Part shown: in pieces, positions 1 to 64,000 of the stretch
How positions within the stretch are numbered: the stretch's first letter is position 1
Layout of the letters: each line of letters opens with the position of its first letter
Source: Shigella phage ESh36
Length of the DNA stretch: 64,000 nt
Reading direction: 5' to 3' (one strand)
Sequence record: ON528746
Notes under the pieces: model-generated
Told to the model about the DNA's origin: nothing
The model's input: only the letters and a program-made list of their open reading frames with translations
Database searches by the model: none
Program-made: the position numbers and the translations under genes

Positions 1-61
1 ATATTAATTTCCTCTAATTATTTTCTACTCCAAGGCCGCATGAATACACACGGCCGATAAA

Positions 62-277
62 TTAATCGTCGCAGTCGACGCTCAATTCCCAGAACTCTTC
101 TACAGTATAAGTTTCAGTATCGTTTTCAATACAGAAACGTTCATTACTGTTATTTGCTAAAGTAGCATTAACTGTCATTTTATCGCTAGTGCTCTTAAGA
201 GGTGAAATACGAATTAACTGATCACCACTATCCAAGCAAAAAATTTCGCCAACTTTTACATCTTTAAAAATTTTCAT
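62..277 (-). CDS. hypothetical protein
   Basis: 71-codon minus-strand ORF in gene-dense block; no recognisable motif. Confidence 0.35.
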   Translation of the reverse strand: MKIFKDVKVGEIFCLDSGDQLIRISPLKSTSDKMTVNATLANNSNERFCIENDTETYTVEEFWELSVDCDD

Positions 278-417
278 AATTCACCTCAGGGAGTATAAAA
301 TCCAAATGCAGTTGTTGACCATCCCATCCAATACGGAAAATTTGCACCAACGTAAAACATGAAAATATAAAACCAAATGCTTAGTAAATTCATTATTTTA
401 CACCATTCCAAATTGTT

Positions 418-591
418 TCAACAACAGATTTTTAAGCCATTTTGATGAATGTCCATTCCGACAACCGCCATCAAATAAATTCCAACTACAACTGAACCTA
501 AGGCAAAAATCAGCATGAAAATGAATAAAGCCGGAAAAATATTATCGAAAAACCATTCAATAAATGTAAAAGCACTGCGTTTACGCTTCAT
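418..591 (-). CDS. small hydrophobic membrane protein
   Basis: Internal ATG at 591 preceded by GAGG; product mostly hydrophobic; track ORF 418..612 extends upstream. Confidence 0.35.
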   Translation of the reverse strand: MKRKRSAFTFIEWFFDNIFPALFIFMLIFALGSVVVGIYLMAVVGMDIHQNGLKICC

Positions 592-598
592 ATTTTCC

Positions 599-712
599 TC
601 ACATAAATCCAAAGTAAGCGTTTAATACATCAATCATTAAAACGATTGGGAATATACTCAAAACTACTAGTATTATAACTACATTCCATATAGCTTTAAC
701 AATCTTTTTCAT
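599..712 (-). CDS. small hydrophobic peptide
   Basis: ATG at 712 preceded by GGAGG and an early promoter; track ORF 599..847 reads through the promoter. Confidence 0.3.
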   Translation of the reverse strand: MKKIVKAIWNVVIILVVLSIFPIVLMIDVLNAYFGFM

Positions 713-740
713 TTTCTGTTCCTCCGTAGTTGATAGGGTA

Positions 741-770
741 ATAATACCACAGAGGAACAGTCTTGTAAAC
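741..770 (-). promoter_or_regulatory. T4-type early promoter (GTTTAC -35, 18-bp spacer, TATTAT -10)
   Basis: Minus strand reads GTTTACAAGACTGTTCCTCTGTGGTATTAT, followed by GGAGG and ATG at 712. Confidence 0.6.
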
Positions 771-955
771 AACTTTTTTAAAAATATTCGTAATAAATGT
801 GAATACCAATCACCACTGCCGAAACTTGTGCAACCCACCACGCACAAGCAATAAGCACAGAATTCAAAATTTTCATAATAACCTCATTACAAAAGTAAAT
901 GTTAAACAAATTAATGGAATACTAATTAACCAAACAAAACACCACCACAATGAAC

Positions 956-1219
956 TCATAGTTCAATCTCAGCGATTTTCATTTCATTACTATTAATAGC
1001 CGCTTTAAGACTATCTGAAAGAATTACATTCCAGTGGTCATTCATATGACCATTAACTAAGCGTGTAATTTCTTCGGGAGTGGAAAAATAAGGCGTATCA
1101 GACTCCCAATGCGATAGACCCAAGCGAGTATAAATCATACCTTCATCATCGCTAGAATATTCAACTGACACAAACTCATCAGTTATTTTATGTTTAGCGT
1201 AATAAAATTTAAATTTCAT
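956..1219 (-). CDS. hypothetical protein
   Basis: ATG at 1219 (MKFKFYY) preceded by GGAGG and an early promoter; track ORF 956..1279 includes promoter sequence. Confidence 0.45.
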   Translation of the reverse strand: MKFKFYYAKHKITDEFVSVEYSSDDEGMIYTRLGLSHWESDTPYFSTPEEITRLVNGHMNDHWNVILSDSLKAAINSNEMKIAEIEL

Positions 1220-1246
1220 TTTTGCTCCTCCGTAGCTGATAGTTAT

Positions 1247-1276
1247 ATAGTACCACATTCCTTGTGGTATGTAAAC
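1247..1276 (-). promoter_or_regulatory. T4-type early promoter
   Basis: GTTTAC, 18 bp, TACTAT on minus strand, upstream of ORF starting at 1219. Confidence 0.55.
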
Positions 1277-1292
1277 CATTTTGTGAAAATTT

Positions 1293-1850
1293 TTAAATGG
1301 AAAGATACCATCCGTTGTAGTTGCTTTTTCTTACAACCTTACGAAGGTCTTCTCTATCACCGATGAACTTCGGAGTATACTGGATGACACCTGGATGAAT
1401 TTCTTTAGTGTTGAATATAATTATACAGTCAGCGACCTGATGATTCAGAATGGGCCCTAGATTTATTCCAGAACCATATGGATACTCTCCGCTGCATCCT
1501 GTTGTTACAGAAATCCAACGCGAGTCAGTTTGATGTGTCTTAACTTCTACACGAAGCCCGCAATATCTTGGATGCGCTAATACATCCCATGCGTATGTAT
1601 ACGGGTCATTAACATCCTCTTGGCCTTTGTTAACATGCCCGCTTAGCCAATCTGCTACAAAAAACTCTGCGTACACCGCGATACGGCATCTTTCGATAAC
1701 TTCTGCTTTATCCTGATTAGGATTTTGTTTTAAAGAGTATCTTGCTGTATCAGCAATTTTGACCTTCATTTCACTAGTCAAGTCACTGTTCGATAGGGTA
1801 AATGTCGGAATCTGAAATAGTCTCTGTAAACCCGGATTCGTTTTCTGCAT
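1293..1850 (-). CDS. denB: endonuclease IV (DenB)-like
   Basis: 185-aa ORF; size and position downstream of rIIB match recalled T4 denB. Confidence 0.7.
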   Translation of the reverse strand: MQKTNPGLQRLFQIPTFTLSNSDLTSEMKVKIADTARYSLKQNPNQDKAEVIERCRIAVYAEFFVADWLSGHVNKGQEDVNDPYTYAWDVLAHPRYCGLRVEVKTHQTDSRWISVTTGCSGEYPYGSGINLGPILNHQVADCIIIFNTKEIHPGVIQYTPKFIGDREDLRKVVRKSNYNGWYLSI

Positions 1851-2112
1851 TTAGACTTTCCTTTTTACCGCTGAGATAAGCGTTATATACTTTAAGAGTG
1901 CCGTAATAAATTCGGTCATTTTCATCTAAAGACTCACGGTCAAGTTCATCGAGTTCCTTTTTATCCATGACTATAATATCATTGCAGTAAAGAAACCCAA
2001 GTTTTTCGTGACCAAACTCAAATTTATTGCAGTACACAATATTAGCATGATGATTTCCGTGCAGTTTAATCTCTTTTATGTCGGAATCACCGATATTCAT
2101 ACAATAAATCAT
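1783..2112 (-). CDS. hypothetical protein
   Basis: 109-codon ORF, start preceded by AAGGA; 3' end overlaps denB start by 68 nt in another frame. Confidence 0.35.
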   Translation of the reverse strand: MIYCMNIGDSDIKEIKLHGNHHANIVYCNKFEFGHEKLGFLYCNDIIVMDKKELDELDRESLDENDRIYYGTLKVYNAYLSGKKESLNAENESGFTETISDSDIYPIEQ

Positions 2113-2130
2113 AATTTTTCCTTAAAACAA

Positions 2131-2147
2131 AAGGGCCGAAGCCCCTT
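2131..2147 (-). terminator. UUCG-tetraloop hairpin followed by U-run
   Basis: mRNA strand GGGGC-UUCG-GCCC then UUUUGUUUU, just after stop of ORF 2151..2345. Confidence 0.5.
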
Positions 2148-2150
2148 ATT

Positions 2151-2345
2151 TTATTTGAATTGTGCAATTCTTTTTTCTAAACAATCTGCGTAAGATTTCA
2201 TTGAGATGAACTGTGAAAGCAGTAATTCTTGCTCAACTTCATTAATCGTTAGAAACTTTGTGCTTTCTAAAAATTTGCTCAGTGCATTAATTTTGAGCAT
2301 TAATTGATCGTATTCTTCTTTTACTCGTGCTTGATAACCTAACAT
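2151..2345 (-). CDS. hypothetical protein
   Basis: 64-aa ORF immediately downstream of rIIB; start context AAGGAAAAUUAUG. Confidence 0.5.
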   Translation of the reverse strand: MLGYQARVKEEYDQLMLKINALSKFLESTKFLTINEVEQELLLSQFISMKSYADCLEKRIAQFK

Positions 2346-2359
2346 AATTTTCCTTAGTT

Positions 2360-2375
2360 AAGGGCCGAAGCCCTT
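2360..2375 (-). other. UUCG-tetraloop RNA hairpin between rIIB stop and next gene
   Basis: mRNA AAGGGC-UUCG-GCCCUU overlapping rIIB stop codon. Confidence 0.5.
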
Positions 2376-3312
2376 ATTTAAATTGTTCTGTAACGTCTTC
2401 AACTACTTCGTATTGGCAGGTACGCATTTTAGCATCGTTGTAATCAATCGGAATTGATACTACATCACGCGGATGTACTTTAACTTTTACAACTCGGCTG
2501 GTTGAACTGCCAAAGTGACGAATATAAGATTTAGAACACACATGCAGACCGCGAGAACAAGTTTGTGTATCATCGTCATTCACACGAGTACGTGGCATTT
2601 TAACTACTTTACCCGGACTGTTATCAAAGGTGTTTGAGTGACAGTCAAAGTAGTTGTCACGAACTACTTTCCAAGCATAGAAGTAACCATCTTCGGTGAT
2701 TTCAATATCGTTTGCTACCAAGAAATCAAAGAGTCGAGATACCGCTTTTTGGCTTGGGTTTTCCAACAGATTTTCCAGGAACGGAAAATAAAATTCAAAG
2801 TTTTCACCTTTTTCCATCGAGTCAAGAATACGATCAACCAAACCAGATCGTAATTCGATATTTTGATAGAACAAGCTTCCACCTTCAATTCGAACATCAC
2901 CGGAAATATATTTTTCAACAGCGCGACGAACGTTAATTTTTTGCGCTGCTTCTTCCAATTTATCTGCAACAAGCAGATTAAGAATTTCTTGGAAGTTTGA
3001 ATGAGTATTAGGAGTTGCGTTATAAGTTACGCCGTCAACGGTAATTGAAATGAATTTTTTAGATGCATTCCAAATAATGTCAGATTTAGCAACTGGAGCA
3101 ATAACTGCATCGCTATTAACTTTAACTGTAATATCACCGCTAATAGTAACTTTAGAGCGTTTAGCTTCTTCAGCATTTTTCAAAACACGACGGATTGTGT
3201 CAACCGATACACCTTGCCAATCAGCCAATTCCTGTTGGGTGTAATTACCACTTGAATACAGCTTAACAATTTCAGCTTGTTCGTTTTTGGTCAGGCATTT
3301 AATATTGTACAT
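2374..3312 (-). CDS. rIIB: rIIB protein
   Basis: 312-aa ORF directly downstream of rIIA; size and position as in T4. Confidence 0.85.
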   Translation of the reverse strand: MYNIKCLTKNEQAEIVKLYSSGNYTQQELADWQGVSVDTIRRVLKNAEEAKRSKVTISGDITVKVNSDAVIAPVAKSDIIWNASKKFISITVDGVTYNATPNTHSNFQEILNLLVADKLEEAAQKINVRRAVEKYISGDVRIEGGSLFYQNIELRSGLVDRILDSMEKGENFEFYFPFLENLLENPSQKAVSRLFDFLVANDIEITEDGYFYAWKVVRDNYFDCHSNTFDNSPGKVVKMPRTRVNDDDTQTCSRGLHVCSKSYIRHFGSSTSRVVKVKVHPRDVVSIPIDYNDAKMRTCQYEVVEDVTEQFK

Positions 3313-3323
3313 AATTTTCCTTA

Positions 3324-5501
3324 TTAGGCCGCAAGGGCCTTCATAGTTTTAGCGATTTGGGAAACTTCATCATCACTTAAAGAGTTGCGATAACCGATGA
3401 AGTCGGAAACAATACGGAATTTCTTGGTAAACTCAGCAACCATTTTATCACTATTTTTTGAAGCATTACGTGATAATTCATCAAAGAGATTAGTTACTGT
3501 CCAGATATCATGACCAATGGTATCTTTTCCACCATTGAAATACACACCGCGTAATGAACTAACCATATTAGCGAGTCGTGTATATTCTTCAGAAACTTCA
3601 TCTGTACTGAAGTACTTCATCATAAAATCTAGTTCAGGATGCTTGATAATTTTATCAATATATCGTTGAGCTGAACTTGAATAACCTACATACTTATCAT
3701 AATCTACATCATCAAAAGCATCTACATATAAATCACGCAAAGCTTCAAAAATACATTGGCACTGACCGAGTTCTTTTACCTTTTTCTGTAAAAGCGGACG
3801 AATAACATAAAATTCATTAATGCCAATAAGATTAGCCATACGAATCAAAATATTCATAGATGGATGACAAAGTGATGTAGTACCATCCATAGAGAAAATA
3901 TCAGAACGATGCATATACGCTACATAACCAGTAATTTCATCTGCTTCTGACGTAAGTGTAAATAATTCCTCTTTTTCCCAACGCCCATCTTTAATTTCAA
4001 ACTTAAATGCTGTAGCAGCTTTAGGACGAGGAGCTTTACTTTTAACTGCCTTCGGAATATAACTTTTAACTAAAGCTTCAATTTCTGACAAATAATGAAT
4101 GTTAACTTCATCACTTTCAAACATTGCCATAATATCAGGGAGTAAATCAATCTGCGATTCTACTTCCGGATTAATAAACAAAAGACGCTCATTATGATGA
4201 ATATTCAAAGTGTTATTAAATTCACTATCATCTAACGCATGCGCTAATCCACGGACAATATTAACGCGATTTTTAATATTATCAATAACGATATTAATTT
4301 TTGTTGTATTAATACCGAACAGACGATAACTTGATGCAACGGCTGAAGTTTCATGACTTTGCTTAATGCGTTTCAGTCGAGGGTCAAGATTTACTTCATA
4401 CACAACTCCTGCATTGCATAGCTTACTATCTGGTTCAAACATGCTTTGCATCTTCTTATATGACAGATTTTTAGTCGTAAATTTGACTGAATTACTAATC
4501 ATATAATCTCGAGCAGAATATCCCATCTTCATCAATTCACGGTATGTATGACGAGGAGATGTAGATTCTTTAAATCGTTTTACATCTTCATTGAATGCCT
4601 TCTCACTAAGCTCTTTAACACGCTCAATAATATTTTTACGAGTACGATCATCTAATGAAAGAGCTTCGCGTGATGGAGCAATATCAAGTGAACCCATTGG
4701 AAACTTAATGTAATTCACTTCATTACGGATGCTTAACCAGTTACGGTCTCTAATAACACCATCAATAGGATAAACAATACCGCCGTAGATAGCATATAAT
4801 CCACCACGATCTGGCCAATATCTTTCTGGATTTACACCGTAATAGTCATCAAAATCCGGAAAATAATCAATTTCACGGTCAAGACCATTAATGATAGCCA
4901 AATCTTTGAATGGTCGCATGATATAAGAAACTTCATAAGCAAAGTTTCTAAAGTCTTTTTCTTCAACTGGAACTACGATTTCAATACCAGTTTTATCATC
5001 TGGACCCATTTCTTTTACGAATGTAGGTTTAATCTGTGGACCATCACCATCCATGTAAGCTACATAACCACGAATTTCACCTTTATGATATGAAGTAATA
5101 CTAAATGTATCAGTATAACTAAACGGAGATTTAGAACCTAAACCAAACCCGCCAATAAAGTCATTAGATTCAGCCTTAGATGAACTGAAGTATGAATTAT
5201 ACAGACCAGGAGAATTATCATCACCCTGAATATCAAAATCACTCATACCCGGACCAAAATCTCGACAAACAAATCGTGGATCTAAACGTCCAGGAACTTG
5301 TATGATAAATTTTTCAGGATTTCCATTGAGAGCATGGGCATCAATCATGTTGGTAATCAATTCACGGACTACTGCGCGAATTTTGTTTGTATACAAATCA
5401 GATGACAGAATTTTAAATACTTTAGGAGATGCTGTGATGCTAAATGCTTTTGATTTAGAACCATTACCAAGAATTGTTTCTTTTTCAGTGGTGATAATCA
5501 T
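3324..5501 (-). CDS. rIIA: rIIA protein
   Basis: 725-aa ORF beginning [27 protein letters not shown], matching recalled T4 rIIA N-terminus and length. Confidence 0.9.
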
Positions 5502-5511
5502 AATTTCCTCA

Positions 5512-5715
5512 TTAATTCATATTACGCTTAATAACTTCAGCAACTTCTAGTAGTTCATCTTTAGTTGCAGTGTCGGATTGAATTTTATCTCTAATATCCT
5601 TAAAGCGGTTTTTAAATTCTTCGGCTTCTCCCATATCGAAAAAGCGTTGAATGATTCTATATTCTCGATGAACTGCTTTATCAAAAAGTTCTAAATTTAC
5701 TTTATATGATTTCAT
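5512..5715 (-). CDS. rIIA.1-like small protein
   Basis: 67-aa ORF between gene 60 and rIIA, preceded by an early promoter. Confidence 0.6.
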
Positions 5716-5740
5716 TTCAATATCCTCATTTGCCCAATTA

Positions 5741-5770
5741 ATTATACCACATCCTTGTGGTAAAGTAAAC
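5741..5770 (-). promoter_or_regulatory. T4-type early promoter
   Basis: GTTTAC, 18 bp, TATAAT on minus strand; the -35 G is the last base of the gene 60 stop codon. Confidence 0.6.
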
Positions 5771-6302
5771 TACTGGCTCATCCATTCTTTACGAAGGTCA
5801 GCATTATCTCCCATGAGCATTTCAAAAAGCTCTTTCCAGTTCTCAGGAAGTTTAACAACATCATATACTGGATTTTGAATCATCTCACGATATTCAGATT
5901 TTTCCAAAGAGCCAAGTCCTTTAATATAACGGATGCTATGTTTAGGTAGAGCATCTTTGGCACTCTCATATTCAGCGACTGTATAAAACCATTCTTGTTT
6001 TTTACCGACCTGAGCGATGATTACAGGAGTTTTGACAAAGCGAATTCTTCCTTGTTCAAACAGTTCTGGCCAATTACTAAAAAATCCGAGCAGAGAAGGA
6101 TAAATAGAACCTAATCCAATAATCTCTTAATTATGAGGTATTTCTATAGATAGCCCGAAGGCTATCCATCGTGATCTGCGTCTGTCATAATAGCGACATT
6201 CGCATAGTTCATTGAAGAGGATTTAATAGAACGACGAACATTGTTCTGCAATTTATATTTTTTCATATCAACGCTAGAAGAATCAATTTTTACAAATTTC
6301 AT
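5770..6302 (-). CDS. 60: DNA topoisomerase II small subunit gp60, interrupted by 50-nt bypass; CDS = join(6165..6302, 5770..6114) on minus strand
   Basis: Codons 1-46 MKFVKIDSS...MTDADHDG end at take-off GGA, then UAG and a 50-nt gap with CUUCGG hairpin and landing GGA, then LGSIYPSLLGFF...EWMSQ in frame. Confidence 0.85.
6115..6164 (-). other. 50-nt translational bypass (hop) element of gene 60
   Basis: mRNA UAGCCUUCGGGCUAUCUAUAGAAAUACCUCAUAAUUAAGAGAUUAUUGGA between matched GGA codons. Confidence 0.85.
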
Positions 6303-7101
6303 TATACACCTCATAGAACTTTTCATCAGGAATCCAACCGCGTTTAAATTCATTAAATGCTCGGCCGAATAATTTTGAATTCACAGTTATATTATTAACT
6401 GATTTCCATTTAGCAACTCCCGTTCGTTTATAATGATCGGGGTCATATTTCGTGACGTACCATTCATATAAATTTGGTATTAATTTTACAGCCTCTGGAT
6501 TTGTCGCTGATTTATTATACCATGGTTTCGCCTTTTCAAGTTCAGCTGCTTTTGCAGTAGCAGCAACAGTATTTCCAATACCAACTAATTTTTCAGCTTT
6601 AATGCGTGGATCATTAACATGAAGACGAAAAACTTCGCCTTTTTCATTTTTAAAGCATGTCATGCCTTTAATTCCAGGAAGCTTAACACCTTTATTAACA
6701 CCGCACCATTCCTTTGGGTTAAATGATCCTTTAATTAATAAGGCGCATTTACCCGATTTAATACTTCTCATTAAAACTTTATCTTTCATAAAGTTTTTTG
6801 ACCATTCAGATACTGCTCTTTGATGGTAAATTCTAGCAATTTCATATAATTTACTAGAACGTAAATATTTTTCAGTGTTTAACATTCTATTCATCGCATA
6901 TGCCATTTCACGATTACGATGAATTTTATATAGTAGAAAATGTGCTAAAAAGTGTTCACGAAAAGTCAGTTTCACCAAATTTTCTTTATCATCAGAACCT
7001 CCCATTGATCTTGGAAGGATATGATGAATTTCACCCTTAAATTTAGAAACGCGGGTTTTACCCCGCACTATTAAGTCATTATAGATTTTTTCGTAATTCA
7101 C
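6283..7101 (-). CDS. mobA: HNH homing endonuclease (MobA-like)
   Basis: HNH motif EIHHILPRSMGGSDDKENLVKLTFREHFLAHF; lies between gene 39 and gene 60; apparent GTG start overlapping gene 39 end. Confidence 0.7.
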   Translation of the reverse strand: MNYEKIYNDLIVRGKTRVSKFKGEIHHILPRSMGGSDDKENLVKLTFREHFLAHFLLYKIHRNREMAYAMNRMLNTEKYLRSSKLYEIARIYHQRAVSEWSKNFMKDKVLMRSIKSGKCALLIKGSFNPKEWCGVNKGVKLPGIKGMTCFKNEKGEVFRLHVNDPRIKAEKLVGIGNTVAATAKAAELEKAKPWYNKSATNPEAVKLIPNLYEWYVTKYDPDHYKRTGVAKWKSVNNITVNSKLFGRAFNEFKRGWIPDEKFYEVYNEICKN

Positions 7102-8632
7102 CTACTGTTATCCATTTACCATTAATCTGTACTTCATCATTTTCATTTACGATAATTGTATCGCCATTTAGTTCGAAAGTAAACCACTCGCCATCTTCTT
7201 TTTCTTCAAACGCCTTTTCACCAAGAACTAATCCAGTGATTGCGCAAATATCAAATAATTCTTTGTTTTTAAGCATATCGGCATATGACATACCCCAACT
7301 GTTGAGAACTTTACCACGTAATGGATAACCGCCATGAAGTTCTTTATCACGAACATCAATAAGATATCCGATAGCAGAATCACCCTCAGTCAAGAAAAGA
7401 GTAGTGTCAGCGTCTTTACCGCAAAGATTCGCTTTAATATGTTTATGAACCTTAGCTTTAGAAGCCTTTTTAGCTGCTTTAGTTTCTGCTGCTTTTTCTG
7501 CCGCCAATTTACGAGCCAAGGCAGCTTCAATAATTGGCATCAAAATAGCTTCATTATTTAGAATAGCGCGTGAAATCTTTTTAGCATCAAGTTGAATATG
7601 ACTACGGATTTCACCAAATGGAGAAGTCAAACGCTCTTTAGTCTGAGAATCAAATCGCATGTTTTTCATATCACGAACAAACATAACGATAGTCAAACAT
7701 TCTTTAACGCGTGCTTTAGTTACATCAATTTTGAACTTGCGTTTGATTTGTGGAATAAGGTCTTCACAAATATCATCCATAACACAGTCAATGTGATGGC
7801 CACCATTCTTAGTATGAATGTTATTGACGTATGTTAATTGACGAAAACCATCCGGTGAACGACCAACCGCAATAGAACAATTTTCTTGTTCTTGAACGAT
7901 AGCATGTTCATCATACTGTCGTGCATATTTCTTAAAATTGCCCTGAACCTTTTTACCATTAAAGGTAAATTGAATATCAGGATAAACAACAGCAAGTGTC
8001 TGGAGACGATCTAGTGTAATGTCAAGATAAACCTGAGATAGCTCATTAGTTTCAAATGACATAAAATCAGGAATGAAAGTAACACGAGTTCCTTTCCATT
8101 TTCCAGGAATAGTTTCCCATGATTTATTTTCCATGCCATTTGAACAACGAACTACAATATTATTTTGACCGTCGCCAGTTTCACCGACAAACATCACAGA
8201 AAAAATGTTAGTTAAACTAGAACCAACACCGTTCATACCGCCAGTGACACGTTCTTTATCATCGCCAAAGTTACCACCTGCTTTTGGAATAGTCCATGCA
8301 GCAACAGGACCAGGAATTTCTTCACCGGTAGGTGTTTTAACCATTGCCTGTGGAATACCACGACCGTTATCTTCAACTGTTACTTGGTTGTTTTTGATAG
8401 TAACATTAATTTTATTTGCGAATTTAAACTTAGTACGAATACCTTCATCTACTGAGTTATCGATAATTTCATCAATAAGCTTAACAAGACCAGGTACATA
8501 CTGAACACTTTCCCATTTACCAAACAGAAAGCGCTCATGCATTTCATTAGCAGAAGAACCAATGTACATGCCGCTACGCTTTTTGATATGTTCAATATCG
8601 CTCAGAATTTTAATTTCATTCTTAATCATCAC
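7079..8632 (-). CDS. 39: DNA topoisomerase II large subunit (GyrB-like ATPase) gp39
   Basis: 517-aa ORF with GHKL ATPase motifs (IIDNSVDEG, GGMNGVGSS). Confidence 0.9.
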   Translation of the reverse strand: MMIKNEIKILSDIEHIKKRSGMYIGSSANEMHERFLFGKWESVQYVPGLVKLIDEIIDNSVDEGIRTKFKFANKINVTIKNNQVTVEDNGRGIPQAMVKTPTGEEIPGPVAAWTIPKAGGNFGDDKERVTGGMNGVGSSLTNIFSVMFVGETGDGQNNIVVRCSNGMENKSWETIPGKWKGTRVTFIPDFMSFETNELSQVYLDITLDRLQTLAVVYPDIQFTFNGKKVQGNFKKYARQYDEHAIVQEQENCSIAVGRSPDGFRQLTYVNNIHTKNGGHHIDCVMDDICEDLIPQIKRKFKIDVTKARVKECLTIVMFVRDMKNMRFDSQTKERLTSPFGEIRSHIQLDAKKISRAILNNEAILMPIIEAALARKLAAEKAAETKAAKKASKAKVHKHIKANLCGKDADTTLFLTEGDSAIGYLIDVRDKELHGGYPLRGKVLNSWGMSYADMLKNKELFDICAITGLVLGEKAFEEKEDGEWFTFELNGDTIIVNENDEVQINGKWITVGELRKNL

Positions 8633-8656
8633 TTATCCTCGTTTGGTTTCGGGAAT

Positions 8657-8681
8657 ATTATACTCCGGTAATCATAAAGCT
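8657..8681 (-). promoter_or_regulatory. candidate MotA-type middle promoter for gene 39
   Basis: TAGCTTTA box, 12 bp, TATAAT on minus strand. Confidence 0.4.
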
Positions 8682-8698
8682 AAAGGCCCGAAGGCCTT
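8682..8698 (-). terminator. UUCG-tetraloop hairpin
   Basis: mRNA AAAGGCC-UUCG-GGCCUUU right after stop of ORF 8699..8959. Confidence 0.45.
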
Positions 8699-8959
8699 TT
8701 ATTTAAAACGGATAGTCGAATCCTTGAAGAATAGACCAGAACATACGGTTCCTTCTACTTTCTGCCCGGTAGGTCCAATAGCACGAAATCCAGTATGTTG
8801 GAAATCATTTTCAGAGCAACCGAACCAGTTATATCCAGTGATTTCAATATTAGTAAAACCACTTGAAGACAAAACTTTGGTTGCATTATCAGCATCAGTA
8901 CATCCTGCTAAAGACACTGCTAATACTAATGCTGCGATAGAACGATTAACATATTTCAT
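8699..8959 (-). CDS. putative lipoprotein
   Basis: 86-aa ORF with signal peptide and lipobox-like LAGC. Confidence 0.5.
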   Translation of the reverse strand: MKYVNRSIAALVLAVSLAGCTDADNATKVLSSSGFTNIEITGYNWFGCSENDFQHTGFRAIGPTGQKVEGTVCSGLFFKDSTIRFK

Positions 8960-8961
8960 AA

Positions 8962-9138
8962 TTACCCTTTAAGCAAGTCGTAAAATCCACCATTCACATG
9001 CTTAGGAGCGGAAACTAACTGAATAGCAATCCGATGACAATCAGGACATACATCAGTATCTCTTTCAGAAATTTTCTTGATTTTTTCGTATTCTTTTGCG
9101 CAGTCTTTTGATTGACATTTATAATCATAAAGCGGCAT
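8962..9138 (-). CDS. zinc-ribbon small protein (two CxxC pairs)
   Basis: 58-codon ORF below track threshold: MPLYDYKCQSKDCAKEYE...VCPDCHR. Confidence 0.4.
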   Translation of the reverse strand: MPLYDYKCQSKDCAKEYEKIKKISERDTDVCPDCHRIAIQLVSAPKHVNGGFYDLLKG

Positions 9139-9140
9139 AA

Positions 9141-9560
9141 TTATTCCTTAAAGTGAGCTTTCAACATCTGATACAAGGACCATGCTTGTTCATTATTTTC
9201 AATAGTAACTTTCATGATCGGGAATTCTGTGAAATCTTCTATTTGTTCTTGCTCTTCCTGCTCTTGCTCTTCAGCTGCCTGATATGGATTTTCCACTTCA
9301 TCAAAGAACCCAGCTTCACTTTTTGAAAGCCAAATAAAGTCTTCATCCAAAACATCTTTACCAGAAGATAGTACTAAATTTCCAGTAGATGACAAAATTT
9401 TAATAGGACGCCCAAGAGCATCCACATCTAAAATTTTAAAAGGATGCATACCTAAACGGCGCGCATAGATTCCGTTATCAGTATGGTCTTTAATAAAATT
9501 TTCTTGAGCTTGTTTATTTTTAAATTGATACCATTTATTAACTTCAAATTTAATAGCCAT
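9141..9560 (-). CDS. hypothetical acidic protein (position of T4 goF)
   Basis: 139-aa ORF with [10 protein letters not shown] acidic run; assignment positional only. Confidence 0.35.
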
Positions 9561-9775
9561 TAATAAATTTCCTTCCAGTAAGTTGTACCGTCTTCAGTAA
9601 TTTCACGAAATACACCATAAATTGGCTGTTTATCACCGACTTTCTCATACACATAAACAGAAGTCAAGTGAGTAAACTTGCTAGTATGTTCCTTTTGAAC
9701 TACTACCAAATCTGGATCGAATAATACATCTTCAAATTCGTCATTAGTACAATTCTGAACAATTTTACGTTTCAT
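9560..9775 (-). CDS. cef: Cef-like small protein
   Basis: 71-aa ORF upstream of motB; size and position match recalled T4 cef. Confidence 0.5.
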
Positions 9776-9870
9776 TACAATTTCCTCATTAATTGAACAT
9801 TGGAGCGATGCATTTCAGAAGAGTATCAACACCTTTAGCGAATTTTCCATTTTATTCTCCAAGTTGTTTT

Positions 9871-9922
9871 CTATATCAGTAGTTGATATTGATATAGTAC
9901 CATAATCAACTACTGATGTATA
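9871..9922. repeat. inverted repeat (13-bp perfect arms, extended imperfect) in cef-motB intergenic
   Basis: atcagtagttgat ... atcaactactgat flanked by ctatat / atatag. Confidence 0.6.
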
Positions 9923-9947
9923 TAGTTTTATGAAAAAATTTTAAACT

Positions 9948-10436
9948 TTATGCATAGAGAGCTTTGCTGTAGTGTTTAATCCAACTTTCAGGAATGACTT
10001 TGTATGTTCCTAAAAATACCACGTTGTACAACTTAACGCCATCTTCTACCCACTGATCGGTAATGTATGCGCACATAGCACGAGTATAAACAGCCGCACC
10101 ATCATCTTTGATAAATTTAAATTCACAAGGAGCAATGAACTTAATAGCCTGACCGAGTTTCCACTTAAAGTCTACACCTACATGCGAAGTATCAATCGTT
10201 TCAATTCCTTTAGCAGGAACAGCTTTCAAAAACGCAGACTCAAGAAATTTCGCACGAACATAGCCAAACTGGGGTTTAGACTTTCCATCTTTAGGAATGA
10301 TACGCACTTTTACTTCAGAATCTTCATCTTTAACGCCGTGTTTAAGCTGAATGCTTACAATTTCGACCAATTTTCCTGCTGCTTTAGAACGGGATTTATC
10401 AGATACACGAGCAATTTCACCAATATTAATAATCAT
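9948..10436 (-). CDS. motB: MotB-like protein
   Basis: 162-aa ORF; size and position match T4 motB; preceded by early promoter. Confidence 0.6.
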   Translation of the reverse strand: MIINIGEIARVSDKSRSKAAGKLVEIVSIQLKHGVKDEDSEVKVRIIPKDGKSKPQFGYVRAKFLESAFLKAVPAKGIETIDTSHVGVDFKWKLGQAIKFIAPCEFKFIKDDGAAVYTRAMCAYITDQWVEDGVKLYNVVFLGTYKVIPESWIKHYSKALYA

Positions 10437-10480
10437 AGTTATCTCTCACTTGTTAAAAAGATTTTATACTCCACAGGACC

Positions 10481-10510
10481 ATTATACTCTGGTCCCAAGA
10501 GTTTGTAAAC
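10481..10510 (-). promoter_or_regulatory. T4-type early promoter
   Basis: GTTTAC, 18 bp, TATAAT on minus strand. Confidence 0.6.
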
Positions 10511-10512
10511 TA

Positions 10513-11052
10513 TTAATTCAAAATAGCTACCACTGCACTACGAGGTACTACACTAAAATCACCTGCATGAACAACGTTCAGAAGTTCAACACCATCTTCA
10601 ATCCACTGGTCTGTTACCCAACCACAGACCGAAATAAATGGGGTCTTGATAGCTACAGCACGAGTTAGAAGGTCAGTAGGATCGCATTCTTGGAAGAGGA
10701 TAAGCTCTGCTTCAAAGACTATAGTTTTAATTACTTCATCATTATCTAAGCGTTGTGCTCGAATCACATAAGCTTTATTCTTATCATGCCAATTACTTTT
10801 TGAAAAACTTTTAACCACAAACTCGCCTTCACCCAAAACACTGGTCAATGCTTTATAACCCAAACTTAGTTCAGTAGTTTTAATTTCAGTTTCAACCAGT
10901 TTGTAGGTTTTGCCGATTTCAATAGCGGTAGTCATAGTAGGTTCCTTAATTTCCAGTGGTTTAACAGGGCATACATAAGTGCTTACAACATCAAAATCAA
11001 TCAGTTTAGCTACCGGATTTGGTGTGTATTCAGGATTATAATTAAATTTCAT
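10513..11052 (-). CDS. hypothetical protein
   Basis: 179-aa ORF. Confidence 0.5.
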   Translation of the reverse strand: MKFNYNPEYTPNPVAKLIDFDVVSTYVCPVKPLEIKEPTMTTAIEIGKTYKLVETEIKTTELSLGYKALTSVLGEGEFVVKSFSKSNWHDKNKAYVIRAQRLDNDEVIKTIVFEAELILFQECDPTDLLTRAVAIKTPFISVCGWVTDQWIEDGVELLNVVHAGDFSVVPRSAVVAILN

Positions 11053-11054
11053 AA

Positions 11055-11555
11055 TTATCTCATTTCAATAAAATCTACGAGTTCAGCATGCGATTTGCGG
11101 AACATTACTTGGTGCCCGCCAATGATAACTTGGTCATTTGGCACTTCATATACAGCAAGATAAAATCCTTTAGAAGATAATTCTTCACGCTCTTCTCGTG
11201 TGAACCATCTCATCATATCATATTCACTAGCGAAAGCAAAATGATAAAGAGCTATAAACCATCCAGGAATATGATATTCTACTCCAACATAATCTTTCTT
11301 GAACTTAGTATTAATTACTATATTAGCGTTTTTAACTAATAGTTTATCTTCGTGTGGTAAAGGAATTCTTTTATTATCATCACTATGATGCATAAAATTA
11401 GGTCTACTATAACCTACACGTAATAGCCACTCTTCGCTCCATGAATCTATTATACTCCTGTATGGTGTTATTTGAACACAAAGATTTCGACGCATTGTTA
11501 TAGCATCTTCATAATCAAGAATGCTAAACGATGATTCAACACGATAAATTTTCAT
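11055..11555 (-). CDS. hypothetical protein
   Basis: Start at internal ATG 11555 (MKIYRVESS) with GAGGA and early promoter upstream. Confidence 0.5.
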   Translation of the reverse strand: MKIYRVESSFSILDYEDAITMRRNLCVQITPYRSIIDSWSEEWLLRVGYSRPNFMHHSDDNKRIPLPHEDKLLVKNANIVINTKFKKDYVGVEYHIPGWFIALYHFAFASEYDMMRWFTREEREELSSKGFYLAVYEVPNDQVIIGGHQVMFRKSHAELVDFIEMR

Positions 11556-11582
11556 TTTATTATCCTCAGTAGCTATGGTGTT

Positions 11583-11612
11583 ATAATACCACAACTAACC
11601 GAGGAAGTAAAC
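11583..11612 (-). promoter_or_regulatory. T4-type early promoter
   Basis: GTTTAC, 18 bp, TATTAT on minus strand. Confidence 0.55.
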
Positions 11613-11618
11613 AACTTT

Positions 11619-12302
11619 TTATCGTTTTGTTGGAAGAGATAGAGGATCGCACTCTTCCTCTGACGGAGCATCTTCAAGACCCATAGCATACCGCAAAGCA
11701 TACTTCATCATCAGGATGTCTTTCGCACAGTCATGAATAGAATCATGTGCAACGAATCCATCTAAAGTTCCCTTTGGAAGAGGACATGTAGTCATATCAC
11801 GAACAAGCAGAAGTGCTTCAATTCTGGTACGAATATCACGTTGATTCCAGAATTTACAAGGTTCTAACTTAAACGTATCAAGCTCATTCTCGGAAACGCC
11901 ATTAAGACGTTGAATATCGCGAATGAGATCAACTAAAATTGGAAAATCAAACGACATTCCACGGCACCAGCCTTGAGATTTCCAAGGATCGATGTTATGT
12001 GCATTGATGTAATCATTAAATTTTGCAATACCATCGATGGTGCTTACATCTTCATCTGATGGTGCAATATTTTTTCGAGCTTCTGGAGATTGGTTTTTCC
12101 ACCATTCGATAGTGCTTTTAGTAAAAAGACGATGTCCTTTTTGGCTTTTTAAATCAAACTTGATTTTAATGCCGCGTGAAACTAATTCATCAAACGTTTC
12201 AACTACTTCTGGATTAGGGTCAAAGGCAATAACAGCCAAATCAATAACAGCTGCCTTTTCACCGCTTCCCATTGTTTCAAAATCTATAATAAAATCAAAC
12301 AT
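11619..12302 (-). CDS. dexA: exonuclease A (DEDD family)
   Basis: 227-aa ORF, N-terminal DFETMG exonuclease motif; size matches T4 dexA. Confidence 0.8.
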   Translation of the reverse strand: MFDFIIDFETMGSGEKAAVIDLAVIAFDPNPEVVETFDELVSRGIKIKFDLKSQKGHRLFTKSTIEWWKNQSPEARKNIAPSDEDVSTIDGIAKFNDYINAHNIDPWKSQGWCRGMSFDFPILVDLIRDIQRLNGVSENELDTFKLEPCKFWNQRDIRTRIEALLLVRDMTTCPLPKGTLDGFVAHDSIHDCAKDILMMKYALRYAMGLEDAPSEEECDPLSLPTKR

Positions 12303-12577
12303 TAAATTTTCCTCGCTAAATCGCGAATTTGACCTACAGTATAATCTTGGATATAAACTTTATTAATAGGCTCATCAATAAATTTTGCCATAGATTCAAT
12401 ATCTTTTTGTATCTCTTCAAGACTGTATACTATCTTTAAAGCTTTTTCGCGAATAGTAACATTATCAGGTCCTGAATTTTCTTGGATGACAGCTTTAACA
12501 TTTGTCATAAGAGATTTAAACTGCTGCAAACTTAATTCAATCATTAATAACCGCCTTATAAAGATGGCTAATTTCAC
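12302..12577 (-). CDS. hypothetical small protein (paralog family member)
   Basis: 91-aa ORF; C-terminal pattern LEEIQKDI...YIQDYTVGQI shared with the next two ORFs. Confidence 0.5.
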   Translation of the reverse strand: MKLAIFIRRLLMIELSLQQFKSLMTNVKAVIQENSGPDNVTIREKALKIVYSLEEIQKDIESMAKFIDEPINKVYIQDYTVGQIRDLARKI

Positions 12578-12797
12578 CTAAAACATAATCACTGATTGTA
12601 ACAGTTTTCACTTCGCCGCAAAAGAATTCTAACGCAATCAAATCTCGTTCAATTTCTTCCAATTGAAGCATTAACTTGCCTGATTCAATTTTCACGTTTT
12701 TGCGATTTTTACTATAAGCTATTTCATAAATTTCGCTCACTTTATCTTGAAGCAGATAAAACTGGTCTTTAGTTATTTCCACGAATAGCTTCCTCAA
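12537..12797 (-). CDS. hypothetical small protein (paralog family member)
   Basis: 86-aa ORF; LEEIERDL...ISDYVLGEI motif. Confidence 0.5.
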   Translation of the reverse strand: MRKLFVEITKDQFYLLQDKVSEIYEIAYSKNRKNVKIESGKLMLQLEEIERDLIALEFFCGEVKTVTISDYVLGEISHLYKAVIND

Positions 12798-13029
12798 ATT
12801 TAATCAGCAGCTTACAGACACTTTCATCTAGCGTAATTACCGTGTCTGTATTACTGTGATATGATTGTTTTTCAATTCGTTTAATTGCTAGTATAGTATC
12901 ACTTATAAGATTAAGCTTATAAAGGAGCTCAGCTCCTGTTACCATAACACTGAGGTTATCTTGCTTATCAGTGTGCTTCTTTATACCATCTATTAGACGA
13001 TTTAAATATTTTGAATTGATGTTAATCAT
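12769..13029 (-). CDS. hypothetical small protein (paralog family member)
   Basis: 86-aa ORF, similar size and pattern. Confidence 0.45.
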   Translation of the reverse strand: MININSKYLNRLIDGIKKHTDKQDNLSVMVTGAELLYKLNLISDTILAIKRIEKQSYHSNTDTVITLDESVCKLLIKFEEAIRGNN

Positions 13030-13035
13030 ATATCC

Positions 13036-14355
13036 TCACACATAAAACACATCATAACGACCACGAGTGACACCAACATAAAGAAGCTGCTGAGCCAATT
13101 CAGCATCTGCATAATGAATACAAGGTGTGTAGATGAAAGCACGATCTACAGACATGCCCTGAGCTTTGTGGAATGTTGATGCAGGAAGTGCTTTCACTTT
13201 ACTAAACTGCGATTTAGCATCCCAAAAATCACTCCAAGGAGCTTTTCCACCTTTATTCCAATTTTTATACGTTTCTGCCGTTTTACCTAAAAATAAGTTA
13301 AACTTATACAGCTCTTCATCAGATGAAATTATTTTAATCTTTTCACGATAATATTCATCATCGCCGTAAGTTTCTACTGTTAAATCCCAATGACGAATTA
13401 GATATTCTCCAGAAACACCACGAGCTTTAACAAATGTTGATGTATACTCTGCTTCTATAATACGAACTAATTGTCCGTTATTAAAAATAATTTCTGACAC
13501 AGGCTTTCCATCAATTTTATATGTTTTAATTAATGGTTCCTGCATTACAATAATTTCACCAACGATAAAATCTTTATCAGTTTCAAAAATCTTTTTACGA
13601 ATAATGTTATTTAACTTGTCAACAGATTTATTCGTAAATGCCATTACGCGATTTTCAAACAAATCATCTAATGATTTTACGATTGAAAAATAATTTACCA
13701 TAAAATCGCGTAAAGCGGTATCACCAGTAAATCCACGTACTCCATGCCCGTCAACAACTTTATCATAAATCCACTTACCGTTGCGAACATCAGTAGCTAC
13801 ATCAATAATAGGAGCATTACTGCGTTTAACTTCAGTGAGTTCACACTGATAAAAATCTTTATGTGTAAAGAACGGACTGATATAAGCAGTGTTTTCTCCT
13901 GGGTCAACAGGTCTAATTTGCTTATTATCGCCTATTCCAATTATAGTACACCACGGCGGGATAGTTGAAAGCAGAATTTTAAATAGCTTTCTATCATACA
14001 TTGACACTTCGTCGCAGATTAATACTCTGCATTTAGCTAAATCCGGTACTTCTTTTTGTTCAAAAAGAACGTTTTCTTCATATGTTACCGGGTTAATTTT
14101 GAGAATACTGTGAATAGTACTCGCTTCTTTCCCTGACAGTTTAGAAAGAATCTTTTTAGCTGCATGAGTAGGAGCTGCTAAAATAATGCCAGTTTCGCCC
14201 GTAGATATTAAGGCTTCAATGATGAACTTAGTAAGAGTAGTCTTACCAGTACCAGCAGGTCCATTAATAGTTACATGATGTTTCTTTTCTTTAATAGCCC
14301 TCATAACGATGTTAAAGGCATTTTTCTGGCCTTCGGTCAAATCATCAAATGTCAT
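13036..14355 (-). CDS. dda: Dda DNA helicase (SF1)
   Basis: 439-aa ORF with Walker A GPAGTGKTT. Confidence 0.85.
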   Translation of the reverse strand: MTFDDLTEGQKNAFNIVMRAIKEKKHHVTINGPAGTGKTTLTKFIIEALISTGETGIILAAPTHAAKKILSKLSGKEASTIHSILKINPVTYEENVLFEQKEVPDLAKCRVLICDEVSMYDRKLFKILLSTIPPWCTIIGIGDNKQIRPVDPGENTAYISPFFTHKDFYQCELTEVKRSNAPIIDVATDVRNGKWIYDKVVDGHGVRGFTGDTALRDFMVNYFSIVKSLDDLFENRVMAFTNKSVDKLNNIIRKKIFETDKDFIVGEIIVMQEPLIKTYKIDGKPVSEIIFNNGQLVRIIEAEYTSTFVKARGVSGEYLIRHWDLTVETYGDDEYYREKIKIISSDEELYKFNLFLGKTAETYKNWNKGGKAPWSDFWDAKSQFSKVKALPASTFHKAQGMSVDRAFIYTPCIHYADAELAQQLLYVGVTRGRYDVFYV

Positions 14356-14663
14356 CGTAAATTCCCTGCAATTGGTATACTAACAATACGCCCAGTATCT
14401 AAAATTCGCCGATATAATCTTTGTGTGTCTACATCAGGCTTAACATGTTTAACTTCTATTTTATTAAACCAAAACTTGCGTGGAGTCTCAACTAATCTCG
14501 GAATTCCCATACCTAAAGCTAGTCGATACTGATCTTTAAGAGTGGTAAATACTTTATCAGCAATCTCCCTTTCAAAAAATACAGCAGGGCGGTGTTCATC
14601 AAGAGGAACAGGCACTGCAAATCCATCTTTGTCTCTATACACTATCGCATATACATAAAACAT
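14352..14663 (-). CDS. hypothetical protein (dda.1 position)
   Basis: 103-aa ORF overlapping dda start by 4 nt. Confidence 0.5.
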   Translation of the reverse strand: MFYVYAIVYRDKDGFAVPVPLDEHRPAVFFEREIADKVFTTLKDQYRLALGMGIPRLVETPRKFWFNKIEVKHVKPDVDTQRLYRRILDTGRIVSIPIAGNLR

Positions 14664-14664
14664 A

Positions 14665-15411
14665 TTATCCTCGGATAAGTTTAAAAATTGAACAATTTAG
14701 CGGGTATCCTCTTTTTAGTTTAAGTTTATCAATAAAAGACAAGTTTTGATACCGCTCTACACCTTGAATAATTTTATCACACATATCATATTGCATTTCT
14801 GCTTCTGACAACTTTTTCACAGTTTTCCAATCAGAGCCTTTAAGAAGAACGTTCAATTTAACAACTTCAGTGCCTTCTGCTATACGAGAACCATCAATAC
14901 GAGCTTTGAGTGCTACAATCGTTAGCTTAATGTCTGAGGTTTGTTTTGATTTAGAAAGCTGAGAAATGTGTTCAATTCGGTTTTCACGTTTTTTCTGTAT
15001 AGCTTTAATTTGATTATAAGTCTTTTTGATTTTAGCCCATTTCTTTTCATCTAAATTTAGTTTATGAACCTTTTTCGCAGATGAACGACCAATTCGCAAA
15101 GCAAATAAATCACGCTTTTCAATCAACTCTTCTAAAGTATAATCAGAACGAAATGTATTGTACTTTTTCTTTACTGCAATAACATTCCCTTTAATGTATC
15201 CAACGTTATTATCAAAACGTTCTAATGATAATTTCTCTCCTTCAATACGATTATCAAAAGGTTCTCCTGAGTAAGCGCAAACTTTCTGATCTAAAATGTT
15301 CTTAATGTAATTGAAGTCTAAGTTAAAATCTTTAGAACGTCTTTTAGCAGATGCCTGGGTATGCTCTAGACGACGTGTAATTTTACGAATTTGATTTTTA
15401 GACAGTTTCAT
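14665..15411 (-). CDS. srd: Srd-like protein
   Basis: 248-aa basic ORF between dda and modA; positional assignment. Confidence 0.5.
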   Translation of the reverse strand: MKLSKNQIRKITRRLEHTQASAKRRSKDFNLDFNYIKNILDQKVCAYSGEPFDNRIEGEKLSLERFDNNVGYIKGNVIAVKKKYNTFRSDYTLEELIEKRDLFALRIGRSSAKKVHKLNLDEKKWAKIKKTYNQIKAIQKKRENRIEHISQLSKSKQTSDIKLTIVALKARIDGSRIAEGTEVVKLNVLLKGSDWKTVKKLSEAEMQYDMCDKIIQGVERYQNLSFIDKLKLKRGYPLNCSIFKLIRG

Positions 15412-15441
15412 ATTTTTCTCACGGACGGGTTAACTACTTAT

Positions 15442-15471
15442 ACTATAACATTTTTACTTCAGCTTGTAAAC
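15442..15471 (-). promoter_or_regulatory. T4-type early promoter
   Basis: GTTTAC, 18 bp, TATAGT. Confidence 0.55.
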
Positions 15472-15527
15472 AACTTTATGAAAAATGCTTTAAAACTTTC
15501 ATGGTATAATGAATCTAAGTCCTTCCA

Positions 15528-16130
15528 TTATAGATTAAATCCTTCAAAATCAAGAGTATAGACAGTGTATGTTGAATACTTTTTATACTCATATCTATCC
15601 GCAATTCTAAATACACTTCCAGCCGGTATCATTACTTCTTGTTCATCTGAAACTAATTCCATATTACGATAGCGATGGCTATCTGGAAACTTAAAACTCG
15701 GACTATATTCTTTACAACGTAAAGCTTTTATAGCATACTCCTGGAAATTAAACACCATAGGAGCTTTGAATTCAAAAATAACTTGCGTGTTGTATTCTAA
15801 TCCAGAAGCAAAATGCAGAGCTATATTTTTATCATATGAAGCTGATACTACTTTATCAAATGTAATAATATCAATTCCTTGATTTAACACCTGCTTAGTC
15901 TCAACTGGAACACCTCTCCAAAGAGGTTTATCGTTTGGAACCAAACGAGATTTGATTATTTCATTTAACCAAGAATGATCGTCTGGCTTATTAGTAATAC
16001 AATGAATTAAAAGTTCAATTTCGGATAAATTAAATCCTTCAGAAAGTAATTCTTCACGAATAGAAGCACGCACCGATGCATCCATTGATTTGATTTTAAA
16101 ATCTTTTAATTGCATTGCTGAATATTTCAT
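15528..16130 (-). CDS. modA: ADP-ribosyltransferase ModA-like
   Basis: 200-aa ORF adjacent to a 207-aa paralog; sizes match T4 modA/modB. Confidence 0.65.
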   Translation of the reverse strand: MKYSAMQLKDFKIKSMDASVRASIREELLSEGFNLSEIELLIHCITNKPDDHSWLNEIIKSRLVPNDKPLWRGVPVETKQVLNQGIDIITFDKVVSASYDKNIALHFASGLEYNTQVIFEFKAPMVFNFQEYAIKALRCKEYSPSFKFPDSHRYRNMELVSDEQEVMIPAGSVFRIADRYEYKKYSTYTVYTLDFEGFNL

Positions 16131-16750
16131 TCAACTACCTCAATATCATACACTTTAAATGTTCCAAATGAATCGTGTAATTTTTCTTTTGAAATAGAAG
16201 TTATTTTATACTTTCCAATTGGAATCATCCATTCTTGTTCACGCACAATCATCATTAAGTTATCAGTACGTTCTGAATCTAATCCATCAGTATCTTCATA
16301 TGTATACTTAAACTCAGTATTAGGAGAAGAAAGTATAATATCACTGATATGGTCAGAATAATTAAAAGCTTTATCAGTTTTTAAGCGAAATATTATTTCA
16401 GTGGAATATTCAACATAAGAAAAACCACATGCTGTGTGCAAACTAGTAGTAAATGAATCTACTCTGTTCGTTGAAAACACTTCTCCAACTTGCAAATCTT
16501 TAATGAGTTCTTTTGTCGATTTTGATATACCACGATATAGCTGATAAGGCGATTTAGTTAAATGCTTTTTAATGATTTTATTCAACTGCCGATGAAGAGC
16601 TTCATTCTTTTTGGCTTCCATACATTGCCAAAGAACTGACTGTTCAAAGTCAGTAAATTTTTCACAGACCTTTTTATACATATCATATTGAAAATCGACA
16701 CTTTCAGCTTTTATAGATAACTGTTCAACATCTGCAAGATTAATAATCAT
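16127..16750 (-). CDS. modB: ADP-ribosyltransferase ModB-like
   Basis: 207-aa ORF preceded by early promoter. Confidence 0.65.
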   Translation of the reverse strand: MIINLADVEQLSIKAESVDFQYDMYKKVCEKFTDFEQSVLWQCMEAKKNEALHRQLNKIIKKHLTKSPYQLYRGISKSTKELIKDLQVGEVFSTNRVDSFTTSLHTACGFSYVEYSTEIIFRLKTDKAFNYSDHISDIILSSPNTEFKYTYEDTDGLDSERTDNLMMIVREQEWMIPIGKYKITSISKEKLHDSFGTFKVYDIEVVE

Positions 16751-16776
16751 GATAGCCTCCGTATACTTCAGAAGCT

Positions 16777-16806
16777 ATCATATCATTGTTAGGAAGGAAA
16801 GTAAAC
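16777..16806 (-). promoter_or_regulatory. T4-type early promoter
   Basis: GTTTAC, 18 bp, TATGAT. Confidence 0.5.
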
Positions 16807-16818
16807 AACTTTTTTGAA

Positions 16819-17001
16819 TTATTTTGCCCAGGGAGCCCAGGGCGGAGGGTCAAGATGGTATGAAGCTAGTTCTTCTAGAAGAGCATCTGGGGCTTCAATT
16901 CCATAATTCTGTAATACTATACGGTACTCTTTCTTATAATCACTAGAATCATTCTGGATATTCGTAGAATGATTATCTTCTAACATCTCAAATAAATCCA
17001 T
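16819..17001 (-). CDS. hypothetical protein
   Basis: 60-aa ORF. Confidence 0.4.
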   Translation of the reverse strand: MDLFEMLEDNHSTNIQNDSSDYKKEYRIVLQNYGIEAPDALLEELASYHLDPPPWAPWAK

Positions 17002-17009
17002 ATTAATTC

Positions 17010-17480
17010 CTAGCGATAAAAACCAAAATGACGATTAGCTTCAATAATCTTTCTTTCTTCTTCGGACATTCTCCAGCGTAGTCCAACATCAAAATGAGCC
17101 CAGACCATCTTAACAAATGCATTTATATCTTTAATATCTTCAATAATGAATGATTTACTTTTAGAAGGTTGACTCGCTAATTTAACTTTATCGTCTTCAA
17201 ACAGGTCAAAAAGACCATATTCATGGGCTCTTTTATAGCCTTTAATAGTTAAAGCTTCAGAAGAAGAAAAAGGTGAATCAGTATTCTGCAAAATATCTTC
17301 AGTATGCTTTATAATTAGAATAACATTTTCTGGATATTTTCTTTCTTTTATATCTTTAATTAAAATATCCGGATTTTCTGCTAAAGGAATAATTAATGAG
17401 CACTTTTTATCAAGTGCATTTACTGATTTACCTTCTTTAGACATAAATTCTATTGAATAATGTTTTGCTACTTCAATCAT
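17010..17480 (-). CDS. hypothetical protein
   Basis: 156-aa ORF. Confidence 0.5.
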
Positions 17481-17633
17481 GTGATTTCCTTTTGCCTACT
17501 AATGGGCCGTCAGGAATTTTGTTTTCCTGGATATATTTCTCATTTTCTTCCATCATTTTACTGCCAATTTTAAGAAGCAAATCCAGTGCTTCATTTGCTT
17601 TAGCCTTGGCCTCTTCTAGCGTCATATCTCTGT

Positions 17634-17837
17634 TCATGATTTATCCCCATAGATGTCTCTCATCAATTTAAGCGCTGAGCGTTCTAATTTCTTTTCTTTC
17701 TCAGCACTAATCATTGATTTCATCCATTCTTCCGATTCGTTCTGCATTTCTTTATTTGCTTGTTCAACCCAACCATCATCAATATACATTGAGTTTGGTC
17801 TATTGAACCATTCAAGAATCTTCTTGGGAGCTTTCAT
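17634..17837 (-). CDS. hypothetical protein
   Basis: 67-aa ORF. Confidence 0.4.
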
Positions 17838-18309
17838 TTATTTTACCTAAAACAATAGTAGGAGCATCATCAAATTCATGAATTTTTAGCAAATTTGGAT
17901 GTAAACTATTCCATACAGAAGAAATAAAGTATGATAAAGCATCTTCGTCCACAATTATAAATTTATTTCCTTTATCTATTTTCCAACTATATACTGAATC
18001 GTACGAATAAAAAGATAAAGGTTCATCATTATATTTTTCTGTGTTAACATTAATGTATTCAGATTTAGTAAATGCTTCAATTGCTCTAAACGGAATATTT
18101 GGTACAGTTTCAATAATACCAATCTTTTTAAGTTTTATTTCAGCATCTTCTGGAACTGGCATTGAAACGAAATTTTCTACGAGATACATAGGGTTACAAT
18201 AACCCTTATCAATCACTACGGCTACAGTAATTGGAACATCTTTAGCAAACGACATGCTATTACTGCTAATATACATTTCAAATAAAATCGCTTCCATAAT
18301 TTTCCTCAA
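17812..18309 (-). CDS. hypothetical protein
   Basis: 165-aa ORF. Confidence 0.5.
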
Positions 18310-18683
18310 TCACAAGATGTAGATGAACAACCAGAATCACAAGAACTTCCGCATGAATCACCTGCCCATACATGAACAGGAACATTAGTGTCATATGAAT
18401 CAGAACTAGACTGTGCATTAGATGATGTAGTAGGTGTTGACCAGCGCCAAGGATTTTTATAATATTCTTGGGCTTCTTCATAAGTCATAGTAACTGCTTC
18501 TACTGTTCCATCTCCCATATAAACATATTCAACTACAGTTAAAGGAAGGTAGTCATTTGAAATAGGAACTACACCTTCTCCGGGAGTTGTAGAGAAAAAA
18601 TCCGTAAAGAAACTTTTAAACCAATTAAAGATAAACATTACAAAAAGCCTCTTTGAAATTCGACTCTTTGAAATCCACCCCAA
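18306..18683 (-). CDS. hypothetical Cys-rich protein
   Basis: 125-aa ORF with C-terminal [15 protein letters not shown] cluster. Confidence 0.45.
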
Positions 18684-18850
18684 TCAGTGTATCGCATTTC
18701 AGCATTGAACTCGACTGAACCATCTGCATGCATCATGAATGAATGCGTGACGACATCACAATCCCAGCTTTTCATACCCCATTTATCAGAGATAGCTTTA
18801 TCAAGAACCTTCTGGAGGTCTTCATTTGGTTTAATCCAGCGATTTAACAT
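18638..18850 (-). CDS. hypothetical protein
   Basis: 70-aa ORF preceded by early promoter. Confidence 0.45.
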   Translation of the reverse strand: MLNRWIKPNEDLQKVLDKAISDKWGMKSWDCDVVTHSFMMHADGSVEFNAEMRYTDWGGFQRVEFQRGFL

Positions 18851-18876
18851 AGTGCTCTCCTCTATAAGATAATTTT

Positions 18877-18906
18877 ATTATACCACACTCATTTTGACAT
18901 GTAAAC
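18877..18906 (-). promoter_or_regulatory. T4-type early promoter
   Basis: GTTTAC, 18 bp, TATAAT. Confidence 0.6.
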
Positions 18907-18919
18907 CATAAAATGAAAA

Positions 18920-18941
18920 AAGGAATCCCGGAGGATTCCTT
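18920..18941 (-). terminator. hairpin terminator after soc
   Basis: mRNA AAGGAAUCC-UCCG-GGAUUCCUU followed by UUUUCAUUUU. Confidence 0.5.
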
Positions 18942-18947
18942 AAATTA

Positions 18948-19184
18948 TTAACCACCTATTTCTGTAGGGGTAAACATTGCAGCATTCTTAGTTTTCCAAT
19001 CAGCTGCATCAGAAACTACGGTAGAATATGCTGCCTTTTCAGAAGGAAAGATCTGATAATGAGAATCTGCGATACGATGCTCGTTAGAATAAATTTCAAA
19101 CGGAACAGAAACTTCCATACCTTTAACTTCTTTGCCTTCACCTGCTGGATGAGTAAAGGTCTTGATGTTAACGAAACCACCCAT
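18948..19184 (-). CDS. soc: small outer capsid protein Soc
   Basis: 78-aa ORF with YVNIKTF...HYQ.FPSEKAAYSTV pattern; diverged from recalled T4 Soc; late promoter upstream. Confidence 0.75.
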   Translation of the reverse strand: MGGFVNIKTFTHPAGEGKEVKGMEVSVPFEIYSNEHRIADSHYQIFPSEKAAYSTVVSDAADWKTKNAAMFTPTEIGG

Positions 19185-19215
19185 AATAAACTCCTTTATT
19201 GTTTAATTACAGGTG

Positions 19216-19223
19216 TATTTATA
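19216..19223 (-). promoter_or_regulatory. T4 late promoter TATAAATA
   Basis: Exact TATAAATA on minus strand about 30 nt upstream of soc ATG. Confidence 0.55.
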
Positions 19224-19226
19224 TCA

Positions 19227-19745
19227 TCAATAACCTCGGTCTTGACGAGCGAAGTTTTCAGCATTTTTCAGATAATAAAGTTTAAAGATTTCTTCAGCCG
19301 TAAGACCGAGACCTTGGAACATGTTCAGAACGAAATGAAGAATATCAATCATTTCGAATTTAATTTCCAACTGGTCTTGTGGAGATAAGTCAGTAATCAG
19401 AGTTTCACGACGTTCACCGTGTTGCGACTTCCAAGGCTTCCATACAGCAGATGCATCTTTTTCGCCATTGCTCATACCACCAAGAGAAGTCAGAAGTTCG
19501 CGGAATTCATCATCAATATAATCTTTCTGATTACGCAGCCAATCAACAACTTCACCTGCAGTAGCCAAATCATCAGGATGACGGTTATATTCAGGTTTAT
19601 CTTTAGCTAAACGAACCTGCAGAGATTTCTGCATATCAAGCATAACTTGCAACGGATCTTTTTCATCACCGAGAATATCCCAGTATTCATTTTGAGCTTT
19701 ATCAGCGCCTTCAATCAGTTGACTACATTCATTAAAGTAAGCCAT
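19227..19745 (-). CDS. 56: dCTPase/dUTPase (gp56)
   Basis: Start at internal ATG (MAYFNECSQ), about 172 aa; size and position match T4 gp56. Confidence 0.75.
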   Translation of the reverse strand: MAYFNECSQLIEGADKAQNEYWDILGDEKDPLQVMLDMQKSLQVRLAKDKPEYNRHPDDLATAGEVVDWLRNQKDYIDDEFRELLTSLGGMSNGEKDASAVWKPWKSQHGERRETLITDLSPQDQLEIKFEMIDILHFVLNMFQGLGLTAEEIFKLYYLKNAENFARQDRGY

Positions 19746-19779
19746 TATTTTTCCTTTCAATTCATGGGTTAGTAGATTA

Positions 19780-19803
19780 ATTATACAATAAATATATAAA
19801 GCA
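19780..19803 (-). promoter_or_regulatory. candidate MotA-type middle promoter for gene 56
   Basis: ATTGCTTTA box, 11 bp, TATAAT. Confidence 0.45.
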
Positions 19804-19816
19804 ATAAGGAGGACAT

Positions 19817-20017
19817 ATGGTACAAAAATTAATGGCACTTGTTAATGCCATAAAAGGTAATAAAAAACGTATAGCTTTTACTATTTCTGCTATGGTAGGA
19901 ATTTTACTCTGGAATTTTGTTTTATCACCAATTGCTATTGCTCATGGTGTTAATATTCCAGTAATTACTCTTGATACATTCGTAGATTTAGCATTTGCTT
20001 TAGTTGGGTTAATTTAA
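19817..20017 (+). CDS. possible small membrane protein (opposite strand)
   Basis: 66-codon ORF exactly filling the 56-61 intergenic gap, AAGGAGG before ATG; overlaps minus-strand promoter so uncertain. Confidence 0.25.
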   Translation: MVQKLMALVNAIKGNKKRIAFTISAMVGILLWNFVLSPIAIAHGVNIPVITLDTFVDLAFALVGLI

Positions 20018-21042
20018 ATCTTAGCATATTTAGATAACCGCATTTTAGCCATTAACCCCTGGGCAATATTATTTTTCATATATTCCATAATTTGTTCAGG
20101 GGTTGCACCTTCCTTTCTAATCATATCATTAACATCTTTTGATTTCCAGGGAGATTTATCCCAAAACATAACCCTTTCTCCTGCATCAACTAATTTAGTC
20201 ATTCGTTTAATAGTGTCAGGGTGACGAGGTTCATTATCTAAAACCCACACTCGTCTATCTTTAAATGGAACAACTTCTAGGTCTAATTGACCACCCGTAA
20301 TAGCTATACCATTTTCAATAAAAAGTGAATCTATAGGTCCTTCTAGAACATATACATCACCATCTTTAACTCGTTCGACTCCATATATTTTTGTTGCCTC
20401 AGGATAAGCTTTGATGGTGATATATTTTTGAGGAGCATCTTTCTTTAATGCACGTCCTTGAAAAGACTCAGCTTTTCCATTAGCATTATAAATTGGAATA
20501 ACAAGACGAGGCTCAGAAATTTCCTTTTTGTATGTTCCCGGTGCTATGCTATTAACCAATTTAGGCCATTCGGTTGTAAACCAAAGATATTTCCATTTAT
20601 CCTTTGGAATACAACGAGCTTTTACATATTTTATAATTGGATGGTCTTCCGCCAGTTTATCTAATCTAACACATGACGGAAGAGATTTAATTATTTTCTT
20701 CTCAGGTTGTTTAGGAAGTTCTTTAAGTTTTTCTACTGGACGACTTTTACCTTTTTCTTTTCTTATTTCAAAGATATACTCACGATATAAATCAGGTTCA
20801 AACTCCTTTAAATATATTCCGATTGGTGCATGATAGTTACAGTTATAACAATGAATATTTCCTTCATTATTATCACCATAATACCATCCACGGGCTTTAT
20901 TCTGGTCGGTTTTTGAATCTCCACACACTGGGCATCTAAACCGTAATTTAAAAGTTGAACTATTATTTACTTGTGTGAATTTAGGTAAATGAGCTAATGC
21001 ACGGTATGCAAACTCATTATCAATCCAAGGTATTGATGACAT
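20014..21042 (-). CDS. 61: DNA primase gp61
   Basis: 342-aa ORF with zinc-binding CPVCGD...CYNC and primase core; length equals T4 gp61. Confidence 0.9.
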   Translation of the reverse strand: MSSIPWIDNEFAYRALAHLPKFTQVNNSSTFKLRFRCPVCGDSKTDQNKARGWYYGDNNEGNIHCYNCNYHAPIGIYLKEFEPDLYREYIFEIRKEKGKSRPVEKLKELPKQPEKKIIKSLPSCVRLDKLAEDHPIIKYVKARCIPKDKWKYLWFTTEWPKLVNSIAPGTYKKEISEPRLVIPIYNANGKAESFQGRALKKDAPQKYITIKAYPEATKIYGVERVKDGDVYVLEGPIDSLFIENGIAITGGQLDLEVVPFKDRRVWVLDNEPRHPDTIKRMTKLVDAGERVMFWDKSPWKSKDVNDMIRKEGATPEQIMEYMKNNIAQGLMAKMRLSKYAKI

Positions 21043-21044
21043 TT

Positions 21045-21209
21045 TTACTCTTCTTTTTCTTTAGATTCCTCTTTTTTCTTTTTAGGAATCTGTTCAGGAC
21101 CTTTATTTACTACAGCGCCTGATGTTGTTCCAGTAGAGATATTTTCAGGACTACTACCTGAATCTCCAGCGACCATATCTTCTTTAATAAATTCTTTAAA
21201 TGTTTTCAT
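21045..21209 (-). CDS. hypothetical small acidic protein
   Basis: 54-codon ORF below track threshold; start codon lies inside the 46-bp repeat. Confidence 0.35.
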   Translation of the reverse strand: MKTFKEFIKEDMVAGDSGSSPENISTGTTSGAVVNKGPEQIPKKKKEESKEKEE

Positions 21210-21252
21210 ATTAACCTCTATTCATAAAAGCATTAAAAATTTGGTCATCAAT
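21207..21252. repeat. 46-bp direct repeat, copy A
   Basis: Identical to 21564..21609; spans a stop codon, GAGG SD and ATG of the next gene. Confidence 0.8.
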
Positions 21253-21566
21253 CGACGGAATAGCAACCTTTCGGCATCATTTAGCAAATCATTAATTTCA
21301 TCAGATAGCATAACACATGTGTCTTTATTTCCTGTAATTGTTACTGCACAATTACGAACGTTTTCTTTATCAAATTTTAGGTTAATATTTTCGTAGTGAA
21401 AATCCTTTAATGCCGAATATATCTTTAAAATGAAATTGTCTTTTACTACAATAAACCCAACCTCACTATTAAAACGTGGTTCATGGAAACTGTAATAAAC
21501 CTTTTCATCTATAAAATCGTATGAAATTTTTTCCATTTTTAAATATGAAAATTCAGAACTATACAT
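21222..21566 (-). CDS. hypothetical protein, paralog of half of adjacent 208-aa protein
   Basis: 114-aa ORF with GFIVVKDNFILKIY motif also found twice in ORF 21568..22194. Confidence 0.5.
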   Translation of the reverse strand: MYSSEFSYLKMEKISYDFIDEKVYYSFHEPRFNSEVGFIVVKDNFILKIYSALKDFHYENINLKFDKENVRNCAVTITGNKDTCVMLSDEINDLLNDAERLLFRRLMTKFLMLL

Positions 21567-21609
21567 ATTAACCTCTATTCATAAAAGCATTAAAAATTTG
21601 GTCATCAAT
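21564..21609. repeat. 46-bp direct repeat, copy B
   Basis: Identical to copy A, 357 bp away. Confidence 0.8.
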
Positions 21610-22194
21610 AGAAACATTTACTTTAGACTGTTTTTCGGATGGTAATTCATATCCACATATTACAATTTTGTGATCAATATCAAAATACACAGAAGCAATA
21701 TGATTAATGCTGCTTTCAGTAAAGTCTAAATCAACATCAATATCTTTTTGACCAAAGCCCAAAGGATAAATAATGCGAGTAATTCGATTATCTTTAACAA
21801 AGATTCCACCGACATACTCTGTACTGCGTTTAAAGTCTATACGCCGACGAAATGAAAAATATTCAGGCTCTTTATGAGCTCGGCTCATAGGGCACAACGA
21901 ATAACTAGAATAAGAGATGTCAAATCCTACGCCTTCAATATGAACTAAATTGTCATGATTAAACCAATTATAATCATATGCCAAGTCCATTAGATTGTCA
22001 TATGTGAAAGGCACCGGATTAACATCATTGGTCACAAGCATATAATTAGCAACTGCTATAATTTCATTATTTTTAACGAATACAAACCGTGATTGATGCG
22101 AATGACCTGGACCCGCGTTTTCACGATTAATGATATAACACTGGGCACCTTTATATTTGTATGTATCTTTGCACTTGTGCATTTGATAGAGCAT
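21568..22194 (-). CDS. hypothetical protein with internal duplicated motif
   Basis: 208-aa ORF; motifs FVFVKNNEIIAV and GGIFVKDNRITRIIY. Confidence 0.55.
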   Translation of the reverse strand: MLYQMHKCKDTYKYKGAQCYIINRENAGPGHSHQSRFVFVKNNEIIAVANYMLVTNDVNPVPFTYDNLMDLAYDYNWFNHDNLVHIEGVGFDISYSSYSLCPMSRAHKEPEYFSFRRRIDFKRSTEYVGGIFVKDNRITRIIYPLGFGQKDIDVDLDFTESSINHIASVYFDIDHKIVICGYELPSEKQSKVNVSIDDQIFNAFMNRG

Positions 22195-22487
22195 TATTCA
22201 CCTACCACTTCAGCGATGATATTTTTATTATTAAAGTTTTTATCGCAATACAGAACATAATTATACTGCATTACACCACCAGATTTAAGTTGTTTTTGCA
22301 CTTTAGCTTTCATTTCAGGACGATCGCGCTCAACGATATTCATAATATCTGCTTCAATTTGAGTTTCAACCTCAGTCTGATCCGCAGTCATAGACCATTC
22401 ACACAAATCTTTGTCATAACCCGCCATAGCAGGCTGAGCAGCGCAAGAAGATAAAGCAAAAATTGCAGCAAAGATAAATTTTTTCAT
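22194..22487 (-). CDS. sp: Spackle-like periplasmic protein
   Basis: 97-aa ORF with signal peptide; size and position match T4 sp. Confidence 0.6.
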   Translation of the reverse strand: MKKFIFAAIFALSSCAAQPAMAGYDKDLCEWSMTADQTEVETQIEADIMNIVERDRPEMKAKVQKQLKSGGVMQYNYVLYCDKNFNNKNIIAEVVGE

Positions 22488-22515
22488 GATAATCTCCTCA
22501 GTAGTTTATGTTTAT

Positions 22516-22545
22516 ATAGTATCTCAATTTCCAATAAAAGTAAAC
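22516..22545 (-). promoter_or_regulatory. T4-type early promoter
   Basis: GTTTAC, 18 bp, TACTAT. Confidence 0.55.
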
Positions 22546-22547
22546 AG

Positions 22548-22805
22548 TTATTTTAAAACTTTTGCGTAATCACATGTTACAAACTGTTTCTCTAGCTTAA
22601 CGATCTTACGAAAATACCTTTTACACTGACGAATCTGTCGCTTCGTAGGACGTACAGCAAACTTAATAAATTCCACTCGACCAGATGGAGGACTTTCTTC
22701 TGGTGGAATATCTAACACCAATTCCCACGTATCTGCAATAAGTGCTTTGAATTGAGTATTTTTCCTGATGTTATACGGTGTAGGTTTAAATAAAACAATA
22801 TGCAT
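22548..22805 (-). CDS. hypothetical protein
   Basis: 85-aa basic ORF. Confidence 0.45.
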   Translation of the reverse strand: MHIVLFKPTPYNIRKNTQFKALIADTWELVLDIPPEESPPSGRVEFIKFAVRPTKRQIRQCKRYFRKIVKLEKQFVTCDYAKVLK

Positions 22806-22806
22806 A

Positions 22807-22989
22807 TTATCCTCGGCAATCTACTTCACATACTTTCTTGTCATCAATGAAAGCTTTAACTAATGCTTTATTAACTTCAGCATATTGAGTAGTAGCCCAT
22901 TGAACGTCATCTTTCATCATTGTGATCTCTTTAGTAAACATGCTTTCATTCTTAAACCACCCCATAAAAACTACCTTTACCAATTCCAT
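22807..22989 (-). CDS. dmd: Dmd antitoxin-like protein
   Basis: 60-aa ORF just downstream of gene 41, preceded by early promoter; size and position as T4 dmd. Confidence 0.65.
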   Translation of the reverse strand: MELVKVVFMGWFKNESMFTKEITMMKDDVQWATTQYAEVNKALVKAFIDDKKVCEVDCRG

Positions 22990-23018
22990 AACAATCTCCC
23001 CATTTAACCAACAAGACT

Positions 23019-23048
23019 ACTATACCATAGTCTTGTCAGCTTGTAAAC
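23019..23048 (-). promoter_or_regulatory. T4-type early promoter
   Basis: GTTTAC, 18 bp, TATAGT; -35 overlaps the gene 41 stop codon (TAGTTTAC). Confidence 0.55.
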
Positions 23049-23671
23049 TAAAATTTTAATTCATTTGCCAAAGCATCTAACTGTGCTCGAGTGGATTCAT
23101 TTCTTTGATAGCGATTCTGCTCAGCCTGAATCTGTTGTGAACCTGCTACCTCACTCACTTCAGTTGGAGTAGAATCTTGTTCAATTTCTACCCATTTCTG
23201 ATTTCCTTTTTGAACACCCATCAAAAACTTATTCCATTTGTTCTTATCACCATATCGTGATTTGATTTGCTTAATGAGTTGTTGTTCAGCAGCTGCTAAC
23301 TCCTCAGTTTCAATGACTGCAAGCATAAAATCAGCTGTTGCTGGAAGTCCGGCACTGTTTTTAGTCAGTATACCGTTAGCATAGAAAAGCTGGTCCCCGG
23401 CAACAGAAATATCATACATCATGTCTTCTTCGAGTTCTTCAATTTTCAGAACTTCATCATTATAATCAAGTAATTTATCTGTTTTCTCATAAAGCTTAGC
23501 GTTATACTTTTCTGTCTGCATCAGAGCTTCAAAGATTTCTTCAGCGGAAGAATCATTACCGTTGATTGATGCATAATGATTAGCAATTGACCAACATCTT
23601 AAAGATGCTAGATACTCATCAAAATCCGTGTACTCTGCCGTCCCATCCAAATTATACACATTAGCAAGCAT
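23048..23671 (-). CDS. 41: helicase gp41 C-terminal fragment: split-intein C-half fused to C-extein
   Basis: KIEELEEDMMYDISVAGDQLFYANGILTKN (intein blocks F/G) immediately followed by SAGLPATADFMLAVIETEEL... helicase C-terminus; start of C-half uncertain. Confidence 0.75.
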   Translation of the reverse strand: MLANVYNLDGTAEYTDFDEYLASLRCWSIANHYASINGNDSSAEEIFEALMQTEKYNAKLYEKTDKLLDYNDEVLKIEELEEDMMYDISVAGDQLFYANGILTKNSAGLPATADFMLAVIETEELAAAEQQLIKQIKSRYGDKNKWNKFLMGVQKGNQKWVEIEQDSTPTEVSEVAGSQQIQAEQNRYQRNESTRAQLDALANELKF

Positions 23672-24659
23672 TTTTAATCACCTCTACCATTTCAGATAGT
23701 CTCATTGTATCATTGATTCTTACTAAAGCAAAACCATTCTTTTTCGCTATAAGCTCCTTCCTAAGATCTTTTCTTATCGCCTTAGTTTGGCTTATACCAT
23801 AAACATACCCTCGATACTCATGCTCATGACCTTTAATAACATGGAATGCTCTGCCGTCATATTCTATTAAAGTATTGCCTATTTTACCATCATAAAATAC
23901 GATAGAATTTTTTCTTCTAATAAACCATTCTCTATCGATCTTTATTGACAAAGCCGCTTCTATTTGGTTTAATATTCTATCACATTCTTTTGACGTACGG
24001 GTTCTTGGATTTTTAAAAAATGCTCTAGCTTGTTCTGCCTTTTTATCTTTATACACATGTTCCCAGCTATTTCCGTATTTGTATTTTAATTTATTTTTAA
24101 AATTTTCAACGGTTTTTAATGCGTGAGATTCTTTGGCTTCTTTGAGAGCTTGCTCGGGGTTATCAACTCCTTTGTTAGTCCAAAATTCCAATTCATACCA
24201 TTTTCTATTAGATTTGTGCCAATTTTTCTTAAGTGAAATTGAAATCTTTTTAGAAATTTCTTCAGATTTTTTGAATTTTGATTTTGTCAAAGGATTTGAA
24301 TTTCTAACTTTAGCACCTGAAATATAATTAGCATTCGCCTTCGACCATGCGTATTCAGCATAAGCTAAACCATATACTAAAACATTTCTATCGTATTGTG
24401 ATATTCCCGCAATAGAAATTTTGCCTCGTTTGAGGCATTGTTCTATCTCAGATTCTGTTGGCCAACAGCATAACCTAGCATAGTATTTTACTGTAGATTT
24501 TAAAAATATCGTTTTATCTAATTTTATGGATGCAAGATGTTCCTTTATTTTTATAATATTATATTCCTTTGGCTCATTAACAAGTTCATCTTTAAAATGT
24601 TTTAAAGAACAAAGGCGTTTCCATACGCCTTCAACAGAATAATCAGTTATTTGTCGCAA
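23661..24659 (-). CDS. free-standing homing endonuclease, EDxHD / Vsr-like (DUF559) family
   Basis: 332-aa ORF in a third frame between the gp41 halves; C-terminal FYDGKIGNTLIEYDGRAFHV...DLRKELIAKKNGFALVRIND; apparent TTG start. Confidence 0.65.
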   Translation of the reverse strand: MRQITDYSVEGVWKRLCSLKHFKDELVNEPKEYNIIKIKEHLASIKLDKTIFLKSTVKYYARLCCWPTESEIEQCLKRGKISIAGISQYDRNVLVYGLAYAEYAWSKANANYISGAKVRNSNPLTKSKFKKSEEISKKISISLKKNWHKSNRKWYELEFWTNKGVDNPEQALKEAKESHALKTVENFKNKLKYKYGNSWEHVYKDKKAEQARAFFKNPRTRTSKECDRILNQIEAALSIKIDREWFIRRKNSIVFYDGKIGNTLIEYDGRAFHVIKGHEHEYRGYVYGISQTKAIRKDLRKELIAKKNGFALVRINDTMRLSEMVEVIKNAC

Positions 24660-26028
24660 ATTTAGTACCTACCGTAATACCATTGGCAATAGACATTCTT
24701 CCACGGTCTGTTGGAAACTTATGCATATCCGAGCATATGATTGTTTTACCTGATTTAAGAGTAATTTTGTATTTTTTAGAACGCTTCGGATGAGAAACTT
24801 GGATGACAGGTCTGAATCCATCATATGATTCGACCATATCACCTACTTTAACTTCATTGATGAATTTTTCACCCTTTAAAGTTTTTACTACAGTAGATTT
24901 ATCTAAACATTCTGCAATATCACTCATGTTAACATCAGAAGAATCCCAAGCTTGTTTACCAACCTGCGCTGCAGTCCAAAGAACAGTTTCGGTTTCAACA
25001 GCCAGAGCACGCAATTCCTCTGCAATAGCTTTAACAGTTGTGTAACTATTTTCTGAATAAACTCTAATGCGGCAAGATTTACAAATACCTAGATAGTCGA
25101 CAATAATGATTGTTGGAACAAAATTCTTCTTGAGCTTTAATTCATTTAAAAGTGATCGAAATGTATTAGCGTCTGCTCCACCAGTAGGATATTGCTTAAC
25201 GATTAAACGACCAAGGGTAGATTTCTCACGCCATTTTTCCATTTTTCCTTTATATTCAGCGTAAGAAATATGTCCATCATCAATATCGTCAAGAGAAACA
25301 TCGAGCATATTAGCATCAATACGCTTAGCACAGACTTCTTCTGCCATTTCCATGGAAATGTAAAGAACATTATGTCCGAGCTGCAAATAATCTGCTGCCA
25401 ATGAACACAAACCTAATGACTTACCGACGTTAACACCAGCCATTAAAACGTTCAGTGTTCCTGTCTCAGCTCCGCCTTTAGTAATTTTGTTTAGAATTCT
25501 GAGTTTAAATGGAACCTTACGAGCTTTATTCATATAAGATAGCCAACGTGCTTCGTAGTCATCCATCCAATCATGACCAACGTAGCTATCAAATGAAATT
25601 GATAATGCTTGCCGCATAATGTCAGGAATAGCACCAACATCCGGCATTTTCTTATTTCGTTTTTCCGGAGGAAGTTCAGCATTGGTTTGAATTTCGATTA
25701 TTTTAGACGTAGCATTAAACATCGCCCTTTGCTGAACATATTTTTCTGTTTCTTTTATTAACCAGCTGTGGTCTTCTGGAGAATCAGCCAGTTTTGAAAT
25801 AAGTGTTTTTACACCAGAATATTCTGTTTCAGTAAATGAACTATTTTCTAATGCAACATTTAACGCATTAATAGATGGAACGCTATGATACTCATTAACA
25901 TGAGATTTAATTAATTTGAACGTATTTTTAGCTGGACCACTTTCAAAATATTCTGAATCCATATATGGCCAAACTTTTGAAAAATAAGCTTGATCAAATA
26001 TGAGATGAGAAAGAATAATTTCTACCAC
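24643..26028 (-). CDS. 41: helicase gp41 N-terminal fragment: N-extein (373 aa) fused to split-intein N-half (88 aa)
   Basis: DnaB-like helicase with Walker A GVNVGKS up to ...NMSDIAE, then CLDKSTVVKTLKGEKF...TIICSDMHKFPT (intein blocks A/B) and stop. Confidence 0.8.
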   Translation of the reverse strand: MVEIILSHLIFDQAYFSKVWPYMDSEYFESGPAKNTFKLIKSHVNEYHSVPSINALNVALENSSFTETEYSGVKTLISKLADSPEDHSWLIKETEKYVQQRAMFNATSKIIEIQTNAELPPEKRNKKMPDVGAIPDIMRQALSISFDSYVGHDWMDDYEARWLSYMNKARKVPFKLRILNKITKGGAETGTLNVLMAGVNVGKSLGLCSLAADYLQLGHNVLYISMEMAEEVCAKRIDANMLDVSLDDIDDGHISYAEYKGKMEKWREKSTLGRLIVKQYPTGGADANTFRSLLNELKLKKNFVPTIIIVDYLGICKSCRIRVYSENSYTTVKAIAEELRALAVETETVLWTAAQVGKQAWDSSDVNMSDIAECLDKSTVVKTLKGEKFINEVKVGDMVESYDGFRPVIQVSHPKRSKKYKITLKSGKTIICSDMHKFPTDRGRMSIANGITVGTKFATNN

Positions 26029-26037
26029 ACTTACTCC

Positions 26038-26382
26038 TTAAAAGAATTTAAACTTTTTCTTTGACCTTTTATTAAATGCATCTTGTAGTTGCATTGTAAT
26101 ACATTTTTCTACATGAGGAGCTAACTCAGCTTTTCTTTCTTGGTCAAGAACAGCAAAGTCCATTACAACCTTTCCATTAACCCAATCTAATTTTGTCACA
26201 TACACAATGTGTGTAGAACCATCTTCTAGTTTAATGACAATCTCCTGGATAACATTTTCCATGGCAGATTTAATTATCTTAAGAGACTCATTAAAAAGAC
26301 GTTCTTTTCTTTCTTCTTCCCCCTCCGAAGAGGGGGATTCGTCGATAATTTCTAGATCTAAATCTAAATCATCTTTATTCAT
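26038..26382 (-). CDS. 40: gp40 head assembly protein-like
   Basis: ORF between uvsX and gene 41; ATG start MNKDDLDLD (track ORF extends to GTG at 26400). Confidence 0.55.
   Translation of the reverse strand: MNKDDLDLDLEIIDESPSSEGEEERKERLFNESLKIIKSAMENVIQEIVIKLEDGSTHIVYVTKLDWVNGKVVMDFAVLDQERKAELAPHVEKCITMQLQDAFNKRSKKKFKFF
26319..26336 (-). other. UUCG-tetraloop hairpin inside gene 40 coding region
   Basis: mRNA CCCCCUC-UUCG-GAGGGGG, 7-bp G/C stem, encoding SSEGEE. Confidence 0.5.
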
Positions 26383-27550
26383 TAAATTCTTCCATATCAC
26401 TTAACTGTTCGAGGTCAGTTTCTAAATCAGCAGCTGATTTACTTTTACTTTCTGGAGATTTAAATTTTTCAACCTTTGAGTTAATTAATTCATCAACTTC
26501 AGCTTCAACAATTTCATTACTATCAATAGCACCTAACTGATAAGCACGTTTAATAGCATCTCGGAATGGTTGATGTTTAAATAAAGGACCCCAGAATGTA
26601 GTGCAGTTAGTATCTTTTGCACGCCAAGATTTTTCTTCGCGAACCATCTCGCCGGTTTCTTCGTCAAGAAATTCACGAGCATACCAACCATTTTTAGGTT
26701 TTACAACAAATCCTAATTCTAGAGCCATATCTAACAATCCAGAATAAGGATCGATACCACCGTCAAATTTAACATCAATAAAGAATTTACTTTTTTCTTT
26801 AACGGTACGAGATTTTTCTACATTTAGAACAAATTGATACCCCTGAAGATCAGAACCATCTTTAATCTGGCGTTTACCGATAATGAATACGGTATCAGCC
26901 GAATACATCGGTCCAGTACCACCTCCCATAACTGTTTTACTAAACATTTCTTGTGTTTCGTATGTATGGTTAATAGCAATACATGGAATATTTTTAGTAC
27001 TAAAATAGGGAGTTACGATACGAAATAAGCTTTTCATTGTTTTAGCTCTAGTCATATCACTAACAACTTTTTCATTTAAAGCATCTTCAGTTTCTTTCTT
27101 AGAAGCTAAGTTACCAAGTGAATCGATAAAAACGACTACCTTTTCGCCGCGTTCAATTGCATCCAATTGATTAACCATGTCAATACGTAATTGCTCAAGT
27201 GATTGAACCGGAGTATGAATTACTCGTTCTGGATCGACTCCCATAGACCGCAAATAAGCAGGAGTAATACCAAATTCACTATCATAAAACAAACATACTG
27301 CATCAGGATATTGACGCATGTAAGATGACACCATTGTTAATCCAAAGTTTGATTTAAATGATTTTGATGGACCTGCCAAAATTAACAGACCAGATTGCAT
27401 ACCACCAGTAATTTCACCAGAAAGTGCAATATTCATCATAGGAATTTTTGTTCGAACTACATCTTTTTCATTAAAGAATTTAGATGCTGTTAATTCTGCA
27501 GTCAATTTAGAAGTAGAAGCTTTAATCAAACGAGATTTTAAATCAGACAT
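26375..27550 (-). CDS. uvsX: UvsX recombinase (RecA-like)
   Basis: 391-aa ORF with Walker A GPSKSFKS. Confidence 0.9.
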   Translation of the reverse strand: MSDLKSRLIKASTSKLTAELTASKFFNEKDVVRTKIPMMNIALSGEITGGMQSGLLILAGPSKSFKSNFGLTMVSSYMRQYPDAVCLFYDSEFGITPAYLRSMGVDPERVIHTPVQSLEQLRIDMVNQLDAIERGEKVVVFIDSLGNLASKKETEDALNEKVVSDMTRAKTMKSLFRIVTPYFSTKNIPCIAINHTYETQEMFSKTVMGGGTGPMYSADTVFIIGKRQIKDGSDLQGYQFVLNVEKSRTVKEKSKFFIDVKFDGGIDPYSGLLDMALELGFVVKPKNGWYAREFLDEETGEMVREEKSWRAKDTNCTTFWGPLFKHQPFRDAIKRAYQLGAIDSNEIVEAEVDELINSKVEKFKSPESKSKSAADLETDLEQLSDMEEFNE

Positions 27551-27558
27551 ATAATACC

Positions 27559-28236
27559 TTATAGTAGTGTTCTTGTTCCACGAAATACTTCGAGCATTCT
27601 TGCATAAGATTTATTTGGAAATCCAGCTTCAATTGCTAATTTTTTAAGCTTAATAGCACCGGGTTTTCCAGAGTTTTCCCATATTTCTTTAATCTTTTCA
27701 ATGTTATCCCACATTATTGGGTCACGTTTATGTGATGGTTTATTTCTATTATAACCATATGGATTATTAAGCAAAGCTTCTTTTCGTTTTGCTTTAGTTT
27801 CTTCTGACTGCTTTTTGCCTAGCTGGGCTTTCCGGCAAACATCACTAAATCCAAGATGTTTTGGTTTTCCTTTTTGAGCTTTTGAAATTTTTTCTTTGGT
27901 TTCTGATGAAACTCTATAACCAATTCTTCTACCACCCTCTCCACCAATTTTTAAATTATAAGTCATAGGATCATTTACCACATCTATTGTTACTAATTCT
28001 CTTTCAGCATCACGGGCTGATTTAAAATCTTTATAAAACCCAAGAATGCTTAAATTAAAATTTTTCTTACCATACTTTTTCTTGGCTTGTGCTAATAAAG
28101 TTCCTGATCCCATATAACCATCATTTAAATCATCGGTTGAATGAGTTCCATAGTAAATTTTATTATTAACTAAATTAGTTATAACATAAGTATAATTATA
28201 TTTCTTTTCTTTATGTCTTTTCATGTCATTAATCAA
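27559..28236 (-). CDS. segA: GIY-YIG homing endonuclease SegA-like
   Basis: GIY-YIG motif YNYTYVITNLVNNKIYYGTHS; located between uvsX and the glycosyltransferase as T4 segA. Confidence 0.65.
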   Translation of the reverse strand: MINDMKRHKEKKYNYTYVITNLVNNKIYYGTHSTDDLNDGYMGSGTLLAQAKKKYGKKNFNLSILGFYKDFKSARDAERELVTIDVVNDPMTYNLKIGGEGGRRIGYRVSSETKEKISKAQKGKPKHLGFSDVCRKAQLGKKQSEETKAKRKEALLNNPYGYNRNKPSHKRDPIMWDNIEKIKEIWENSGKPGAIKLKKLAIEAGFPNKSYARMLEVFRGTRTLL

Positions 28237-29077
28237 CTGCTATTGGATGAATAGCATTAAACTTATGAAATGCTTCTGATTTTTCTTTGCGCGAAACACA
28301 CATGCGAAGAACCTTTAATGGTTCATCTTCTTCACCCAATGATTTTCGTTTTTCAATATTAGAAGTTTTCCAACGAGCTTGCTCTGGAAACTCTCTATTG
28401 ATTTGCTCAAGCGCTCTATTATGTTTAGAATTACTACGAATTGAACTACACCCGCCGGGAGCGTGTGATTTTCCAGATACAACTAGATATTTGAACAAGG
28501 CCAAATGCGGATAACCTTGATTAATTAAATTGAGAAATGCATACATATCTTCGCATAAATCAATTTTTCCATACCCAATTTGTTCTGTCGTAAGTTTTCC
28601 GAGGTCATACCATGTATTCGTAAATCCATATGAATTTTCACGATAATTACCCCAAGATGAAGTAATTTTAAAAATTGGTAGACGAGCATGACCGTGATAA
28701 TACCCGCAATCCATAGCATCTTCAACGTATTGAATCAATTCGTAGAATTGTTCACGGGTTAATTGATTAATTTTATCTACGCGCCGTTTATCGTCTCTCT
28801 TTCGTATTGAACTCATACGAATAGTAGTATCATCATCAATCATCCAGATTCGTTGACCTGCATACATATCAGTAATTGCTTTACGAGTACCGGCAATTCC
28901 ATTAACATCATCAGGAATAGTTACAATTTTAGCTCTAGACCCATAAGCATCATAATAAGCTTTTTCTTCGTGTTCACGCACTACAATATGTGGTTCATAA
29001 TCAGTCGGAAACATATCAAGGGCAGAAACTGCCCCTACACGTTGATAGCTTGGAATTACGAATTGAATCATTTCCAC
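28229..29077 (-). CDS. GT-A type glycosyltransferase (DxD) at the beta-gt locus
   Basis: 282-aa ORF with IPSYQR and MIDDD motifs; unlike the 351-aa GT-B beta-gt recalled for T4. Confidence 0.5.
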   Translation of the reverse strand: MEMIQFVIPSYQRVGAVSALDMFPTDYEPHIVVREHEEKAYYDAYGSRAKIVTIPDDVNGIAGTRKAITDMYAGQRIWMIDDDTTIRMSSIRKRDDKRRVDKINQLTREQFYELIQYVEDAMDCGYYHGHARLPIFKITSSWGNYRENSYGFTNTWYDLGKLTTEQIGYGKIDLCEDMYAFLNLINQGYPHLALFKYLVVSGKSHAPGGCSSIRSNSKHNRALEQINREFPEQARWKTSNIEKRKSLGEEDEPLKVLRMCVSRKEKSEAFHKFNAIHPIAVD

Positions 29078-29808
29078 TCACCGTTATAATCTTTTTTCAC
29101 AATATGAGTTTCGCCAGTATTCCACCAATGATCAACCAAGTAAAAATGACGAGAATATACATGAAGACTTCCAACATTCCATATAATAGAGCCTGCTTTA
29201 TACTGACGAGTTGAATCGCCTGCATTCAAATCAGATACTAATTTATCTAATACGTATTTTTGCCATGCATAATCATTACGGAATCCGAAGACCACGTCAT
29301 TTGAGCGCATGCTTACTACTGCATTGACTTTCTTATCACGAATCAGGTACTGTACTGTATTCGTACACATGAAATCTGACATACCATCTTTATTGTAGTC
29401 AAATTGCATGGATGGACGAGTATAAATCATGATACCACGTCGAGAATCAGGATTTTGACCAAGTTCAGCTAAACACATATCATACTGAGCATAGTTATCT
29501 TCTGACCAGATAGCCCAACCATAATTCGAGTTAATTTCGCCTTTAGAAGATGCTACCTGCTGCCAAATCTTCGGTGTTTCACCTGGAATATCTTTAACGA
29601 ACAAGCTCTTAGATTTATACCATTCAAGTTCACGCTGAATGTATTCATCATTAAGAGCGCCAAAAATAAACGGTTCATCTGCTACAAATGATGCGCCAAT
29701 AATTTCAATAGTTTTAACGCCAGTTTTATCAATTACGAAATCTTTTTCCTTTAATGCAAGCCCCAAATGAAGACGGATTTCTTCAACTGTCATAGAGTCA
29801 TTAATCAT
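29068..29808 (-). CDS. 42: dCMP hydroxymethylase gp42
   Basis: 246-aa thymidylate-synthase-fold ORF; size and position as T4 gp42. Confidence 0.85.
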   Translation of the reverse strand: MINDSMTVEEIRLHLGLALKEKDFVIDKTGVKTIEIIGASFVADEPFIFGALNDEYIQRELEWYKSKSLFVKDIPGETPKIWQQVASSKGEINSNYGWAIWSEDNYAQYDMCLAELGQNPDSRRGIMIYTRPSMQFDYNKDGMSDFMCTNTVQYLIRDKKVNAVVSMRSNDVVFGFRNDYAWQKYVLDKLVSDLNAGDSTRQYKAGSIIWNVGSLHVYSRHFYLVDHWWNTGETHIVKKDYNGEWK

Positions 29809-29961
29809 TTAAACCTCAATTGATGCATTCATATTTAATTTGTAACAGTAATAAACCCCACCCTATGATAAGAGTTGGAATCATAGCAGGAACTGTTACG
29901 CTATAGTATATACTTATTATAATCATCAAGATTAAAAGCAATACTGCTAAAATTTTGCTTT

Positions 29962-30213
29962 TCATTCCTTCTCTCTGATGATAATTACTTGATTTTGCTG
30001 TGCAGATTTTTTAGTTTCACCAGCAATTGACCAAATAAAGGTAATAAACCAACCAATAATTGACCAGTTAAACAGTAAAGATGTGAAAAAGATTCCTACT
30101 GTCGATTTTGACCCGCGCATCAAGGCGATGAACCACGGAAGCATGTATATAATAATAGCCAACACGCCTGAAACTAAAACCATAAAAATTGAACCTGCTA
30201 CTAAAGTTTCCAT
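29962..30213 (-). CDS. imm: immunity protein Imm (membrane)
   Basis: 83-aa two-TM ORF between genes 43 and 42. Confidence 0.65.
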   Translation of the reverse strand: METLVAGSIFMVLVSGVLAIIIYMLPWFIALMRGSKSTVGIFFTSLLFNWSIIGWFITFIWSIAGETKKSAQQNQVIIIREKE

Positions 30214-30220
30214 GTTTTCC

Positions 30221-30601
30221 TCACTTAGTCAAATTTTTTACACATGAATTATAAGAATTCACTACATACTCCATCGGAGCATTTTTACCAGTACGCCATT
30301 GGTAATTATTAGCCCAATTAGCCCAAAGTTCAGCACAGTAGTTTTCAATTTTTTCTTCGCGTGTAATTACATCTGAATTACGATATGCTTGAGCAGATTC
30401 ATCTGGACGAATAGCTTCGTCAAAATTCGCCTGCATTTGTTCTACTGTCTGTTTTGGAGCTTCTTTATAACATTTAACATTAGGATTATAAAATTTGCTT
30501 GAACAGTTTACAATTTTTCCTACATCAGACTGATTTACTACCGGTCCTTGAGCTACACAACCAGTAAGACCTAATGCAATAACCAAAATAGCGATTTTCA
30601 T
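30221..30601 (-). CDS. putative lipoprotein
   Basis: 126-aa ORF with signal peptide and LTGC lipobox. Confidence 0.5.
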   Translation of the reverse strand: MKIAILVIALGLTGCVAQGPVVNQSDVGKIVNCSSKFYNPNVKCYKEAPKQTVEQMQANFDEAIRPDESAQAYRNSDVITREEKIENYCAELWANWANNYQWRTGKNAPMEYVVNSYNSCVKNLTK

Positions 30602-30611
30602 AATAATTTCC

Positions 30612-30848
30612 TCAAATACAAGTAGTAATTACTCCAGTAGTGCTTATGCAGGTATTACCCATTTGCACACCTAAAGATCCATTTGTATTCACATGAAGAT
30701 TATCATCAATTTTAACTGATATTTTACCATTAGTGTGAATAACGGTGCTAGATTCAATCACAGGTTGAGTATCATTTTCAACACTAACAAATGGAACTGC
30801 TGCTAATGCAACTAAACAAACTGCTAAGCATCCCATAACAATTTTCAT
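30612..30848 (-). CDS. small secreted/membrane protein
   Basis: ATG at 30848 (MKIVMGCLAVCL) with GGAG SD and early promoter; track ORF extends through promoter. Confidence 0.45.
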   Translation of the reverse strand: MKIVMGCLAVCLVALAAVPFVSVENDTQPVIESSTVIHTNGKISVKIDDNLHVNTNGSLGVQMGNTCISTTGVITTCI

Positions 30849-30885
30849 TTCATTCTCCAAATCCGTATCAGTAGTTGATAGTTGT

Positions 30886-30915
30886 ATAGTACCACAGAGG
30901 AACAGTCTTGTAAAC
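30886..30915 (-). promoter_or_regulatory. T4-type early promoter
   Basis: GTTTAC, 18 bp, TACTAT; part of a repeated cassette. Confidence 0.6.
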
Positions 30916-31003
30916 CGTTTTGTGAAAAATTTTTTAATGAATTCCAAAGGTCCAGAATCATCTATTTTTCCTAAGTATAGATTTATATTACTTGTATGAA
31001 AAA

Positions 31004-31019
31004 GGGACCCGGAGGTCCC
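31004..31019 (-). terminator. hairpin terminator after gene 43
   Basis: mRNA GGGACC-UCCG-GGUCCC followed by UUUUUC. Confidence 0.5.
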
Positions 31020-31032
31020 TAGATTTATTCTA

Positions 31033-33729
31033 TCAGCCAAACAGGAAGTCTAACGAAGCTTTTTCTTCATAGTCCATACCAGCCGATTCACACATGCCCG
31101 CAAGCGGTTTAACAAACGATTTTTGGAACAAAGTTGAGTAGTCAATCCAAGATAGTACATCAGAACGAATTTCTTTTGGAAGTTCTGTGCCCGACGGCCA
31201 AGCAATGCACTTGTCACCAAATGGATTTCCTTCACGCAATGGAAGAACCATTACTTTATTTCCATCCAAAATTGGAGCTACACCCAGACCACTAACAGCT
31301 CGACGATAAGTTAGCACACCGCGAATATGGAACGGACATTTAAATCCTGGCCAACCTTTATCATCATATTTTGCTATATCGTTCGCAGTTTTTACTTCAG
31401 CAATAACTTTATAGTCAAGTTGACGATATTCTTTCTCGAAGTTCTTGTAGTATTCTTGGACAGACTCTTCACCTTCCTGAAGAATACGACGAATACTTTC
31501 TTCGAGAGCTTCTTGTACTGCTTTTGGTGTTGAACTCTGCTGAGTTTCCATACCCATGATTTTTAGATGCGGTTCAGCAAATCGCTTATCTTCCATATCA
31601 TAAACGTTCAGAGCATAACGTTTTTTCGCTTTCCAAAATCCACCAACACCCTTTGAACCAAGCGGAGGGCAAGAAATAGCTTCACGGTCCATATGCATCA
31701 GATGCTCGCGGTTATTCATATAGTCACATAACTCACGATATGCAACATCAATCATAGGTTCCATCTTTTTCTTACCGAACTGATTCATGAATTCAACTAA
31801 ATCATTTTGTTCTTTAAAGCGATCAAGACCTACTTTTTCAATAACTTTATCTACACAAACGTATACCGAATCAGTATCACCTGCTGCGATGAAATCTTCA
31901 CCATTAGTTCCACACACTTTATTTAGATATTCATTAATTTTGCGAGCAATCCACTGAATACCGACTTGACCGAAAATTGTGATAGCAGTAGCATTTCGCA
32001 AATCATAGTAACGGAAATGAATATTACCAAGAGCACCATAAAGACTGTTAATAAGAATTTTACGGTTCAACTGATTTGTGTTAGCAAGCGTAGCTGCTTT
32101 TTCACATTCTTCGATCAGACTATTAAGAACAGATTCAGTGTAATTCGATAATTCGTTTAAGAAATCATCACTGAACTTAACATATCGTTCAACTTCTGGT
32201 TTAGTTGAACAAGACCCTGCACCTTTCATAATAATCTTTTTAATAGCTTCGGCATTCATTTCTTCCGCGAACATTTTCTTTTTCCAATCTTTACGCTGGA
32301 AAAATACTTTAGCGATTTCCTTTGGAATGATACCTTCTTGGTGCTTATCATACATCCATCCATTCGGAGAGCAAGAATATTCATCACTTGGCTTAGGAGC
32401 TGTTCCTGCGATATATTCATGAATTGGATGAACTTTAAACTGCCCACGAATAGTCTCAGGACTAATGTTAACCTGACGAATAATGCTAGGATACAGAGAC
32501 GTCAAGTCAAAACTCATAATGTATCGACGAGCAATCGGTTTAGGTTCAAACACAAATGCACCTGGAAAACTCTGTTTAACGTGCGAACCTTGTTGAGGAA
32601 TAACCTTATGTTCACCTTTCAGTGAGTTAAAAATAATAGCATCCCAAGTTTTAATAGGACTCATTACACCAGAAAAAGGCATTTTAGCGTAATAAGACAT
32701 ACTTAAAACTAGATCGATAAACCCACGAATTTTATCAATTGCTTGAACTGATTCTACGTCAATGATGTTATAACTAATGTATCGTTGATGATTAGTCTCA
32801 CGAAGTTTATTAATAGGACCATCGTACGGCAATTTACCTTTTTTGGTTTCATGTTGAGCAACTGATTCCAAAGAGAACGATGGCAAATTAGTAAATGCGA
32901 ATTTCTTGTACAAATCTAAATAATCAAGAATAGATACGCCATCAATAGAATAAATTTCTTTGCTACCGTACATATTTTGAATTAGTTTAGATTTTACTCG
33001 ACCGATTGGAGAGAAGCGTTTCATACTACGTTCACCGAGAACCATTTTAACGCGATTCATGATATACGGAACGTCAAATCCCTCAATATTCCAACCAGTA
33101 AAAATAGCAGGTCGTTTCTGTTCCCAAAGATTGATATATTCCATGAGCATATCACGCTCATTATCGAATGGCATATAAATTACTCGGTCAAGAATTTCTT
33201 GAGGAACTTCATCACCACCTTCACAGTCAAGCTTAGCAGCTAACTTTGCATCCCATTTTGATACTGAACCGTACATTGAATTCAACAAATCAAAGACGTA
33301 AAAACGATCGTCAATTGAATCATAATGAGTGATAGCATCAATTTCATATTCAGCTTTCATTGGGTCAGGAAATTTATCACCAGTAACCTCAATGTCACAG
33401 TTAGCTACACGAACAAATTTTCGGTCATAAACAATTTCTGAACCATATGTATCACTGATATAAGCGAGTTTAAAATCGTTCATACCGAGAGCTTCGAGAC
33501 CAATGTCTTCCATTCGTTTCATCCAGTCTCGTGCATCTTTCATTGATGGAAATTTTTGAGGAGCGCAGTTTTTACCATAGATGTCTTTGTACTTTGACTC
33601 TTCCTTACAGTGCCTAAACATAGTCGGAAGATATTCTACTTCACGAGTACGTTCCTTTCCGTTTTCATCAATATAACGTTCAACAATGTTATTTCCGACT
33701 GTTTCAATAGAGATATAAAATTCTTTCAT
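31033..33729 (-). CDS. 43: DNA polymerase gp43 (family B)
   Basis: 898-aa ORF with exonuclease and polymerase motifs; length equals T4 gp43. Confidence 0.92.
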   Translation of the reverse strand: MKEFYISIETVGNNIVERYIDENGKERTREVEYLPTMFRHCKEESKYKDIYGKNCAPQKFPSMKDARDWMKRMEDIGLEALGMNDFKLAYISDTYGSEIVYDRKFVRVANCDIEVTGDKFPDPMKAEYEIDAITHYDSIDDRFYVFDLLNSMYGSVSKWDAKLAAKLDCEGGDEVPQEILDRVIYMPFDNERDMLMEYINLWEQKRPAIFTGWNIEGFDVPYIMNRVKMVLGERSMKRFSPIGRVKSKLIQNMYGSKEIYSIDGVSILDYLDLYKKFAFTNLPSFSLESVAQHETKKGKLPYDGPINKLRETNHQRYISYNIIDVESVQAIDKIRGFIDLVLSMSYYAKMPFSGVMSPIKTWDAIIFNSLKGEHKVIPQQGSHVKQSFPGAFVFEPKPIARRYIMSFDLTSLYPSIIRQVNISPETIRGQFKVHPIHEYIAGTAPKPSDEYSCSPNGWMYDKHQEGIIPKEIAKVFFQRKDWKKKMFAEEMNAEAIKKIIMKGAGSCSTKPEVERYVKFSDDFLNELSNYTESVLNSLIEECEKAATLANTNQLNRKILINSLYGALGNIHFRYYDLRNATAITIFGQVGIQWIARKINEYLNKVCGTNGEDFIAAGDTDSVYVCVDKVIEKVGLDRFKEQNDLVEFMNQFGKKKMEPMIDVAYRELCDYMNNREHLMHMDREAISCPPLGSKGVGGFWKAKKRYALNVYDMEDKRFAEPHLKIMGMETQQSSTPKAVQEALEESIRRILQEGEESVQEYYKNFEKEYRQLDYKVIAEVKTANDIAKYDDKGWPGFKCPFHIRGVLTYRRAVSGLGVAPILDGNKVMVLPLREGNPFGDKCIAWPSGTELPKEIRSDVLSWIDYSTLFQKSFVKPLAGMCESAGMDYEEKASLDFLFG

Positions 33730-33747
33730 AGATATTCCTTAGTTTAT

Positions 33748-33766
33748 AGCCCGAGTTATTAGGCTC
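33748..33766 (-). promoter_or_regulatory. gene 43 autogenous translational operator hairpin
   Basis: mRNA GAGCCUAAUAACUCGGGCU (loop AAUAACUC) just upstream of SD AAGGA and the gene 43 AUG. Confidence 0.7.
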
Positions 33767-33788
33767 TTGATATATTATACTCCAAATA

Positions 33789-33804
33789 AGGGGCCGAAGC
33801 CCCT
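33789..33804 (-). terminator. UUCG-tetraloop hairpin after regA
   Basis: mRNA AGGGGC-UUCG-GCCCCU. Confidence 0.45.
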
Positions 33805-33807
33805 TGC

Positions 33808-34176
33808 TTAATTACCAATCGTATATTTTGGAACGAGTTTCCATTCATGTTTTTGTTTAAAAGAAATAACTCGGAAGTTATTAGTTAAATCTTTCATAAA
33901 AGTTCTTTGACCAGGAGCGATTTCAATCAGTCCCCAATCTTCTAACAGCCATGCAATCGAATCACGACGAACTTCATCTTCTTCTGTCATTTCAACTTGG
34001 CGACCATCCATACGAAGCATTTCTTTAAAATGAACGATATAGTATAGTCCTTTTTTCTGAAGAATATGACAGGACTGATACAGAACTTTATCTTTATTAT
34101 TAGCAATTCCCATACGAGTCAAAGTTTCTTTTACTTTCAGAAAATCTTCAGGTTTTTTAAGAGTAATTTCAATCAT
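33808..34176 (-). CDS. regA: translational repressor RegA
   Basis: 122-aa ORF between genes 62 and 43. Confidence 0.8.
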   Translation of the reverse strand: MIEITLKKPEDFLKVKETLTRMGIANNKDKVLYQSCHILQKKGLYYIVHFKEMLRMDGRQVEMTEEDEVRRDSIAWLLEDWGLIEIAPGQRTFMKDLTNNFRVISFKQKHEWKLVPKYTIGN

Positions 34177-34177
34177 T

Positions 34178-34741
34178 TTACCATTCCAATGCTAGTTTTT
34201 TGAGTTGTTTCTGTTCTTTTACGTTCTTAGTCACTTCTTTCAAAAAATCATCCGTGACTAAACCTTTTAGTTCTTTTAATACTAAAGGAAGTTTTCCATT
34301 TTTAGTAAGAATTGATTTATAGTTAATTGCATCATTTGTATTAACTTGATACCGCTTAGCAAGTAACTTAATAATCAATACTTCAGTAGAATCTTCGACC
34401 AGTTTTGCCCATTTACTATATCTTTTACCCCGAGGAACAGCAGCCATCAGATAATTAAAATGGGCTTCATCGCTTAAACCTGATCCAATTAAATTCATAG
34501 CATATACAGCTGGCATGCATTCAGGAAATTGCGATAATGCATTCTCAACCATGTATTTTGAATAATCTTTTTGAGCAATAGAGCATTTAGTTTTATTATT
34601 AATAGCTCCAATTATTTCAAAAAACTCATTTTCAGCTTTTTCCTTAAAAGAATCAGCAGCAGATTGGACAGCTGTCCAATCTTTTGAATACCAAGCAACT
34701 TGATGCTCGTTTAATTGAATATCATCTTCAAATAAGCTCAT
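34178..34741 (-). CDS. 62: clamp loader small subunit gp62
   Basis: 187-aa ORF adjacent to gene 44. Confidence 0.8.
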
Positions 34742-34742
34742 A

Positions 34743-35702
34743 TCACTTCCACTGCATTTCGCATGCTAATTGAATGAAAAGATATGCTAAATGTAATTCC
34801 GTATTAGCCGCAATTCCATGATACTGGTTATTTTCACCAACAATTTCATACATACGAATAATACTTTGCGGAGTTACGCGTGTATAGATTTCTTCGGCAA
34901 GCTTACCAACGAACCACGAATAATCAGCTGCATATTTTGGTGCTAAAGCTCTGAGTTGTTTAACATCTTTATTTTTGAGAGACTCAAGAACATCATCAAT
35001 AGCACCACGATCGTTAGTAACCAGTGATAAAATACCAGCATCCAAAACACCTTTAGATGAATAACTATCGAGCTCACCAATAGTTTTACGAAAATCAGGA
35101 AAATTCTTTTTAACCAAAGCTGCTACAACTTTCATATCAGCTATAGCAATTCCTTCATGCTTACAGATTTCAGTCAACCGACGAATCATCTGCTTCATCA
35201 TTTCAATTTTATCTTCATCGGTCGGTTGACCGAACGTAATAACTCGGCAGCGTGACTGAAGCGGTTTAATAATACCATCAATATTGTTAGCAGTAATAAT
35301 AATACTGCAGTTTGAACTATAAGCTTCCATAAAGGAACGAAGATGCCGCTGAGACTCTGCTAATCCTGAACGGTCAAATTCATCAATAACAATTACTTTT
35401 TGACGACCATCAAATGAAGCTGCACTAGCAAAATTAGTCAAAGGACCACGAACGAAATCAATTTTACAATCTGACCCATTCACAAACATCATATCAGCAT
35501 TTACATCATGACACAATGCTTTTGCTACAGTTGTTTTACCTGTTCCTGGAGAAGGAGAATGAAGAATAATATGTGGAATTTTACCTTTACTTGTAATAGA
35601 TTTAAAGGTTTCTTTATCAAAGGCGGGAAGAATACATTCATCGATAGTAGATGGACGATATTTCTGTTCAAGAATGTGTTCTTTTTCATTTACAGTAATC
35701 AT
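34743..35702 (-). CDS. 44: clamp loader ATPase gp44
   Basis: AAA+ Walker A SPGTGKTT; start chosen at MITVNEK (319 aa). Confidence 0.85.
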
Positions 35703-35751
35703 AATTTCCTCATTCAAGTTTTAGTGTAAATTTAAGGGCCGAAGCCCTTTA

Positions 35752-36438
35752 TTAAAAATCGTGGGTAGAATCAGCTTCAAGAGCTACTACATAATTCGCG
35801 TGTTCACCTTCAAATTTAGCAGCACCTTGTTTACCTTTTGCCCAGAGCAGAAGTTTATAATTTCCTGGTTGCATTTTCATATTTGCCATATTGATAATGA
35901 AATTAAATGTATTTTCACCGTCATAATCACCAAGAGTCAAAGAATATTTAACACGGGTCAAAGCAGAATCTTCTACTTTATTAAAACCGTTAATTACGAT
36001 TTTACCTTCTTTTATTGTGATAGCAATTGTATCAATCTGCAGACCACGAGATACACGCAACAGTTGTTGAAGGTCTTCAGCTTTAATTTCAGTAACAACA
36101 GATGCTACCGGGAATGGAATTGGTTTATTAGGAGCCACTACTGTGCTCGGATCAGCTGCTGGCCAAAAAATTGTTGAACGAGCATCAGCAATTTTAATAT
36201 TTCCATCTTCTGACTGGGAAATTTCTGCATCGTCATTAACTAGGGACAGAATACCGAGAAAACCGTTCAAATCGTAAATTGCTACATCAAAATCAATAGT
36301 GTCAGAAATATTTGCTTCCGCATAAGTTGTACCATTAACTGCGCGAGTCATAATAAATTGACCAGATTTAAGCATAATACCAGAGTTAATAGTAGCGAAA
36401 TTTTTAAGCAGAGCAGTAGTATCTTTAGACAGTTTCAT
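35752..36438 (-). CDS. 45: sliding clamp gp45
   Basis: 228-aa ORF; size and position match T4 gp45. Confidence 0.85.
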   Translation of the reverse strand: MKLSKDTTALLKNFATINSGIMLKSGQFIMTRAVNGTTYAEANISDTIDFDVAIYDLNGFLGILSLVNDDAEISQSEDGNIKIADARSTIFWPAADPSTVVAPNKPIPFPVASVVTEIKAEDLQQLLRVSRGLQIDTIAITIKEGKIVINGFNKVEDSALTRVKYSLTLGDYDGENTFNFIINMANMKMQPGNYKLLLWAKGKQGAAKFEGEHANYVVALEADSTHDF

Positions 36439-36467
36439 GTAATTTCCTTCAATTCAAATGAGATTTA

Positions 36468-36492
36468 ATTTTATAACTAATTTAATAAAGCA
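36468..36492 (-). promoter_or_regulatory. candidate MotA-type middle promoter for gene 45
   Basis: ATTGCTTTA box, 12 bp, TAAAAT. Confidence 0.45.
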
Positions 36493-36493
36493 A

Positions 36494-36883
36494 TTAACGA
36501 TTAAAATCAGAAGCAATTGTTTCCGCAACAATTTGAGCAGCAACAATTAGACGTTCATCTGCATTACCGCAATAATCATCTTCAAGGCGTTCACCACATG
36601 AAGTCATAATAAATTTAGCACCAGCATTTAAAGATTCTGTCGTATGTTTGCGCATTAGTTCAATCCATTTATTACTTACTTCACGATCGATAGCTTCATA
36701 ATACGCATGACGAGCAGGTGCAGATTTAATTTTATTCTGAATAACTTCCATTGCGTTATCAGAAAGAGACAAAACCCATGCTCGACGAATTTTATTTTGG
36801 TTTTGTGGATTTGAATCAGAACGCACGTGTTTTGGCTGAATATCTTTTACATCAACAGTATAATTCACAGTAATTTTAGTCAT
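36494..36883 (-). CDS. rpbA: RNA polymerase binding protein RpbA
   Basis: 129-aa ORF between 46-side ORFs and gene 45. Confidence 0.6.
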
Positions 36884-36892
36884 AATACACCT

Positions 36893-37081
36893 TTAGTCAT
36901 AATAATCAGTAACAGTCCAAGCTTCATTTCTGTTGGACATTATTTTCGTATATTCTGCTTTAAATGCATTCTTAAGCATAGATTCAGTAACTATATGCTC
37001 TTCATTAGAAAAATTATTTCTCAGAATATATCGTTTTATTTCAGGAATAGTTAATAGATGCTGTCCAGTTGAATATTCCAT
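36893..37081 (-). CDS. hypothetical protein
   Basis: 62-aa ORF. Confidence 0.4.
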   Translation of the reverse strand: MEYSTGQHLLTIPEIKRYILRNNFSNEEHIVTESMLKNAFKAEYTKIMSNRNEAWTVTDYYD

Positions 37082-37136
37082 GTTTTTCCTCCATAGAGAT
37101 TATACTCTAATAAATTAAAGCATAATCTCTTATAAA

Positions 37137-38819
37137 TTAAACCATTACAGTAAATCGACCAACTTTCTTCATTTGAAGATGCTGACCATATGCTTGCGGG
37201 TCGTGGTCTCTATGTGAAATAACAAAAACATTAGTATTTTTTAAACTATCTAAAATAGTTGAAATAGCTTTTACACCTTCAACATCAGTTGCTGAATCAA
37301 AAACTTCATCGAGAATTAGTGTGTTTATTTTAACACCTGAAACTTTTTCAGCAATATCACGCCAAGTAAATAGAAGAGCAATATCAATTCGTGCTTTTTC
37401 GCCTTGACTGAATGAAGCATAACTAAAATCTTCACGACCACGGGATTTAATTGTCTCATTAAATTCTTCATCTAATGTAAACACATAATCCGCTTCCATT
37501 ATTTTAAGATAATGGTTAATCTGCTTATTAAATAATGGAATGTACTTTTTAATAATAGCACCTTTAATACCAGAATCTTTGAGCATATCAGTCAAAATTC
37601 CTCTGTGGTATTTTTCCATTACTAAATTAGTTTTTGTCTTAACAATTTTATCAAGTTCTTCTTGAAGCAGTGCTATTTCATCAGCATGGTCAATAAACTC
37701 GGATGATGCTTTTTCTATAGCTGCTTTAACTTTTTTAGCTTTATCTACAGTCGTGATTAGAGATTGCTTTTTATTGCGAATATCATTTGCCAACGTCTGT
37801 TGGGTTTTAATATTATCTCGGTATTCATCAACGAGAACTTTTAAATTATCACGATGTGTTGAAAGCTGTTCAAACGAATGCGTGCATTCAGAAACTTTAT
37901 CTTTAATTTTAGAAACAACTTTATCACCGGAACTTAATTGTGACAAACAGGTTGGACATAATCCACCTTCGTGATACATATTAATGACTTTATTATACGA
38001 GTCAATTTTTGATTTAATTAAAAATGCTTCTTGGCCGATTTTATTAAATGCATCAGTCGGGTCTTCATCCAAAACAATATTAACTAATCTTTCATTAGCT
38101 TCTTCTATTTCCGATTTTAGCGTTCTAGCTTCTTTTGCCAAATCATCATACATATTCTGTAGACGAGTAAGGTTATCACCAGTTAATTTTTTCTGGCGTT
38201 CAACGTTATCATTATATATTTTAATTTGTTGGATAATACTATCTTTTTTAACATCAAGCACTTGGTTTTGTGAATTTAATTCACGTATTAGTGCTTTATT
38301 AAGCTTATCCATTTCAGCTAATGTTCCTACCTCGAGCAGGTCTTCCACAAGCTTTCTTCGTGCAGGGGTCGACAAACCCATGAAAGGGGTATACCCTGCT
38401 GTACCAAGGACAACAATCTGCTTGAAACTGGCATATGACATTCCGATAAGCTGTTCAAATTCTGCTTGGAAATCTTTACTGCTGGCAGATTCATTAAGAC
38501 GTGTACCGTTAACGGTGATTTCGAAAACGTTTGGTTTTTGCCCTCTTTTGATATAGTACTTTTTCTCATCATATTCCATCCACAGTTCAACTAAAAGTTC
38601 TTTCTTATTTGTGCTGTTTATTAATTGACCTTTCTTTACATCACGAAATGGCTTGCCAAAAAGCCCAAATGTGATGGCTTCTAACATAGTAGACTTACCA
38701 CCACCATTTCGTCCAGTAATAAGAGTTTTTTGAACCTTATCTAGTTGAATGTCAATAGGATTTCCACCTACTGACATTATATTTTGATACCTAACTCGGT
38801 TTAGTTTAAAATTCTTCAC
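37137..38819 (-). CDS. 46: recombination nuclease subunit gp46 (SbcC/Rad50-like)
   Basis: 560-aa ORF with Walker A GRNGGGKST, coiled-coil middle, CPTC zinc hook. Confidence 0.85.
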   Translation of the reverse strand: MKNFKLNRVRYQNIMSVGGNPIDIQLDKVQKTLITGRNGGGKSTMLEAITFGLFGKPFRDVKKGQLINSTNKKELLVELWMEYDEKKYYIKRGQKPNVFEITVNGTRLNESASSKDFQAEFEQLIGMSYASFKQIVVLGTAGYTPFMGLSTPARRKLVEDLLEVGTLAEMDKLNKALIRELNSQNQVLDVKKDSIIQQIKIYNDNVERQKKLTGDNLTRLQNMYDDLAKEARTLKSEIEEANERLVNIVLDEDPTDAFNKIGQEAFLIKSKIDSYNKVINMYHEGGLCPTCLSQLSSGDKVVSKIKDKVSECTHSFEQLSTHRDNLKVLVDEYRDNIKTQQTLANDIRNKKQSLITTVDKAKKVKAAIEKASSEFIDHADEIALLQEELDKIVKTKTNLVMEKYHRGILTDMLKDSGIKGAIIKKYIPLFNKQINHYLKIMEADYVFTLDEEFNETIKSRGREDFSYASFSQGEKARIDIALLFTWRDIAEKVSGVKINTLILDEVFDSATDVEGVKAISTILDSLKNTNVFVISHRDHDPQAYGQHLQMKKVGRFTVMV

Positions 38820-39079
38820 AAAAGATTCCTTTTAATGTATCTTTTAGACCATTCTATCATATCATCATAATCTAAAAAGTATTCATCAAATTCAGCCATG
38901 CAAACAACACCTTGTGCTGATTTTGATGTGATATAAATTATTCCAACATATCTAGAATCTTCTTCGGTGTAATCAATATTTGCTATGAATTCATCGTTAA
39001 TGTCAAATGTCGAAAACTTCACAGTATGCATCCTTAATACAAGATACAGCCATATCTTGTAATGATTTAGGTGTGTCAT
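38816..39079 (-). CDS. hypothetical protein
   Basis: 87-aa ORF. Confidence 0.45.
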   Translation of the reverse strand: MTHLNHYKIWLYLVLRMHTVKFSTFDINDEFIANIDYTEEDSRYVGIIYITSKSAQGVVCMAEFDEYFLDYDDMIEWSKRYIKRNLL

Positions 39080-39266
39080 TATCTAAAATGTTGAAGTTAA
39101 AAGATACAGCCCAGTCAGTGCAGACCGTAACCTTTTTAATACAATTATCTTCAACCTCTAGCGGTTCAAACCAATATTCAATAATTTCTTTATGCCCAAT
39201 ATCATCTTTTACTTCGCATTCAAAATGCTGACTCATCATAACATTTTTAAATTCATCAAAAGTCAT
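39003..39266 (-). CDS. hypothetical protein
   Basis: 87-aa ORF. Confidence 0.45.
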   Translation of the reverse strand: MTFDEFKNVMMSQHFECEVKDDIGHKEIIEYWFEPLEVEDNCIKKVTVCTDWAVSFNFNILDNDTPKSLQDMAVSCIKDAYCEVFDI

Positions 39267-40282
39267 TGTGTTGCCTCTACATATAACTGATTTGCATATT
39301 GAATAAGTGCTTCGCGATCAGAATCAGTGATGTCTGGAATTGCATTAATGTATTCTTCCATCAATGTCTGAAGAGATTGAACTTCAACTTCTTCACTATC
39401 ATCTGACTCGACAGAGTTATCAATCTTTGACACAACTCGTAATGAATGCACAACTTTTTCTAGTTCAGATTCGAACTTCGTTAGATTTTTGTCTACTTCA
39501 GTTACTATAACACGTACTGATAGATTTGTAAAATCTTTATAGTCAATTTTTCCCTTAAATGGATATTGAATTCGACGATGCCAGGTAGTGTTGTTTGGAA
39601 TAAATTCCATTCGTTCTGTTTCTGTATCAAACATCCAGAACCCGCGAGGGTCATTCTCGTCACCTGCAGTTAGTGTCCATGGTGTCCCAATATATCTGAC
39701 ATTAGCAGCCTCAGAGATAGTATGGAAGTGACCAGACCACACCTCTTTATAAGTCTTAAGGAAATCAGGTTCAAGACCGTGAGATTTCATTCCTTTATAA
39801 AAATAAAATCCATTCAGTTCCCAGTGACCAACACAAAAAGAAGCAGATGAAGTTTTGATATGTTCAAGAATTTCACCAGTATTTTCTTCACACATCCAAG
39901 GAATTAAATCAATCAAACATCCGTCAAAATCTACTGTAGTAGGCTTATCATATACTTTAACATTAGGATATTTAGCCAAAAGCTCAGTAGAAGCATTTGG
40001 ATGCATTACATTTTTGTAGTGGAGATCGTGATTTCCTACAATAGTATGTAATGTGATTCCAGCGTCATCAAGCATTTGAACTATTTCACGGGCAAACTCC
40101 ATTGTTTTATGCGTGATCGCTTTTCGCACATCAAAAATATCACCATATTGAATCCATACCGTAATTCCATTTTTCTTAGAATATTCTATCGCTTGCTTAA
40201 TTCCATCAATTTGAATACCGCGAATCCACTCATCATCAGCTTTAACGCCTAAATGCCAATCACCCAAGTTTAGTATTTTCAT
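39263..40282 (-). CDS. 47: recombination nuclease subunit gp47 (SbcD/Mre11-like)
   Basis: 339-aa ORF with phosphoesterase motifs DWHLG, GNHD. Confidence 0.85.
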   Translation of the reverse strand: MKILNLGDWHLGVKADDEWIRGIQIDGIKQAIEYSKKNGITVWIQYGDIFDVRKAITHKTMEFAREIVQMLDDAGITLHTIVGNHDLHYKNVMHPNASTELLAKYPNVKVYDKPTTVDFDGCLIDLIPWMCEENTGEILEHIKTSSASFCVGHWELNGFYFYKGMKSHGLEPDFLKTYKEVWSGHFHTISEAANVRYIGTPWTLTAGDENDPRGFWMFDTETERMEFIPNNTTWHRRIQYPFKGKIDYKDFTNLSVRVIVTEVDKNLTKFESELEKVVHSLRVVSKIDNSVESDDSEEVEVQSLQTLMEEYINAIPDITDSDREALIQYANQLYVEATQ

Positions 40283-40392
40283 GATGTCTTTTCCATCCTA
40301 ATTTAGCTGCTTTTGAAACCAGTTCTTTAATTTTTCCTTTTGCCCATTCAGGACCAGGAGGTTCATGACATAACATTTGCTTAACTCCGTTA

Positions 40393-40884
40393 TTATACCA
40401 TTTTTTTACCTTTATTATGTGATGAAGCTTTAAATTTATTTGACCTTCCTTTTACATAACCTTCTGGAATATAAGGTAAAAAGGCAGATTTTCCTGTTAA
40501 TGGATCATGTGAATGTATATTTCCTTTACAATTATGAGAACCATATAATGGATGATTTTGTCCTTTATTATCTCTTCCAAATGAACCTTTTGGAGCAGCA
40601 TATGACATATTAAAGAATAATGGATTTTTAACTGCATCATGCAATCGTTGATAATATAACTCGCATTTAATAGCTTCTTCACGCGTATCAAATTCAGCTA
40701 AAATGCATGAATCAAATAAGTGAGGATTATCTGAAAGCTCTTTATTATAAATTTTCTTATACTTTTTAGATAAAACTGAACCATGATATCCAGCTAAATG
40801 CCTATCTAAAGACGTAGATCCAATATAAAAAGGAGGAAGTTTATCTCCACTATATATTGTTAAATAAGTTATATATTTTTTCAT
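40393..40884 (-). CDS. GIY-YIG nuclease-domain protein (Seg-like, possibly truncated)
   Basis: N-terminal YITYLTIYSGDKLPPFYIGSTS with downstream R and E positions; only 163 aa. Confidence 0.5.
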   Translation of the reverse strand: MKKYITYLTIYSGDKLPPFYIGSTSLDRHLAGYHGSVLSKKYKKIYNKELSDNPHLFDSCILAEFDTREEAIKCELYYQRLHDAVKNPLFFNMSYAAPKGSFGRDNKGQNHPLYGSHNCKGNIHSHDPLTGKSAFLPYIPEGYVKGRSNKFKASSHNKGKKMV

Positions 40885-41019
40885 ATATCAAGAACCGTCA
40901 TTGAAATGCAAAATAAAATTATTGAAATAAATCCATCTGGAGTGCTAAAGAACCCAATCCAACACGCTCTAGTGAATAGATAAAACGCTAGAAAAAGTAT
41001 CACATATCCAAGAAATATC

Positions 41020-41044
41020 ATTATATCAAACTCCGTATAAAGCT
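41020..41044 (-). promoter_or_regulatory. candidate middle-type promoter
   Basis: TAGCTTTA box, 12 bp, TATAAT; near-identical architecture to site at 8657..8681. Confidence 0.35.
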
Positions 41045-41061
41045 AAAGGGCCGAAGCCCTT
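41045..41061 (-). terminator. UUCG-tetraloop hairpin after alpha-gt
   Basis: mRNA AAAGGGC-UUCG-GCCCUUU. Confidence 0.45.
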
Positions 41062-42263
41062 TATTTTGTAATAATGTCAAATTGTTCTTTAAAGCAGAAG
41101 CTTGAATCTTGATGCTGATACAAAAATTCATAAGCTTTTTCGCGTTCGCGGTCATAAAGAGCTCGGTCAGATGACAGTTCTTTAATACGTTCAAATGTTG
41201 ATTCCATGTCATTTTCATCAAACCAAACGATACCGCTATCATGAGAAATTAACGGAGTATTATCAACACGAAATTTTAAATTTTCGCCAGTAGATTTCCA
41301 AAATACTGGAATTGTTCCGCATGCACCAAGCTCTAGATGAGTATATTCTAAAGAACGTTGTAGATATTTTTTATCTAATTTACTCAGCTGATAACCAAAT
41401 CCGGATTTACTCATGCGTTCAAGCATTTCACTATTTACATAACGGTCAAGAATTTGCGTTGGCAAATTAGGAGCAATTTTAATTTGGTCTACTTGATGAA
41501 GACGATAATACTCATATGGAATTCCTTTTTCTTTAATAGGAATGAACGCTGGAGAACGTTCCAGACCTTCCATAATAGTACTTAGTCCTGCAGGTTTAAG
41601 ATGTTTTTCGTGAAAATCAAACATCTGATAAAAACCTTTCCATGTAGTCGTACGACCAATCCAACGGTTGACATTCATATTAATTTCAGAAACATCTTTC
41701 CAGTATGTTGATCGAACCTTCGCAATATCCATAGGAGGCTGAAAGTTGTATACAGTCGGTGCTTCTTCAATATCATCAAACAGAGAAACTGTTTCTGGAT
41801 ACCATTCTTTCATCAAAACTTTATTAAAATCGCCATTATCAGAATGGCTAAAAATAACATCAGCTCGACGAACAGTTTCTTCTAATCCCAAATTTCGGCG
41901 CAAAGAAAGAGAAGAATGGTCATGTTGATAAACTACAACACGAACCGAAGGTTTAATGTTATCAATAATTTTTTTATAGTTATTAATAGTGTCTTCTTCG
42001 ACTGAAGTAGCAGGAACTGAATTGATAATTAGAATATCACAATCATTTACCAGCTTAAGTGTTTTATCGTATTCTTTTGCCAATAAAACCGGAATTGAAA
42101 ATGATTTATAATCATGCGCGCAATTACGAGTAAATGATTTATCTTTAGCATAAACCAAAGTTACTTCATGACCATTTTTAATAAACCAATCACGCTGCTC
42201 GAGAGAAAATTTAGTTACGCCGCAACCTTCAAGACCTCGAGCCATAAAAATGCATACTTTCAT
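41061..42263 (-). CDS. a-gt: DNA alpha-glucosyltransferase
   Basis: 400-aa ORF; size and position between genes 55 and 47 match T4 alpha-gt. Confidence 0.8.
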   Translation of the reverse strand: MKVCIFMARGLEGCGVTKFSLEQRDWFIKNGHEVTLVYAKDKSFTRNCAHDYKSFSIPVLLAKEYDKTLKLVNDCDILIINSVPATSVEEDTINNYKKIIDNIKPSVRVVVYQHDHSSLSLRRNLGLEETVRRADVIFSHSDNGDFNKVLMKEWYPETVSLFDDIEEAPTVYNFQPPMDIAKVRSTYWKDVSEINMNVNRWIGRTTTWKGFYQMFDFHEKHLKPAGLSTIMEGLERSPAFIPIKEKGIPYEYYRLHQVDQIKIAPNLPTQILDRYVNSEMLERMSKSGFGYQLSKLDKKYLQRSLEYTHLELGACGTIPVFWKSTGENLKFRVDNTPLISHDSGIVWFDENDMESTFERIKELSSDRALYDREREKAYEFLYQHQDSSFCFKEQFDIITK

Positions 42264-42287
42264 TTAATATCCTCATTGTTTTGGTTT

Positions 42288-42311
42288 ATTTTACCAAAAA
42301 TTTATAAAGCA
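42288..42311 (-). promoter_or_regulatory. candidate MotA-type middle promoter for alpha-gt
   Basis: TTGCTTTA box, 11 bp, TAAAAT, preceded by a UUCG hairpin. Confidence 0.4.
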
Positions 42312-42506
42312 ATATAGGAGCCGAAGCTCCTATCCGCATAATACACCATACAGAGGCTCATTAGAGCTTCTAAATTTTATACGTTTATGTGTTATAGTTC
42401 CTTCTGCTTTAGCTTTATCGTGAGCCTCTTTAAAGCGTCTCATCATTTCTACTTTAGAGGAACGAATTTTATTATAATCTATTTCAGAAGTCTGGGTGTT
42501 CATCTT

Positions 42507-42713
42507 TCACAGTTGCCACCATTTTTTGACTTGATAAGAATCAACCCACACTTTCATATTAGGGTCTGCTCTTACAATAGGAGGATTAACTTCTTTAATT
42601 GAACTATCATGGTATTCTTTTTCAGAAATTTTCACACAAAGATGACCATTCAAAGATTCAGTAAATCCTGCATTAATTTTAAGACGCTTGAATTTTACGT
42701 GTGTAAGCATCAA
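42507..42713 (-). CDS. hypothetical protein
   Basis: 68-aa ORF. Confidence 0.4.
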   Translation of the reverse strand: MMLTHVKFKRLKINAGFTESLNGHLCVKISEKEYHDSSIKEVNPPIVRADPNMKVWVDSYQVKKWWQL

Positions 42714-42996
42714 TCATATCCTCAATCTGCGATCTAGTAGTCTTCCAAAGAATACTAATGAGTTCATCGTTATATGGCTGTTTTAGAATATCCCGACTTT
42801 TCTTGATAGCATATTCGTATTGAGCAAAATTATTGTTTTCAGCTGCAATTTGAGCGTGTTTATAAAGACGGTTCAGTTCGCGTTTATTTTTAGACAATAA
42901 CTTATTTGCTTTTCTTTCTGCTTCAAGACGGTTCTTTTCTTCAATAGAAGAAATAAGCTTTTCCACTTCATCATTAATTTCGGGTTTATCAGTCAT
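42679..42996 (-). CDS. hypothetical protein
   Basis: 105-aa ORF. Confidence 0.45.
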   Translation of the reverse strand: MTDKPEINDEVEKLISSIEEKNRLEAERKANKLLSKNKRELNRLYKHAQIAAENNNFAQYEYAIKKSRDILKQPYNDELISILWKTTRSQIEDMIDAYTRKIQAS

Positions 42997-42997
42997 A

Positions 42998-43216
42998 TTA
43001 TTTCTCTAATATAATATAAAAATCATCATCTGTTAAATGATACCGATAGTTTAATTCTACACCATTAGATTTAAAAGCGGTATCATACGGATTTTCTGGA
43101 TCAATATCAATGTCAAGAGCTAAAACTTCCCTGAGATACATTTTAAGTAAATAGGGAATAGCTTCAACTTCAGGTATTTCTTCCAAGAATCCGGAGAGGT
43201 TAATCGTTAGCCTCAT
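42998..43216 (-). CDS. hypothetical protein
   Basis: 72-aa ORF. Confidence 0.45.
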
Positions 43217-43757
43217 ATAAAAAATCCAAACTAGGAGAATCGTCTACAACACTTTTCTTTTCAGCCCCCGGTGTTCTATAGGTTGATTCTTCGTAATGCG
43301 TCATTTTATCGTAGATGTCTTGAATAAAAGTTTCATCTACTAACGCAACCATATCGTCGTCACGACTGTCATAGACATTGTGAACGAAGTAACTATATTT
43401 CTTTGCAACTTCCTTACGTTCTTTTTTAATACGTTGGACGAATGCATTAAAACAAGCTTGAGTTATATATGCATGTGGGTTTTTATATTTCGTTTCATCA
43501 AAATTATGAAGCCCCTTAATAGAAGCTTCTATACCATCTGCAATCATTTCTTGTTTCCAGGATTGGGTGTATCCTGAAAAGTTGAAACGTTTAGATAAGC
43601 CTTCTGCAATAAGCATAATGGCTAATCCGATAGTATCATTCTGACGAACTACTTTATTTGGGTCTTTATTATTTGCTAATTCTGTTTTCCAATCAATAAT
43701 AGCTTGTAAAAGCTCTTTATTGTTTACGTAATTATATTTAGGCTTAGTTTCTGACAT
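43200..43757 (-). CDS. 55: late sigma factor gp55
   Basis: About 185-aa ORF (start [10 protein letters not shown]); size and position match T4 gp55. Confidence 0.8.
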
Positions 43758-43835
43758 TTTCACCTCTTAGCTCAATTCATAGATCTATTATATCATAATA
43801 TTTGAATATCTATCTTAAAGCATAGAGGATATCAG

Positions 43836-44105
43836 TTATCTAAGTAAACAGTATGCTTGGAACACTTTCTCCATCATCTTTTTAAATTCATGAATATCTA
43901 TATAATGACTAGTTAAATCAGCATGATATAAAAAGTCTAAAAACTTTTCATGTGTGCTAACATATTCGCTTTCATTTAATTCAGAAACATGGCTTTCCCA
44001 ATATCCAACACCAGTCTTATTTGGGAAAAATGAAATTTTCATGCATTGGTCAACATAGAAAATACCAAAATTTTCAATAGCAATAGAAATATTAATTAAT
44101 TTCAT
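43836..44105 (-). CDS. hypothetical protein
   Basis: 89-aa ORF. Confidence 0.45.
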   Translation of the reverse strand: MKLINISIAIENFGIFYVDQCMKISFFPNKTGVGYWESHVSELNESEYVSTHEKFLDFLYHADLTSHYIDIHEFKKMMEKVFQAYCLLR

Positions 44106-44323
44106 ACATTCATCAACTTAGCCGCTTCAAGAGCTGCATCTAGTGAATCAAACTGGTCAACGTATTCAATCAATTCGCCATAATTAGCGTATAACCACCA
44201 TTGGCTAAATTCATACTCAAGGATGAATCCATTTCCTTCAATTTGAGTTAAACCAATGCCATTTGTATTTACTTCATATCCGGCAAGACGTAAATCGTTA
44301 ATAAGAGCTTCGTTCATATTCAT
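44102..44323 (-). CDS. hypothetical protein
   Basis: 73-aa ORF. Confidence 0.45.
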   Translation of the reverse strand: MNMNEALINDLRLAGYEVNTNGIGLTQIEGNGFILEYEFSQWWLYANYGELIEYVDQFDSLDAALEAAKLMNV

Positions 44324-44646
44324 ACCTTAGCAATTTTCAGATCAGCAAATTTTTTCTTGCGTTGATTTTTCATACGACGAATAGTTTTATCGGAAATTTC
44401 ATGCTTTTGATAAGCTTTAGATTCTACGCCAAAAGCTTTAACATCAAATTCTGACAAGATATATTGAACCAACAATTCACGGACAGTATTGCGCCCAATC
44501 TTCTGATCATTCTGTTTCATCGTCTGATGAAGCTCTTTTTCCCATTTATCCAAAATTTGAGGAGTTACAATATCGCCTTTTTCTAGCAAAGAAACTACTT
44601 TATCATATGCGTAAGAATTGATGGCGTTTTTAATTTGAATAGTCAT
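44320..44646 (-). CDS. hypothetical protein
   Basis: 108-aa ORF. Confidence 0.45.
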   Translation of the reverse strand: MTIQIKNAINSYAYDKVVSLLEKGDIVTPQILDKWEKELHQTMKQNDQKIGRNTVRELLVQYILSEFDVKAFGVESKAYQKHEISDKTIRRMKNQRKKKFADLKIAKV

Positions 44647-44698
44647 ACATTATCCTCAATTGCGTTAAAATTTTATTATCCAAAAAGGGCCGAAGCCC

Positions 44699-44899
44699 TT
44701 AGCTAAACTGTTTGGCACCCTTCCAGCCTTCGTACATCATTGCGACTGATATTAATATTGCTCCTGCGCATTTTGAATATTTGTGATTCCAAAACCAGTT
44801 CAGAAAAACTTCGTCATCAATACCTTGGGCTATCATATTTTCAAAGAACTGACGACGAGCTTCAGCAATTCGTTGTGATAATTTAGATTCAGGATTCAT
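44699..44899 (-). CDS. hypothetical protein
   Basis: 66-aa ORF. Confidence 0.4.
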   Translation of the reverse strand: MNPESKLSQRIAEARRQFFENMIAQGIDDEVFLNWFWNHKYSKCAGAILISVAMMYEGWKGAKQFS

Positions 44900-45115
44900 T
44901 TAAATTTTCCAGTTACCATTTTCATCAATAAATTTAATCCAATCATTTACTGACCACTTGGTCGTATCGCCTTTTGGAGCAACATTTAAAGTGTATAATC
45001 CTTGTTTAAAAAGCATGCGTTTGATATTCATATTTTCCTCAGCTGTAACGATAGCACTCGTTTGATTTACGCTTAGCAACTCGTTGAGAAGTATTGTAAT
45101 CAAAATCATCGTCAA
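44900..45115 (-). CDS. hypothetical protein
   Basis: 71-aa ORF. Confidence 0.4.
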   Translation of the reverse strand: MTMILITILLNELLSVNQTSAIVTAEENMNIKRMLFKQGLYTLNVAPKGDTTKWSVNDWIKFIDENGNWKI

Positions 45116-45332
45116 TGTAAACTGATTTTTTCAACTTTCTTACTTCACCACGTAATTGGCGATTTAACTCATCTTTAACTTCTGAATCAATGCCTTTCAT
45201 TCTACGCCATTTATCAGAGCGAAAAATGTTTTCGACCATATCTTTATGACTTACACCATCAGGAGCTTTACGCTTTCCAAAATAGTCATAATCACGCACT
45301 TTTAAATCTTTACGACGATACGTTTTACCCAT
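45039..45332 (-). CDS. hypothetical basic protein
   Basis: ATG start MGKTYRR inside track ORF 45039..45377. Confidence 0.4.
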   Translation of the reverse strand: MGKTYRRKDLKVRDYDYFGKRKAPDGVSHKDMVENIFRSDKWRRMKGIDSEVKDELNRQLRGEVRKLKKSVYIDDDFDYNTSQRVAKRKSNECYRYS

Positions 45333-45531
45333 GGAGTTTAATTTCCTTAGCAACTGAACTAAATACAGCACGATCACAAATCAAGCGTTTATTCCATTTA
45401 AGTAAAGTATAGTGAACCTCAAAATCATCTACTGCTGTAACAATAACAATATGTCCGTTAACACGATAATACTGATCTCTTTTAATCTCTTTATCAACCA
45501 TATCAATTCCTCAAAGGCAATTCATGTGTTA

Positions 45532-45561
45532 ATAATACCACAGTTTGAACTTCTTGTAAAC
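45532..45561 (-). promoter_or_regulatory. T4-type early promoter
   Basis: GTTTAC, 18 bp, TATTAT. Confidence 0.55.
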
Positions 45562-45658
45562 AACTTTGTGAAAATTATTTTAGGGAATGATAAGAAGGGA
45601 ACGATAGTTAGAATGGTAATATACAGAATGTGAGAAAGAAAGGCCCAGAGGGCCCATC

Positions 45659-45967
45659 TTAGTCTTCTATGATATCTCTATCATATCCAAGTGAAATGAG
45701 AGTTTCTTTGAAGTGTTTAATGTTCTTTTGTCTAGAATCATTGATGAAAATGACTGGATAACGAATGTTAAGAGATGTGAATCCAGCGCGTTTAGCAAGA
45801 GATACAATCAGTGGACGATCATACTCAATCTTACCATTATTTGTAAGAACTTTATAGAAAGTAAAAGGAGCATTGAGCTCCTTTAGAAGTTTTGTAACTG
45901 ATTGACATCCAGGACAACGACCTACTTCATCTGGAATTCCATAGACTTCAATCTTGTTCTGTTTCAC
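45659..45967 (-). CDS. nrdH: glutaredoxin-like protein NrdH
   Basis: 102-aa ORF with CPGC redox motif. Confidence 0.7.
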   Translation of the reverse strand: MKQNKIEVYGIPDEVGRCPGCQSVTKLLKELNAPFTFYKVLTNNGKIEYDRPLIVSLAKRAGFTSLNIRYPVIFINDSRQKNIKHFKETLISLGYDRDIIED

Positions 45968-45969
45968 AA

Positions 45970-46182
45970 CTATTCCTTACTAAGAGCAGCATTCAGCTTA
46001 TTAGTAATTTTATCCAGACGCTCATTGAACTCGCTAGAAGACAGTCCTTTTTCTGGAGAAATCAAACTAATCACGAAAAATATAGCAATAAAAGGAATAA
46101 GGAAAATAGCTCCAACTGCCATAAACAGAAAGAATGTTACAGTTGTAAGAAAATCAGCTAAACCTTTGCGAAATTTATACAT
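45970..46182 (-). CDS. small membrane protein
   Basis: 70-aa ORF with central TM segment. Confidence 0.45.
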   Translation of the reverse strand: MYKFRKGLADFLTTVTFFLFMAVGAIFLIPFIAIFFVISLISPEKGLSSSEFNERLDKITNKLNAALSKE

Positions 46183-46297
46183 ATTTTACCCTTAATTGAT
46201 TAACCAAGCATTGATAAGCACTAAACTATATTGCGAATAAAATTCTGGACCAAAATGAAAAATCATATCATTTATAGTGTCCATAATATAATTCAAT

Positions 46298-46768
46298 TTA
46301 ATCATGTTTCCACACCCCATCGGTATTTGACCAAAGTCGCTGATTATCTGATCCTCGCCACAGCTTTTTAGTCGGAAGATTTTTCTCATACTTCCCATCA
46401 ATAATAACATCAACATATTTAAGCATTTCTAGTTGTTTAATATCCTCAAACTTATATCCTGTCCACAACCAAATGCTTTTATTTGGATAAAGATTTTTTA
46501 CTGTTTGAACAATGCAATGAATAACATCTCGGTTATCAGGATAGAGAGGGTCTCCTCCAGTTATAGTCAATCCTTCTATATAATCATTATTCAAACATTC
46601 AATTAATTGTTCCAGTGTTTCACCAGTGAATGGAACGCCATTTCTAGCATTCCATGTTGATTTATTATAACACCCTTCGCATTTATGCAAACAACCTGTG
46701 ACGAAAAGAACGACCCTGCATCCAGGGCCATTCACAAAATCACAAGGATAAAATCTATCATAATTCAT
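46298..46768 (-). CDS. nrdG: anaerobic ribonucleotide reductase activase NrdG (radical SAM)
   Basis: 156-aa ORF with cysteine cluster CLHKCEGC. Confidence 0.8.
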   Translation of the reverse strand: MNYDRFYPCDFVNGPGCRVVLFVTGCLHKCEGCYNKSTWNARNGVPFTGETLEQLIECLNNDYIEGLTITGGDPLYPDNRDVIHCIVQTVKNLYPNKSIWLWTGYKFEDIKQLEMLKYVDVIIDGKYEKNLPTKKLWRGSDNQRLWSNTDGVWKHD

Positions 46769-48582
46769 TGGTGTTTAACCCTACGCATGATTTCTTTATT
46801 TTTTCCAAGATTAAATCCGCGTTCGTTCGGATTTCCCAAATAACCACAAGTTCTTCTTATTGTGTTCATCTTTTTAGGATCAGTTTCTCCACAAATAGAA
46901 CAAACAAATCCGTTTTCAGTAGGAGTCATTTCATGAGTACTTCCACACGTAAAACATTTATCTACTGGCATATTAACACCAAAATAATCTAAATGTTGTG
47001 CAGCATAATCCCATACAGCCTCAAGACCTTTTAGGTTATTTTTCATATCAGGAAGTTCAACATAAGAAATGTGACCACCTGTCGCAATGAAATGATATGG
47101 TGCTTCGCGAGAAATCTTTTCAAACGGAGTGATATTTTCTTCTACTGAAACATGGAAACTGTTAGTGTACCATCCTTTATCAGTAACATCTTTTACACTT
47201 CCATATTTTTCAGTATCAAGTTTACAGAAGCGATAACAAAGGTTTTCAGCAGGTGTAGAATACAAACTAAAAGCAAAACCGGTTCTTTCAGTCCACTGCT
47301 TAAGACGAGCATTCATTTTAGTTAAAATTTCCTGTCCAATATCACGACCGACAAGAATATTCAATTCGTGAATACCAATGTATCCCAAAGACACTGAACT
47401 TCTACCGTTTTTAAATAACTCAATTATGTCGTCATCAGGTTTAAGACGAACCCCGAATGCACCTTCTTGGTAAAGAATAGGAGCAACAGTCGCTTTAACT
47501 CCTTTTAAGGAACTAATTCTACACATCAAAGCTTCAAAGCATAAATCCATTCGCTCATTGAACAATTCGGCAAATTTTTGTTCATTGAACTGTGTTCCAA
47601 TATAAGAATCTAACGCAATGCGAGGAAGATTCAGTGTTACAACACCAAGATTATTACGTCCATCAAGAATTTCATTACCAGTCGAATCTTTCCATACGCT
47701 TAAGAAACTACGGCAACCCATTGGAGAAACAGGAATAGATGAACCAGTGATAGCTTTATTGTTCTTAGCTGAAATAATATCAGGATACATTCTTTTGCTT
47801 GCACACTCTAGAGCAAGCTGCTTAATATCATAGTTCGGATCATCTTTATAAAGATTAACACCTTCTTCAACGAACATAACAAGCTTAGGGAAAATAGGAG
47901 TTATCCCATCGCGACCAAGACCTTTAATACGATTTTTCAGAATTGCTTTCTGAATCATTCGTTCAGTCCAGTCAGTTCCCGTACCAAATGTAATTGTTAC
48001 AAAAGGCGTTTGTCCGTTTGAACTAAAAAGAGTATTTACTTCATATTCATAAGCTTGGAATGCATCGTATACGTCTTTTTCTGTTTTAGATTGAGCATAA
48101 TTCAACGCATCAGCGATTTGCCATTTTTCTGCGTCCTCAATATGTTTTGCGTAGGTACGTTTAACATAAGGAGAAAGTACTTTATCTACATTCGCAAAGG
48201 TCGTTCCGCCATATTGATGGGAAGCAACCTGTGCAGTAATTTGTGCCATAATTGCAGTAGCAACGCCAATTGATTTAGGAGTTTCAATCTGTGCATTACC
48301 GAGCTTAAATCCGTTCTCAAGCATTCCTTTTAAATCTACTAAACAGCAATTAGTAAATGGAAGAGCAGGGGAATAATCAATATCATGGAAATGAATAATT
48401 CCGCTTTCATGCGCTTTCATAATAAAAGACGGGACCATATTTTTGGCAATGTGTTTAGACACAATACCAGCCATAAGGTCCCGTTGAGTTGGAAAAACAC
48501 GAGAATCTTTATTAGCATTCTCGTTTAAAAGGTCTTTATTAGTTTTATGAATCAATCCTTCAATTTCTTTTTCAATTGTCAT
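46765..48582 (-). CDS. nrdD: anaerobic ribonucleotide reductase NrdD (uninterrupted)
   Basis: 605-aa continuous ORF with C-terminal glycyl-radical region RRTCGY and Zn-ribbon CxxC pairs. Confidence 0.85.
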   Translation of the reverse strand: MTIEKEIEGLIHKTNKDLLNENANKDSRVFPTQRDLMAGIVSKHIAKNMVPSFIMKAHESGIIHFHDIDYSPALPFTNCCLVDLKGMLENGFKLGNAQIETPKSIGVATAIMAQITAQVASHQYGGTTFANVDKVLSPYVKRTYAKHIEDAEKWQIADALNYAQSKTEKDVYDAFQAYEYEVNTLFSSNGQTPFVTITFGTGTDWTERMIQKAILKNRIKGLGRDGITPIFPKLVMFVEEGVNLYKDDPNYDIKQLALECASKRMYPDIISAKNNKAITGSSIPVSPMGCRSFLSVWKDSTGNEILDGRNNLGVVTLNLPRIALDSYIGTQFNEQKFAELFNERMDLCFEALMCRISSLKGVKATVAPILYQEGAFGVRLKPDDDIIELFKNGRSSVSLGYIGIHELNILVGRDIGQEILTKMNARLKQWTERTGFAFSLYSTPAENLCYRFCKLDTEKYGSVKDVTDKGWYTNSFHVSVEENITPFEKISREAPYHFIATGGHISYVELPDMKNNLKGLEAVWDYAAQHLDYFGVNMPVDKCFTCGSTHEMTPTENGFVCSICGETDPKKMNTIRRTCGYLGNPNERGFNLGKNKEIMRRVKHQ

Positions 48583-49052
48583 TTTAAACTCTTTCTAAGC
48601 TGCTTCTTAAATGAAGCTATTAATTGTGTTTTAGTGTCAGATTCATTATATTCAAATCCTCTTTGAAGCATCTCAGCCATCATTTCCTCTTTTCCTAAAC
48701 GAGAAAATTCCTTTGATTTATCTCCAACGAAGTTAGGGTGAATATTATTTTGGGTGTAATCGGATTTTAAATAAGTAAGTAAATTTTCTAACCATTCAAG
48801 ATAATCAACACCTTGTCCCTTTAAGCCAGAACGATTAAATTTGTGTTTCATTTGACCTTCTGCAGCATTGCAGAGATTACAGAGCAATCCACGTACCTTT
48901 CCAGCTTTCGGTCCATTTAATTCATGGTCATGGTCAAGATGATTAGCTTGAACATCAGGATTTAATTCTCGTTGGCAAATTAAGCATTTACCGTTTTGTG
49001 CATTATAAAATTTCTGTTTTTCTTCTTTATATAATTTGCCAGTCAATAACAT
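48579..49052 (-). CDS. 49: endonuclease VII (Holliday junction resolvase) gp49
   Basis: 157-aa ORF with zinc-binding CLICQ...CNLCN. Confidence 0.8.
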   Translation of the reverse strand: MLLTGKLYKEEKQKFYNAQNGKCLICQRELNPDVQANHLDHDHELNGPKAGKVRGLLCNLCNAAEGQMKHKFNRSGLKGQGVDYLEWLENLLTYLKSDYTQNNIHPNFVGDKSKEFSRLGKEEMMAEMLQRGFEYNESDTKTQLIASFKKQLRKSLK

Positions 49053-49100
49053 AATAAACCCTTACCTTAAATAGATAAGGGTATTTATTATTTTCAAGTA

Positions 49101-49547
49101 TTAAAACGCTCGGTCAGAAAAAGAAATTTGAGTTTCAAGCCATTCAATATATTCTGCCGCAGCTTGCATTAAATTTCCTTCATAGCCATCGTTGTTTTCT
49201 TGTGCAGCTAATTTAGCTAATGCATATGAAATGCGTTCACCTTGAAAAGCGGCTTTAGGTTTATGAATAGCTTGATCAACTCGTTCTACAACTTCTTCAA
49301 TTTCGCCATTTTCTACTGATTCAGTGTTCCACAAGCACCAATACGTAATTGGCTTATCGTAAATGTTAATAACCTTTCCGCCAGAAAGTTCAATTTCAAT
49401 AATTCCAGTATCAGGTTCTATATCATCTTCGCATTCTTTTGCAAGTTCACGAACTTTAAAGACAGTACCTGCACTAAGTTCCGGCCAGTAATTACATAGC
49501 CCTTTATCAGCACGATTAATTCTAAACCACTTATCTACTGCAATCAT
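49101..49547 (-). CDS. hypothetical protein (position of T4 pin)
   Basis: ATG with GGAG SD inside track ORF 49101..49565; positional assignment only. Confidence 0.35.
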   Translation of the reverse strand: MIAVDKWFRINRADKGLCNYWPELSAGTVFKVRELAKECEDDIEPDTGIIEIELSGGKVINIYDKPITYWCLWNTESVENGEIEEVVERVDQAIHKPKAAFQGERISYALAKLAAQENNDGYEGNLMQAAAEYIEWLETQISFSDRAF

Positions 49548-49587
49548 ATCCCATCTCCATATCAATTAAGTCATTTATCGTTGGTTC

Positions 49588-49617
49588 ATTATATACTGTT
49601 TCTTCATCAGTGTAAAC
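49588..49617 (-). promoter_or_regulatory. T4-type early promoter
   Basis: GTTTAC, 18 bp, TATAAT. Confidence 0.55.
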
Positions 49618-49670
49618 CGGTTCTTCCGGCTCTGGCTCTACAGTTTCCCATCTAGCCGCCCACCAAGGTT

Positions 49671-50018
49671 TTATAGCGTAATCCATTCTCGTATTGTCTG
49701 AGTTACTACACGTTCACGAGGTTCGACTAATTCAACAGTCGGAACTGCATAATACCAATCAGAATGGTAAGAACCTGAGCGAGATTCATTTACGGAAACA
49801 TGCACATTATGTTTTGGACTAAAATAAACACACTGACGATATTGGCATTTGCCGTCTTGCACCCAGTCTTCTATTTCGACAGGTTTAAGATAATCCGAAA
49901 AATCGAAATCATAGTTTTCTGAAAATGCATCATGGTCTTCGATGATTTCACTCAGAACTGCATCAACATCGTAAATCATATTTACCCCAATTTGACCATA
50001 CAATCGCCGTATTTCCAT
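49671..50018 (-). CDS. hypothetical protein
   Basis: 115-aa ORF. Confidence 0.45.
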   Translation of the reverse strand: MEIRRLYGQIGVNMIYDVDAVLSEIIEDHDAFSENYDFDFSDYLKPVEIEDWVQDGKCQYRQCVYFSPKHNVHVSVNESRSGSYHSDWYYAVPTVELVEPRERVVTQTIREWITL

Positions 50019-50197
50019 TTAGAAATAGACTTTTCACCATTAGAATAATAAACTTCGAGTTTAGCGCGGCCATTTTTAATTTGAATAACCTTTGCTGTCA
50101 TCAAAGTTCCATACCCATAATAAACTGCAACCTCATCACCCACATATACCGCGCTTCCGCGGTAGTCATGGATATAATCAGTTCCTTCGAGCATCAT
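49982..50197 (-). CDS. hypothetical protein
   Basis: 71-aa ORF. Confidence 0.4.
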   Translation of the reverse strand: MMLEGTDYIHDYRGSAVYVGDEVAVYYGYGTLMTAKVIQIKNGRAKLEVYYSNGEKSISKWKYGDCMVKLG

Positions 50198-50457
50198 TTA
50201 AAGTATTCCCGCAATTGGTCAAATCCACCAATATGACTTCCATCAGGAGCAAATACCTGAGGCATCGTCAATCCAATTTGAGTATCACGACCCAGTTTCG
50301 TCAGAAGCTCAGCGATTTTCTCATCATCAAAAACACCTTTTTCCGGCATAATGTTGATAAATTCAAACGGCTGTTTCTTCACAGTCAAAAGACGTTTTGC
50401 ATTATCGCAATACACACATTTGTGGATGTTGCTATCATAACCATATACTTTAAACAT
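50194..50457 (-). CDS. nrdC: thioredoxin/glutaredoxin NrdC
   Basis: 87-aa ORF with CVYC active site. Confidence 0.8.
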   Translation of the reverse strand: MFKVYGYDSNIHKCVYCDNAKRLLTVKKQPFEFINIMPEKGVFDDEKIAELLTKLGRDTQIGLTMPQVFAPDGSHIGGFDQLREYFK

Positions 50458-50458
50458 A

Positions 50459-50716
50459 TTATTCCTTAATTCCTAGTACTTGTTTAAAAGTCTCGTCGTA
50501 ATCAAGACTTTGGCCCGTTTGTTCTTTATGTTTGTATATAATATCACTTACTTCTGATAGCATATTTTTATATGAACGAGTTAAAGCAGATTTAAGCACG
50601 CTGTATCTATCAGGAAATTTACCATGTTCATTATAATAAGCTATTGCTAATTCACGGACTGCTTTTTCAGCAATCTCCATATATTCTTTACGCTTTTTCA
50701 TTTTCTTCTCGGTCAA
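50459..50716 (-). CDS. hypothetical protein
   Basis: 85-aa ORF. Confidence 0.45.
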
Positions 50717-51002
50717 ATCGGTGTTTACAATGACGACATTTATAACGAAGATTACTAGTCTGCCAATGAACTAATTGAACCTGTTCAGTTCCACATTCAG
50801 GGCAATTAGGAACGTTTTTAGAAGCCCTTTCGCGACGTTCAACCATGACCATTACAGAATCCCAATTAATAGGGCTGCTATAATCATCACAACCGTGAAT
50901 CTTTCCACGCATTTCCAGATCGTCTTCTTCACCAGCCATAATAATTTTAATTAGACTAGAATTACTTGAAGCTGCAATGTCTTCTAATAGACGCTTTTTC
51001 AT
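50688..51002 (-). CDS. zinc-finger small protein
   Basis: 104-aa ORF with CPEC...CRHC. Confidence 0.45.
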
Positions 51003-51925
51003 TTCAATACCTCAATAGCATTGCGTAAACCATTTGCTTTGGCGGTTAAAGCCTTAAGAACTTTAGTATGCTCTTCAATTTGTTTTTCAACTTCAATCAA
51101 ACGAGCATTGAGATATTCGCGTTCTTCTTTCATAGTATCATTTCCATGATTGGATTTTGGTGTAGGTTTAAATTCACTAGGGTCCTTTAATTTAATAACA
51201 AATTTAGTTTCAAACAGTGAAAGACCATAATTCGTATTATCATCAAAGGATTTGACTACATCCATATCAGATAATAACACGCGCAAATTATAAGCCAAAG
51301 AACTAATAGTTTCATTGTGTTTATTAGCTTCGCGTGGTTTCATATACGGAAGATTTTTATATATTTCATGCGGAGCACAAACAATAATTGACAATTCAAA
51401 TTGCCCATTCTGGGACGATGGAGTGAATTTAGCCGTAACCCAGTCTTTTACATTCACATTAATAGTACGGTTATCACCATGACAAAACAGTCTACGAGAA
51501 TGCTTAAAAAGCATATTCACGTTATTATTGAATTCGTGTGAAAATTCACTAGCAAATTTTTCTTTACTATCTTTAGAAAACCATTCTTCTAAATAAGTTC
51601 TTTTCACGTCGTTAATAATATTAAATGTAACAACACTAGCATTTGATACATTAGTCTCAATGTAGCTTGGATACATAAATTTTTTAACATTATTAACAGC
51701 TATCACAGAAGATAGTAATCGGGAACGTTTGAACCACTCGAGCAAAGAACCAAGAGAATGTGAATACGCATTTTGTGTATCTTTACAAATATGGTTTTCC
51801 CATCCAATATAGTCTAAAAAATCACGAAGAATATTATTGATTACTGCTCTGTGTCCGATCTGATAATTACGGTGTTTAGTAATAAGACTGTCAAAATAAT
51901 CAATATAATGTTTACGAGTTTTCAT
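50999..51925 (-). CDS. coiled-coil protein, tandem paralog 1 of 4
   Basis: 308-aa ORF; RSRLLS and LFKHSRRLFCHGDNRTI motifs plus C-terminal coiled coil. Confidence 0.5.
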   Translation of the reverse strand: MKTRKHYIDYFDSLITKHRNYQIGHRAVINNILRDFLDYIGWENHICKDTQNAYSHSLGSLLEWFKRSRLLSSVIAVNNVKKFMYPSYIETNVSNASVVTFNIINDVKRTYLEEWFSKDSKEKFASEFSHEFNNNVNMLFKHSRRLFCHGDNRTINVNVKDWVTAKFTPSSQNGQFELSIIVCAPHEIYKNLPYMKPREANKHNETISSLAYNLRVLLSDMDVVKSFDDNTNYGLSLFETKFVIKLKDPSEFKPTPKSNHGNDTMKEEREYLNARLIEVEKQIEEHTKVLKALTAKANGLRNAIEVLK

Positions 51926-51977
51926 GTTCTTCTCACTTGGTTAATGATTTATACTCCGAGCCATCCTTGGCTTTAAA

Positions 51978-52979
51978 TTACTTAATTAACTGTAAAGCTT
52001 GTTCCAAACGATCAAGGCGATTAACAGATTCTTCCCAAATCCTTTTAGCACTTTCATATTCTTTTTCTGCTTTATTTTTAATTTCTAAAGCTTCTTTATA
52101 AGCTTTTTCTAGTGCAATAACTTCTGGACGAATTTCTATTGGCTCAGGAGAATCATCGAGCCAATCCATCAATTCTTCAAGTGTGGTTTCTTCTTTAGGA
52201 GCATTCACAATTTCTTCACATTTCTTCTGATGAATTTCTTTATCTGTTAGTGAATAAGTACATTTCACTTCACGAAGACTAACTACAATTTTATATCCTT
52301 CCCAACCGCATATATTCTTAAAAGGATATGTATGAATATTTTCTACTGTTTCCATACAAAGTAGTGCAGTCTCTAATTGACGAGTTATATCGCTAGCAAT
52401 TGAGAAAAATTTATTGATGTTCTTTTGATTAGCTTCTGGTGTAAAAAATTCATAATTCACAAAAATAGCTGCTTTATTTTTATCAAGTTCATATTCTTTT
52501 ATGATAATCATATCAGAAGCCCAAGGATGAATTTGACGATAATCGCCATAACATAATTTAGAAGCTGATTTTAGAATCTGTCCTTTGAAAAGTCTGAAAT
52601 TACTGATCCAACGACGAGTAAAAATATTCTCAGGGTCTTCTTTATTATTAAGATGATATGAATTAACATCACCGAACCAATTATATCCTACTACATCTTT
52701 AGTTCGTTTAATTTCTTTCCCAAATTTACCAAGAATATCTTGGTTAACTAAATATGAAAGAAGACGAGACCCTTTAAAGGTTTCCTTAATATCATCTTTA
52801 TATTCGCGACTAGAAATTTTATGAACTTCATGAATAAATTTGCTGGAAGAAACAATACTTGCATCAGTATTATTGAGCCATTGATTGATAATGGAAATAA
52901 CGCTATTCTGACTAGACACAGGTTTAACTTTATCATCAATAACGCTATTGAATGATTTGATATATTCGTTACGAGTCAT
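51978..52979 (-). CDS. coiled-coil protein, tandem paralog 2 of 4
   Basis: Start at MTRNEYIK with early promoter upstream; GSRLLS and FRLFKGQIL...CYGDYRQI motifs. Confidence 0.5.
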   Translation of the reverse strand: MTRNEYIKSFNSVIDDKVKPVSSQNSVISIINQWLNNTDASIVSSSKFIHEVHKISSREYKDDIKETFKGSRLLSYLVNQDILGKFGKEIKRTKDVVGYNWFGDVNSYHLNNKEDPENIFTRRWISNFRLFKGQILKSASKLCYGDYRQIHPWASDMIIIKEYELDKNKAAIFVNYEFFTPEANQKNINKFFSIASDITRQLETALLCMETVENIHTYPFKNICGWEGYKIVVSLREVKCTYSLTDKEIHQKKCEEIVNAPKEETTLEELMDWLDDSPEPIEIRPEVIALEKAYKEALEIKNKAEKEYESAKRIWEESVNRLDRLEQALQLIK

Positions 52980-53007
52980 ATTAATCTCCTCAGTAGAAAG
53001 TAAGAAC

Positions 53008-53037
53008 ATTATACCACATCCTTGTGGCAAAGTAAAC
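53008..53037 (-). promoter_or_regulatory. T4-type early promoter
   Basis: GTTTAC, 18 bp, TATAAT; -35 overlaps upstream stop codon. Confidence 0.6.
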
Positions 53038-54059
53038 TAGTTTAGTGCATTTAGTGCATTGTTCAGTTTAGAACGTTGCTTTGTCAGATTTTGAACCCTT
53101 GACTGAGCTTGTTCTAACACCTTTTCAGTTTCTAGCACTTCATTGGTCGCTTTAACGAGTTCATCATCTACTGCCTTAAGAGACTTCTCAATCGCGTCAG
53201 CGTGCCATTTTTCTACAGGTTTAAAATTTGAATTTTCAGTAGGAAGAAAACTCACTTTATTAAGTTTACATGCATCTATATTGCTTGAGCTATACATCCA
53301 AAATTTAGGATCGTTTGATGAGTAATTGGATAAATTTAAGATATCTTGCACTTCCTGCTTTTTCTCTTGCGGGACTTCGTCCTTTCTCAAAAAATCGTAT
53401 TTAAATGAAACGAACATATCAAGTTCATATGTTGTTGTGTCTAATTTAAATCGTTCGAAATGCTGTGAAATCTTAGACTGAACAGTGGCAACAACATCCA
53501 TATACTTAAATGCTTCTGTCAACTGCGATTTAAGGCATTCGCAAATTGAAAGAGAATTTTTTGTATTAGGTTTAAAGCTAATTCGCGCAGTTCTGTTATT
53601 TTCTTTTAATGGTCTTACTTCCATCTGAAGAGTATAACCATCAAATTTCAGGTTCTTTAAGTTAATGTCAGAACCTTTTAATCGACTAGCAGTCGACAAA
53701 ATTTGCTTTAATTGTCTACGGAACAGAGCAATAAATCTCCATTCAATACGATAATGATTTGGATTGAAAAATCCAGATGATAAATCGACCTTACTTTGAC
53801 CAACACCTTGAACAAATAGAGGATTTTTATAATCAATAGTTTTACAGAAATCGGTGAGCTGTTCACGAGCAGTCATTTGAGTAATATACCCAGCTTCATT
53901 AAAATTACGCACCCATTCACTGCTGTTCAGATGTTTAAAGGCGTGAATGGAACAATTAACTTTATCAGGGTCTAAATTATTTTCACACAAAAATGTCATA
54001 ACATTACGAGTATCGCTGGCAGTACGAACCATATCTTCAATTTGAGAACGAGTTTTCAT
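53037..54059 (-). CDS. coiled-coil protein, tandem paralog 3 of 4
   Basis: 340-aa ORF; FIALFRRQLKQIL motif and C-terminal coiled coil. Confidence 0.5.
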   Translation of the reverse strand: MKTRSQIEDMVRTASDTRNVMTFLCENNLDPDKVNCSIHAFKHLNSSEWVRNFNEAGYITQMTAREQLTDFCKTIDYKNPLFVQGVGQSKVDLSSGFFNPNHYRIEWRFIALFRRQLKQILSTASRLKGSDINLKNLKFDGYTLQMEVRPLKENNRTARISFKPNTKNSLSICECLKSQLTEAFKYMDVVATVQSKISQHFERFKLDTTTYELDMFVSFKYDFLRKDEVPQEKKQEVQDILNLSNYSSNDPKFWMYSSSNIDACKLNKVSFLPTENSNFKPVEKWHADAIEKSLKAVDDELVKATNEVLETEKVLEQAQSRVQNLTKQRSKLNNALNALN

Positions 54060-54067
54060 GGTATTCC

Positions 54068-54976
54068 TTAAGATTTAAGTAAATCGACAATTTTAATTAA
54101 CTTTTCACGCTCAGATTTAGCTTTACTACTCAGTCCAGATAGTCTGAAAATTTCATCATCATATTGTTGAATAGAAATATTCAGCTCTTCAATTTGCTTA
54201 TTAAAATAATCAATTTGTTCAGAATGTTTTTCGTTACTACGAACTGGTGCAGGTTTTGTAGGCAATTTAGTTGAACTGGATTCATCCGGGCGATAAATTA
54301 AAATACAACTTGAACCAATCGGACATTTAGCACCAGACACATATTCTAATGTTCCGGCTTCTTTTAAAACTTCAAAAGCTAAACAGAGATGATGCCCCAT
54401 ATTGACATAATCTGTAGAGTGAGCTCTGATGTAATAATCATCTCCGCGAATACTAAATTTAAAGCATTTAAGGTCTTCTGTATTATTGGTCTTAAAAATC
54501 ATTTGTTTATCTAGACCTTTAGCTAATCGAGCGCCCAATGCTAATAATCGTCGTTGATTTTCCCACAAATCCGCAATCATTTGGTCAAATGATAATTTCG
54601 GCATTAGTCGACCATAAAGGTCATATCCTTTATTATAATTACGAAGGATTTCACTCGCGTTAATACGAGACAACGCTCCAATTTTATTAAGGGCTTTCAT
54701 AATGCGATTAGATAAAAGCATTCCAGACCCGTTTGTTCGTTGTAAATGTTTTTCTAATCCAAATCCAATATCAACTTTAAACTTATCTAAAATTTCAGCA
54801 TGAACATCTCTGTCAATAACATTCAAATCCAAAGTTGGGTTAAATCTATGAAAAAATTTATCTGGCTCTCCACGACGAAGTACAGTCCATTCATTTGATT
54901 TTTTATTAACTAAAGATTTAATTACTGCATTGACATTATTAATTACTACTGACATATTTTCCTCACTCAATTTCAA
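54068..54976 (-). CDS. coiled-coil protein, tandem paralog 4 of 4
   Basis: 302-aa ORF, similar architecture. Confidence 0.45.
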   Translation of the reverse strand: MKLSEENMSVVINNVNAVIKSLVNKKSNEWTVLRRGEPDKFFHRFNPTLDLNVIDRDVHAEILDKFKVDIGFGLEKHLQRTNGSGMLLSNRIMKALNKIGALSRINASEILRNYNKGYDLYGRLMPKLSFDQMIADLWENQRRLLALGARLAKGLDKQMIFKTNNTEDLKCFKFSIRGDDYYIRAHSTDYVNMGHHLCLAFEVLKEAGTLEYVSGAKCPIGSSCILIYRPDESSSTKLPTKPAPVRSNEKHSEQIDYFNKQIEELNISIQQYDDEIFRLSGLSSKAKSEREKLIKIVDLLKS

Positions 54977-55370
54977 TTTTACTAAATATACAGAATAAGA
55001 TGGAACAGACTATATAAGCACCACACACAGATTGAACTAATACCATTCCAAAGAACCAAACAATATTATCAAACAATGTCTGTTTTACGTCGAAAGGACG
55101 TAAACTTACAGTAATATTATCACCTTTTTCTATTGAAGAATACATCTCTGGGGAAATATATTCACTAAATCTATAACCGTCTTTTAGTTCATATACGGCA
55201 ATAAACGATAAACTAGACCCTTTTCCTTGTGTTCCTGTAATGGTATTAACTACAGTAACATCATAATCTTTATAATGCATATAATCATTAATTGCGTAAT
55301 AACCATATGCAACTACTACACATAAACAACATATCAATAAATTCAATCTTTTAATTATCAACCGTTTCAT
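54963..55370 (-). CDS. membrane protein
   Basis: 135-aa ORF with N- and C-terminal TM segments. Confidence 0.45.
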   Translation of the reverse strand: MKRLIIKRLNLLICCLCVVVAYGYYAINDYMHYKDYDVTVVNTITGTQGKGSSLSFIAVYELKDGYRFSEYISPEMYSSIEKGDNITVSLRPFDVKQTLFDNIVWFFGMVLVQSVCGAYIVCSILFCIFSKIEIE

Positions 55371-55399
55371 AATAATCTCAATTAAAAGGGCTTAGAACC

Positions 55400-55423
55400 A
55401 TTATACCATCCTTGGTATAAAGC
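55400..55423 (-). promoter_or_regulatory. candidate middle-type promoter
   Basis: GCTTTA box, 12 bp, TATAAT. Confidence 0.3.
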
Positions 55424-55425
55424 GG

Positions 55426-55953
55426 TTATGCGAGTACCGTCTTTAACCGTTCTTCAAACTTCCGAAGAGTATTTTGGCGTTCAGCTCTTTGCTTTTTGTA
55501 AGTTTCAATACGCTCTGAAATGAGAGTGTATCGTTCATTTACCGATTCTTTCATAAAATCAGGAATTTCACGAGAAGCTTTAATCTCGTCAAATTTATCA
55601 ATAACAGCTTGTTCTTCAGCAATTAAGTTATCATACATTAAAATATCTTTCTTGATGAACTCAATATCTTCTTGAGTTACACGAGATAATTTAGATGCTT
55701 TATCCTTTTTGTACTGTTCGTTAGTATCACGAGACCAGTGTAATGTACGATTTTTATTCGTATTCTTGTAAATTTCTACAATACCAATCTCATCAATAAT
55801 AACGATCCAATTCCAACGGGATTTGTAAATTTGTCCTCCATCAACAGTGATTTCACCTCCGATTGAGATGTCATTAAAGAACTTGCTTTGTGCTTCAGAT
55901 TTAAATTTACCATCGTTGTAATTTACCAAGTTGAAAATATCTTTAGCGTTCAT
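55426..55953 (-). CDS. hypothetical protein
   Basis: 175-aa ORF preceded by early promoter. Confidence 0.5.
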   Translation of the reverse strand: MNAKDIFNLVNYNDGKFKSEAQSKFFNDISIGGEITVDGGQIYKSRWNWIVIIDEIGIVEIYKNTNKNRTLHWSRDTNEQYKKDKASKLSRVTQEDIEFIKKDILMYDNLIAEEQAVIDKFDEIKASREIPDFMKESVNERYTLISERIETYKKQRAERQNTLRKFEERLKTVLA

Positions 55954-55981
55954 TTTCTGTTCCTCCGTAGTTGATAGTTGT

Positions 55982-56011
55982 ATAGTACCACAGAGGAACA
56001 GTCTTGTAAAC
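55982..56011 (-). promoter_or_regulatory. T4-type early promoter
   Basis: GTTTAC, 18 bp, TACTAT; repeated cassette copy. Confidence 0.6.
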
Positions 56012-56013
56012 CA

Positions 56014-56328
56014 CTAAAAGAAACTTCTTTCACAATTTTTTCCACTGAACCAGGCGCTCACTGCTTTCTTAGTCTCAGGAGCAGTGTTATCCATAAACCA
56101 TTCAAAGGCAGCCTTTTTATGATTCTGGAGGGCTTCTCGGGCTTTAATCTGCTCACGGTCTATTAACACTAACATATGAGCCTTTCTTGTCACCATGGGC
56201 TTCTTATGATTTTTTGAATACTCCCAGTCATTTGTCCATCGCATTGTCGTTGCGAACTTAAATACTGCTTCTTTAATTTTAGTTTCGTAAATTTCACGAG
56301 CCTTTGAGTATAACATCATTACCTCCAT
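56014..56328 (-). CDS. hypothetical protein
   Basis: 104-aa ORF. Confidence 0.45.
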   Translation of the reverse strand: MEVMMLYSKAREIYETKIKEAVFKFATTMRWTNDWEYSKNHKKPMVTRKAHMLVLIDREQIKAREALQNHKKAAFEWFMDNTAPETKKAVSAWFSGKNCERSFF

Positions 56329-56417
56329 TCACCAGTTTAATTCTAGTCATCTTTTTAATGGCAATCCATATAATCTATTTCTGAACTGCCTTTTTGTCAT
56401 AGAAGTCCTCTTATGAA

Positions 56418-57386
56418 TTATTTCAGAAGAGTAACCTCAGCAATTTCTTCCCAACCGTTTTTGTCGGTCATAATAAAGTCAGCAAGATAAAGAGCAGTAC
56501 GCAGTGAAACATTGCGTAAACGATTAACATTAACTTTCATCCATGATAATGCTTTATAAGTTTCTTCATCAGAAAGACCGCGCTTTTGCATCATGTCAGT
56601 TGAAAGAATAACATCTTCAACCCTGACCATAATTTCTTCATTAGTGTGAACACCCAAATCTAAATAAACTGAGCGGGACACTAATGCTTGTAAATGTGGA
56701 GCAAGTTTAGTACCACGGTCTAATTCGCGGTCAATGTCAACGTTTGTGATAAAAACAATCGTTCCTTTAAATTCAAACTCACGCTCAATGCCTTTTTCTT
56801 CTAAGTAAGAAGATGCAGTGCTCCAGCAGACTTTACGGGTCTCTCCGGTGTCCAGAGCGGCTTTTAGAAGATTAAGAATGTCCATATCAGAGAAAACATC
56901 CACATCATCAATCAAAAGGACAGAATTCTCTTCACGATTATTCCAGAGCTGTTCATAAAGACCAATACCAGAGATTTTACCGTTAATGCTTTTATATTCA
57001 ATGTATCCCTTATCATTTGCTTTATTCAAAGCTTTATCTAAAGAATACGTTTTACCAATACCCGCCGCACCAGAGATAATTAATGAACGAATGTTTCCGT
57101 TAATAATACCATTCGTCATCATTCCCATAACATTAAATCTTTTATTAATGCGGGTTTTCATATCTTCATATGATTCTTTAACTTCTTCAACTTTTACACC
57201 ATCATATGAAATGTCTGATTTGTAAACCCAAACACCGCGACGCTTACCGTCAATTTCAACAAAAACTTTACCATCTCCTTGTGCATCTACCGGAGCATTA
57301 TCTGGGAACCATTCACCTAAGAGCTCAAAAGTTCCAGAGATTTCTTTACCGAAGTAGATACCCTTATTGATAGTTACAGTTTTCAT
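56418..57386 (-). CDS. P-loop NTPase (Walker A/B ATPase)
   Basis: Walker A GAAGIGKT and Walker B VLLIDDVD; ATG start MKTVTINK with GGAG SD. Confidence 0.55.
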   Translation of the reverse strand: MKTVTINKGIYFGKEISGTFELLGEWFPDNAPVDAQGDGKVFVEIDGKRRGVWVYKSDISYDGVKVEEVKESYEDMKTRINKRFNVMGMMTNGIINGNIRSLIISGAAGIGKTYSLDKALNKANDKGYIEYKSINGKISGIGLYEQLWNNREENSVLLIDDVDVFSDMDILNLLKAALDTGETRKVCWSTASSYLEEKGIEREFEFKGTIVFITNVDIDRELDRGTKLAPHLQALVSRSVYLDLGVHTNEEIMVRVEDVILSTDMMQKRGLSDEETYKALSWMKVNVNRLRNVSLRTALYLADFIMTDKNGWEEIAEVTLLK

Positions 57387-57422
57387 TTTATTCTCCAATC
57401 TCACATTTGTTTTGATAGGGTA

Positions 57423-57452
57423 ATAGTATCACACTACTACCCTTCTGTAAAC
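57423..57452 (-). promoter_or_regulatory. T4-type early promoter
   Basis: GTTTAC, 18 bp, TACTAT. Confidence 0.55.
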
Positions 57453-57455
57453 AAT

Positions 57456-57719
57456 TTATTTTAACGTTCGCCAAATTTTTACTGCTTCACGGCGAGATAC
57501 TTCTACAGCTCCAAGTTCTATAGCTTTTTGGCGTCGGCGAGCGTGTAAGTCATAATGTTTAATGCGTTTATCTTGAAACCAAGAACGTTTCATTCCTATT
57601 GCTTCTGCCATTTCATGAAGCTCTTCAATATCTCCATCAGTGAACATATGACAATTTTTAGTTGGATGACCGCGAAGTTTCCATCCATGATTCATTAAAA
57701 CATCTACGTAAACTGTCAT
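57456..57719 (-). CDS. hypothetical protein
   Basis: 87-aa ORF. Confidence 0.45.
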   Translation of the reverse strand: MTVYVDVLMNHGWKLRGHPTKNCHMFTDGDIEELHEMAEAIGMKRSWFQDKRIKHYDLHARRRQKAIELGAVEVSRREAVKIWRTLK

Positions 57720-57865
57720 TGATTCTTCTCCAAATAAGTTTCGATAATTTTCTGAGCGAGATAAACCGCGTTATCTTCAGTTGCGTCTTCTAAGAAACTT
57801 TCAAAACACTCTGAAATTTCTTCTGTGTCAATCAACTTTTTTACTTCAATTGGTGTAATTTTCAT
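57716..57865 (-). CDS. hypothetical small acidic protein
   Basis: ATG at 57865 (MKITPIEV) with GGAG SD and early promoter. Confidence 0.4.
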   Translation of the reverse strand: MKITPIEVKKLIDTEEISECFESFLEDATEDNAVYLAQKIIETYLEKNQ

Positions 57866-57899
57866 TTTATTCTCCAAATCCGTATCAGTTGATAGTTGT

Positions 57900-57929
57900 A
57901 TAGTACCATAAAGCTTTATGCTTGTAAAC
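57900..57929 (-). promoter_or_regulatory. T4-type early promoter
   Basis: GTTTAC, 18 bp, TACTAT; repeated cassette copy. Confidence 0.6.
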
Positions 57930-57955
57930 CACTTTGTGAAAAATTTTTGAAATAA

Positions 57956-57973
57956 AAAAGGAGCCCGAAGGCT
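57956..57973 (-). terminator. UUCG-tetraloop hairpin terminator
   Basis: mRNA GGAGCC-UUCG-GGCUCC followed by UUUUUU. Confidence 0.5.
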
Positions 57974-57978
57974 CCCTA

Positions 57979-58989
57979 TCATTTATAATAACTTCGGTGG
58001 TTTTCAAGATAAACCCTCTCAAGGAAGTCATCCCAAAAACCCATGTCTACTTTTTGCTGCATACCGTTCTTAGAAGCTTCAGTAGATGCTGCTTCTACTT
58101 GATCGACCACATCTTCCAAAAACTCTTGAACCGTTTTAAATGGATGCTTACCCAACTTCACGTCGAGAATAAAGGGAGCATCTTGGAGTGGATAAATCAA
58201 GTCGCCAGTTTTGTAAATTTCCAATAGTTGAAGTCCACCACGACAAGCATGGCTCAGAGCTTTCCAGTCAATGCCTTCGTTGGCTTCGGCTTTACGAGCA
58301 CGTTCACCGTATTCAGCATCTAATTTGTTCAGTGACTGCTTAAGCTCAATAAGAGAAAGCGTTGTCTGATATTTACGACCCAACACAGTGTAGAACGTTT
58401 GTGGACCTGTTTTCTCATGATTATGGAATACCCATTCACAGAATTCGTTCTCTGGAAGACGATGCTTAATATCTTCAACTTTAGTACGACGCTGCTTAAT
58501 GGAACCGTCTTCTTGGTAATCAATCCACTGCTCAGGGATTTGATTAACTACTTTCAATACATCACGTAATGCAGCCAAACGAGAACCCTTAACGCCGTAT
58601 TTAGAAGCTTGCTTGCGAACATATCCTAAATAGGATTTCATGTTAGTCGTATAAAAACGAGAACGGTTGTCTTGAATAAACTTCCACACATCAGGCAAAT
58701 CAGATTTAACCACTAGTTCAGGTGGAGTGTGAAGCATATCTAATGCTACAGTTTCACCATCTGCTGCTAATTTAAAGAAATATTTAAGACTGTATAGTTC
58801 ATGGTCAATATCATCTTTAGTGTTTTTAGATGATGTGTTGTTAGTATTTTTACTCATGTGCTCTTTAACATTTCCAATAAGAATATCGCGAGCAGGAGGA
58901 ACAAAGATTTCTTTAAAATCTACATCAGATTCTGGAGTAGAAGTTCCATAAAGATGACTACCAAAATAAGACTTAACTACAGTTTTCAT
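57979..58989 (-). CDS. nucleotidyltransferase-fold protein (Pol beta superfamily motif)
   Basis: N-terminal YFGSHLYGTSTPESDVDFKEIFV resembles the GS-x9-DxD NTase signature. Confidence 0.5.
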   Translation of the reverse strand: MKTVVKSYFGSHLYGTSTPESDVDFKEIFVPPARDILIGNVKEHMSKNTNNTSSKNTKDDIDHELYSLKYFFKLAADGETVALDMLHTPPELVVKSDLPDVWKFIQDNRSRFYTTNMKSYLGYVRKQASKYGVKGSRLAALRDVLKVVNQIPEQWIDYQEDGSIKQRRTKVEDIKHRLPENEFCEWVFHNHEKTGPQTFYTVLGRKYQTTLSLIELKQSLNKLDAEYGERARKAEANEGIDWKALSHACRGGLQLLEIYKTGDLIYPLQDAPFILDVKLGKHPFKTVQEFLEDVVDQVEAASTEASKNGMQQKVDMGFWDDFLERVYLENHRSYYK

Positions 58990-59462
58990 TATTCAGCCTT
59001 ATATTCAATAACAGGACATACTTTAGCTTTACGAGCTTTTAAAAATTCAACGATAATCGATTTCTTGGGTTGAATAGGAGGTAAACCTTTATACGCCCTA
59101 TCAATATTTTCTATGTGTAAAGCATAATCCTTTTTCCATTTATAATCTTTATATTTTTCATACAAATGCGCAGGAATAACAAATGAACCGATAATAAGTA
59201 AAACAACCAAAAGCGCAAGTATAAATGCTGATGGAAGAAGAGTCCATAAACTACCGAAAATAAGCCAACGTTGTAGGCTTTCTGCACAAATAATTGTTAG
59301 ACCTGCGAGTATAGTACATCCGAAAAAAGAAACGAAAAATGTAGGGATAACAATAGACCAAAAGTATGCACACAGTGTCTTAGGTCGTTTCCATTCATCG
59401 TTAAACAGTTTGAATAATTTATAGTGCCAAGAGTTTTCATTAATAATCATAATTATAATCAT
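58989..59462 (-). CDS. membrane protein
   Basis: 157-aa ORF with several hydrophobic segments. Confidence 0.45.
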   Translation of the reverse strand: MIIIMIINENSWHYKLFKLFNDEWKRPKTLCAYFWSIVIPTFFVSFFGCTILAGLTIICAESLQRWLIFGSLWTLLPSAFILALLVVLLIIGSFVIPAHLYEKYKDYKWKKDYALHIENIDRAYKGLPPIQPKKSIIVEFLKARKAKVCPVIEYKAE

Positions 59463-59980
59463 CCTTTCATTGAAGGTGTAACAGTTGTTAAATACTTAAT
59501 CATAGCCTCAGCTTCTGATTTTGATAATGAAATTTCTTCATTGTTTTGACGAATAGAAATAAAATCCGGATGACGGTCACCACCAGCTTTTAAAACACAC
59601 ATATAAGTATCAGTTTCATCTTCAATATTTGAAATGATTGAAGCAGTTCCACATGAATGCGGTTTTTGATAAATCAATACAGCTTTTCTTCCGCCATTTG
59701 ACTGTTCATAAACTTTTAACACATCAAACAAATCGCTTCTTTTATCAATAGCTAAGATGTTGTTTTCATCTTCAATATTAAATCCTTCGGATACTTCATA
59801 AAGTGTCACCCATAAATCACCAATATCAATAACAGCGTTCACTTTTCCATGACTTTCAAGAGCATTACAAATTTTCTTAATTTCATCATAACTCATTTTA
59901 ATAATATCATCTCCTTGAATAAGGAAGATGTCATTTTTAAATTCAACACGAATTAAACCACTTCCACTTGAAATAAACAT
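59459..59980 (-). CDS. hypothetical protein (paralog pair member)
   Basis: 173-aa ORF; C-terminus SKSEAEAMIKYLTTVTPSM similar to next ORF. Confidence 0.45.
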   Translation of the reverse strand: MFISSGSGLIRVEFKNDIFLIQGDDIIKMSYDEIKKICNALESHGKVNAVIDIGDLWVTLYEVSEGFNIEDENNILAIDKRSDLFDVLKVYEQSNGGRKAVLIYQKPHSCGTASIISNIEDETDTYMCVLKAGGDRHPDFISIRQNNEEISLSKSEAEAMIKYLTTVTPSMKG

Positions 59981-59986
59981 ATTTCC

Positions 59987-60541
59987 TCACTTTGAAATCA
60001 TAATTGGAATGACAGAATCGAGATAAGTCTTTAGCGCAATAGCTTCGTCTTTGGTAAATGTGACAATATACGATCGAAAATCATCAATTTGACGAATAGT
60101 TAAGACATCACCATCTTCATAGCATTTTGAAACATTTAAAATAGTTTCATCATTCTGATTACAGGAGTTAGTAATAATAGCATTACATTTTTTAAACCAT
60201 TTTAAATTATGTTTTCTTTTAGTAGAATCATAAAAATATTTAATGTTAGTTATAAAATTATCCCAATTATTAATTGATAAGCACATTGACTCGCTTTTAA
60301 TATTAAATCCTGGGCATGAAGAATAAAAATTAATTTTATGCTCATCATTAATGCTTACAATTTTATCAGTGTAAGCATATTCAATTTGGGTTAAACGAAC
60401 AATTTCACTAAACGTAAAATATAACATATCGTCTTCTTGCGTCAAACGATACATGTTATTTACTTTTTCTATAGCCAATTCACCAAAAAGCGGACTAACT
60501 TCTAATACTAATCGTTTCATATTAATCCTTTTTATTGGCAC
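59987..60541 (-). CDS. hypothetical protein (paralog pair member)
   Basis: 184-aa ORF; C-terminus TKDEAIALKTYLDSVIPIM. Confidence 0.45.
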   Translation of the reverse strand: MPIKRINMKRLVLEVSPLFGELAIEKVNNMYRLTQEDDMLYFTFSEIVRLTQIEYAYTDKIVSINDEHKINFYSSCPGFNIKSESMCLSINNWDNFITNIKYFYDSTKRKHNLKWFKKCNAIITNSCNQNDETILNVSKCYEDGDVLTIRQIDDFRSYIVTFTKDEAIALKTYLDSVIPIMISK

Positions 60542-60800
60542 GAATTTGTTCTAAAATTTTAGAGTATTCCTTTGTATCAGATTTACGTACAATCGATACA
60601 CTATACGGCATACTATCGGTGTCTTTTATAAAGCGTTCCAAATGACATTCTAATAAAATTTCTGGATTATAAATCGTGTACATCAAATTACCTGTTGCTC
60701 CACGATATTGACAGACTTCTACTGATTGAACACCATTCCATAATTTTGTTAAGACCAAATCACCTACTTCTAATTTAGGAAAGCCCATGTTATTCACCAA
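60522..60800 (-). CDS. hypothetical protein
   Basis: 92-aa ORF. Confidence 0.45.
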   Translation of the reverse strand: MVNNMGFPKLEVGDLVLTKLWNGVQSVEVCQYRGATGNLMYTIYNPEILLECHLERFIKDTDSMPYSVSIVRKSDTKEYSKILEQIRANKKD

Positions 60801-60975
60801 TTAAAGTTTCAATATAAGAATCAAGATTTACTTTAGCTTCTTCCATAAGAGTTTTGTATTTAATCTTGTTAGCATGTCCGGAGAAAGCTGATTCATCAAT
60901 AACTGTTGCTGTATGAACAGCTTTGCTATATGTTTCAATTAATTCTTTTAATTTAAAAGCCTGCTCACTTGTCAT
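60790..60975 (-). CDS. small helical protein (small-paralog family)
   Basis: 61-aa ORF beginning MTSEQAFKLKELIE. Confidence 0.4.
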   Translation of the reverse strand: MTSEQAFKLKELIETYSKAVHTATVIDESAFSGHANKIKYKTLMEEAKVNLDSYIETLIGE

Positions 60976-61107
60976 TACATACTCCTTTGAATAATATCAA
61001 TAATGTTGTTCACCAGATTATAAGTAAACATTGGGTAATTATATTGAATCATCACATACACAACAAACAAAACTTTCATTCTCTTCTCCTTGGCAGTTGA
61101 CAAGATT

Positions 61108-61137
61108 ACTATACCATAACCTTGCCAACTTGTAAAC
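61108..61137 (-). promoter_or_regulatory. T4-type early promoter
   Basis: GTTTAC, 18 bp, TATAGT. Confidence 0.55.
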
Positions 61138-61139
61138 CA

Positions 61140-61313
61140 TTAAATGACGTTTTCAATAAAATTCTGAAGCTTTGTGTGAGCATCAACCATGATTTTCATT
61201 TCTTCTTTTGCGAAAGCTGTACCTCTTTCACGAGAAGAACATTCATAGTCAGAAACTGCATTAGCATATTCTTCAATTAGCTTCATTAAAAACATCTGCT
61301 TTTCAGTTTTCAT
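61140..61313 (-). CDS. small helical protein (small-paralog family)
   Basis: 57-codon ORF below threshold: MKTEKQMFLMKLIEEYANAV. Confidence 0.35.
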   Translation of the reverse strand: MKTEKQMFLMKLIEEYANAVSDYECSSRERGTAFAKEEMKIMVDAHTKLQNFIENVI

Positions 61314-61497
61314 TATTCCACCTAATCATTTCAAGATATTGAACTAACTTAGCTTTAGATTTATCCAAATCCTTTTTAGCTGCTTCTATACCATCGTATG
61401 AATATCCTTCACAATGCTCAACTGCTAATTGATATGAATCTATTTCAATATCACGTGCTAATTTAATGATTTTTTCAAACTGTTCGCGTGTTAGCAT
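61303..61497 (-). CDS. small helical protein (small-paralog family)
   Basis: 64-aa ORF: MLTREQFEKIIKLARDI. Confidence 0.4.
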   Translation of the reverse strand: MLTREQFEKIIKLARDIEIDSYQLAVEHCEGYSYDGIEAAKKDLDKSKAKLVQYLEMIRWNNEN

Positions 61498-61499
61498 AC

Positions 61500-61739
61500 T
61501 TACACTCTCGTATTATGATCGATAATTTCATCAAGAAACATATCTAACGCTTCTATAGCATTATCCACTTTAGTTTCAAAGTCTTTAATGCCTTTATTCG
61601 AAATACCCGATGAATACCAAGCAAAGTCAATCAGCTCTTCATCTGCTTTACGAATTGAAGCCACTAATTCCTTGATTTTATCTGCTTGCTCTATACTAAT
61701 CATTATTCCACCACATATGACAGAGAGAATATTGCACAC
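61500..61739 (-). CDS. small helical protein (small-paralog family)
   Basis: 79-aa ORF containing [16 protein letters not shown]. Confidence 0.4.
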
Positions 61740-61879
61740 GCCATGTGAATTGCAACTTCATCACACATATCATAACGTTTCTTAAGAAGTTCTACAAGTT
61801 CTTCACTAGTGACTTCATCCATGTCGACGAAAAAATCACCATTAATGATGACATAGCGATTAAGTGCTTCAATTTTCAT
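61703..61879 (-). CDS. hypothetical small protein
   Basis: ATG at 61879 (MKIEALNRY) with GAGGAG SD and early promoter. Confidence 0.4.
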
Positions 61880-61907
61880 GATGTTCTCCTCTTTATCCGA
61901 TGGTTGT

Positions 61908-61937
61908 ATAGTACCACAGCTCAAACGTAAAGTAAAC
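61908..61937 (-). promoter_or_regulatory. T4-type early promoter
   Basis: GTTTAC, 18 bp, TACTAT. Confidence 0.55.
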
Positions 61938-61945
61938 CGGTAAAA

Positions 61946-61963
61946 TGAAAAAAGTCTCCCGAA
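61946..61963 (-). terminator. UUCG-tetraloop hairpin terminator
   Basis: mRNA GUCUCC-UUCG-GGAGAC followed by UUUUUU. Confidence 0.5.
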
Positions 61964-61974
61964 GGAGACTAACG

Positions 61975-62361
61975 TTATTCGAGGGAAAGAAGATACTTAC
62001 TCTGGTAAAACATTCCAGTAATATCATCTATCGTGCTTTGGATGGCTGGAGGCATTTCTTTATAAATGCTGTTAGATTGGTCTAGTATGCGATCAATCAT
62101 TTTAATTGTGTCGGTAGGAAGTTTACTAGCATCTGGAATTGAAGGTGTGTATTTTCTACCAGAATACCCCAAATATTGCTCACCAAATTTATCAATCAAA
62201 TCTGGCAACTCGGAGAAAATAAAATCGTATGCTTTGTGTCTAGCATAACTTTTAGTTTCAAAATGCGCAGAATGAAAATAAGCTTGTGCAGCCATTAATA
62301 AACCTAAGTATTCATCTGCCTTTGAAGGTTTTCCACTTTGTGAAAAGTCGCTGAATTTCAT
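61975..62361 (-). CDS. hypothetical protein (rI.1 position)
   Basis: 128-aa ORF immediately downstream of rI. Confidence 0.45.
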
Positions 62362-62651
62362 TCAGTCTCCAATTTAATGTTCATAATTCTAGCGTATGAT
62401 TGTGCCATCTCCGCGCCTCGCTCTATACATTCAAAATCGGAAGAGCACGGGTCATTTTTATAAGTCGTTCGCATAAAACTATAGAACTGTTCAGATGATT
62501 CTACGCTTTTATTTTCAAAAAGCATATAAACGTGTCTAATACCAGATTCCATAAATTTATCAAAATGAGGATCGACATTCGCTTCAATTGGTGGAGATAA
62601 AGCAAACGCTAATCCTAGCATGGCAAATAGTGCCGTTGCTTTTAAGGCCAT
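62358..62651 (-). CDS. rI: lysis inhibition regulator RI (periplasmic antiholin)
   Basis: 97-aa ORF with N-terminal signal/SAR-like segment MALKATALFAMLGLAFALS; size and position next to tk match T4 rI. Confidence 0.7.
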   Translation of the reverse strand: MALKATALFAMLGLAFALSPPIEANVDPHFDKFMESGIRHVYMLFENKSVESSEQFYSFMRTTYKNDPCSSDFECIERGAEMAQSYARIMNIKLETE

Positions 62652-62663
62652 AAAGGCCTCCTA

Positions 62664-62876
62664 TCATTTTTGTCCTGTATTTACTTTATGCCGATGCACG
62701 GCCTTAACTTTATCAAGGTATTTTTCAAAATTTCGCAATCTAGTATAGTCTGCCGGAGATTGGTTGAGTGATACTTCTCGACGCAAAGCTGAAATGATAT
62801 TTCCAACTTCCCTACGAATTTCATCTAATTGAAGAACAGTAAGATTGCGAAGTTGCTTTTCAGTTAATTGTAGCAT
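62664..62876 (-). CDS. hypothetical protein (rI.-1 position)
   Basis: 70-aa ORF preceded by a late promoter. Confidence 0.45.
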
Positions 62877-62901
62877 ATATACCCCTTTAGTTAGATAAAC
62901 C

Positions 62902-62909
62902 TATTTATA
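62902..62909 (-). promoter_or_regulatory. T4 late promoter TATAAATA
   Basis: Exact TATAAATA on minus strand about 25 nt upstream of ATG at 62876. Confidence 0.5.
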
Positions 62910-62918
62910 ACTTTTGCA

Positions 62919-63500
62919 CTAACCGAGCTTTTTAGTTAATTCATTCCAATGTTTTCTACACAAAGAAACATAAATTTCATCACCAATACAGATTTGATTA
63001 CCTTCTTTAACTGGTGTTCCATCTTCCATTAATCGAGCTGTCATAATAGCTTTTTTACCACAATGACAAACTGCCTTTAGTTCAATAAGTTTATCTGCAA
63101 TCGCCAAAAGTTCTTTAGAACCTTCAAACAATTTTCCAGCGAAATCAGTCCTTAGCCCATAAGCCATAACAGGAACATTATATGTATCAACAATTCGACT
63201 TAATTGATGCACCTGTTCAGTTTTTAAAAACTGAGCTTCATCTACAAATACACAATGAATATCTTTTTGTGCTTCAGCCCATTTATAGAACTCAAAAATA
63301 TCCATATCATCCGTAATAATATTCGCTTCCTGCTTAATTCCAATGCGAGAAACGACTTCACAGACAGAATCGCGAGTATCAATAGCAGGCTTAAGAACTA
63401 ATACACTCATTCCGCGTTCTTTATAATTATGTGCAGCAGTCAAAAGAGAAGCAGATTTTCCAGCATTCATTGCTGCGTAAGTAAAAATTAAACTCGCCAT
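62919..63500 (-). CDS. tk: thymidine kinase
   Basis: 193-aa ORF with P-loop AAMNAGKS and C-terminal zinc ribbon. Confidence 0.9.
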   Translation of the reverse strand: MASLIFTYAAMNAGKSASLLTAAHNYKERGMSVLVLKPAIDTRDSVCEVVSRIGIKQEANIITDDMDIFEFYKWAEAQKDIHCVFVDEAQFLKTEQVHQLSRIVDTYNVPVMAYGLRTDFAGKLFEGSKELLAIADKLIELKAVCHCGKKAIMTARLMEDGTPVKEGNQICIGDEIYVSLCRKHWNELTKKLG

Positions 63501-63509
63501 ATCACCTTC

Positions 63510-63695
63510 TTAAAGCATATTCACATAAGCTATTAATTCGTTTTCTTTCTTATCAAACCGATCAGCAAATTCTTCCTGCTGTTCAGGAGATAGCGGGCCG
63601 TATTCATCATAAAAGGTGTTTGCTTCTGTATGCTCATCTAGAAGTTCATGGATAAGCTCAAACAATTTATCTTTTTGTTCTTTACTCAGACTCAT
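63510..63695 (-). CDS. hypothetical protein
   Basis: 61-aa acidic ORF upstream of tk. Confidence 0.45.
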   Translation of the reverse strand: MSLSKEQKDKLFELIHELLDEHTEANTFYDEYGPLSPEQQEEFADRFDKKENELIAYVNML

Positions 63696-64000
63696 GTATT
63701 AATTTCCAGGAGTTTTAAAATAATTCGCTTTTGCTTAAATATTTCCATGGTTAAATGACCAGTATCTTTTTGACCGATTCCAATGGCAAAACCTTTATTG
63801 ACAGCGAGTTCAATTAAATTATCAAGCTCACGTAACACTTCATATTGTAACTCAAAACTATTCATTTTGGTTTACCTTCTTTAACGAAATCAGGATAAGG
63901 ATAAAATCCTGAATAAAATCCTTCACCTTTATGATTGATGCATCCTTTATTAGAACAATAGCACCAATAATCGAAATCACAAGCCATTTCATCATTACAT

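Follow-up and report, generated by a model that had tools for sequence, protein, structure and literature searches.

A clade-1 MobA element and its gene 60 bypass region in the topoisomerase gene of Shigella phage ESh36, a T4-like phage with a non-T4 backbone

Introduction

In the genome of Shigella phage ESh36 (sequence record ON528746), the reading frame of the small topoisomerase subunit ends at a UAG stop after codon 46, and the remainder of the coding sequence lies beyond a 50-nt gap, next to a gene for a homing endonuclease. The locus therefore raises two questions: whether gene 60 is still expressed as a single protein across the gap, and how this arrangement came to reside in a genome that differs from T4 elsewhere. 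Both are addressed here in a 64,000-nt stretch of ESh36 DNA, referred to as the window, to which all coordinates refer.

Bypass of a gap in gene 60 of phage T4 was reportedly described by Huang and colleagues in 1988 and by Weiss and colleagues in 1990.

The T4 gap is part of a larger mobile element, the mobility of which was demonstrated in 2011, according to later accounts of that work (Bonocora et al. 2011), and the distribution of which was surveyed in 2022 (Manning & Atkins 2022). As described in the survey, the MobA element is 1097–1106 nt long and replaces 55–75 nt of its target (a 64-nt deletion in HY01). It is inserted in the Toprim domain at aa 466–473 and carries an HNH ORF of 269–279 aa that overlaps both halves of the split gene out of frame. 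Its other parts are a CTE of ~43–44 aa, an NTE of 44–46 aa and a homR region 67–81% identical to the parent, and clade-1 elements have 9 extra nt (Manning & Atkins, bioRxiv 10.1101/2022.08.31.505936).

Results

Anatomy of the split topoisomerase gene

The locus is very probably (at about 96%) a clade-1, or T4-type, MobA element that interrupts the gene for the topoisomerase II large subunit in a T4-like phage, with gene 60 expressed by bypass through the T4-type mechanism. The point of reference is ESh16, the Shigella phage with the closest backbone in the phage collection, which has a single 605-aa topoisomerase large-subunit gene without mobA and without the gap. The element and the genes at its 5′ side are as follows.

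6106–7211, minus strand: MobA mobile element, 1106 nt, delimited by three-way and seven-way alignments with the cassette-free ESh16
7079–8629, minus strand: gene 39, coding for the N-terminal portion of the split large subunit of topoisomerase II, 516 aa plus stop, with Pfam domains HATPase_c and DNA_gyraseB
7082–7210, minus strand: CTE of gp39 (residues 474–516), 43 aa, FEEKEDGEWFTFELNGDTIIVNENDEVQINGKWITVGELRKNL, encoded by the element and not found in the fused ESh16 protein
6283–7101, minus strand: mobA, an intact HNH-family homing endonuclease gene of 272 aa with a GTG start, from the list of open reading frames

Reading 5′ to 3′, the element consists of the CTE (43 aa), mobA, a 30-aa unique head of gp60, the 16-aa homR region, the 50-nt gap and 9 further nt. 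It is inserted after aa 473 of the parental fused gene, of which it replaces 64 nt. The net addition of 1042 nt accounts exactly for the length of the split gene, 2860 nt as against 1818 nt when fused. Its length, the 64-nt deletion, the CTE, the NTE, the identity of homR and the extra 9 nt all agree with the description of Manning and Atkins. This anatomy is a direct observation, as is the identity with T4 sequence described below; the element as a whole is 99.64% identical to that of T4T and 99.91% identical to that of e11/2. An initial reading made from the sequence alone had placed a mobile cassette at 5770–7101. The cassette itself is borne out, but its extent is not, since the element reaches 7211, into the 3′ end of gene 39.

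Residues 1–473 of gp39 are parental, with 100% identity to the same residues of the fused ESh16 protein. The protein is equal in length to the gp39 of T4T, from which it differs by 4 aa. The adjoining endonuclease gene recognized in the sequence-only reading is indeed mobA, and it is intact. The gene shares 23 nt with gene 39 and 20 nt with gene 60, in each case out of frame. Its product is identical to the MobA of T4T at 271 of 272 residues, the sole difference being A169 (T in T4T), and matches PHROG 655, “homing endonuclease” (2.5e-57). The Pfam HNH score of 20.1 bits falls just below the curated cut-off of 21.4, and the assignment to the family therefore rests on PHROGs and on the near-identity to the T4T protein. 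Records of e11/2, CE1 and other phages contain the exact mobA sequence, and close full-length matches occur in ~40 records. No strong Shine-Dalgarno sequence precedes the GTG start, and a promoter and terminator scan of 5400–8900 returned fewer promoter-like sites than expected by chance and zero terminators.

Gene 60 and the 50-nt gap

The downstream half of the split gene, gene 60, is itself divided into two reading frames.

6165–6302, minus strand: gene 60 ORF1 (NTE), codons 1–46, with ATG at 6302; translation 100% identical to T4T
6302–6213, minus strand: ORF1 codons 1–30, the unique part of the NTE
6212–6165, minus strand: homR, gene 60 codons 31–46, containing the Toprim DxDxD motif (MTDADHDG)
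6115–6164, minus strand: coding gap, 50 nt, UAGCCUUCGGGCUAUCUAUAGAAAUACCUCAUAAUUAAGAGAUUAUUGGA, starting with UAG and ending with the landing GGA; not in ESh16
5770–6114, minus strand: gene 60 ORF2, codons 47–160 plus stop, Pfam TOPRIM_C

The homR region is 69–71% identical to the parental sequence of ESh16. As originally proposed, codon 46 is a GGA (6167–6165) directly followed by UAG (6164–6162), and the gap ends in a second GGA (6117–6115), which is the sole GGA within the 50 nt. The take-off and landing codons match (GGA/GGA) and are read by one and the same tRNA, as clade-1 bypass demands. Coding restarts at a TTA at 6114 and continues to a TAG stop at 5772–5770; the first 9 nt of ORF2 (6114–6106) are derived from the element and the remainder is parental. 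The claim that translation resumes in frame has to be corrected. A gap of 50 nt is not a multiple of three but 16 codons plus 2 nt, so that ORF1 and ORF2 lie in different frames, and the zero frame of gene 60 contains three stops, at codons 47, 53 and 64.

The gap and the 160-aa spliced gp60 are both 100% identical to T4T, and the T4 and T4T records, in which the gene 60 CDS is joined, annotate the same 50 nt as a “non-coding translational bypass region”. The identification as the classic gene 60 ribosome hop, already made from the sequence, is well supported by these matches, and the locus would appear to be expressed in the same way. In addition, the spliced protein matches PHROG 7229, the gp60 family, over its whole length, and positions 502–638 of the fused family PHROG 543. 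More broadly, the region 5700–7200 is 99.4–99.6% identical to T4, T4T, RB55, e11/2 and others. A 116-nt query around the gap matched 53 phage records, 41 of them from the T4 clade (at least 98.3% identity); the records from outside it belong to Proteus, Salmonella S16 and Shewanella clades. The match is exact (E = 9e-53) in 28 of the 41, all independent records.

The comparison with a relative in which genes 39 and 60 are fused, which the sequence-only reading had suggested, is informative at the junction itself. Residues 27–160 of the spliced gp60 align with ESh16 residues 472–605 without a gap, and across the junction (...MTDADHDG/LGSIYPSLL...) gp60 G46 and L47 correspond to ESh16 G491 and L492. 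All 114 residues of ORF2 are identical to ESh16 residues 492–605 although the DNA differs. Because the differences of ORF2 from ESh16 and from T4T are all synonymous, ORF2 is under purifying selection; this, like the colinearity of the spliced product, is observed directly in the alignments.

Three other accounts of the gap were considered and rejected: a pseudogene or two separate peptides, removal of the gap at the RNA level, and a sequencing artefact. That gene 60 was simply broken by a 50-nt insertion, or that ORF1 and ORF2 yield separate peptides without any hop, is what the sequence alone, with a stop after codon 46 followed by a change of frame, would suggest, and many public annotations do list only fragments. 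Yet ORF2 lacks any ATG, GTG or TTG from which it could be initiated over its first 69 codons, ahead of codon 116, its sequence is constrained, and the catalytic motifs of the Toprim domain are distributed over the pieces, with the glutamate (TEGDSA) in gp39 and the essential DxDxD motif in ORF1, immediately 5′ of the gap, from where it runs seamlessly into ORF2 when compared with the unsplit homolog. Colinearity, purifying selection, the absence of a start in ORF2 and the placement of the Toprim motifs exclude a dead gene and also exclude separate initiation of ORF2. In T4, moreover, the identical sequence is experimentally known to be bypassed, and a broken gene is highly improbable here. Still less probable is that the gap is spliced or edited out of the RNA or was introduced during sequencing or assembly. 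Self-splicing introns do occur in other genes of T4-like phages, but 50 nt is too short for a group I or group II intron, and a search of the whole window against Rfam at gathering thresholds gave zero matches, so that neither an intron nor a curated RNA family covering the bypass element was recognized. In T4 the mature mRNA reportedly keeps the 50 nt. As to an artefact, which had been named as a possible refutation, the presence of the identical 116-nt segment in 28 independent records means that the gap is neither an error of sequencing nor due to chance.

Bypass signals in RNA and nascent peptide

The signals known to act in T4 were located on the ESh36 sequence.

6146–6169, minus strand: take-off stem-loop with a 10-bp stem and a UUCG tetraloop, ΔG −14.7 kcal/mol, z = −5.0
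6213–6263, minus strand: nascent-peptide bypass signal, codons 14–30, KKYKLQNNVRRSIKSSS, identical to T4
6124–6126, minus strand: GAG “mini Shine-Dalgarno”, 6 nt 5′ of the landing codon, with AUUAUU between GAG and GGA
6177–6204, minus strand: 5′ stem-loop, the same sequence as in T4, folding at a predicted −10.8 kcal/mol (z = −1.7)
6047–6098, minus strand: 3′ stem-loop region (forward slippage barrier), host-derived, ESh16-type variant

Every sequence determinant of bypass is identical to T4 with the exception of the host-derived 3′ stem-loop. The spacing of the GAG lies within the 5–7 nt expected of T4-type bypass, and the gap is AU-rich in its 3′ part. None of 200 shuffled sequences is as stable as the take-off hairpin. 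It had been described as a CUUCGG hairpin directly after the stop; the hairpin is present, but its 5′ arm contains both the take-off GGA (6167–6165) and the UAG (6164–6162), so that the stop lies within the structure and not in front of it. The key residues of the nascent peptide, Y16, Q19, V22, R24, Y33, M39, T40 and H44, are all found in ORF1.

The 5′ and 3′ stem-loops enhance bypass in T4, and the literature rates both as poorly conserved. The 3′ stem-loop of ESh36 carries C at 6063, A at 6055 and A at 6048, where T4 has U, G and C; all three differences are synonymous. Its predicted fold is −11.0 kcal/mol, against −15.5 kcal/mol in T4T, and neither value beats those of shuffled sequences. 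Given these three changes and the weaker predicted fold, the efficiency of bypass could differ from that in T4. The same 3′ stem-loop variant is found in the cassette-bearing JEP6 and pSe_SNUABM_01, and the ESh16-type structure is therefore evidently compatible with the cassette.

Proposed mechanism

From the T4 literature we infer that hopping, its efficiency, the activity of MobA and the protective role of the gap would hold for ESh36 as well; the steps below are proposed by sequence identity with T4. The element divides the topoisomerase gene into gene 39 and gene 60, adding the 43-aa tail of gp39 and the 46-aa head of gp60. Ribosomes translating gene 60 would slow down on reaching GGA-46 and stall there, the UAG occupying the A site, while the nascent peptide KKYKLQNNVRRSIKSSS may anchor the peptidyl-tRNA(Gly) from within the exit tunnel. 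The UUCG-capped take-off hairpin would then form in the A site and block termination, and EF-G with GTP would drive a hyper-rotated ribosome to slide across the 50 nt, with the 5′ stem-loop probably refolding behind it. Pairing of the GAG mini Shine-Dalgarno with the anti-Shine-Dalgarno, together with the 3′ stem-loop, would aid landing on the second GGA. There the tRNA could re-pair and translation restart at Leu47, producing a 160-aa gp60. An efficiency of ~50–60% of ribosomes would be expected on the basis of T4.

The endonuclease would act on alleles without the cassette. MobA is predicted to nick these within the region equivalent to homR, after which the element could be copied in by repair, and the gap, ~20 nt from the nick site, may shield the carrier from its own endonuclease. 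Nicking by MobA, homing in mixed infection and protection by the gap are known for T4-related phages, as related in later accounts (Bonocora et al. 2011); in ESh36, the smaller divergence of the element than of its flanks would be indirect support for them.

Relationship to the backbone and probable spread of the cassette

The window is not T4, as had been noticed from the sequence. In the first 25 kb, its best relatives show 95–98% identity over 86–91% of the query. When compared with T4T, the window is without segF, mobB, mobC and the nrdD intron with its endonuclease, and it has other sequence at the positions of dam, b-gt and mobD, while segA and mobA are retained.

A detailed comparison covered seven genomes, namely ESh16 and six cassette-bearing genomes including the window. 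Along the locus, the gene 39 body is of the ESh16 type down to 7223; T4-type sequence runs from the boundary of the element to 6106 inclusive, and by 6063 the ESh16 type has returned. Between phages, the elements resemble one another much more closely than do the flanking gene 39 sequences. It differs from e11/2 at 1 of 1106 nt, as against 56 of 1418 in the adjacent body of gene 39 (Fisher p = 2e-13), and from T4T at 4 of 1106 nt, as against 55 of 1418 (Fisher p = 3e-10). This low divergence is a direct observation. Identity between the six carriers is ~96–97% for the gene 39 body and 98.5–99.9% for the element, which falls into two sub-variants. The complete set of records that carry the gap includes none of the closest backbones (ESh16, pSs-1, ESh34, sb2 and sb3). 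A scan of IMG/VR for an exact 22-mer from the take-off region returned zero matches, so that the T4-type cassette has been seen only in isolate genomes and assemblies.

An element that is much less diverged than its flanks and is absent from the nearest backbones is what would be expected of a cassette that was recently mobile, a pattern that agrees with the published conclusion, and the idea that the locus would be informative about cassette spread is to this extent well founded. The opposite history would be one of vertical inheritance, in which the cassette goes back to the ancestor of this lineage and ESh16-like relatives lost it through recombination with empty-site alleles. Whether gained or lost, a cassette exchanged by homologous recombination would have identical boundaries and produce an indistinguishable pattern; other clades provide documented cases of precise loss (“hit and run”; Manning & Atkins 2022), and the detailed comparison is limited to seven genomes. 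Against this history, a cassette inherited together with its flanks is hard to reconcile with 1–4 differences in the element and 55–56 in the neighboring gene 39 body, with carriers whose gene 39 bodies have diverged from one another while their elements are near-identical, or with the lack of the cassette in all five of the closest backbones. Vertical inheritance is accordingly unlikely; it bears only on the evolutionary reading, in which it implies nothing about recent spread, and leaves the identity of the element as a clade-1 MobA element unaffected.

If the cassette is indeed recently mobile, ESh36-like phage and its sibling ESh16 could be a natural pair of carrier and empty site within one isolate series. 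We put this forward tentatively, at slightly under even odds. The element would then have been acquired very recently by an ESh16-type gene 39/60 from an e11/2-type or T4-type donor with co-transferred flanks of less than ~12 nt on the 5′ side and less than 43 nt on the 3′ side, leaving a T4-type cassette next to a non-T4 3′ stem-loop.

An interrupted gene 41 elsewhere in the window

A separate observation concerns gene 41, encoding the replicative helicase, which is interrupted at ...SDIAE/SAGLPATADF... by ~1.55 kb (window positions ~23354–24909). The upstream ORF ends in a Hint-N-like segment (CLDKSTVV...) with 47% identity to the N half of the gp41-1 split intein, and the downstream ORF contains a Hint-C-like segment (...LFYANGILTKN/S) with 58% identity to the C half. 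Between the intein-like halves lies a 332-aa ORF with a conserved FYDxK...EYDG..WH motif. Its best structural neighbors, both weak, are the homing endonuclease I-Bth0305I (E 0.17, probability 0.97) and Vsr (E 0.36, probability 0.90), and it has only six cluster representatives among 1.84 billion proteins. The insert gave zero DNA or protein matches in 50,697 phage records. To judge from these sequence features, the arrangement looks like the rare split-intein “fractured gene”, here in an enterobacterial T4-like phage. The “fractured gene” arrangement has been described from marine metagenomes (Dassa et al. 2009).

Discussion

The nearest known system is the clade-1 gene 60/MobA locus of T4 itself. 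The gap, the GGA pair, the UAG, the UUCG hairpin, the GAG, the nascent peptide, the 5′ stem-loop and the 160-aa product are identical in the two phages, and the element has the same length of 1106 nt and the same insertion site in the Toprim domain. The backbone of the window is that of a different Tequatrovirus with an ESh16-like gene 39 that is 96% identical to T4, the host-derived 3′ stem-loop carries its three synonymous changes, and most other T4 homing endonucleases are not found in the window. In addition, mobA is intact in ESh36, whereas the old T4 reference AF158101 lists a pseudogene and 60.1.

A second variant of the clade-1 gap is found in JEP6, HY01 and pSe_SNUABM_01. These phages share the element, the site and the 50-nt length, and their elements are 98.6–98.8% identical to that of ESh36. 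In contrast to ESh36, they have C in place of U at 6148, which converts a G·U at the take-off codon to G-C, and U in place of A at 6145, with which the second in-frame UAG is lost, as well as two changes in the NTE. The gap in the window is of the T4 type and not of the JEP6/HY01/pSe_SNUABM_01 type.

More distant instances are found in other Myoviridae clades, including Proteus PM2/Pm5461, Salmonella S16, Shewanella Thanatos, Acinetobacter and Aeromonas. They share the architecture and the target gene, with 75–81% identity to the gap segment, but they have diverged in the sequence and length of the gap, in the codon pairs (GGG/GGA, GGU/GGC, GAU/GAC) and in the loops. The “byp” elements of yeast mitochondria (Magnusiomyces capitatus) are likewise bypassed in a programmed manner, and they too have a hairpin at take-off and take-off and landing codons that match. 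Unlike the phage element, they are inserts of 27–55 nt of unrelated sequence that are spread like GC clusters, without an endonuclease cassette or a comparable nascent-peptide signal.

The biology of this locus is already known in detail, as the sequence-only reading acknowledged (Bonocora et al. 2011; Manning & Atkins 2022). The window contributes a further clade-1 example of what has been known since 1988. It also has a bearing on annotation: gene 60 is recorded in ESh36 and in many other records as fragments of 34, 46 or 97 aa and not as one joined CDS of 160 aa. With its nearest sequenced relative unsplit and its recombination boundaries very tight, the ESh36 locus is a clean illustration of cassette mobility. 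If ESh36 and ESh16 do represent a carrier and its empty site, the pair would offer a ready system for studying the tract lengths of MobA homing and the part that a host-derived barrier may play in the efficiency of bypass.

Variation and annotation of the gene 60 locus

A second gap variant occurs among the T4-type (clade-1) MobA elements and is carried by JEP6, HY01 and pSe_SNUABM_01. It differs from the bypass gap of the window at two positions: U is replaced by C at 6148, so that the first base of the take-off codon lies in a G-C pair in place of G.U, and A is replaced by U at 6145, with loss of the second in-frame UAG.

Directly after the gene 60 stop codon, and upstream of rIIA.1, begins a candidate sigma-70-like promoter (5769-5741, minus strand). 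The match is strong (10/12 positions), with the hexamers TTTACT and TATAAT separated by a 17-nt spacer and a TG upstream of TATAAT. In Escherichia phage CJY920 (PQ349265.1), the 1501-nt query region covers 2415 nt in two pieces, implying that about 900 nt of additional DNA is inserted at some point in the gene 39/mobA/gene 60/rIIA.1 interval.

The correct annotation of gene 60 is a single joined CDS of 160 aa. Many public records instead give separate “topoisomerase” fragments of 34, 46, 97 or 107 aa; those examined include e11/2, JEP6 and pSe_SNUABM_01, as well as protein records. The Shigella phage ESh36 record itself lists a 34-aa fragment (URY15980.1). MobA of e11/2 is labelled “MobE”. Several partial MobA and gp39 sequences in NCBI, on short contigs of 277-2009 nt, are labelled Enterococcus faecalis and probably represent T4-like phage contamination or spike-in of assemblies.

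Gene 41

The replicative helicase gene, gene 41, appears to be a “fractured gene” (23048-26028, minus strand), with an insert at about 23354-24909. The following parts were distinguished.

26028-24643, minus strand: N-terminal part of gp41 with a Hint-N-like tail
24659-23661, minus strand: 332-aa ORF in the middle of gene 41
23671-23048, minus strand: Hint-C-like segment and C-terminal part of gp41

Identity to the split intein gp41-1 is 47% for the Hint-N-like segment and 58% for the Hint-C-like segment. The 332-aa ORF looks like a Vsr/I-Bth0305I-type endonuclease and has just six cluster representatives among 1.84 billion proteins. The insert matched neither DNA nor protein among 50,697 phage records.

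Gene content relative to T4

Several T4 genes are diverged, replaced or missing when the window is set against the T4 comparison genome (T4T). Gene 56, encoding dCTPase (19264-19806), shares 77% identity with T4T, compared with 92-98% for the adjoining genes. A dam methyltransferase gene like that at 16832-17611 in T4T is missing from the window, where the flanking homology blocks lie about 20 nt apart. Shigella phage ESh16 has the same arrangement. About 835 nt (28251-29086), with no blastn match in T4T, stand in place of the beta-glucosyltransferase gene region (T4T 24248-25483). Blocks of 230-600 nt at 40282-40878, 57398-57859, 60518-60964, 12806-13036 and 43830-44091 likewise gave no blastn match to the collinear T4T region, and are presumably small accessory genes.

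The homing endonuclease differences from T4T fall at window positions 19228-19264, 42254-42279, 46748-46768, 48044-48047 and 58993-59962. segF, mobB and mobC are absent from the window, as are the nrdD group I intron and its endonuclease. The mobD position is occupied by two unrelated ORFs, one encoding a y05I-like protein and the other a 157-aa product with no match in a Pfam search. segA and mobA are both retained, and the homing endonuclease content of the window is thus very unlike that of T4.

Follow-up and report, generated by a model that had tools for sequence, protein, structure and literature searches.

A long inverted repeat between motB and cef of a T4-like phage resembles a degraded PeSL-type promoter cassette of apparently templated origin

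PeSLs (promoter-early stem-loops) were defined in RB49 and phi1 (Arbiol et al., 2010, PMC2839356). Each is an intergenic cassette in which a sigma-70-like early promoter and its A/T-rich tract are combined with a stable stem-loop, a Shine-Dalgarno sequence (SD) and a start codon. They are divided into five subclasses by the position of the stem-loop, which most commonly lies between the -35 and -10 or overlaps the -10, and G-T pairs are marked in their stems; one RB49 PeSL stem-loop matched rrnB T1 in lowering the expression of a lacZ reporter, and PeSLs recombined with one another to release ORFs as mini-circles (PMC2839356). The class was extended to PST/T4 with the promoter consensus TTTACW-N17-TAYWAT; in these phages most stems immediately precede the promoter and have the consensus AGNA-loop-TCNT, and degraded members have weak or wrongly spaced boxes beside insertions and deletions (Comeau et al., 2014, PMC4122927). 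The canonical T4 early promoter is composed of UP, a -35 of GTTTAC, TGn and the -10 (Hinton, 2010, PMC2988021).

The inverted repeat described here lies between motB and cef in a 64-kb window (the whole stretch of 64,000 nucleotides that was analysed, from Shigella phage ESh36, ON528746). The phage is T4-like and belongs to the genus Tequatrovirus, and the local genes are on the minus strand (Table 1). A 1-kb query around the repeat matched 522 phage records, the best at 97.4% identity and T4-type genomes at 93-97%. Judged by its sequence features, the motB-cef element is a degraded PeSL, a member of an already described class and not a new kind of element. It sits inside the 172-nt gap between the motB stop codon and cef, and an ORF remnant lies between the repeat and cef. 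The parent of this remnant is an 89-aa ORF (phrog_3720), which is whole in many relatives, where it is found between the hairpin and cef, and which has been cut to 11 codons by an internal deletion in T4 and in the window; the promoter cassette that contains the repeat first served this ORF. The gene upstream of the hairpin also varies, being either motB or, in the RB51, RB27 and SA21RB types, an RB51ORF010-like/MotB-like ORF.

Table 1. Positions of genes and cassette elements around the motB-cef repeat in the window.
Feature	Position	Strand	Remarks
gp39	7079-8632	-	
goF	9141-9560	-	
cef	9560-9775	-	without a promoter of its own; downstream of the ORF remnant
11-codon ORF remnant (MENSLKVLILF, stop)	9815-9850	-	from alignment with T4_ev151; intact ORF annotated in relatives
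Shine-Dalgarno GGAG and ATG	9848-9860	-	SD 9857-9860, ATG 9848-9850; 3' end of the cassette
Complete predicted RNA stem-loop	9871-9925	-	55 nt
3' arm, ATCAACTACTGAT	9875-9887	-	atcagtagttgat on the + strand; leader of the early-promoter cassette, about +1 to +13 of the residual promoter
Extended -10, TGG-TACTAT	9894-9902	-	TGn 9900-9902, hexamer 9894-9899; in the hairpin loop
5' arm, ATCAGTAGTTGAT	9905-9917	-	atcaactactgat on the + strand; promoter spacer, -30 to -18; exact reverse complement of the cassette's own leader
Degenerate -35 slot, ATATAC	9918-9923	-	aligned to GTTTAC of VIPECOMC06 and ST2
A/T-rich UP-element-like tract, AGTTTAAAATTTTTTCATAAAACT	9924-9947	-	directly after the motB stop; contains the T-run
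motB	9948-10436	-	stop codon 9948-9950

The two arms form a perfect 13-bp repeat with a loop of 17 nt; their centres are 30 bp apart and symmetrical about the -10, and the loop includes atagtacca (9894-9902), which reads TGGTACTAT on the transcribed minus strand. The original prediction had described perfect 13-bp arms around a -10-like core, and both coordinates and sequence were verified. The extension of the arms by ctatat/atatag, which it had also proposed, exists but is offset: CUAUA (9925-9921) pairs with UAUAG (9875-9871) across a 4-nt bulge, and the structure reaches 9925, past the end at 9922 first given for it. The predicted RNA hairpin is composed of this outer 5-bp helix, the 4-nt bulge, a main stem of 12-13 bp, an inner 5-bp helix with one G.U pair and a 3-nt loop. 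Structure prediction thus agrees with the large hairpin that had been anticipated, with the sense RNA folding at -21.1 kcal/mol against -7.3 +/- 2.4 kcal/mol for shuffled sequences (z = -5.76; 0 of 200 shuffles equally stable). The repeat is the longest perfect inverted repeat in the window when loops of 3-40 nt are scanned; its arm length alone is only marginally unusual, as 7 of 40 dinucleotide shuffles of the window reach 13 bp (0.175 repeats of at least 13 bp per shuffle). We judge the repeat to be non-random because of its placement exactly around the -10, the local fold z-score and its conservation.

The cassettes of the window share the order A/T-rich UP tract, -35, 17-nt spacer, TGn, -10 TACTAT, leader ATCAACTACTGAT, GGAG and ATG, and the motB-cef site had been suggested to be a copy of them. 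A position-weight model derived from 16 early promoters of the window, with the motB-cef site outside the training set, bears this out: the site scores 28.4 bits, which ranks it 17th of 127,880 positions and makes it the best of all sites that were not used for training; its score falls inside the leave-one-out range of real promoters (10.9-56.7). Its -10 is worth 7.7 bits, as much as in the window's canonical promoters. Compared with the cassette consensus of the window, AAAATTTTTCACAAAGT, the 20 nt that precede the -35 slot (9924-9943) reach 10.7 bits. Three other promoters of the window, at 30915, 56011 and 1276, have this leader behind them, and it is identical in the Mosigvirus cassette, while the SD motif TTGGAGAATAAAATG is seen again at 57384-57398 and 57863-57877. 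The -35 slot scores -1.1 bits versus +11.1 in all 16 other early promoters, every one of which has GTTTAC; in E. coli terms, the -35 is TATACA at 17 nt from the -10. The original prediction had the repeat replacing the -35 element. GTTTAC is indeed missing, but what the repeat replaces is the spacer (-30 to -18), and the -35 slot just upstream is degraded to ATATAC. Since the site keeps its -35 slot, 17-nt spacing, TGn, -10, UP-like tract, leader and SD, it reads as a copy of the repeated early-promoter cassette, that is, a weakened promoter and not a promoter-less hairpin. The predicted start of this residual promoter is at ~9887 (T4 ~6594, minus strand), and with UP, TGn and -10 but a poor -35 it may still start some transcripts of the small ORF, cef and goF.

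Other promoter assignments were considered. A GTTTAA just after the motB stop codon is 41 nt from the -10, a distance that shifts with the T-run among relatives, and it was rejected as the true -35 because alignment to canonical cassettes puts the -35 slot at 9918-9923. Nor does the site qualify as a T4 middle (MotA-dependent) promoter: a MotA box, (a/t)(a/t)(a/t)TGCTTtA, would be centred on -30 with 11-13 nt to the -10, but the sequence there is ATCAGTAGTTGAT, and the listed T4 middle promoters include none between positions 5349 and 10058. A consensus promoter scan of 9400-10700 gave matches only upstream of motB. The T4 records NC_000866, AF158101 and M89919 carry CDS features only, with no regulatory annotation, and the motB-cef intergenic region is unmentioned in T4 reviews and in the MotB and GoF papers.

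A canonical counterpart of the cassette was found among more distant matches, in Mosigvirus phage VIPECOMC06 (84.7% identity) and phage ST2 (78.8%). It had been proposed to check whether relatives have a standard promoter here, and in these two phages the homologous cassette is a textbook T4-type early promoter with GTTTAC, 17-nt spacing and TGG-TACTAT. The canonical cassette, ...TTTTCACAAAACT-GTTTAC-ATCCCTGTTCTTCTATGG-TACTAT-ATCAATATCAACTACTGATACAG...GGAGAATAAAATG, aligns without gaps to the T4-type cassette, ...TTTTCATAAAACT-ATATAC-ATCAGTAGTTGATTATGG-TACTAT-ATCAATATCAACTACTGATACAG..., and comparison with VIPECOMC06 over 68 nt shows 11 differences, of which ten fall in a single 19-nt stretch (-36 to -18) and none between -17 and +19 (p ~0.001 for the clustering, corrected for the choice of stretch). 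Eight of ten central spacer positions differ from the canonical form, and all eight match the reverse complement of the leader, such that leader positions +1 to +13 and the rewritten spacer patch are exact reverse complements. The partial duplication in inverted orientation that had been postulated is therefore seen here as a 5' arm that is an exact inverted copy of the leader. Predicted fold stability is -4.8 kcal/mol for the canonical Mosigvirus cassette, -20.2 kcal/mol for T4 and -21.1 kcal/mol for the window. On this sequence comparison the GTTTAC form is ancestral, because all 16 other promoters of the window keep GTTTAC, several of them with related spacers. No spacers intermediate between the canonical and palindromic forms were found among the sampled matches down to 79% identity.

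Clustered, perfectly complementary change of this kind looks like the product of a single templated event, since the changes are both clustered and all-at-once in pattern. In a common Tequatrovirus ancestor the patch from -36 to -18 would have been rewritten, with GTTTAC becoming ATATAC by two substitutions and ten spacer bases becoming the exact reverse complement of the leader, in one intrastrand template switch or quasi-palindrome 'correction'; the seed for this event would have been the complementarity present on either side of the patch in the canonical cassette (ATC/GAT and CTGT/ACAG). Quasi-palindrome 'correction' with short complementarity flanking the patch is known in T4, and Ripley and co-workers reportedly described quasi-palindrome-templated mutation in T4 rII. 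The motB-cef case is like these mutations in that a cluster of substitutions makes an imperfect palindrome perfect, with flanking complementarity already present in the canonical cassette. It differs in that the event is reconstructed from genome comparison, its direction is read from 16 canonical copies, and it comprises a 10-nt patch plus two changes in the -35.

Conservation of the palindrome in relatives had been named as a further check, and in close relatives it is conserved. The hairpin is identical in T4, RB59 and T4_ev151, identical or nearly so in PST, RB27, fPS-90, KNP1, KAW1E185 and SA21RB, and near-invariant in an alignment of eight Tequatrovirus sequences (T4, RB59, PST, RB27, fPS-90, KNP1, KAW1E185 and SA21RB). 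An 89-nt query of the phage collection returned 588 records, 520 of them with at least 80% coverage and 562 at 90% identity or more; an exact-pattern scan of IMG/VR for the loop and 3' arm found only 5 contigs, none of them new to the comparison. The T-run just upstream is polymorphic in length among relatives while the hairpin is constant. Only two variants in the aligned sequences touch the arms or the outer helix, and pairing is kept in both: in SA21RB an A>G change in the 5' arm gives a G.U pair, and C>T at 9873 (GATACAG>GATATAG), which the window shares with a few relatives, regains an outer-helix A-U pair that is broken by the ATATAC of T4. The invariance of the hairpin could merely reflect the shallow divergence of Tequatrovirus (93-97% identity overall).

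These observations bear on whether the palindrome does anything at all. It may be a neutral scar, in which one templated or inverted-duplication mutation crippled a redundant promoter and the functionless palindrome was kept by descent. The main stem is perfectly Watson-Crick, and the antisense strand folds as well as the sense strand (-21.1 versus -20.9 kcal/mol), as would be expected of a recent DNA-level event; because the two strands are equally stable, unlike the hairpins at other early promoters, this hairpin has no RNA-specific signature of its own. With genomes only 3-7% diverged here, the invariance of 55 nt is a weak sign of constraint, RNA-seq density is flat across the site (see below), and the ORF that the cassette served has itself been deleted in T4 and the window, as in a decaying region. 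The equal stability on both strands thus fits a recent DNA-level origin and leaves room for a scar. Set against this, ~520 records carry the element intact amid variation in the neighbouring T-run, in the gene upstream and in the ORF downstream; both observed variants keep the pairing; and other genera, as well as other promoters of the window, have stem-loops around the -10 that recur with compensatory changes. Because such stem-loops recur across genera and promoters, the hairpin here is of the kind that selection maintains elsewhere, and we regard a functionless remnant as possible but unlikely.

Stem-loops of this kind, set around the -10, are not confined to the motB-cef site but are a common feature of early promoters in the window and its relatives. 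Hairpins with z of -3.8 or lower (-3.8 to -5.9) are present at six of the 18 extended -10 early promoters on the minus strand (61137, 57452, 56011, 23048, 11612 and 770), and the motB promoter (10510) has a smaller hairpin around its -10. All seven hairpins are 4.7-10.8 kcal/mol better as sense than as antisense RNA, a preference that arises because their stems use G.U pairs. These predicted folds point to RNA rather than DNA as the selected structure at those promoters. At promoters 56011 and 770, the spacer pairs with the downstream SD. Copies of the cassette are found in the window at 30915, 57929, 56011, 1276 and 770, and the same cassette stands ahead of unrelated ORFs in different genera; in Mosigvirus the homologous cassette, with 85% identity over the 89-nt comparison, is followed by an ORF that is unrelated and gives no alignment at E <= 100.

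Upstream of cef in other Tevenvirinae genera, for which we compared RB69/Mosigvirus, Moonvirus, Gelderlandvirus, phage Marfa and several metagenomic lineages, there is a canonical early promoter with a stem of 7-13 bp that pairs approximately -25 to -15 with -8 to +3. The stem sequences differ from lineage to lineage. Across 13 distinct sequences, 75% of alignment cells are paired, versus 31-41% when the partners are slid by 1-3 columns, and both partners are substituted in six pairs (for example, C-G to U-A, or A-U to G-C to U-A). The observed covariation score was reached in 0 of 500 shuffles of this hand-assembled alignment of 13 related sequences. This is good but not formal evidence, at the level of sequence, that the stem around the -10 upstream of cef is kept by compensatory changes. 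The covariation supports the class and not the motB-cef helix itself, because the T4-type stem (-30 to -18 with +1 to +13) is in another register. Since the stems straddle the -10, keep compensatory changes and fold mainly as sense RNA, the family-wide pattern suggests that the stem-loops act on read-through RNA.

The same data weigh on a role at the level of DNA, in which the repeat would be an operator for a dimeric protein, or a cruciform, that occludes the -10 and switches the promoter off. The arms are perfect, symmetrical about the -10 and 30 bp apart from centre to centre, and the shut-off of T4 early promoters is still unexplained (PMC2988021). Within the window, however, the arm sequence is present in both orientations at the motB-cef site only, so that no regulon is apparent, and the stems at other promoters and in other genera differ in sequence, use G.U pairs and are far better as sense RNA. 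A loop of 17 nt, as found here, also disfavours cruciform extrusion. A DNA-level element is, in our estimation, very improbable.

The transcriptional context was assessed from T4 RNA-seq gene counts. Wild-type reads per nt are 24.1 for motB.1, 32.6 for motB, 32.8 for cef and 41.2 for goF (Table S1 of PMC6024815), and the read densities of cef and goF are at least as high as that of motB in six of six conditions. These counts show no net drop or jump across the hairpin, and their flatness fits plain read-through and partial termination with weak re-initiation alike. A genuine terminator is one possibility: motB transcripts would end at the hairpin, and the residual promoter might start transcription anew. 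In the SA21RB record (OL960580.1) the WebGeSTer annotation calls the hairpin a rho-independent terminator, and overlapping pairs of terminator and early promoter are annotated at the motB and motB.2 promoters as well. It resembles an intrinsic terminator in being a stable hairpin (-21 kcal/mol) directly 3' of a stop codon, and the RB49 stem-loop that lowered lacZ as much as rrnB T1 is a PeSL precedent (PMC2839356). Intrinsic terminators, in contrast, have a G+C-rich stem followed by a U-run, whereas the motB-cef stem is A/U-rich with a large structured loop, and its tail, AUAGAAAACAAC, has no U-run. A terminator consensus scan of 9400-10700 returned no terminator-like site, and the density of cef and goF is maintained with no drop across the hairpin despite the poor -35 of the residual promoter. 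Taken together, these points make a terminator improbable.

Processing of the transcript had also been suggested for this site. The hairpin might be recognized by RNase III or another double-strand-specific nuclease, separating motB mRNA from the downstream cistrons: it has ~22 stacked bp with small internal loops between, and is intergenic in a polycistronic early transcript. Phage T7 early mRNA has intergenic hairpins that are RNase III processing sites, and the motB-cef hairpin resembles them. An Rfam scan of 9500-10500, on the other hand, gave no family match at E <= 1, and a review of T4 mRNA decay mentions neither RNase III nor cef, goF or motB. Nothing in our analysis points to a processing site, and we consider one highly unlikely.

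We favour a role in read-through RNA. The 5' arm lies upstream of the predicted start at ~9887, so the hairpin can be present only in read-through RNA from upstream promoters; RNA started at the early promoters of motB or motB.2, for example, would carry it. Positioned 23 nt behind the motB stop codon, the hairpin would serve as punctuation at the RNA level, as a pause or attenuation site and/or as 3'-terminal protection of motB mRNA after downstream cleavage. Because the family shows a sense-strand bias, the element is probably an RNA hairpin of read-through transcripts, acting as an attenuator or 3'-end stabilizer, a function proposed by analogy with the family. At the level of the genome, the cassette would be a recombination module with variable genes on both flanks. 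The attenuator and recombination hotspot put forward in the original prediction agree with proposals made for the PeSL class (PMC2839356, PMC4122927), and by analogy may apply here. The explanation as a whole, a degraded PeSL-type cassette of templated origin that provides RNA punctuation in read-through transcripts, is in our view somewhat more probable than its negation.

A bolder reading is that an early promoter was turned in one templated step into a structural RNA switch and then fixed across the genus, which we think rather unlikely. If true, read-through RNAs would carry the 55-nt hairpin and locally initiated RNAs would not, the two populations of ORF-cef-goF RNA would differ in stability or processing, and the locus would illustrate how, in nature, a promoter can be exapted as a post-transcriptional element. 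The value of the present analysis is mostly one of clarification, in that the palindrome is a degraded copy of portable PeSL cassettes, which have already been tied to gene shuffling among T4-like phages. The locus also shows cleanly, in a natural setting, how clustered and apparently templated mutation can produce a perfect palindrome and remove an otherwise invariant -35; the mutated form is conserved in more than 500 matching Tequatrovirus records.

Comparison with the PeSLs shows anatomical agreement in all parts but the -35. The motB-cef element fills the intergenic interval that separates a stop codon from the following SD and ATG (9947 down to 9848), has an A/T-rich tract upstream of the -35, and has a stable stem-loop in the promoter with the -10 in its loop. 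Within the promoter the TACTAT, TGn and N17 spacing are as expected but the -35, TATACA at -1.1 bits, is not, a combination that fits the published degraded category. It is repeated and tied to indels and ORF replacement among close relatives, just as PeSLs occur in many copies per genome at the edges of insertions, deletions and ORF swaps. The differences are that its -35 is mutated to ATATAC while 16 of 16 other cassettes have GTTTAC, that its stem is unusually long and perfect, derives from an inverted copy of its own leader and falls outside the AGNA-loop-TCNT consensus, and that promoter and terminator activities are putative here. With the canonical T4 early promoter it shares a UP-like tract, 17-nt spacing, TGn, TACTAT and a leader that match the window consensus, but it differs in the score of the -35 and in a spacer that has become a palindromic arm. 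A further parallel is offered by the T4 genes e, soc and I-TevI, where the 5' arm of a hairpin lies upstream of an internal promoter and read-through and locally initiated RNAs fold differently. The motB-cef hairpin has the same arrangement, with its 5' arm upstream of the start and its 3' arm at +1 to +13, although it ends ~10 nt before the SD and leaves the SD unmasked.

Stem-loops are also found at other early promoters of the window, in three arrangements (see table). In the promoter at 56011 and in that at 770, pairing joins the spacer to a segment, CGGAGGAACAG, that includes the Shine-Dalgarno sequence of the downstream gene; because the 5' arm lies upstream of the start site, this sequence is predicted to be masked solely in read-through transcripts. 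The hairpins that straddle the -10 element at five further promoters have predicted folding energies of -15.9 to -23.7 kcal/mol and need G.U pairs, the sense RNA folding 4.7-10.8 kcal/mol better than the antisense RNA. The small CCACA-AGG(A)A-TGTGG hairpin is contained wholly within the -35/-10 spacer at three promoters, and its motif also occurs upstream of cef in Klebsiella phage Roth19 (L056).

Hairpins at early promoters of the window and the open reading frame remnant upstream of cef
Feature	Position	Strand	Details
Spacer-SD pairing, promoter at 56011	55957-56001	-	spacer CTGTTCCTCTG with CGGAGGAACAG, -23.2 kcal/mol
Spacer-SD pairing, promoter at 770	716-760	-	spacer CTGTTCCTCTG with CGGAGGAACAG, -23.2 kcal/mol
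Hairpin straddling -10	61095-61130	-	
Hairpin straddling -10	57414-57445	-	
Hairpin straddling -10	23006-23041	-	
Hairpin straddling -10	11563-11605	-	
Hairpin straddling -10	10468-10502	-	
Small hairpin CCACA-AGG(A)A-TGTGG	promoters at 53037, 5770, 1276	-	wholly within -35/-10 spacer
ORF remnant	9815-9850	-	11 codons, MENSLKVLILF*; preceded by good SD

The short remnant between the motB-cef hairpin and cef stands where, in many relatives, an uncharacterized ORF of 89 aa is intact (phrog_3720; for example, L003:789-1058). T4 and the window share a deletion of ~208 bp at this ORF, with two GxAAAAyTT microhomologies at the junction, as a result of which cef lacks its own promoter. On its 5' side, too, the hairpin adjoins a variable gene, since in RB51, RB27 and SA21RB-type genomes (L025/L033) a different, 139-aa 'MotB-like' ORF replaces motB (9948-10436 in the window) as its direct neighbor, and motB lies one gene further upstream. 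The proteins encoded by motB and the motB.1-like gene (10513-11052) have a C-terminal motif in common, ..TDQW[IV]EDGV.L.NVV..G...V[IV]P.S, and on this sequence likeness they look like paralogues; in other genera, this motif is also carried by the genes that lie upstream of cef.

A homologous promoter cassette is present in the Mosigvirus VIPECOMC06 (L024:905-1257), with 85% identity over the 89-nt query, and in phage ST2 (L023). There it occupies another genomic neighborhood, close to a homing endonuclease gene, and is followed by an 87-aa ORF (phrog_2678) unrelated to the 89-aa ORF of Tequatrovirus. The 171-kb record of ST2 (OM982647.1) is placed taxonomically in Guernseyvirinae; Kagunavirus. 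Its length and T4-type early-promoter cassette suggest a misclassified Tevenvirinae genome.

In the Gaprivervirus UPEC01 (L058, ~333-400), the interval between motB and a goF/cef-like gene retains no recognizable -35 or -10 element and contains the hairpin GATAGGGTA-attt-TGCCCTATC, the 3' arm of which is the leader found in other genera. Here, too, a promoter cassette may have decayed until only its stem-loop was left.

Follow-up and report, generated by a model that had tools for sequence, protein, structure and literature searches.

Why should two adjacent genes of a phage end in exactly the same 46 nucleotides when the DNA outside those ends matches only at a random level? The question is raised by a 64,000-nucleotide stretch (hereafter the window) of Shigella phage ESh36 (sequence record ON528746), a Tequatrovirus (T4-like phage), in which the sequence CATATTAACCTCTATTCATAAAAGCATTAAAAATTTGGTCATCAAT occurs exactly at 21207-21252 and again at 21564-21609. 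A preliminary description of this DNA had reported a perfect 46-bp direct repeat with 357 bp between its copies, and both statements hold, with 357 bp representing the start-to-start spacing. No exact repeat in the window is longer than this 46-mer. Chance alone would produce about 8e-17 such pairs, and the identity reaches 49 nucleotides if one mismatch is allowed. Our best explanation, which we consider probable, is that the 46-mer is the common 3ʹ end of two adjacent, anciently related genes of an anti-defence cluster. The ends shared by these old AdfA-family paralogues have probably been homogenized by recombination, and they mark the gain and loss of the smaller gene.

Organization of the repeat locus

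Every gene of the repeat locus is carried on the minus strand. The locus had been described as lying downstream of primase, and in plus-strand coordinates it does lie on the right-hand side of gene 61 (DNA primase; 20014-21042, minus strand), which provides context here. It is nevertheless transcriptionally upstream of primase, because all of its genes are on the minus strand. Read on that strand, the repeat is ATTGATGACCAAATTTTTAATGCTTTTATGAATAGAGGTTAATATG, which encodes IDDQIFNAFMNRG and then carries a TAA stop codon, one T and an ATG. A GAGG Shine-Dalgarno (SD) sequence lies inside the final two codons encoded by the repeat.

In the upper copy (copy 2, 21564-21609), these elements correspond to the last 13 codons of a 208-amino-acid open reading frame (ORF; 21568-22194), its TAA stop codon (21568-21570), one T and the ATG (21566-21564) of a 114-amino-acid ORF (ORF114; 21222-21566). 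The identical lower copy (copy 1, 21207-21252) supplies the SD and the start codon (21209-21207) of the 54-amino-acid gene 61.1 (21045-21209). The stop codon of ORF114, an other-frame TGA at 21222-21224, also falls inside this copy. In relatives, copy 1 forms the 3ʹ end of a 118-amino-acid ORF, whose TAA occupies the position equivalent to 21211-21213. The 208-amino-acid ORF is gene 61.2, or adfA (anti-DarT factor A), as judged by its match to Pfam family PF23813 (453 bits, E = 1e-136) and its full-length, two-domain architecture (~208-216 amino acids). Its upstream neighbour is gene sp (spackle; 22194-22487, minus strand), whose stop codon overlaps the adfA start codon (TAATG). AdfA, tifA and dmd have been described as an anti-TA island (PMC9391042). 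The T-even island includes dmd, tifA (61.4), sp and adfA (61.2), and both AdfA-family genes of the window sit there.

Each copy of the repeat carries a stop codon, a GAGG SD and an ATG, as was first described, but the reading of these elements in different frames is not a feature of the design. It is due to a private one-nucleotide deletion at 21269-21271, which leaves ESh36 with TTT on the plus strand (AAA in coding orientation) in place of the TTTT of all relatives and is shared by 0 of 299 related records. Relatives have a period of 358 bp, with the two repeat copies in one reading frame. The deletion could be genuine and private, or it could reflect an error in sequencing the homopolymer. 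Its consequence is that the final 15 residues of ORF114 (RLLFRRLMTKFLMLL) are out of frame and the tail is lost, and this frameshift also explains why ORF114 gives no match to Pfam at E ≤ 1. Repair of the frameshift in silico yields a protein of 118 amino acids that is identical to wV7 protein P0001 at 115 of 118 positions.

AdfA and its single-domain neighbour

The intact form of ORF114 is the 118-amino-acid ORF annotated as RB32ORF033c (phrog_4122; hereafter ORF118), which is present in ~298 phage records. A literature search on RB32ORF033c found no papers. The annotators of RB51 labelled the small ORF ‘similar to gp61.2’. The preliminary description was correct in relating the two ORFs of the window to each other, but recognized neither AdfA nor the annotated RB32ORF033c. 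The VKDN motif that it noticed in both belongs to a collinear and statistically supported homology. A BLASTP alignment of the two ORFs, the kind of pairwise comparison that had been proposed, is not significant (E = 1), whereas profile methods do detect the homology.

Intact 118-amino-acid proteins score 31-33.5 bits against the Pfam AdfA profile, compared with a gathering threshold of 27, with the shared tail giving much of this score. They cover only positions 113/129-211 of the 211 in the profile and therefore do not have the two-domain architecture. The phrog_4122 profile matches ORF114 and also residues 112-208 of gp61.2. After trimming of the tails, hhalign still aligns the small ORF with AdfA (E = 0.0029, 30% identity over 61 collinear columns), with values of E = 0.0024 for the C-terminal half and 3.4e-4 for the N-terminal half. 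Smith-Waterman alignments of the trimmed proteins (z = 3.0-4.7) likewise lend modest support to a homology of the bodies that is independent of the tail. The two halves of AdfA also align with each other (hhalign E = 6.5e-5, z = 4.8). On this evidence and that of its secondary structure, AdfA seems to consist of a ~100-amino-acid domain repeated in tandem and followed by a C-terminal tail helix. As part of our best explanation, the neighbouring ORF is probably one AdfA-type domain with the same tail, 118 amino acids long when intact and 114 in ESh36. The support for body homology consists of modest statistics (P ~1e-3 to 1e-5), shallow alignments and structure models of low confidence (pLDDT 55 for ORF118 and 69 for AdfA).

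When the AdfA model was compared with BFVD using Foldseek, the best non-self matches were a protein of the 118-amino-acid class (E = 1.7e-3) and a 145-amino-acid protein of VR25 (E = 9.9e-3), which we take to be weak matches because of their poor TM-scores and the contribution of the shared tail. No significant homology was found between the body of the 145-amino-acid class and AdfA or ORF118. PDB fold and sequence searches and PADLOC returned no match, and a HMMER search with ORF118 over the complete set of 1.8 billion representatives recovered only three relatives and one spurious repeat protein. AdfA is reported to neutralize DarT1 in a manner that depends on the histidine at position 164 (PMC11825919), and in our reading of the hhalign alignment the corresponding residue of ORF118 is asparagine. 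T4’s own AdfA gave no protection against the DarTG1 tested. The small ORF may itself have an anti-defence role, as discussed below.

The relationship between the two genes appears to be old. The ORF118 body shares 31-34% amino-acid identity with the C-terminal half of the adjacent AdfA, and 45% identity (z ~30) with a stand-alone gene of Gaprivervirus. Its protein is 72-100% identical across ~298 Tequatrovirus genomes and 44-49% identical in Gaprivervirus. These sequence comparisons suggest that adfA and ORF118 are ancient paralogues and that orthologues of the shorter gene occur in a second genus.

Gene gain and loss at probably homogenized gene ends

The idea that the repeat is a site of insertion or deletion is borne out by T4, which has no ORF between genes 61.1 and 61.2 and retains one identical 46-mer exactly where ORF118 is missing. 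Tequatroviruses exist in four states, carrying both genes (the ESh36 window), adfA only (T4), ORF118 only (T2) or neither gene (RB3). By extrapolation from 60 records sampled at a spread across 500, ~33% are T4-like, ~58% have ORF118 beside 61.1 and ~5% are RB3-like. Because all four combinations are present, the repeat can be regarded as a natural indel breakpoint. Specifically, the 46-mer would act as the breakpoint at which the 358-bp ORF118 unit is gained or lost, such that recombination between the two copies would yield the T4 arrangement of adfA, one 46-mer and 61.1. We infer the direction of individual gain and loss events, and ordinary recombination between the long homologous flanks could also spread the presence or absence of the gene, with no event inside the 46-mer. 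Such mechanisms have precedents. Tandem amplifications and deletions arise in the T4 anti-TA island at 6-10-bp microhomologies (PMC9391042), and T4-type phages excise and insert ORFs that are flanked by repeats (PMC2839356).

In T2 and RB3, sp is followed directly by TAATTAGAGG(T/C)TA(G/A)TATG and then by the next gene. A simple microhomology deletion was considered for these two junctions and set aside, as it gives no exact fit. The phiD1 record contains a second copy of ORF118 beyond N-rich sequence. This apparent tandem duplication was left out of the evidence because its junction is full of Ns.

The tail itself is a conserved peptide and not a conserved DNA element. In every AdfA or ORF118 protein that protein searches recovered, the residues DDQIFNAFM are unchanged, and nearly every synonymous position of the tail differs between lineages. 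The 46-mer encodes a conserved C-terminal helix (DDQIFNAFMNRG) and the stop codon, together with the overlapping SD and ATG of the following gene. Every unit ends in the same junction because all of these elements are spanned by the 46-mer, and successive genes may be translationally coupled.

Within a genome, the two ends differ at 0 (ESh36 window), 1 (teqhad) or 1 (L036) of 46 nucleotides, whereas ends of the same gene class differ at 4-7 positions between genera. If codons were chosen independently according to the usage of the window, 5.3 differing codons would be expected, and the probability that all 13 are identical is 6.6e-4. Furthermore, a GAC-GAT variant is found at the adfA end in RB51 and at the ORF118 end in Sf21. 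Thus the ends are alike within a genome (0-1 of 46 for the T4-type allele) and the bodies show the opposite relationship (31-34% within versus 45% between genera), which is a feature of concerted evolution. Because the 46-mer is identical at every synonymous site, recombinational homogenization is indicated. This pattern points to recombination as the cause, and the phage’s own homologous recombination would have made the ends identical through gene conversion or unequal crossing-over between them. The test draws on only ~10-12 informative synonymous sites and on few genomes in detail. In genomes with an RB51-type adfA allele, the ends differ at three positions, a number not clearly below the no-conversion expectation, and homogenization is therefore well supported only for the lineage with the T4-type allele.

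A less likely history is that a T4-like adfA-61.1 genome acquired the ORF118 unit (body, tail and junction) as a cassette from another T-even phage. Recombination within the conserved tail and junction, possibly via a circular intermediate, would have brought it in, and the identical ends would then be the footprint of that event rather than of ongoing conversion. Several observations agree with such an acquisition. ORF118 resembles a gene from a different genus more than it resembles its neighbour, and all four presence/absence states are seen. Across Tequatrovirus, Gaprivervirus and Dhaka-like phages, three gene classes with different bodies share one tail and junction. In addition, PeSL-flanked ORFs form mini-circles and move in this manner in RB49 and phi1 (PMC2839356). 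However, no near-identical donor of ORF118 was found outside Tequatrovirus, where the closest homologues are 44-49% identical. At the loci examined in both genera, ORF118 directly follows a further gene with the tail, on the side running from sp to 61.1, and this shared placement suggests that the tandem order was inherited vertically. The outcome of an acquisition is structurally the same as that of conversion or unequal crossing-over, and the data do not separate gene conversion from insertion.

It is improbable that the 46-mer is kept exact as a functional nucleotide element, such as a MotA middle promoter (TGCTTTT, 12 nucleotides, TAATAT) or an RNA structure that controls translation. Both copies fit the MotA-box/-10 pattern with one mismatch, matches of this kind are enriched in the window (51 versus 19.7 expected), and the repeat also holds the next gene’s SD and start codon. 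Yet synonymous positions in the tail vary freely between lineages, the Gaprivervirus copies disrupt the MotA-like box (TGCC...), and a transcript from the putative -10 element would begin past the ATG of the next gene. We rejected a MotA-type middle promoter, given a one-mismatch match only, of which ~20 per window arise by chance, that is not conserved in Gaprivervirus. Our scans detected no sigma-70-like site in either copy and no terminator-like sites within 20900-23100, and no published promoter at the repeat was found in the literature searched. RNA folding likewise gave no structure beyond that of shuffled sequences in or around the 46-mer (z-scores of +0.7, +0.4 and -0.5).

The preliminary description suggested a recent duplication or a recombination-mediated insertion. 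A recent partial duplication would mean that the 3ʹ 357 bp of adfA were copied in tandem and that the 46-mer is an undiverged remnant. This we consider very unlikely. A unit of that length would indeed give an in-frame ORF from the junction ATG, the two bodies are collinear homologues, and tandem amplifications arise readily in the island (PMC9391042). However, the DNA similarity does not extend over the length of the unit, but stops at a knife-edge boundary at the 46-mer. Upstream of it, identity in register is at a random level (27 of 100), and a global alignment of the two units scores -41 compared with -45.5 ± 7.6 for shuffled sequences. The low protein identity between the neighbours and the wide distribution of the ORF given above also argue against recent origin, as a young duplicate could not resemble a gene from a different genus more closely than its own parent. 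Least credible of all is a repeat collapsed or mis-joined in one assembly, since two copies with the 358-bp period recur in ~298 independently sequenced genomes and several metagenomic contigs, even though the phiD1 record shows that the repeat can confuse assemblies and the ESh36 frameshift could itself be a sequencing error.

Implications and comparison with known systems

The probably homogenized gene ends of these old paralogues represent a real yet fairly ordinary case of phage gene-family dynamics, and our results refine the annotation while leaving current understanding in place. Which bacterial toxin-antitoxin defences a T-even phage can overcome depends on how its anti-defence island (dmd, tifA, adfA) rapidly gains, loses and amplifies genes. 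The combinations in which natural phages carry adfA and its paralogue, flanked by an identical 46-bp end, offer a natural example of recombination-driven changes in gene content, which have been seen mainly in the laboratory. ORF118, found in roughly half of the matched records from related phages, becomes a candidate counter-defence factor. T2 has been described as lacking adfA, and it carries the 118-amino-acid ORF.

One short C-terminal helix is common to three otherwise different proteins. Scans of IMG/VR and metagenomes with a degenerate tail pattern returned only the same three gene classes, in T4-like contigs, with no new bodies. One speculative proposal is that the tail and junction (DDQIFNAFM[NK]R[GD], stop codon, SD, ATG) form a portable, integrase-free ‘cassette end’ that serves as DNA for domain exchange and as protein for docking. 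If this were true, T-even phages could plug in, swap, fuse and drop anti-defence effector domains by their own recombination, and the common helix would bring different effector domains to one shared partner. ORF118 would then be an uncharacterized anti-toxin or anti-ADP-ribosyltransferase factor, and T2 would carry a mini-AdfA.

Among known systems, AdfA (T4 gp61.2; PF23813) is matched by its intact 118-amino-acid neighbour in that the latter has the same C-terminal tail, from which much of its score against the family profile comes, and is collinear with the C-terminal domain. The neighbour differs in having a single domain and, in our reading of the alignment, an asparagine in place of the histidine reported to be needed for DarT1 neutralization (PMC11825919), and the ESh36 copy is tail-less because of its frameshift. 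Work published in 2006 (PMC1524935) similarly found a novel ORF beside a conserved gene to be a diverged paralogue of that gene, whereas, within the literature searched, it describes neither a homogenized 3ʹ end nor a breakpoint role.

PeSL cassettes (Arbiol et al. 2010, PMC2839356; PMC4122927) also comprise a small accessory ORF and direct repeats of a few tens of base pairs in a variable region of T4-type phages. As with ESh36 and T4, the ORF is absent from relatives in which one repeat is left, and phage homologous recombination is the proposed engine. The repeats themselves are of different kinds, as PeSL is a non-coding early promoter with a stem-loop terminator, whereas the ESh36 repeat encodes a C-terminal helix with a stop/SD/start junction and lacks a terminator, a stable hairpin and any sigma-70-like promoter. 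In T4, recombination amplifies the dmd-tifA segment (Srikant et al. 2022, PMC9391042) in the same island, two genes away, and there too tandem repeats and deletions form readily via short homologies. The amplified copies of T4 are young, identical, arranged head-to-tail with 6-10-bp junctions and laboratory-selected, whereas the ESh36 units are ancient and share a 46-bp end.

Genomic setting and coding content of the repeat

The window belongs to a Tequatrovirus, and a 3-kb query at the locus is ~97% identical to hundreds of T4-like phages. All genes lie on the minus strand in T4 order: gene 41, dmd, 61.4 (tifA), sp, 61.2, the 114-aa ORF, 61.1, 61 (primase) and 56. Because of this orientation, the locus is transcriptionally upstream of the primase gene, rather than downstream of it as the preliminary description had it. 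The 208-aa ORF (21568-22194, minus strand) is gp61.2, the anti-DarT factor A or AdfA (Pfam PF23813, E=1e-136). Earlier work groups dmd, tifA and adfA into an ‘anti-TA island’ where tandem amplifications and deletions arise readily in T4 via short homologies (PMC9391042).

The perfect repeat reported from this locus, CATATTAACCTCTATTCATAAAAGCATTAAAAATTTGGTCATCAAT, has two exact copies (21207-21252 and 21564-21609), which are spaced 357 bp apart, and identity reaches 49 nt if one mismatch is included. It is the longest exact repeat of the 64-kb window, for which base composition predicts ~8e-17 such pairs, and is both real and non-random. Its coding (minus) strand reads ATTGATGACCAAATTTTTAATGCTTTTATGAATAGAGGTTAATATG and translates to IDDQIFNAFMNRG, followed by TAA, a single T and ATG, with a GAGG Shine-Dalgarno (SD) sequence within the last two codons. 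In each copy, therefore, one gene's end is fused to the signals that start the next gene. A site scan found neither a sigma-70 promoter nor a terminator within the repeat, folding revealed no RNA structure of note there, and a MotA-like match is weak and not conserved.

That the two copies are read in different frames is true of the window, but this results from a private frameshift. In RB51, teqhad, Sf21 and T2, alignment places the small ORF (118-119 aa, ending in PSIDDQIFNAFMNRG and a stop codon) in the same frame as AdfA, with a repeat period of 358 bp. The window is short of one A in an A4 run (TTT at 21269-21271, plus strand), and the last 15 residues of its small ORF (21222-21566, minus strand) are therefore out of frame. 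This 1-nt deletion occurs in 0 of 299 related records, and restoring the base in silico yields a 118-aa protein identical to the wV7 protein at 115 of 118 positions. Either a genuine mutation or an error in sequencing the homopolymer could account for the missing base.

Several other features of the window were recorded. Gene 41 (replicative helicase; 23048-26028, minus strand) is split in two, the break falling exactly between E373 and S374 of T4 gp41. The N-terminal piece (24646-26028, minus strand) carries gp41 residues 1-373 (99% identical) and an 88-aa tail starting CLDKS, and the C-terminal piece (23051-23671, minus strand) has a 105-aa leader ending FYANGILTKN before residues 374-475. 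Between them, overlapping both, lies a 332-aa ORF (23664-24659) with no match in Pfam or PHROG. This anatomy resembles that of ‘fractured genes’ of the gp41-1 type, in which a split intein accompanies a free-standing endonuclease gene. The dam methyltransferase gene that separates 56 from 61 in T4 is absent at this position of the window (19838-20014), where there is just a plus-strand ORF of 66 aa (19817-20017), like that in the T2 and RB3 annotations (dam.1 / RB32030w-like). Finally, three to four near-identical copies of a ~45-65-nt element are present (about 708-770, 30852-30915, 55949-56011 and 57869-57910), each copy just upstream of a minus-strand ATG and reading GTTTACAAGACTGTTCCTCTGTGGTACTATACAACTATCAACTACGGAGGAACAGAAAATGAA on that strand. 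The element has the look of a T4 early promoter and leader in repeated copies, and it could be another recombination substrate.

Relatedness of AdfA and the small ORF

Pairwise BLASTP, the comparison on which a partial gene duplication was to be judged, gives no significant similarity between the 208-aa and 114-aa ORFs (E=1). Profile methods nevertheless bear out their relatedness. The family of the small ORF, phrog_4122, also matches gp61.2 residues 112-208 (E=1.9e-7), and intact 118-aa proteins exceed the Pfam AdfA threshold (33 vs 27 bits), covering only profile positions 113-211. Because much of the Pfam score comes from the C-terminal tail, which is identical owing to the repeat, tests were rerun with the last 14-15 residues cut from both families. 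A collinear alignment persists (ORF118, the 118-aa form, 20-81 vs AdfA 108-174; 30% identity, E=0.003), and when more diverse members are included, trimmed ORF118 matches both the C-half (E=0.0024) and the N-half (E=3.4e-4) of AdfA. Smith-Waterman scores for the trimmed proteins stand at z=3.0-4.7 against shuffles.

The N-half and C-half of AdfA are likewise similar to one another (E=6.5e-5; z=4.8). AdfA thus appears to consist of two copies of a ~100-aa domain followed by the tail, and the small ORF of a single copy with that tail. The motif noticed twice in the 208-aa ORF and again in the small ORF is the β-hairpin turn (VKDN) of this common domain. AlphaFold models of the two proteins are of low confidence (pLDDT 55 and 69) but agree in secondary-structure order, with the tail as a terminal helix, and fold searches add weak support for relatedness. 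The RB51 annotation of the small ORF already reads ‘similar to gp61.2’. Separately, Yersinia phage fPS-65 has a 157-aa protein (BFVD A0A449C4E3) sharing 97% identity with AdfA, which suggests that a further natural variant of adfA is truncated.

The duplication proposed from the sequence is real, but ancient rather than recent. Upstream of the 46-mer only 27 of 100 positions are identical in register, and the global alignment score of the units (-41) is indistinguishable from shuffles (-45.5 +/- 7.6). The small ORF is carried by ~298 phage records, and Gaprivervirus phages (VR20, VR25, SP18, EAWsc9) have full-length homologues (44-49% identity) as a stand-alone gene after a 145-aa gene. Without its tail, Tequatrovirus ORF118 is 45% identical to the Gaprivervirus gene (z about 30), yet only 31-34% identical to the adjoining AdfA C-half. 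A recent duplication is rejected on these two grounds, the random-level DNA identity outside the 46-mer and the greater closeness of ORF118 to the Gaprivervirus gene than to its neighbour.

Shared gene ends and gene-content variation

Three gene classes bear the tail: AdfA (208-216 aa), the ~118-aa class and a ~145-aa class. The Gaprivervirus 145-aa gene too ends in VDDQIFNAFMKRD, with its stop and the following start reading TAATATG, and across Gaprivervirus and Dhaka-like phages the ending is YS[VI]DDQIFNAFM[KN]R[DG] before the same TAATATG (VR25, L007, 1059-1496; same tail and junction in L008, L009, L011, L019, L020 and L023). The body of this class shows no significant similarity to the AdfA or ORF118 bodies. 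Matches to a degenerate tail pattern in IMG/VR and metagenomes are confined to T4-like contigs and to these three classes. DDQIFNAFM is invariant across all proteins from the protein search, whereas almost every synonymous site of the 13 tail codons varies between lineages. The constraint is therefore on the peptide, SD and stop/start, not on the nucleotides as such. The negative results of the folding and site scans agree with this, as does the lack of conservation of the MotA-like match. A conserved C-terminal helix common to three different proteins is a testable lead, as is the uncharacterised single-domain AdfA paralogue.

Given the window's codon usage, independent copies of the same peptide are expected to differ in ~5.3 of 13 codons, and P(all identical)=6.6e-4. 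Over 46 nt, the two ends within one genome differ at 0 positions in the window and 1 each in the teqhad and L036 genomes (all with the T4-type adfA allele), and at 3 in RB51, Sf21 (L025), L028 and L029 (RB51-type allele). The ends of the Gaprivervirus 145-aa and 118-aa-class genes differ at 2-6, and the same gene class between genera at 4-7. A GAC-GAT variant pair sits at the adfA end in RB51 and the ORF118 end in Sf21. Tails within one genome are more alike than their bodies predict, an incongruence that is a signature of recombinational homogenisation and is clearest in the window's own lineage. Perfect identity is best explained by recombination between common gene ends, judged from few informative sites, whether this took the form of gene conversion, of unequal crossover or of a cassette inserted at the junction.

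Comparison with related genomes bears out the repeat as an indel breakpoint, in that T4 has a single 46-mer and no small ORF. There, adfA adjoins 61.1 with exactly one identical 46-mer between them, an arrangement expected if the two copies recombined, or one from which the reverse event could start. The window has both adfA and ORF118, T2 has sp-ORF118-61.1 without adfA, and in RB3 (L026, NC_025419, 1499-1969) sp is followed directly by 61.1, with neither gene. Extrapolating from 60 of the 500 matching records, sampled at even spacing, ~33% are T4-like, ~58% have ORF118 adjoining 61.1 and ~5% are RB3-like. Every junction has TAGAGG(T/C)TA(A/G)TATG in common, also where it follows sp (T2 and RB3), and these gene ends mark a common presence/absence polymorphism.

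Two further arrangements were seen. RB3 has an additional, goF-like gene between sp and 61.4, which shows further gene-content flux in the island. Yersinia phage phiD1 (L004, NC_027353, 858-1766) has two copies of the 118-aa ORF, separated by a fragment with a 61.1-like start and many Ns that resumes mid-ORF118. Unequal crossover may really have produced this arrangement, or the repeat may have caused a mis-assembly; the record is not relied on as evidence because the sequence between the copies is N-rich.

Comparison with known systems

Deletion of adfA from T4 gave no phenotype against the DarTG1 tested, and T2 has been described as naturally lacking an adfA homologue (PMC11257639, PMC11825919). 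Directly after sp, T2 (L006, MH751506) encodes the 118-aa single-domain paralogue (1501-1857), which scores 32.5 bits against the Pfam AdfA gathering threshold of 27. A literature search for this paralogue under the name RB32ORF033c found no paper mentioning it.

The closest mechanistic analogue of the locus is the PeSL cassette system of RB49 and phi1, whose repeated promoter/terminator units flank accessory ORFs that the phage's own recombination excises as mini-circles and reinserts (PMC2839356). Because the window's repeat is coding and has neither promoter nor stem-loop, it does not count as a PeSL. Amplification of the nearby dmd-tifA locus in the laboratory shows that the recombination machinery works in the island, but the amplified copies are young and identical throughout their length, unlike the window's units (PMC9391042). 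The locus is a case of paralogues in tandem, with one segment homogenised, within a phage island prone to recombination. T4-like genomes are known to carry paralogous ORFs beside conserved genes (PMC1524935).

Follow-up and report, generated by a model that had tools for sequence, protein, structure and literature searches.

In the phages T2 and T6, a dedicated enzyme transfers glucose onto alpha-glucosyl-hydroxymethylcytosine (hmC), resulting in gentiobiosyl-hmC (PMC13216743). The Tequatroviruses EL, BGP and Geo carry an alpha-glucosyltransferase (alpha-GT) together with a TET-associated glycosyltransferase (TAGT) that is syntenic with the position of the T4 beta-glucosyltransferase (beta-GT), and a beta-GT is absent from these phages (PMC13390438). 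Their DNA contains 5-hmdC, alpha-glc-mdC and alpha-gent-mdC at roughly 1:2:2 and no beta-glc-mdC, and in T2 about 5% of the cytosines are gentiobiosylated (PMC13390438). Diglucosylation reaches about 5% of cytosines in T2 versus 72% in T6 despite enzymes that are about 96% identical, so its extent is not readable from sequence. Alpha-GT and beta-GT occur together in only 6 of 753 GT-encoding phages (PMC13216743). Whether a T-even phage evades or sets off a given host defence is determined by the pattern of sugars on its hmC; such defences include McrBC/McrA, GmrSD/BrxU, the alpha-glucosyl-specific glycosylase Brig1 and CRISPR-Cas. Typing of alpha-gt and TAGT therefore helps to predict host range and to choose therapeutic phages.

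The gene between segA and gene 42

The window, i.e., the whole 64-kb stretch of Shigella phage ESh36 DNA that was analyzed, contains the features collected in Table 1. A first-pass annotation had described a GT-A-type (DxD) glycosyltransferase of 282 aa with IPSYQR and MIDDD motifs between segA and gene 42, distinct from the 351-aa GT-B beta-gt of T4, and had placed alpha-gt further along. The location and the presence of alpha-gt were confirmed by the similarity of these genes to their T4 counterparts (Table 1), and both motifs were found, with MIDDD at aa 77-81 (encoded at 28829-28843). The length was revised. The program-listed open reading frame (28229..29077, minus strand, 282 aa) begins at a GTG, and its third codon is an ATG (29071-29069). 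Because this ATG overlaps the TGA stop codon of gene 42, is directly preceded on its 5' side by GGTGAG, and is the annotated start of the equivalent gene in the T2, T6 and BGP records, with the same 4-nt overlap with gene 42, the GTG at 29077 was dropped in its favor; the GTG is probably not the true start, and the protein is probably 280 aa rather than 282 aa long. The ATGA overlap suggests translational coupling and co-transcription of TAGT with gene 42, and the two are probably co-translated. Scanning around TAGT gave 15 promoter-like sites versus 15.2 expected from shuffled controls, i.e., no excess, and terminator counts were likewise not above shuffled controls. One terminator-like hairpin, at 29037-29017, falls within coding sequence and was taken as a chance occurrence.

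Table 1. Positions of the features discussed, in window coordinates
Feature	Position	Strand	Evidence or remarks
segA, GIY-YIG homing endonuclease of T4 type	27559..28224 (coding 27562-28224)	minus	99.5% to T4 SegA; GIY-YIG and NUMOD3 domains
Mosaic junction	28227..28251	.	Pairwise blastn; at the segA/TAGT boundary
TAGT / beta-glucosyl-HMC-alpha-glucosyltransferase CDS	28229..29071	minus	280 aa (probable); coding 28232-29071, stop 28229-28231
DDD, aa 79-81, predicted DxD-type metal and nucleotide-sugar binding motif	28829..28837	minus	Directly after strand E74-78 of the model
IPSYQR motif, aa 6-11	29039-29056	minus	First beta-strand and loop, Rossmann-like nucleotide-binding half
ATGA overlap, TAGT start / gene 42 stop (TGA)	29071-29068	minus	Window sequence
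gene 42, dCMP hydroxymethylase	29068..29808 (coding 29071-29808)	minus	96.3% to T4 gp42; PF00303 match
alpha-glucosyltransferase, 400 aa	41061..42263 (coding 41064-42263)	minus	90.8% to T4 alpha-gt; PF11440, 782.7 bits
332-aa ORF inside gene 41	24659-23661		After the N-terminal part of gp41

In the profile search that the first-pass annotation had proposed, the protein matched Pfam PF20691 (TET-associated glycosyltransferase) with a score of 39.1 bits (gathering cut-off, 27.5) in an alignment spanning positions 2-205 of the 205-position profile, and PHROG 842 ('beta-glucosyl-HMC-alpha-glucosyltransferase') with E = 1.4e-88. Over the full 280 aa, it is 96.8% identical to the T2 enzyme (9 differences) and 96.1% identical to that of T6 (11 differences), and it is 100% identical to BGP_052 (CAL1641035.1) of Escherichia phage vB_Eco_BGP. 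The exact sequence was found on 65 contigs in a large protein collection, and the protein of Yersinia phage PST is also identical. With tblastn, matches were obtained in 688 phage records, including T2, T6, RB32, RB51 and Yersinia phage PST, with about 474 of the records at an identity of at least 90%; a group with 64-66% identity is present in Klebsiella and Enterobacter phages. At the same threshold of at least 90%, T4-type beta-gt was found in only ~29 phage records versus ~474 for this TAGT. TAGT is what T4-like coliphages usually carry at this position; the window represents the norm, and T4 is the exception.

Some reference alleles depart from the family consensus at invariant or essential positions, at which the window allele follows it. 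The T2 TAGT carries R11H in two independent records, and the window allele has the consensus R11. One Asp codon of DDD is missing in the T6 record AP018814, and the window allele keeps DDD. In the second T6 record, MH550421, a Q10stop is present and the CDS is annotated from M20.

The mosaic junction and the interrupted gene 41

The TAGT gene lies at a junction between sequences of different similarity. According to pairwise blastn, positions 26000-28251 (genes 41, 40, uvsX and segA) are 99.0% identical to T4 and only 89% identical to T2 and T6, and positions 28227-30613 (TAGT, gene 42, imm and imm.1) are 96.2% identical to T2 and 96.1% identical to T6. The match to T4 runs to 28251 and restarts only at 29086, within gene 42; therefore, TAGT exactly replaces the T4 b-gt cassette. 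The segA gene is located immediately downstream of TAGT in the window, and T2, T6 and BGP lack segA at this position, with none between TAGT and uvsX in BGP. Of the 509 phage records with a match, only 8 covered the whole 27500-30000 stretch. Its origin could plausibly be SegA-driven homing, in which the uvsX-side flank would have been co-converted into a T2-type genome. Between imm.1 and gene 43 (30602-31040), ~230 bp do not align to T4, and T2 and T6 align differently; a small ORF in this interval encodes a product with a hydrophobic, signal-like N-terminus (MKIVMGCLAVCLVALAAVPF...).

Gene 41 is interrupted in the window. Residues 1-373 of T4 gp41 correspond to 26028-24910 and residues 374-475 to 23356-23051. 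The N-terminal part continues in frame into 88 aa beginning with CLDKST and then stops, and the non-gp41 part of the third ORF at this locus ends with GILTKN, followed by Ser+1. When joined, the two halves matched the cyanophage-like gp41-1 split intein (PDB 6QAZ) with E = 3.5e-25, and both are broken at the same site. For the 332-aa ORF between them, a search of 1.84 billion representative proteins returned six matches, including its own cluster; the ORF product is identical to a protein annotated as hypothetical in Shigella phage ESh36. Pfam and PHROG scans of this ORF returned nothing significant, and it was identified, as a putative endonuclease, by structure comparison alone. None of the 50,697 phage records searched with blastn and tblastn matched the 1.55-kb insert. 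Dassa et al. 2009 (PMC2677866) reported a 'fractured gene' arrangement in assemblies of ocean-sampling (GOS) metagenome reads, and gene 41 of the window has the same arrangement. This interruption is far more unusual than the TAGT finding.

Predicted fold and proposed glucosylation

The family was sampled with two homology searches that yielded 52 members, of which 48 were aligned, followed by structure prediction with AF2. The TAGT model has a mean pLDDT of 93.4 and a pTM of 0.91. A sequence search detected no solved structure resembling TAGT. Structure comparison matched the single-domain model only to GT-A and nucleotidyltransferase-like folds, with B4GALNT1 (9H6J, 13.6), WrtF (9OMH, 13.5), AvpGT (9JMA, 13.2), GnT-I (1FO9, 13.1), TarP (6H1J, 12.4), BcsA (4P00, 12.2) and STIV A197 (2C0N, 11.6) among the matches. 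Strand E3-7 of the model covers the start of the IPSYQR region, and D79, D80 and D81, as well as R11 (codon 29039-29041), are invariant in the 48 aligned sequences. The gene in the window is intact, and every family-invariant position is conserved. As predicted by the model, TAGT adopts a GT-A fold and carries a conserved acidic motif of the DxD type, in agreement with the first-pass classification, and it is probably an inverting UDP-glucose transferase.

This fold also bears on whether the gene could be a divergent or replaced T4 beta-gt, which has a GT-B fold and forms beta-monoglucosyl-hmC. The genomic slot is indeed the one that b-gt occupies in T4, and in the window this canonical slot is taken by TAGT. 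However, no homolog of the 351-aa T4 beta-gt was detected in the 64-kb window (best tblastn E = 1.2, away from the TAGT locus), the protein has no match to PF09198, the T4 beta-gt family, and the two-domain GT-B fold is not seen in the single-domain GT-A model. The beta-gt reading, to which we give practically no probability, is refuted, and the first-pass distinction from the T4 enzyme stands.

The gene is very probably a T2/T6-type TAGT that acts after alpha-gt to form gentiobiosyl-hmC in a phage that probably lacks a T4-type beta-gt. The evidence in hand consists of the sequence identity, the synteny, the fold, the conservation of the motifs, the presence of alpha-gt and the beta-gt not being found in the 64-kb window. 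In the proposed pathway, gene 42 would provide hm-dCMP, which would be incorporated during replication, and alpha-gt would then attach an alpha-linked glucose to hmC in the DNA, forming the TAGT acceptor. TAGT would add a second glucose through a beta-1,6 linkage to part of the alpha-glucosyl-hmC, resulting in gentiobiosyl-hmC. The DNA would be expected to contain free hmC together with alpha-glucosyl-hmC and alpha-gentiobiosyl-hmC, and beta-monoglucosyl-hmC would not be expected because a T4-type beta-gt is probably lacking. Based on these comparisons, we infer that the phage has the same DNA chemistry as T2, T6 and BGP.

The first-pass annotation had left the choice between a T2/T6-like pattern and another sugar. 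The T2/T6-type assignment was borne out by the identities and PHROG 842, and the other sugar was not. Other phages carry TAGT family members either alone or alongside beta-GT, and the specificity of the family is not uniform (PMC13216743), as would be needed if the enzyme transferred a different sugar, or acted on bare hmC rather than alpha-glucosyl-hmC, and gave a pattern unlike that of T2 and T6. Such a specificity is very improbable for a protein that is identical to that of BGP and 96-97% identical to those of T2 and T6, all with gentiobiose as the product, in a gene 42 and alpha-gt context that matches T2 and T6. Another sugar, e.g., arabinosylation of the Mosigvirus type, was also rejected considering the T4-type gene 42 hydroxymethylase and the identity of the protein to one from a phage in which gentiobiose has been measured.

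A less remote, although still unlikely, alternative is that the ortholog contributes little, as in T2, so that the DNA is essentially alpha-monoglucosylated with free hmC. The T2 gene is 96.8% identical, yet only ~5% of T2 cytosines are gentiobiosylated (PMC13390438), and the alpha-gt allele of the window is 9% different from that of BGP. Against this, the window protein has the same sequence as its counterpart in BGP, a phage in which gentiobiosyl-mdC is about as abundant as glucosyl-mdC, and R11, a family-invariant position that is changed to His in both T2 records, is kept in the window; it may thus be T2 that is atypical. As a speculation, R11H might be behind the classically low T2 gentiobiosylation of about 5%.

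The alpha-gt of the window is a distinct allele with only ~91% identity to the enzymes of both T4 and BGP, and the neighboring replication genes share 96-99% identity with T4; in alpha-gt, the differences are concentrated around aa 46-52 and 240-300. This allele could shift the glucosyl/gentiobiosyl ratio. Slightly less probable than a low contribution of TAGT is that the consensus TAGT, combined with this ~91% alpha-gt, gives a ratio or sequence-context pattern unlike that of T2, T6 or BGP, in which case the R11H of T2 and the Asp loss and Q10stop of T6 would be the determinants of 5% versus 72%.

Comparison with known systems

The proposed T2/T6-type TAGT resembles four groups of described enzymes to different degrees. 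Cellular GT2-like GT-A enzymes (TarP 6H1J, TarS 5TZE, AvpGT 9JMA and GnT-I 1FO9) are only 7-16% identical to TAGT, and their acceptors are glycans, lipids or teichoic acids, whereas that of TAGT is a sugar on DNA. The beta-gt of T4 shares with TAGT the slot between segA and gene 42, UDP-glucose, hmC-containing DNA and the expected beta linkages, but the two are unrelated in sequence and fold, with a 351-aa GT-B versus a 280-aa GT-A, and T4 beta-gt uses bare hmC as an acceptor rather than alpha-glucosyl-hmC (PMC13216743). BGP carries the identical 280-aa TAGT, with an alpha-gt that is only 91% identical to that of the window. The T2/T6 enzyme (gene 'ggt' or beta-alpha-gt) lies, as in the window, directly downstream of gene 42 with a 4-nt overlap and has alpha-gt as its partner; unlike the window, T2 and T6 have no T4-type segA downstream of their TAGT. 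Enzyme, position and product have been known since the work on T2 and T6 and were described once more in 2026, in papers dealing with identical proteins, so the finding adds annotation, not new biology: judged by its sequence, the window gene encodes the already known T2/T6 enzyme, at the location it has in those phages.
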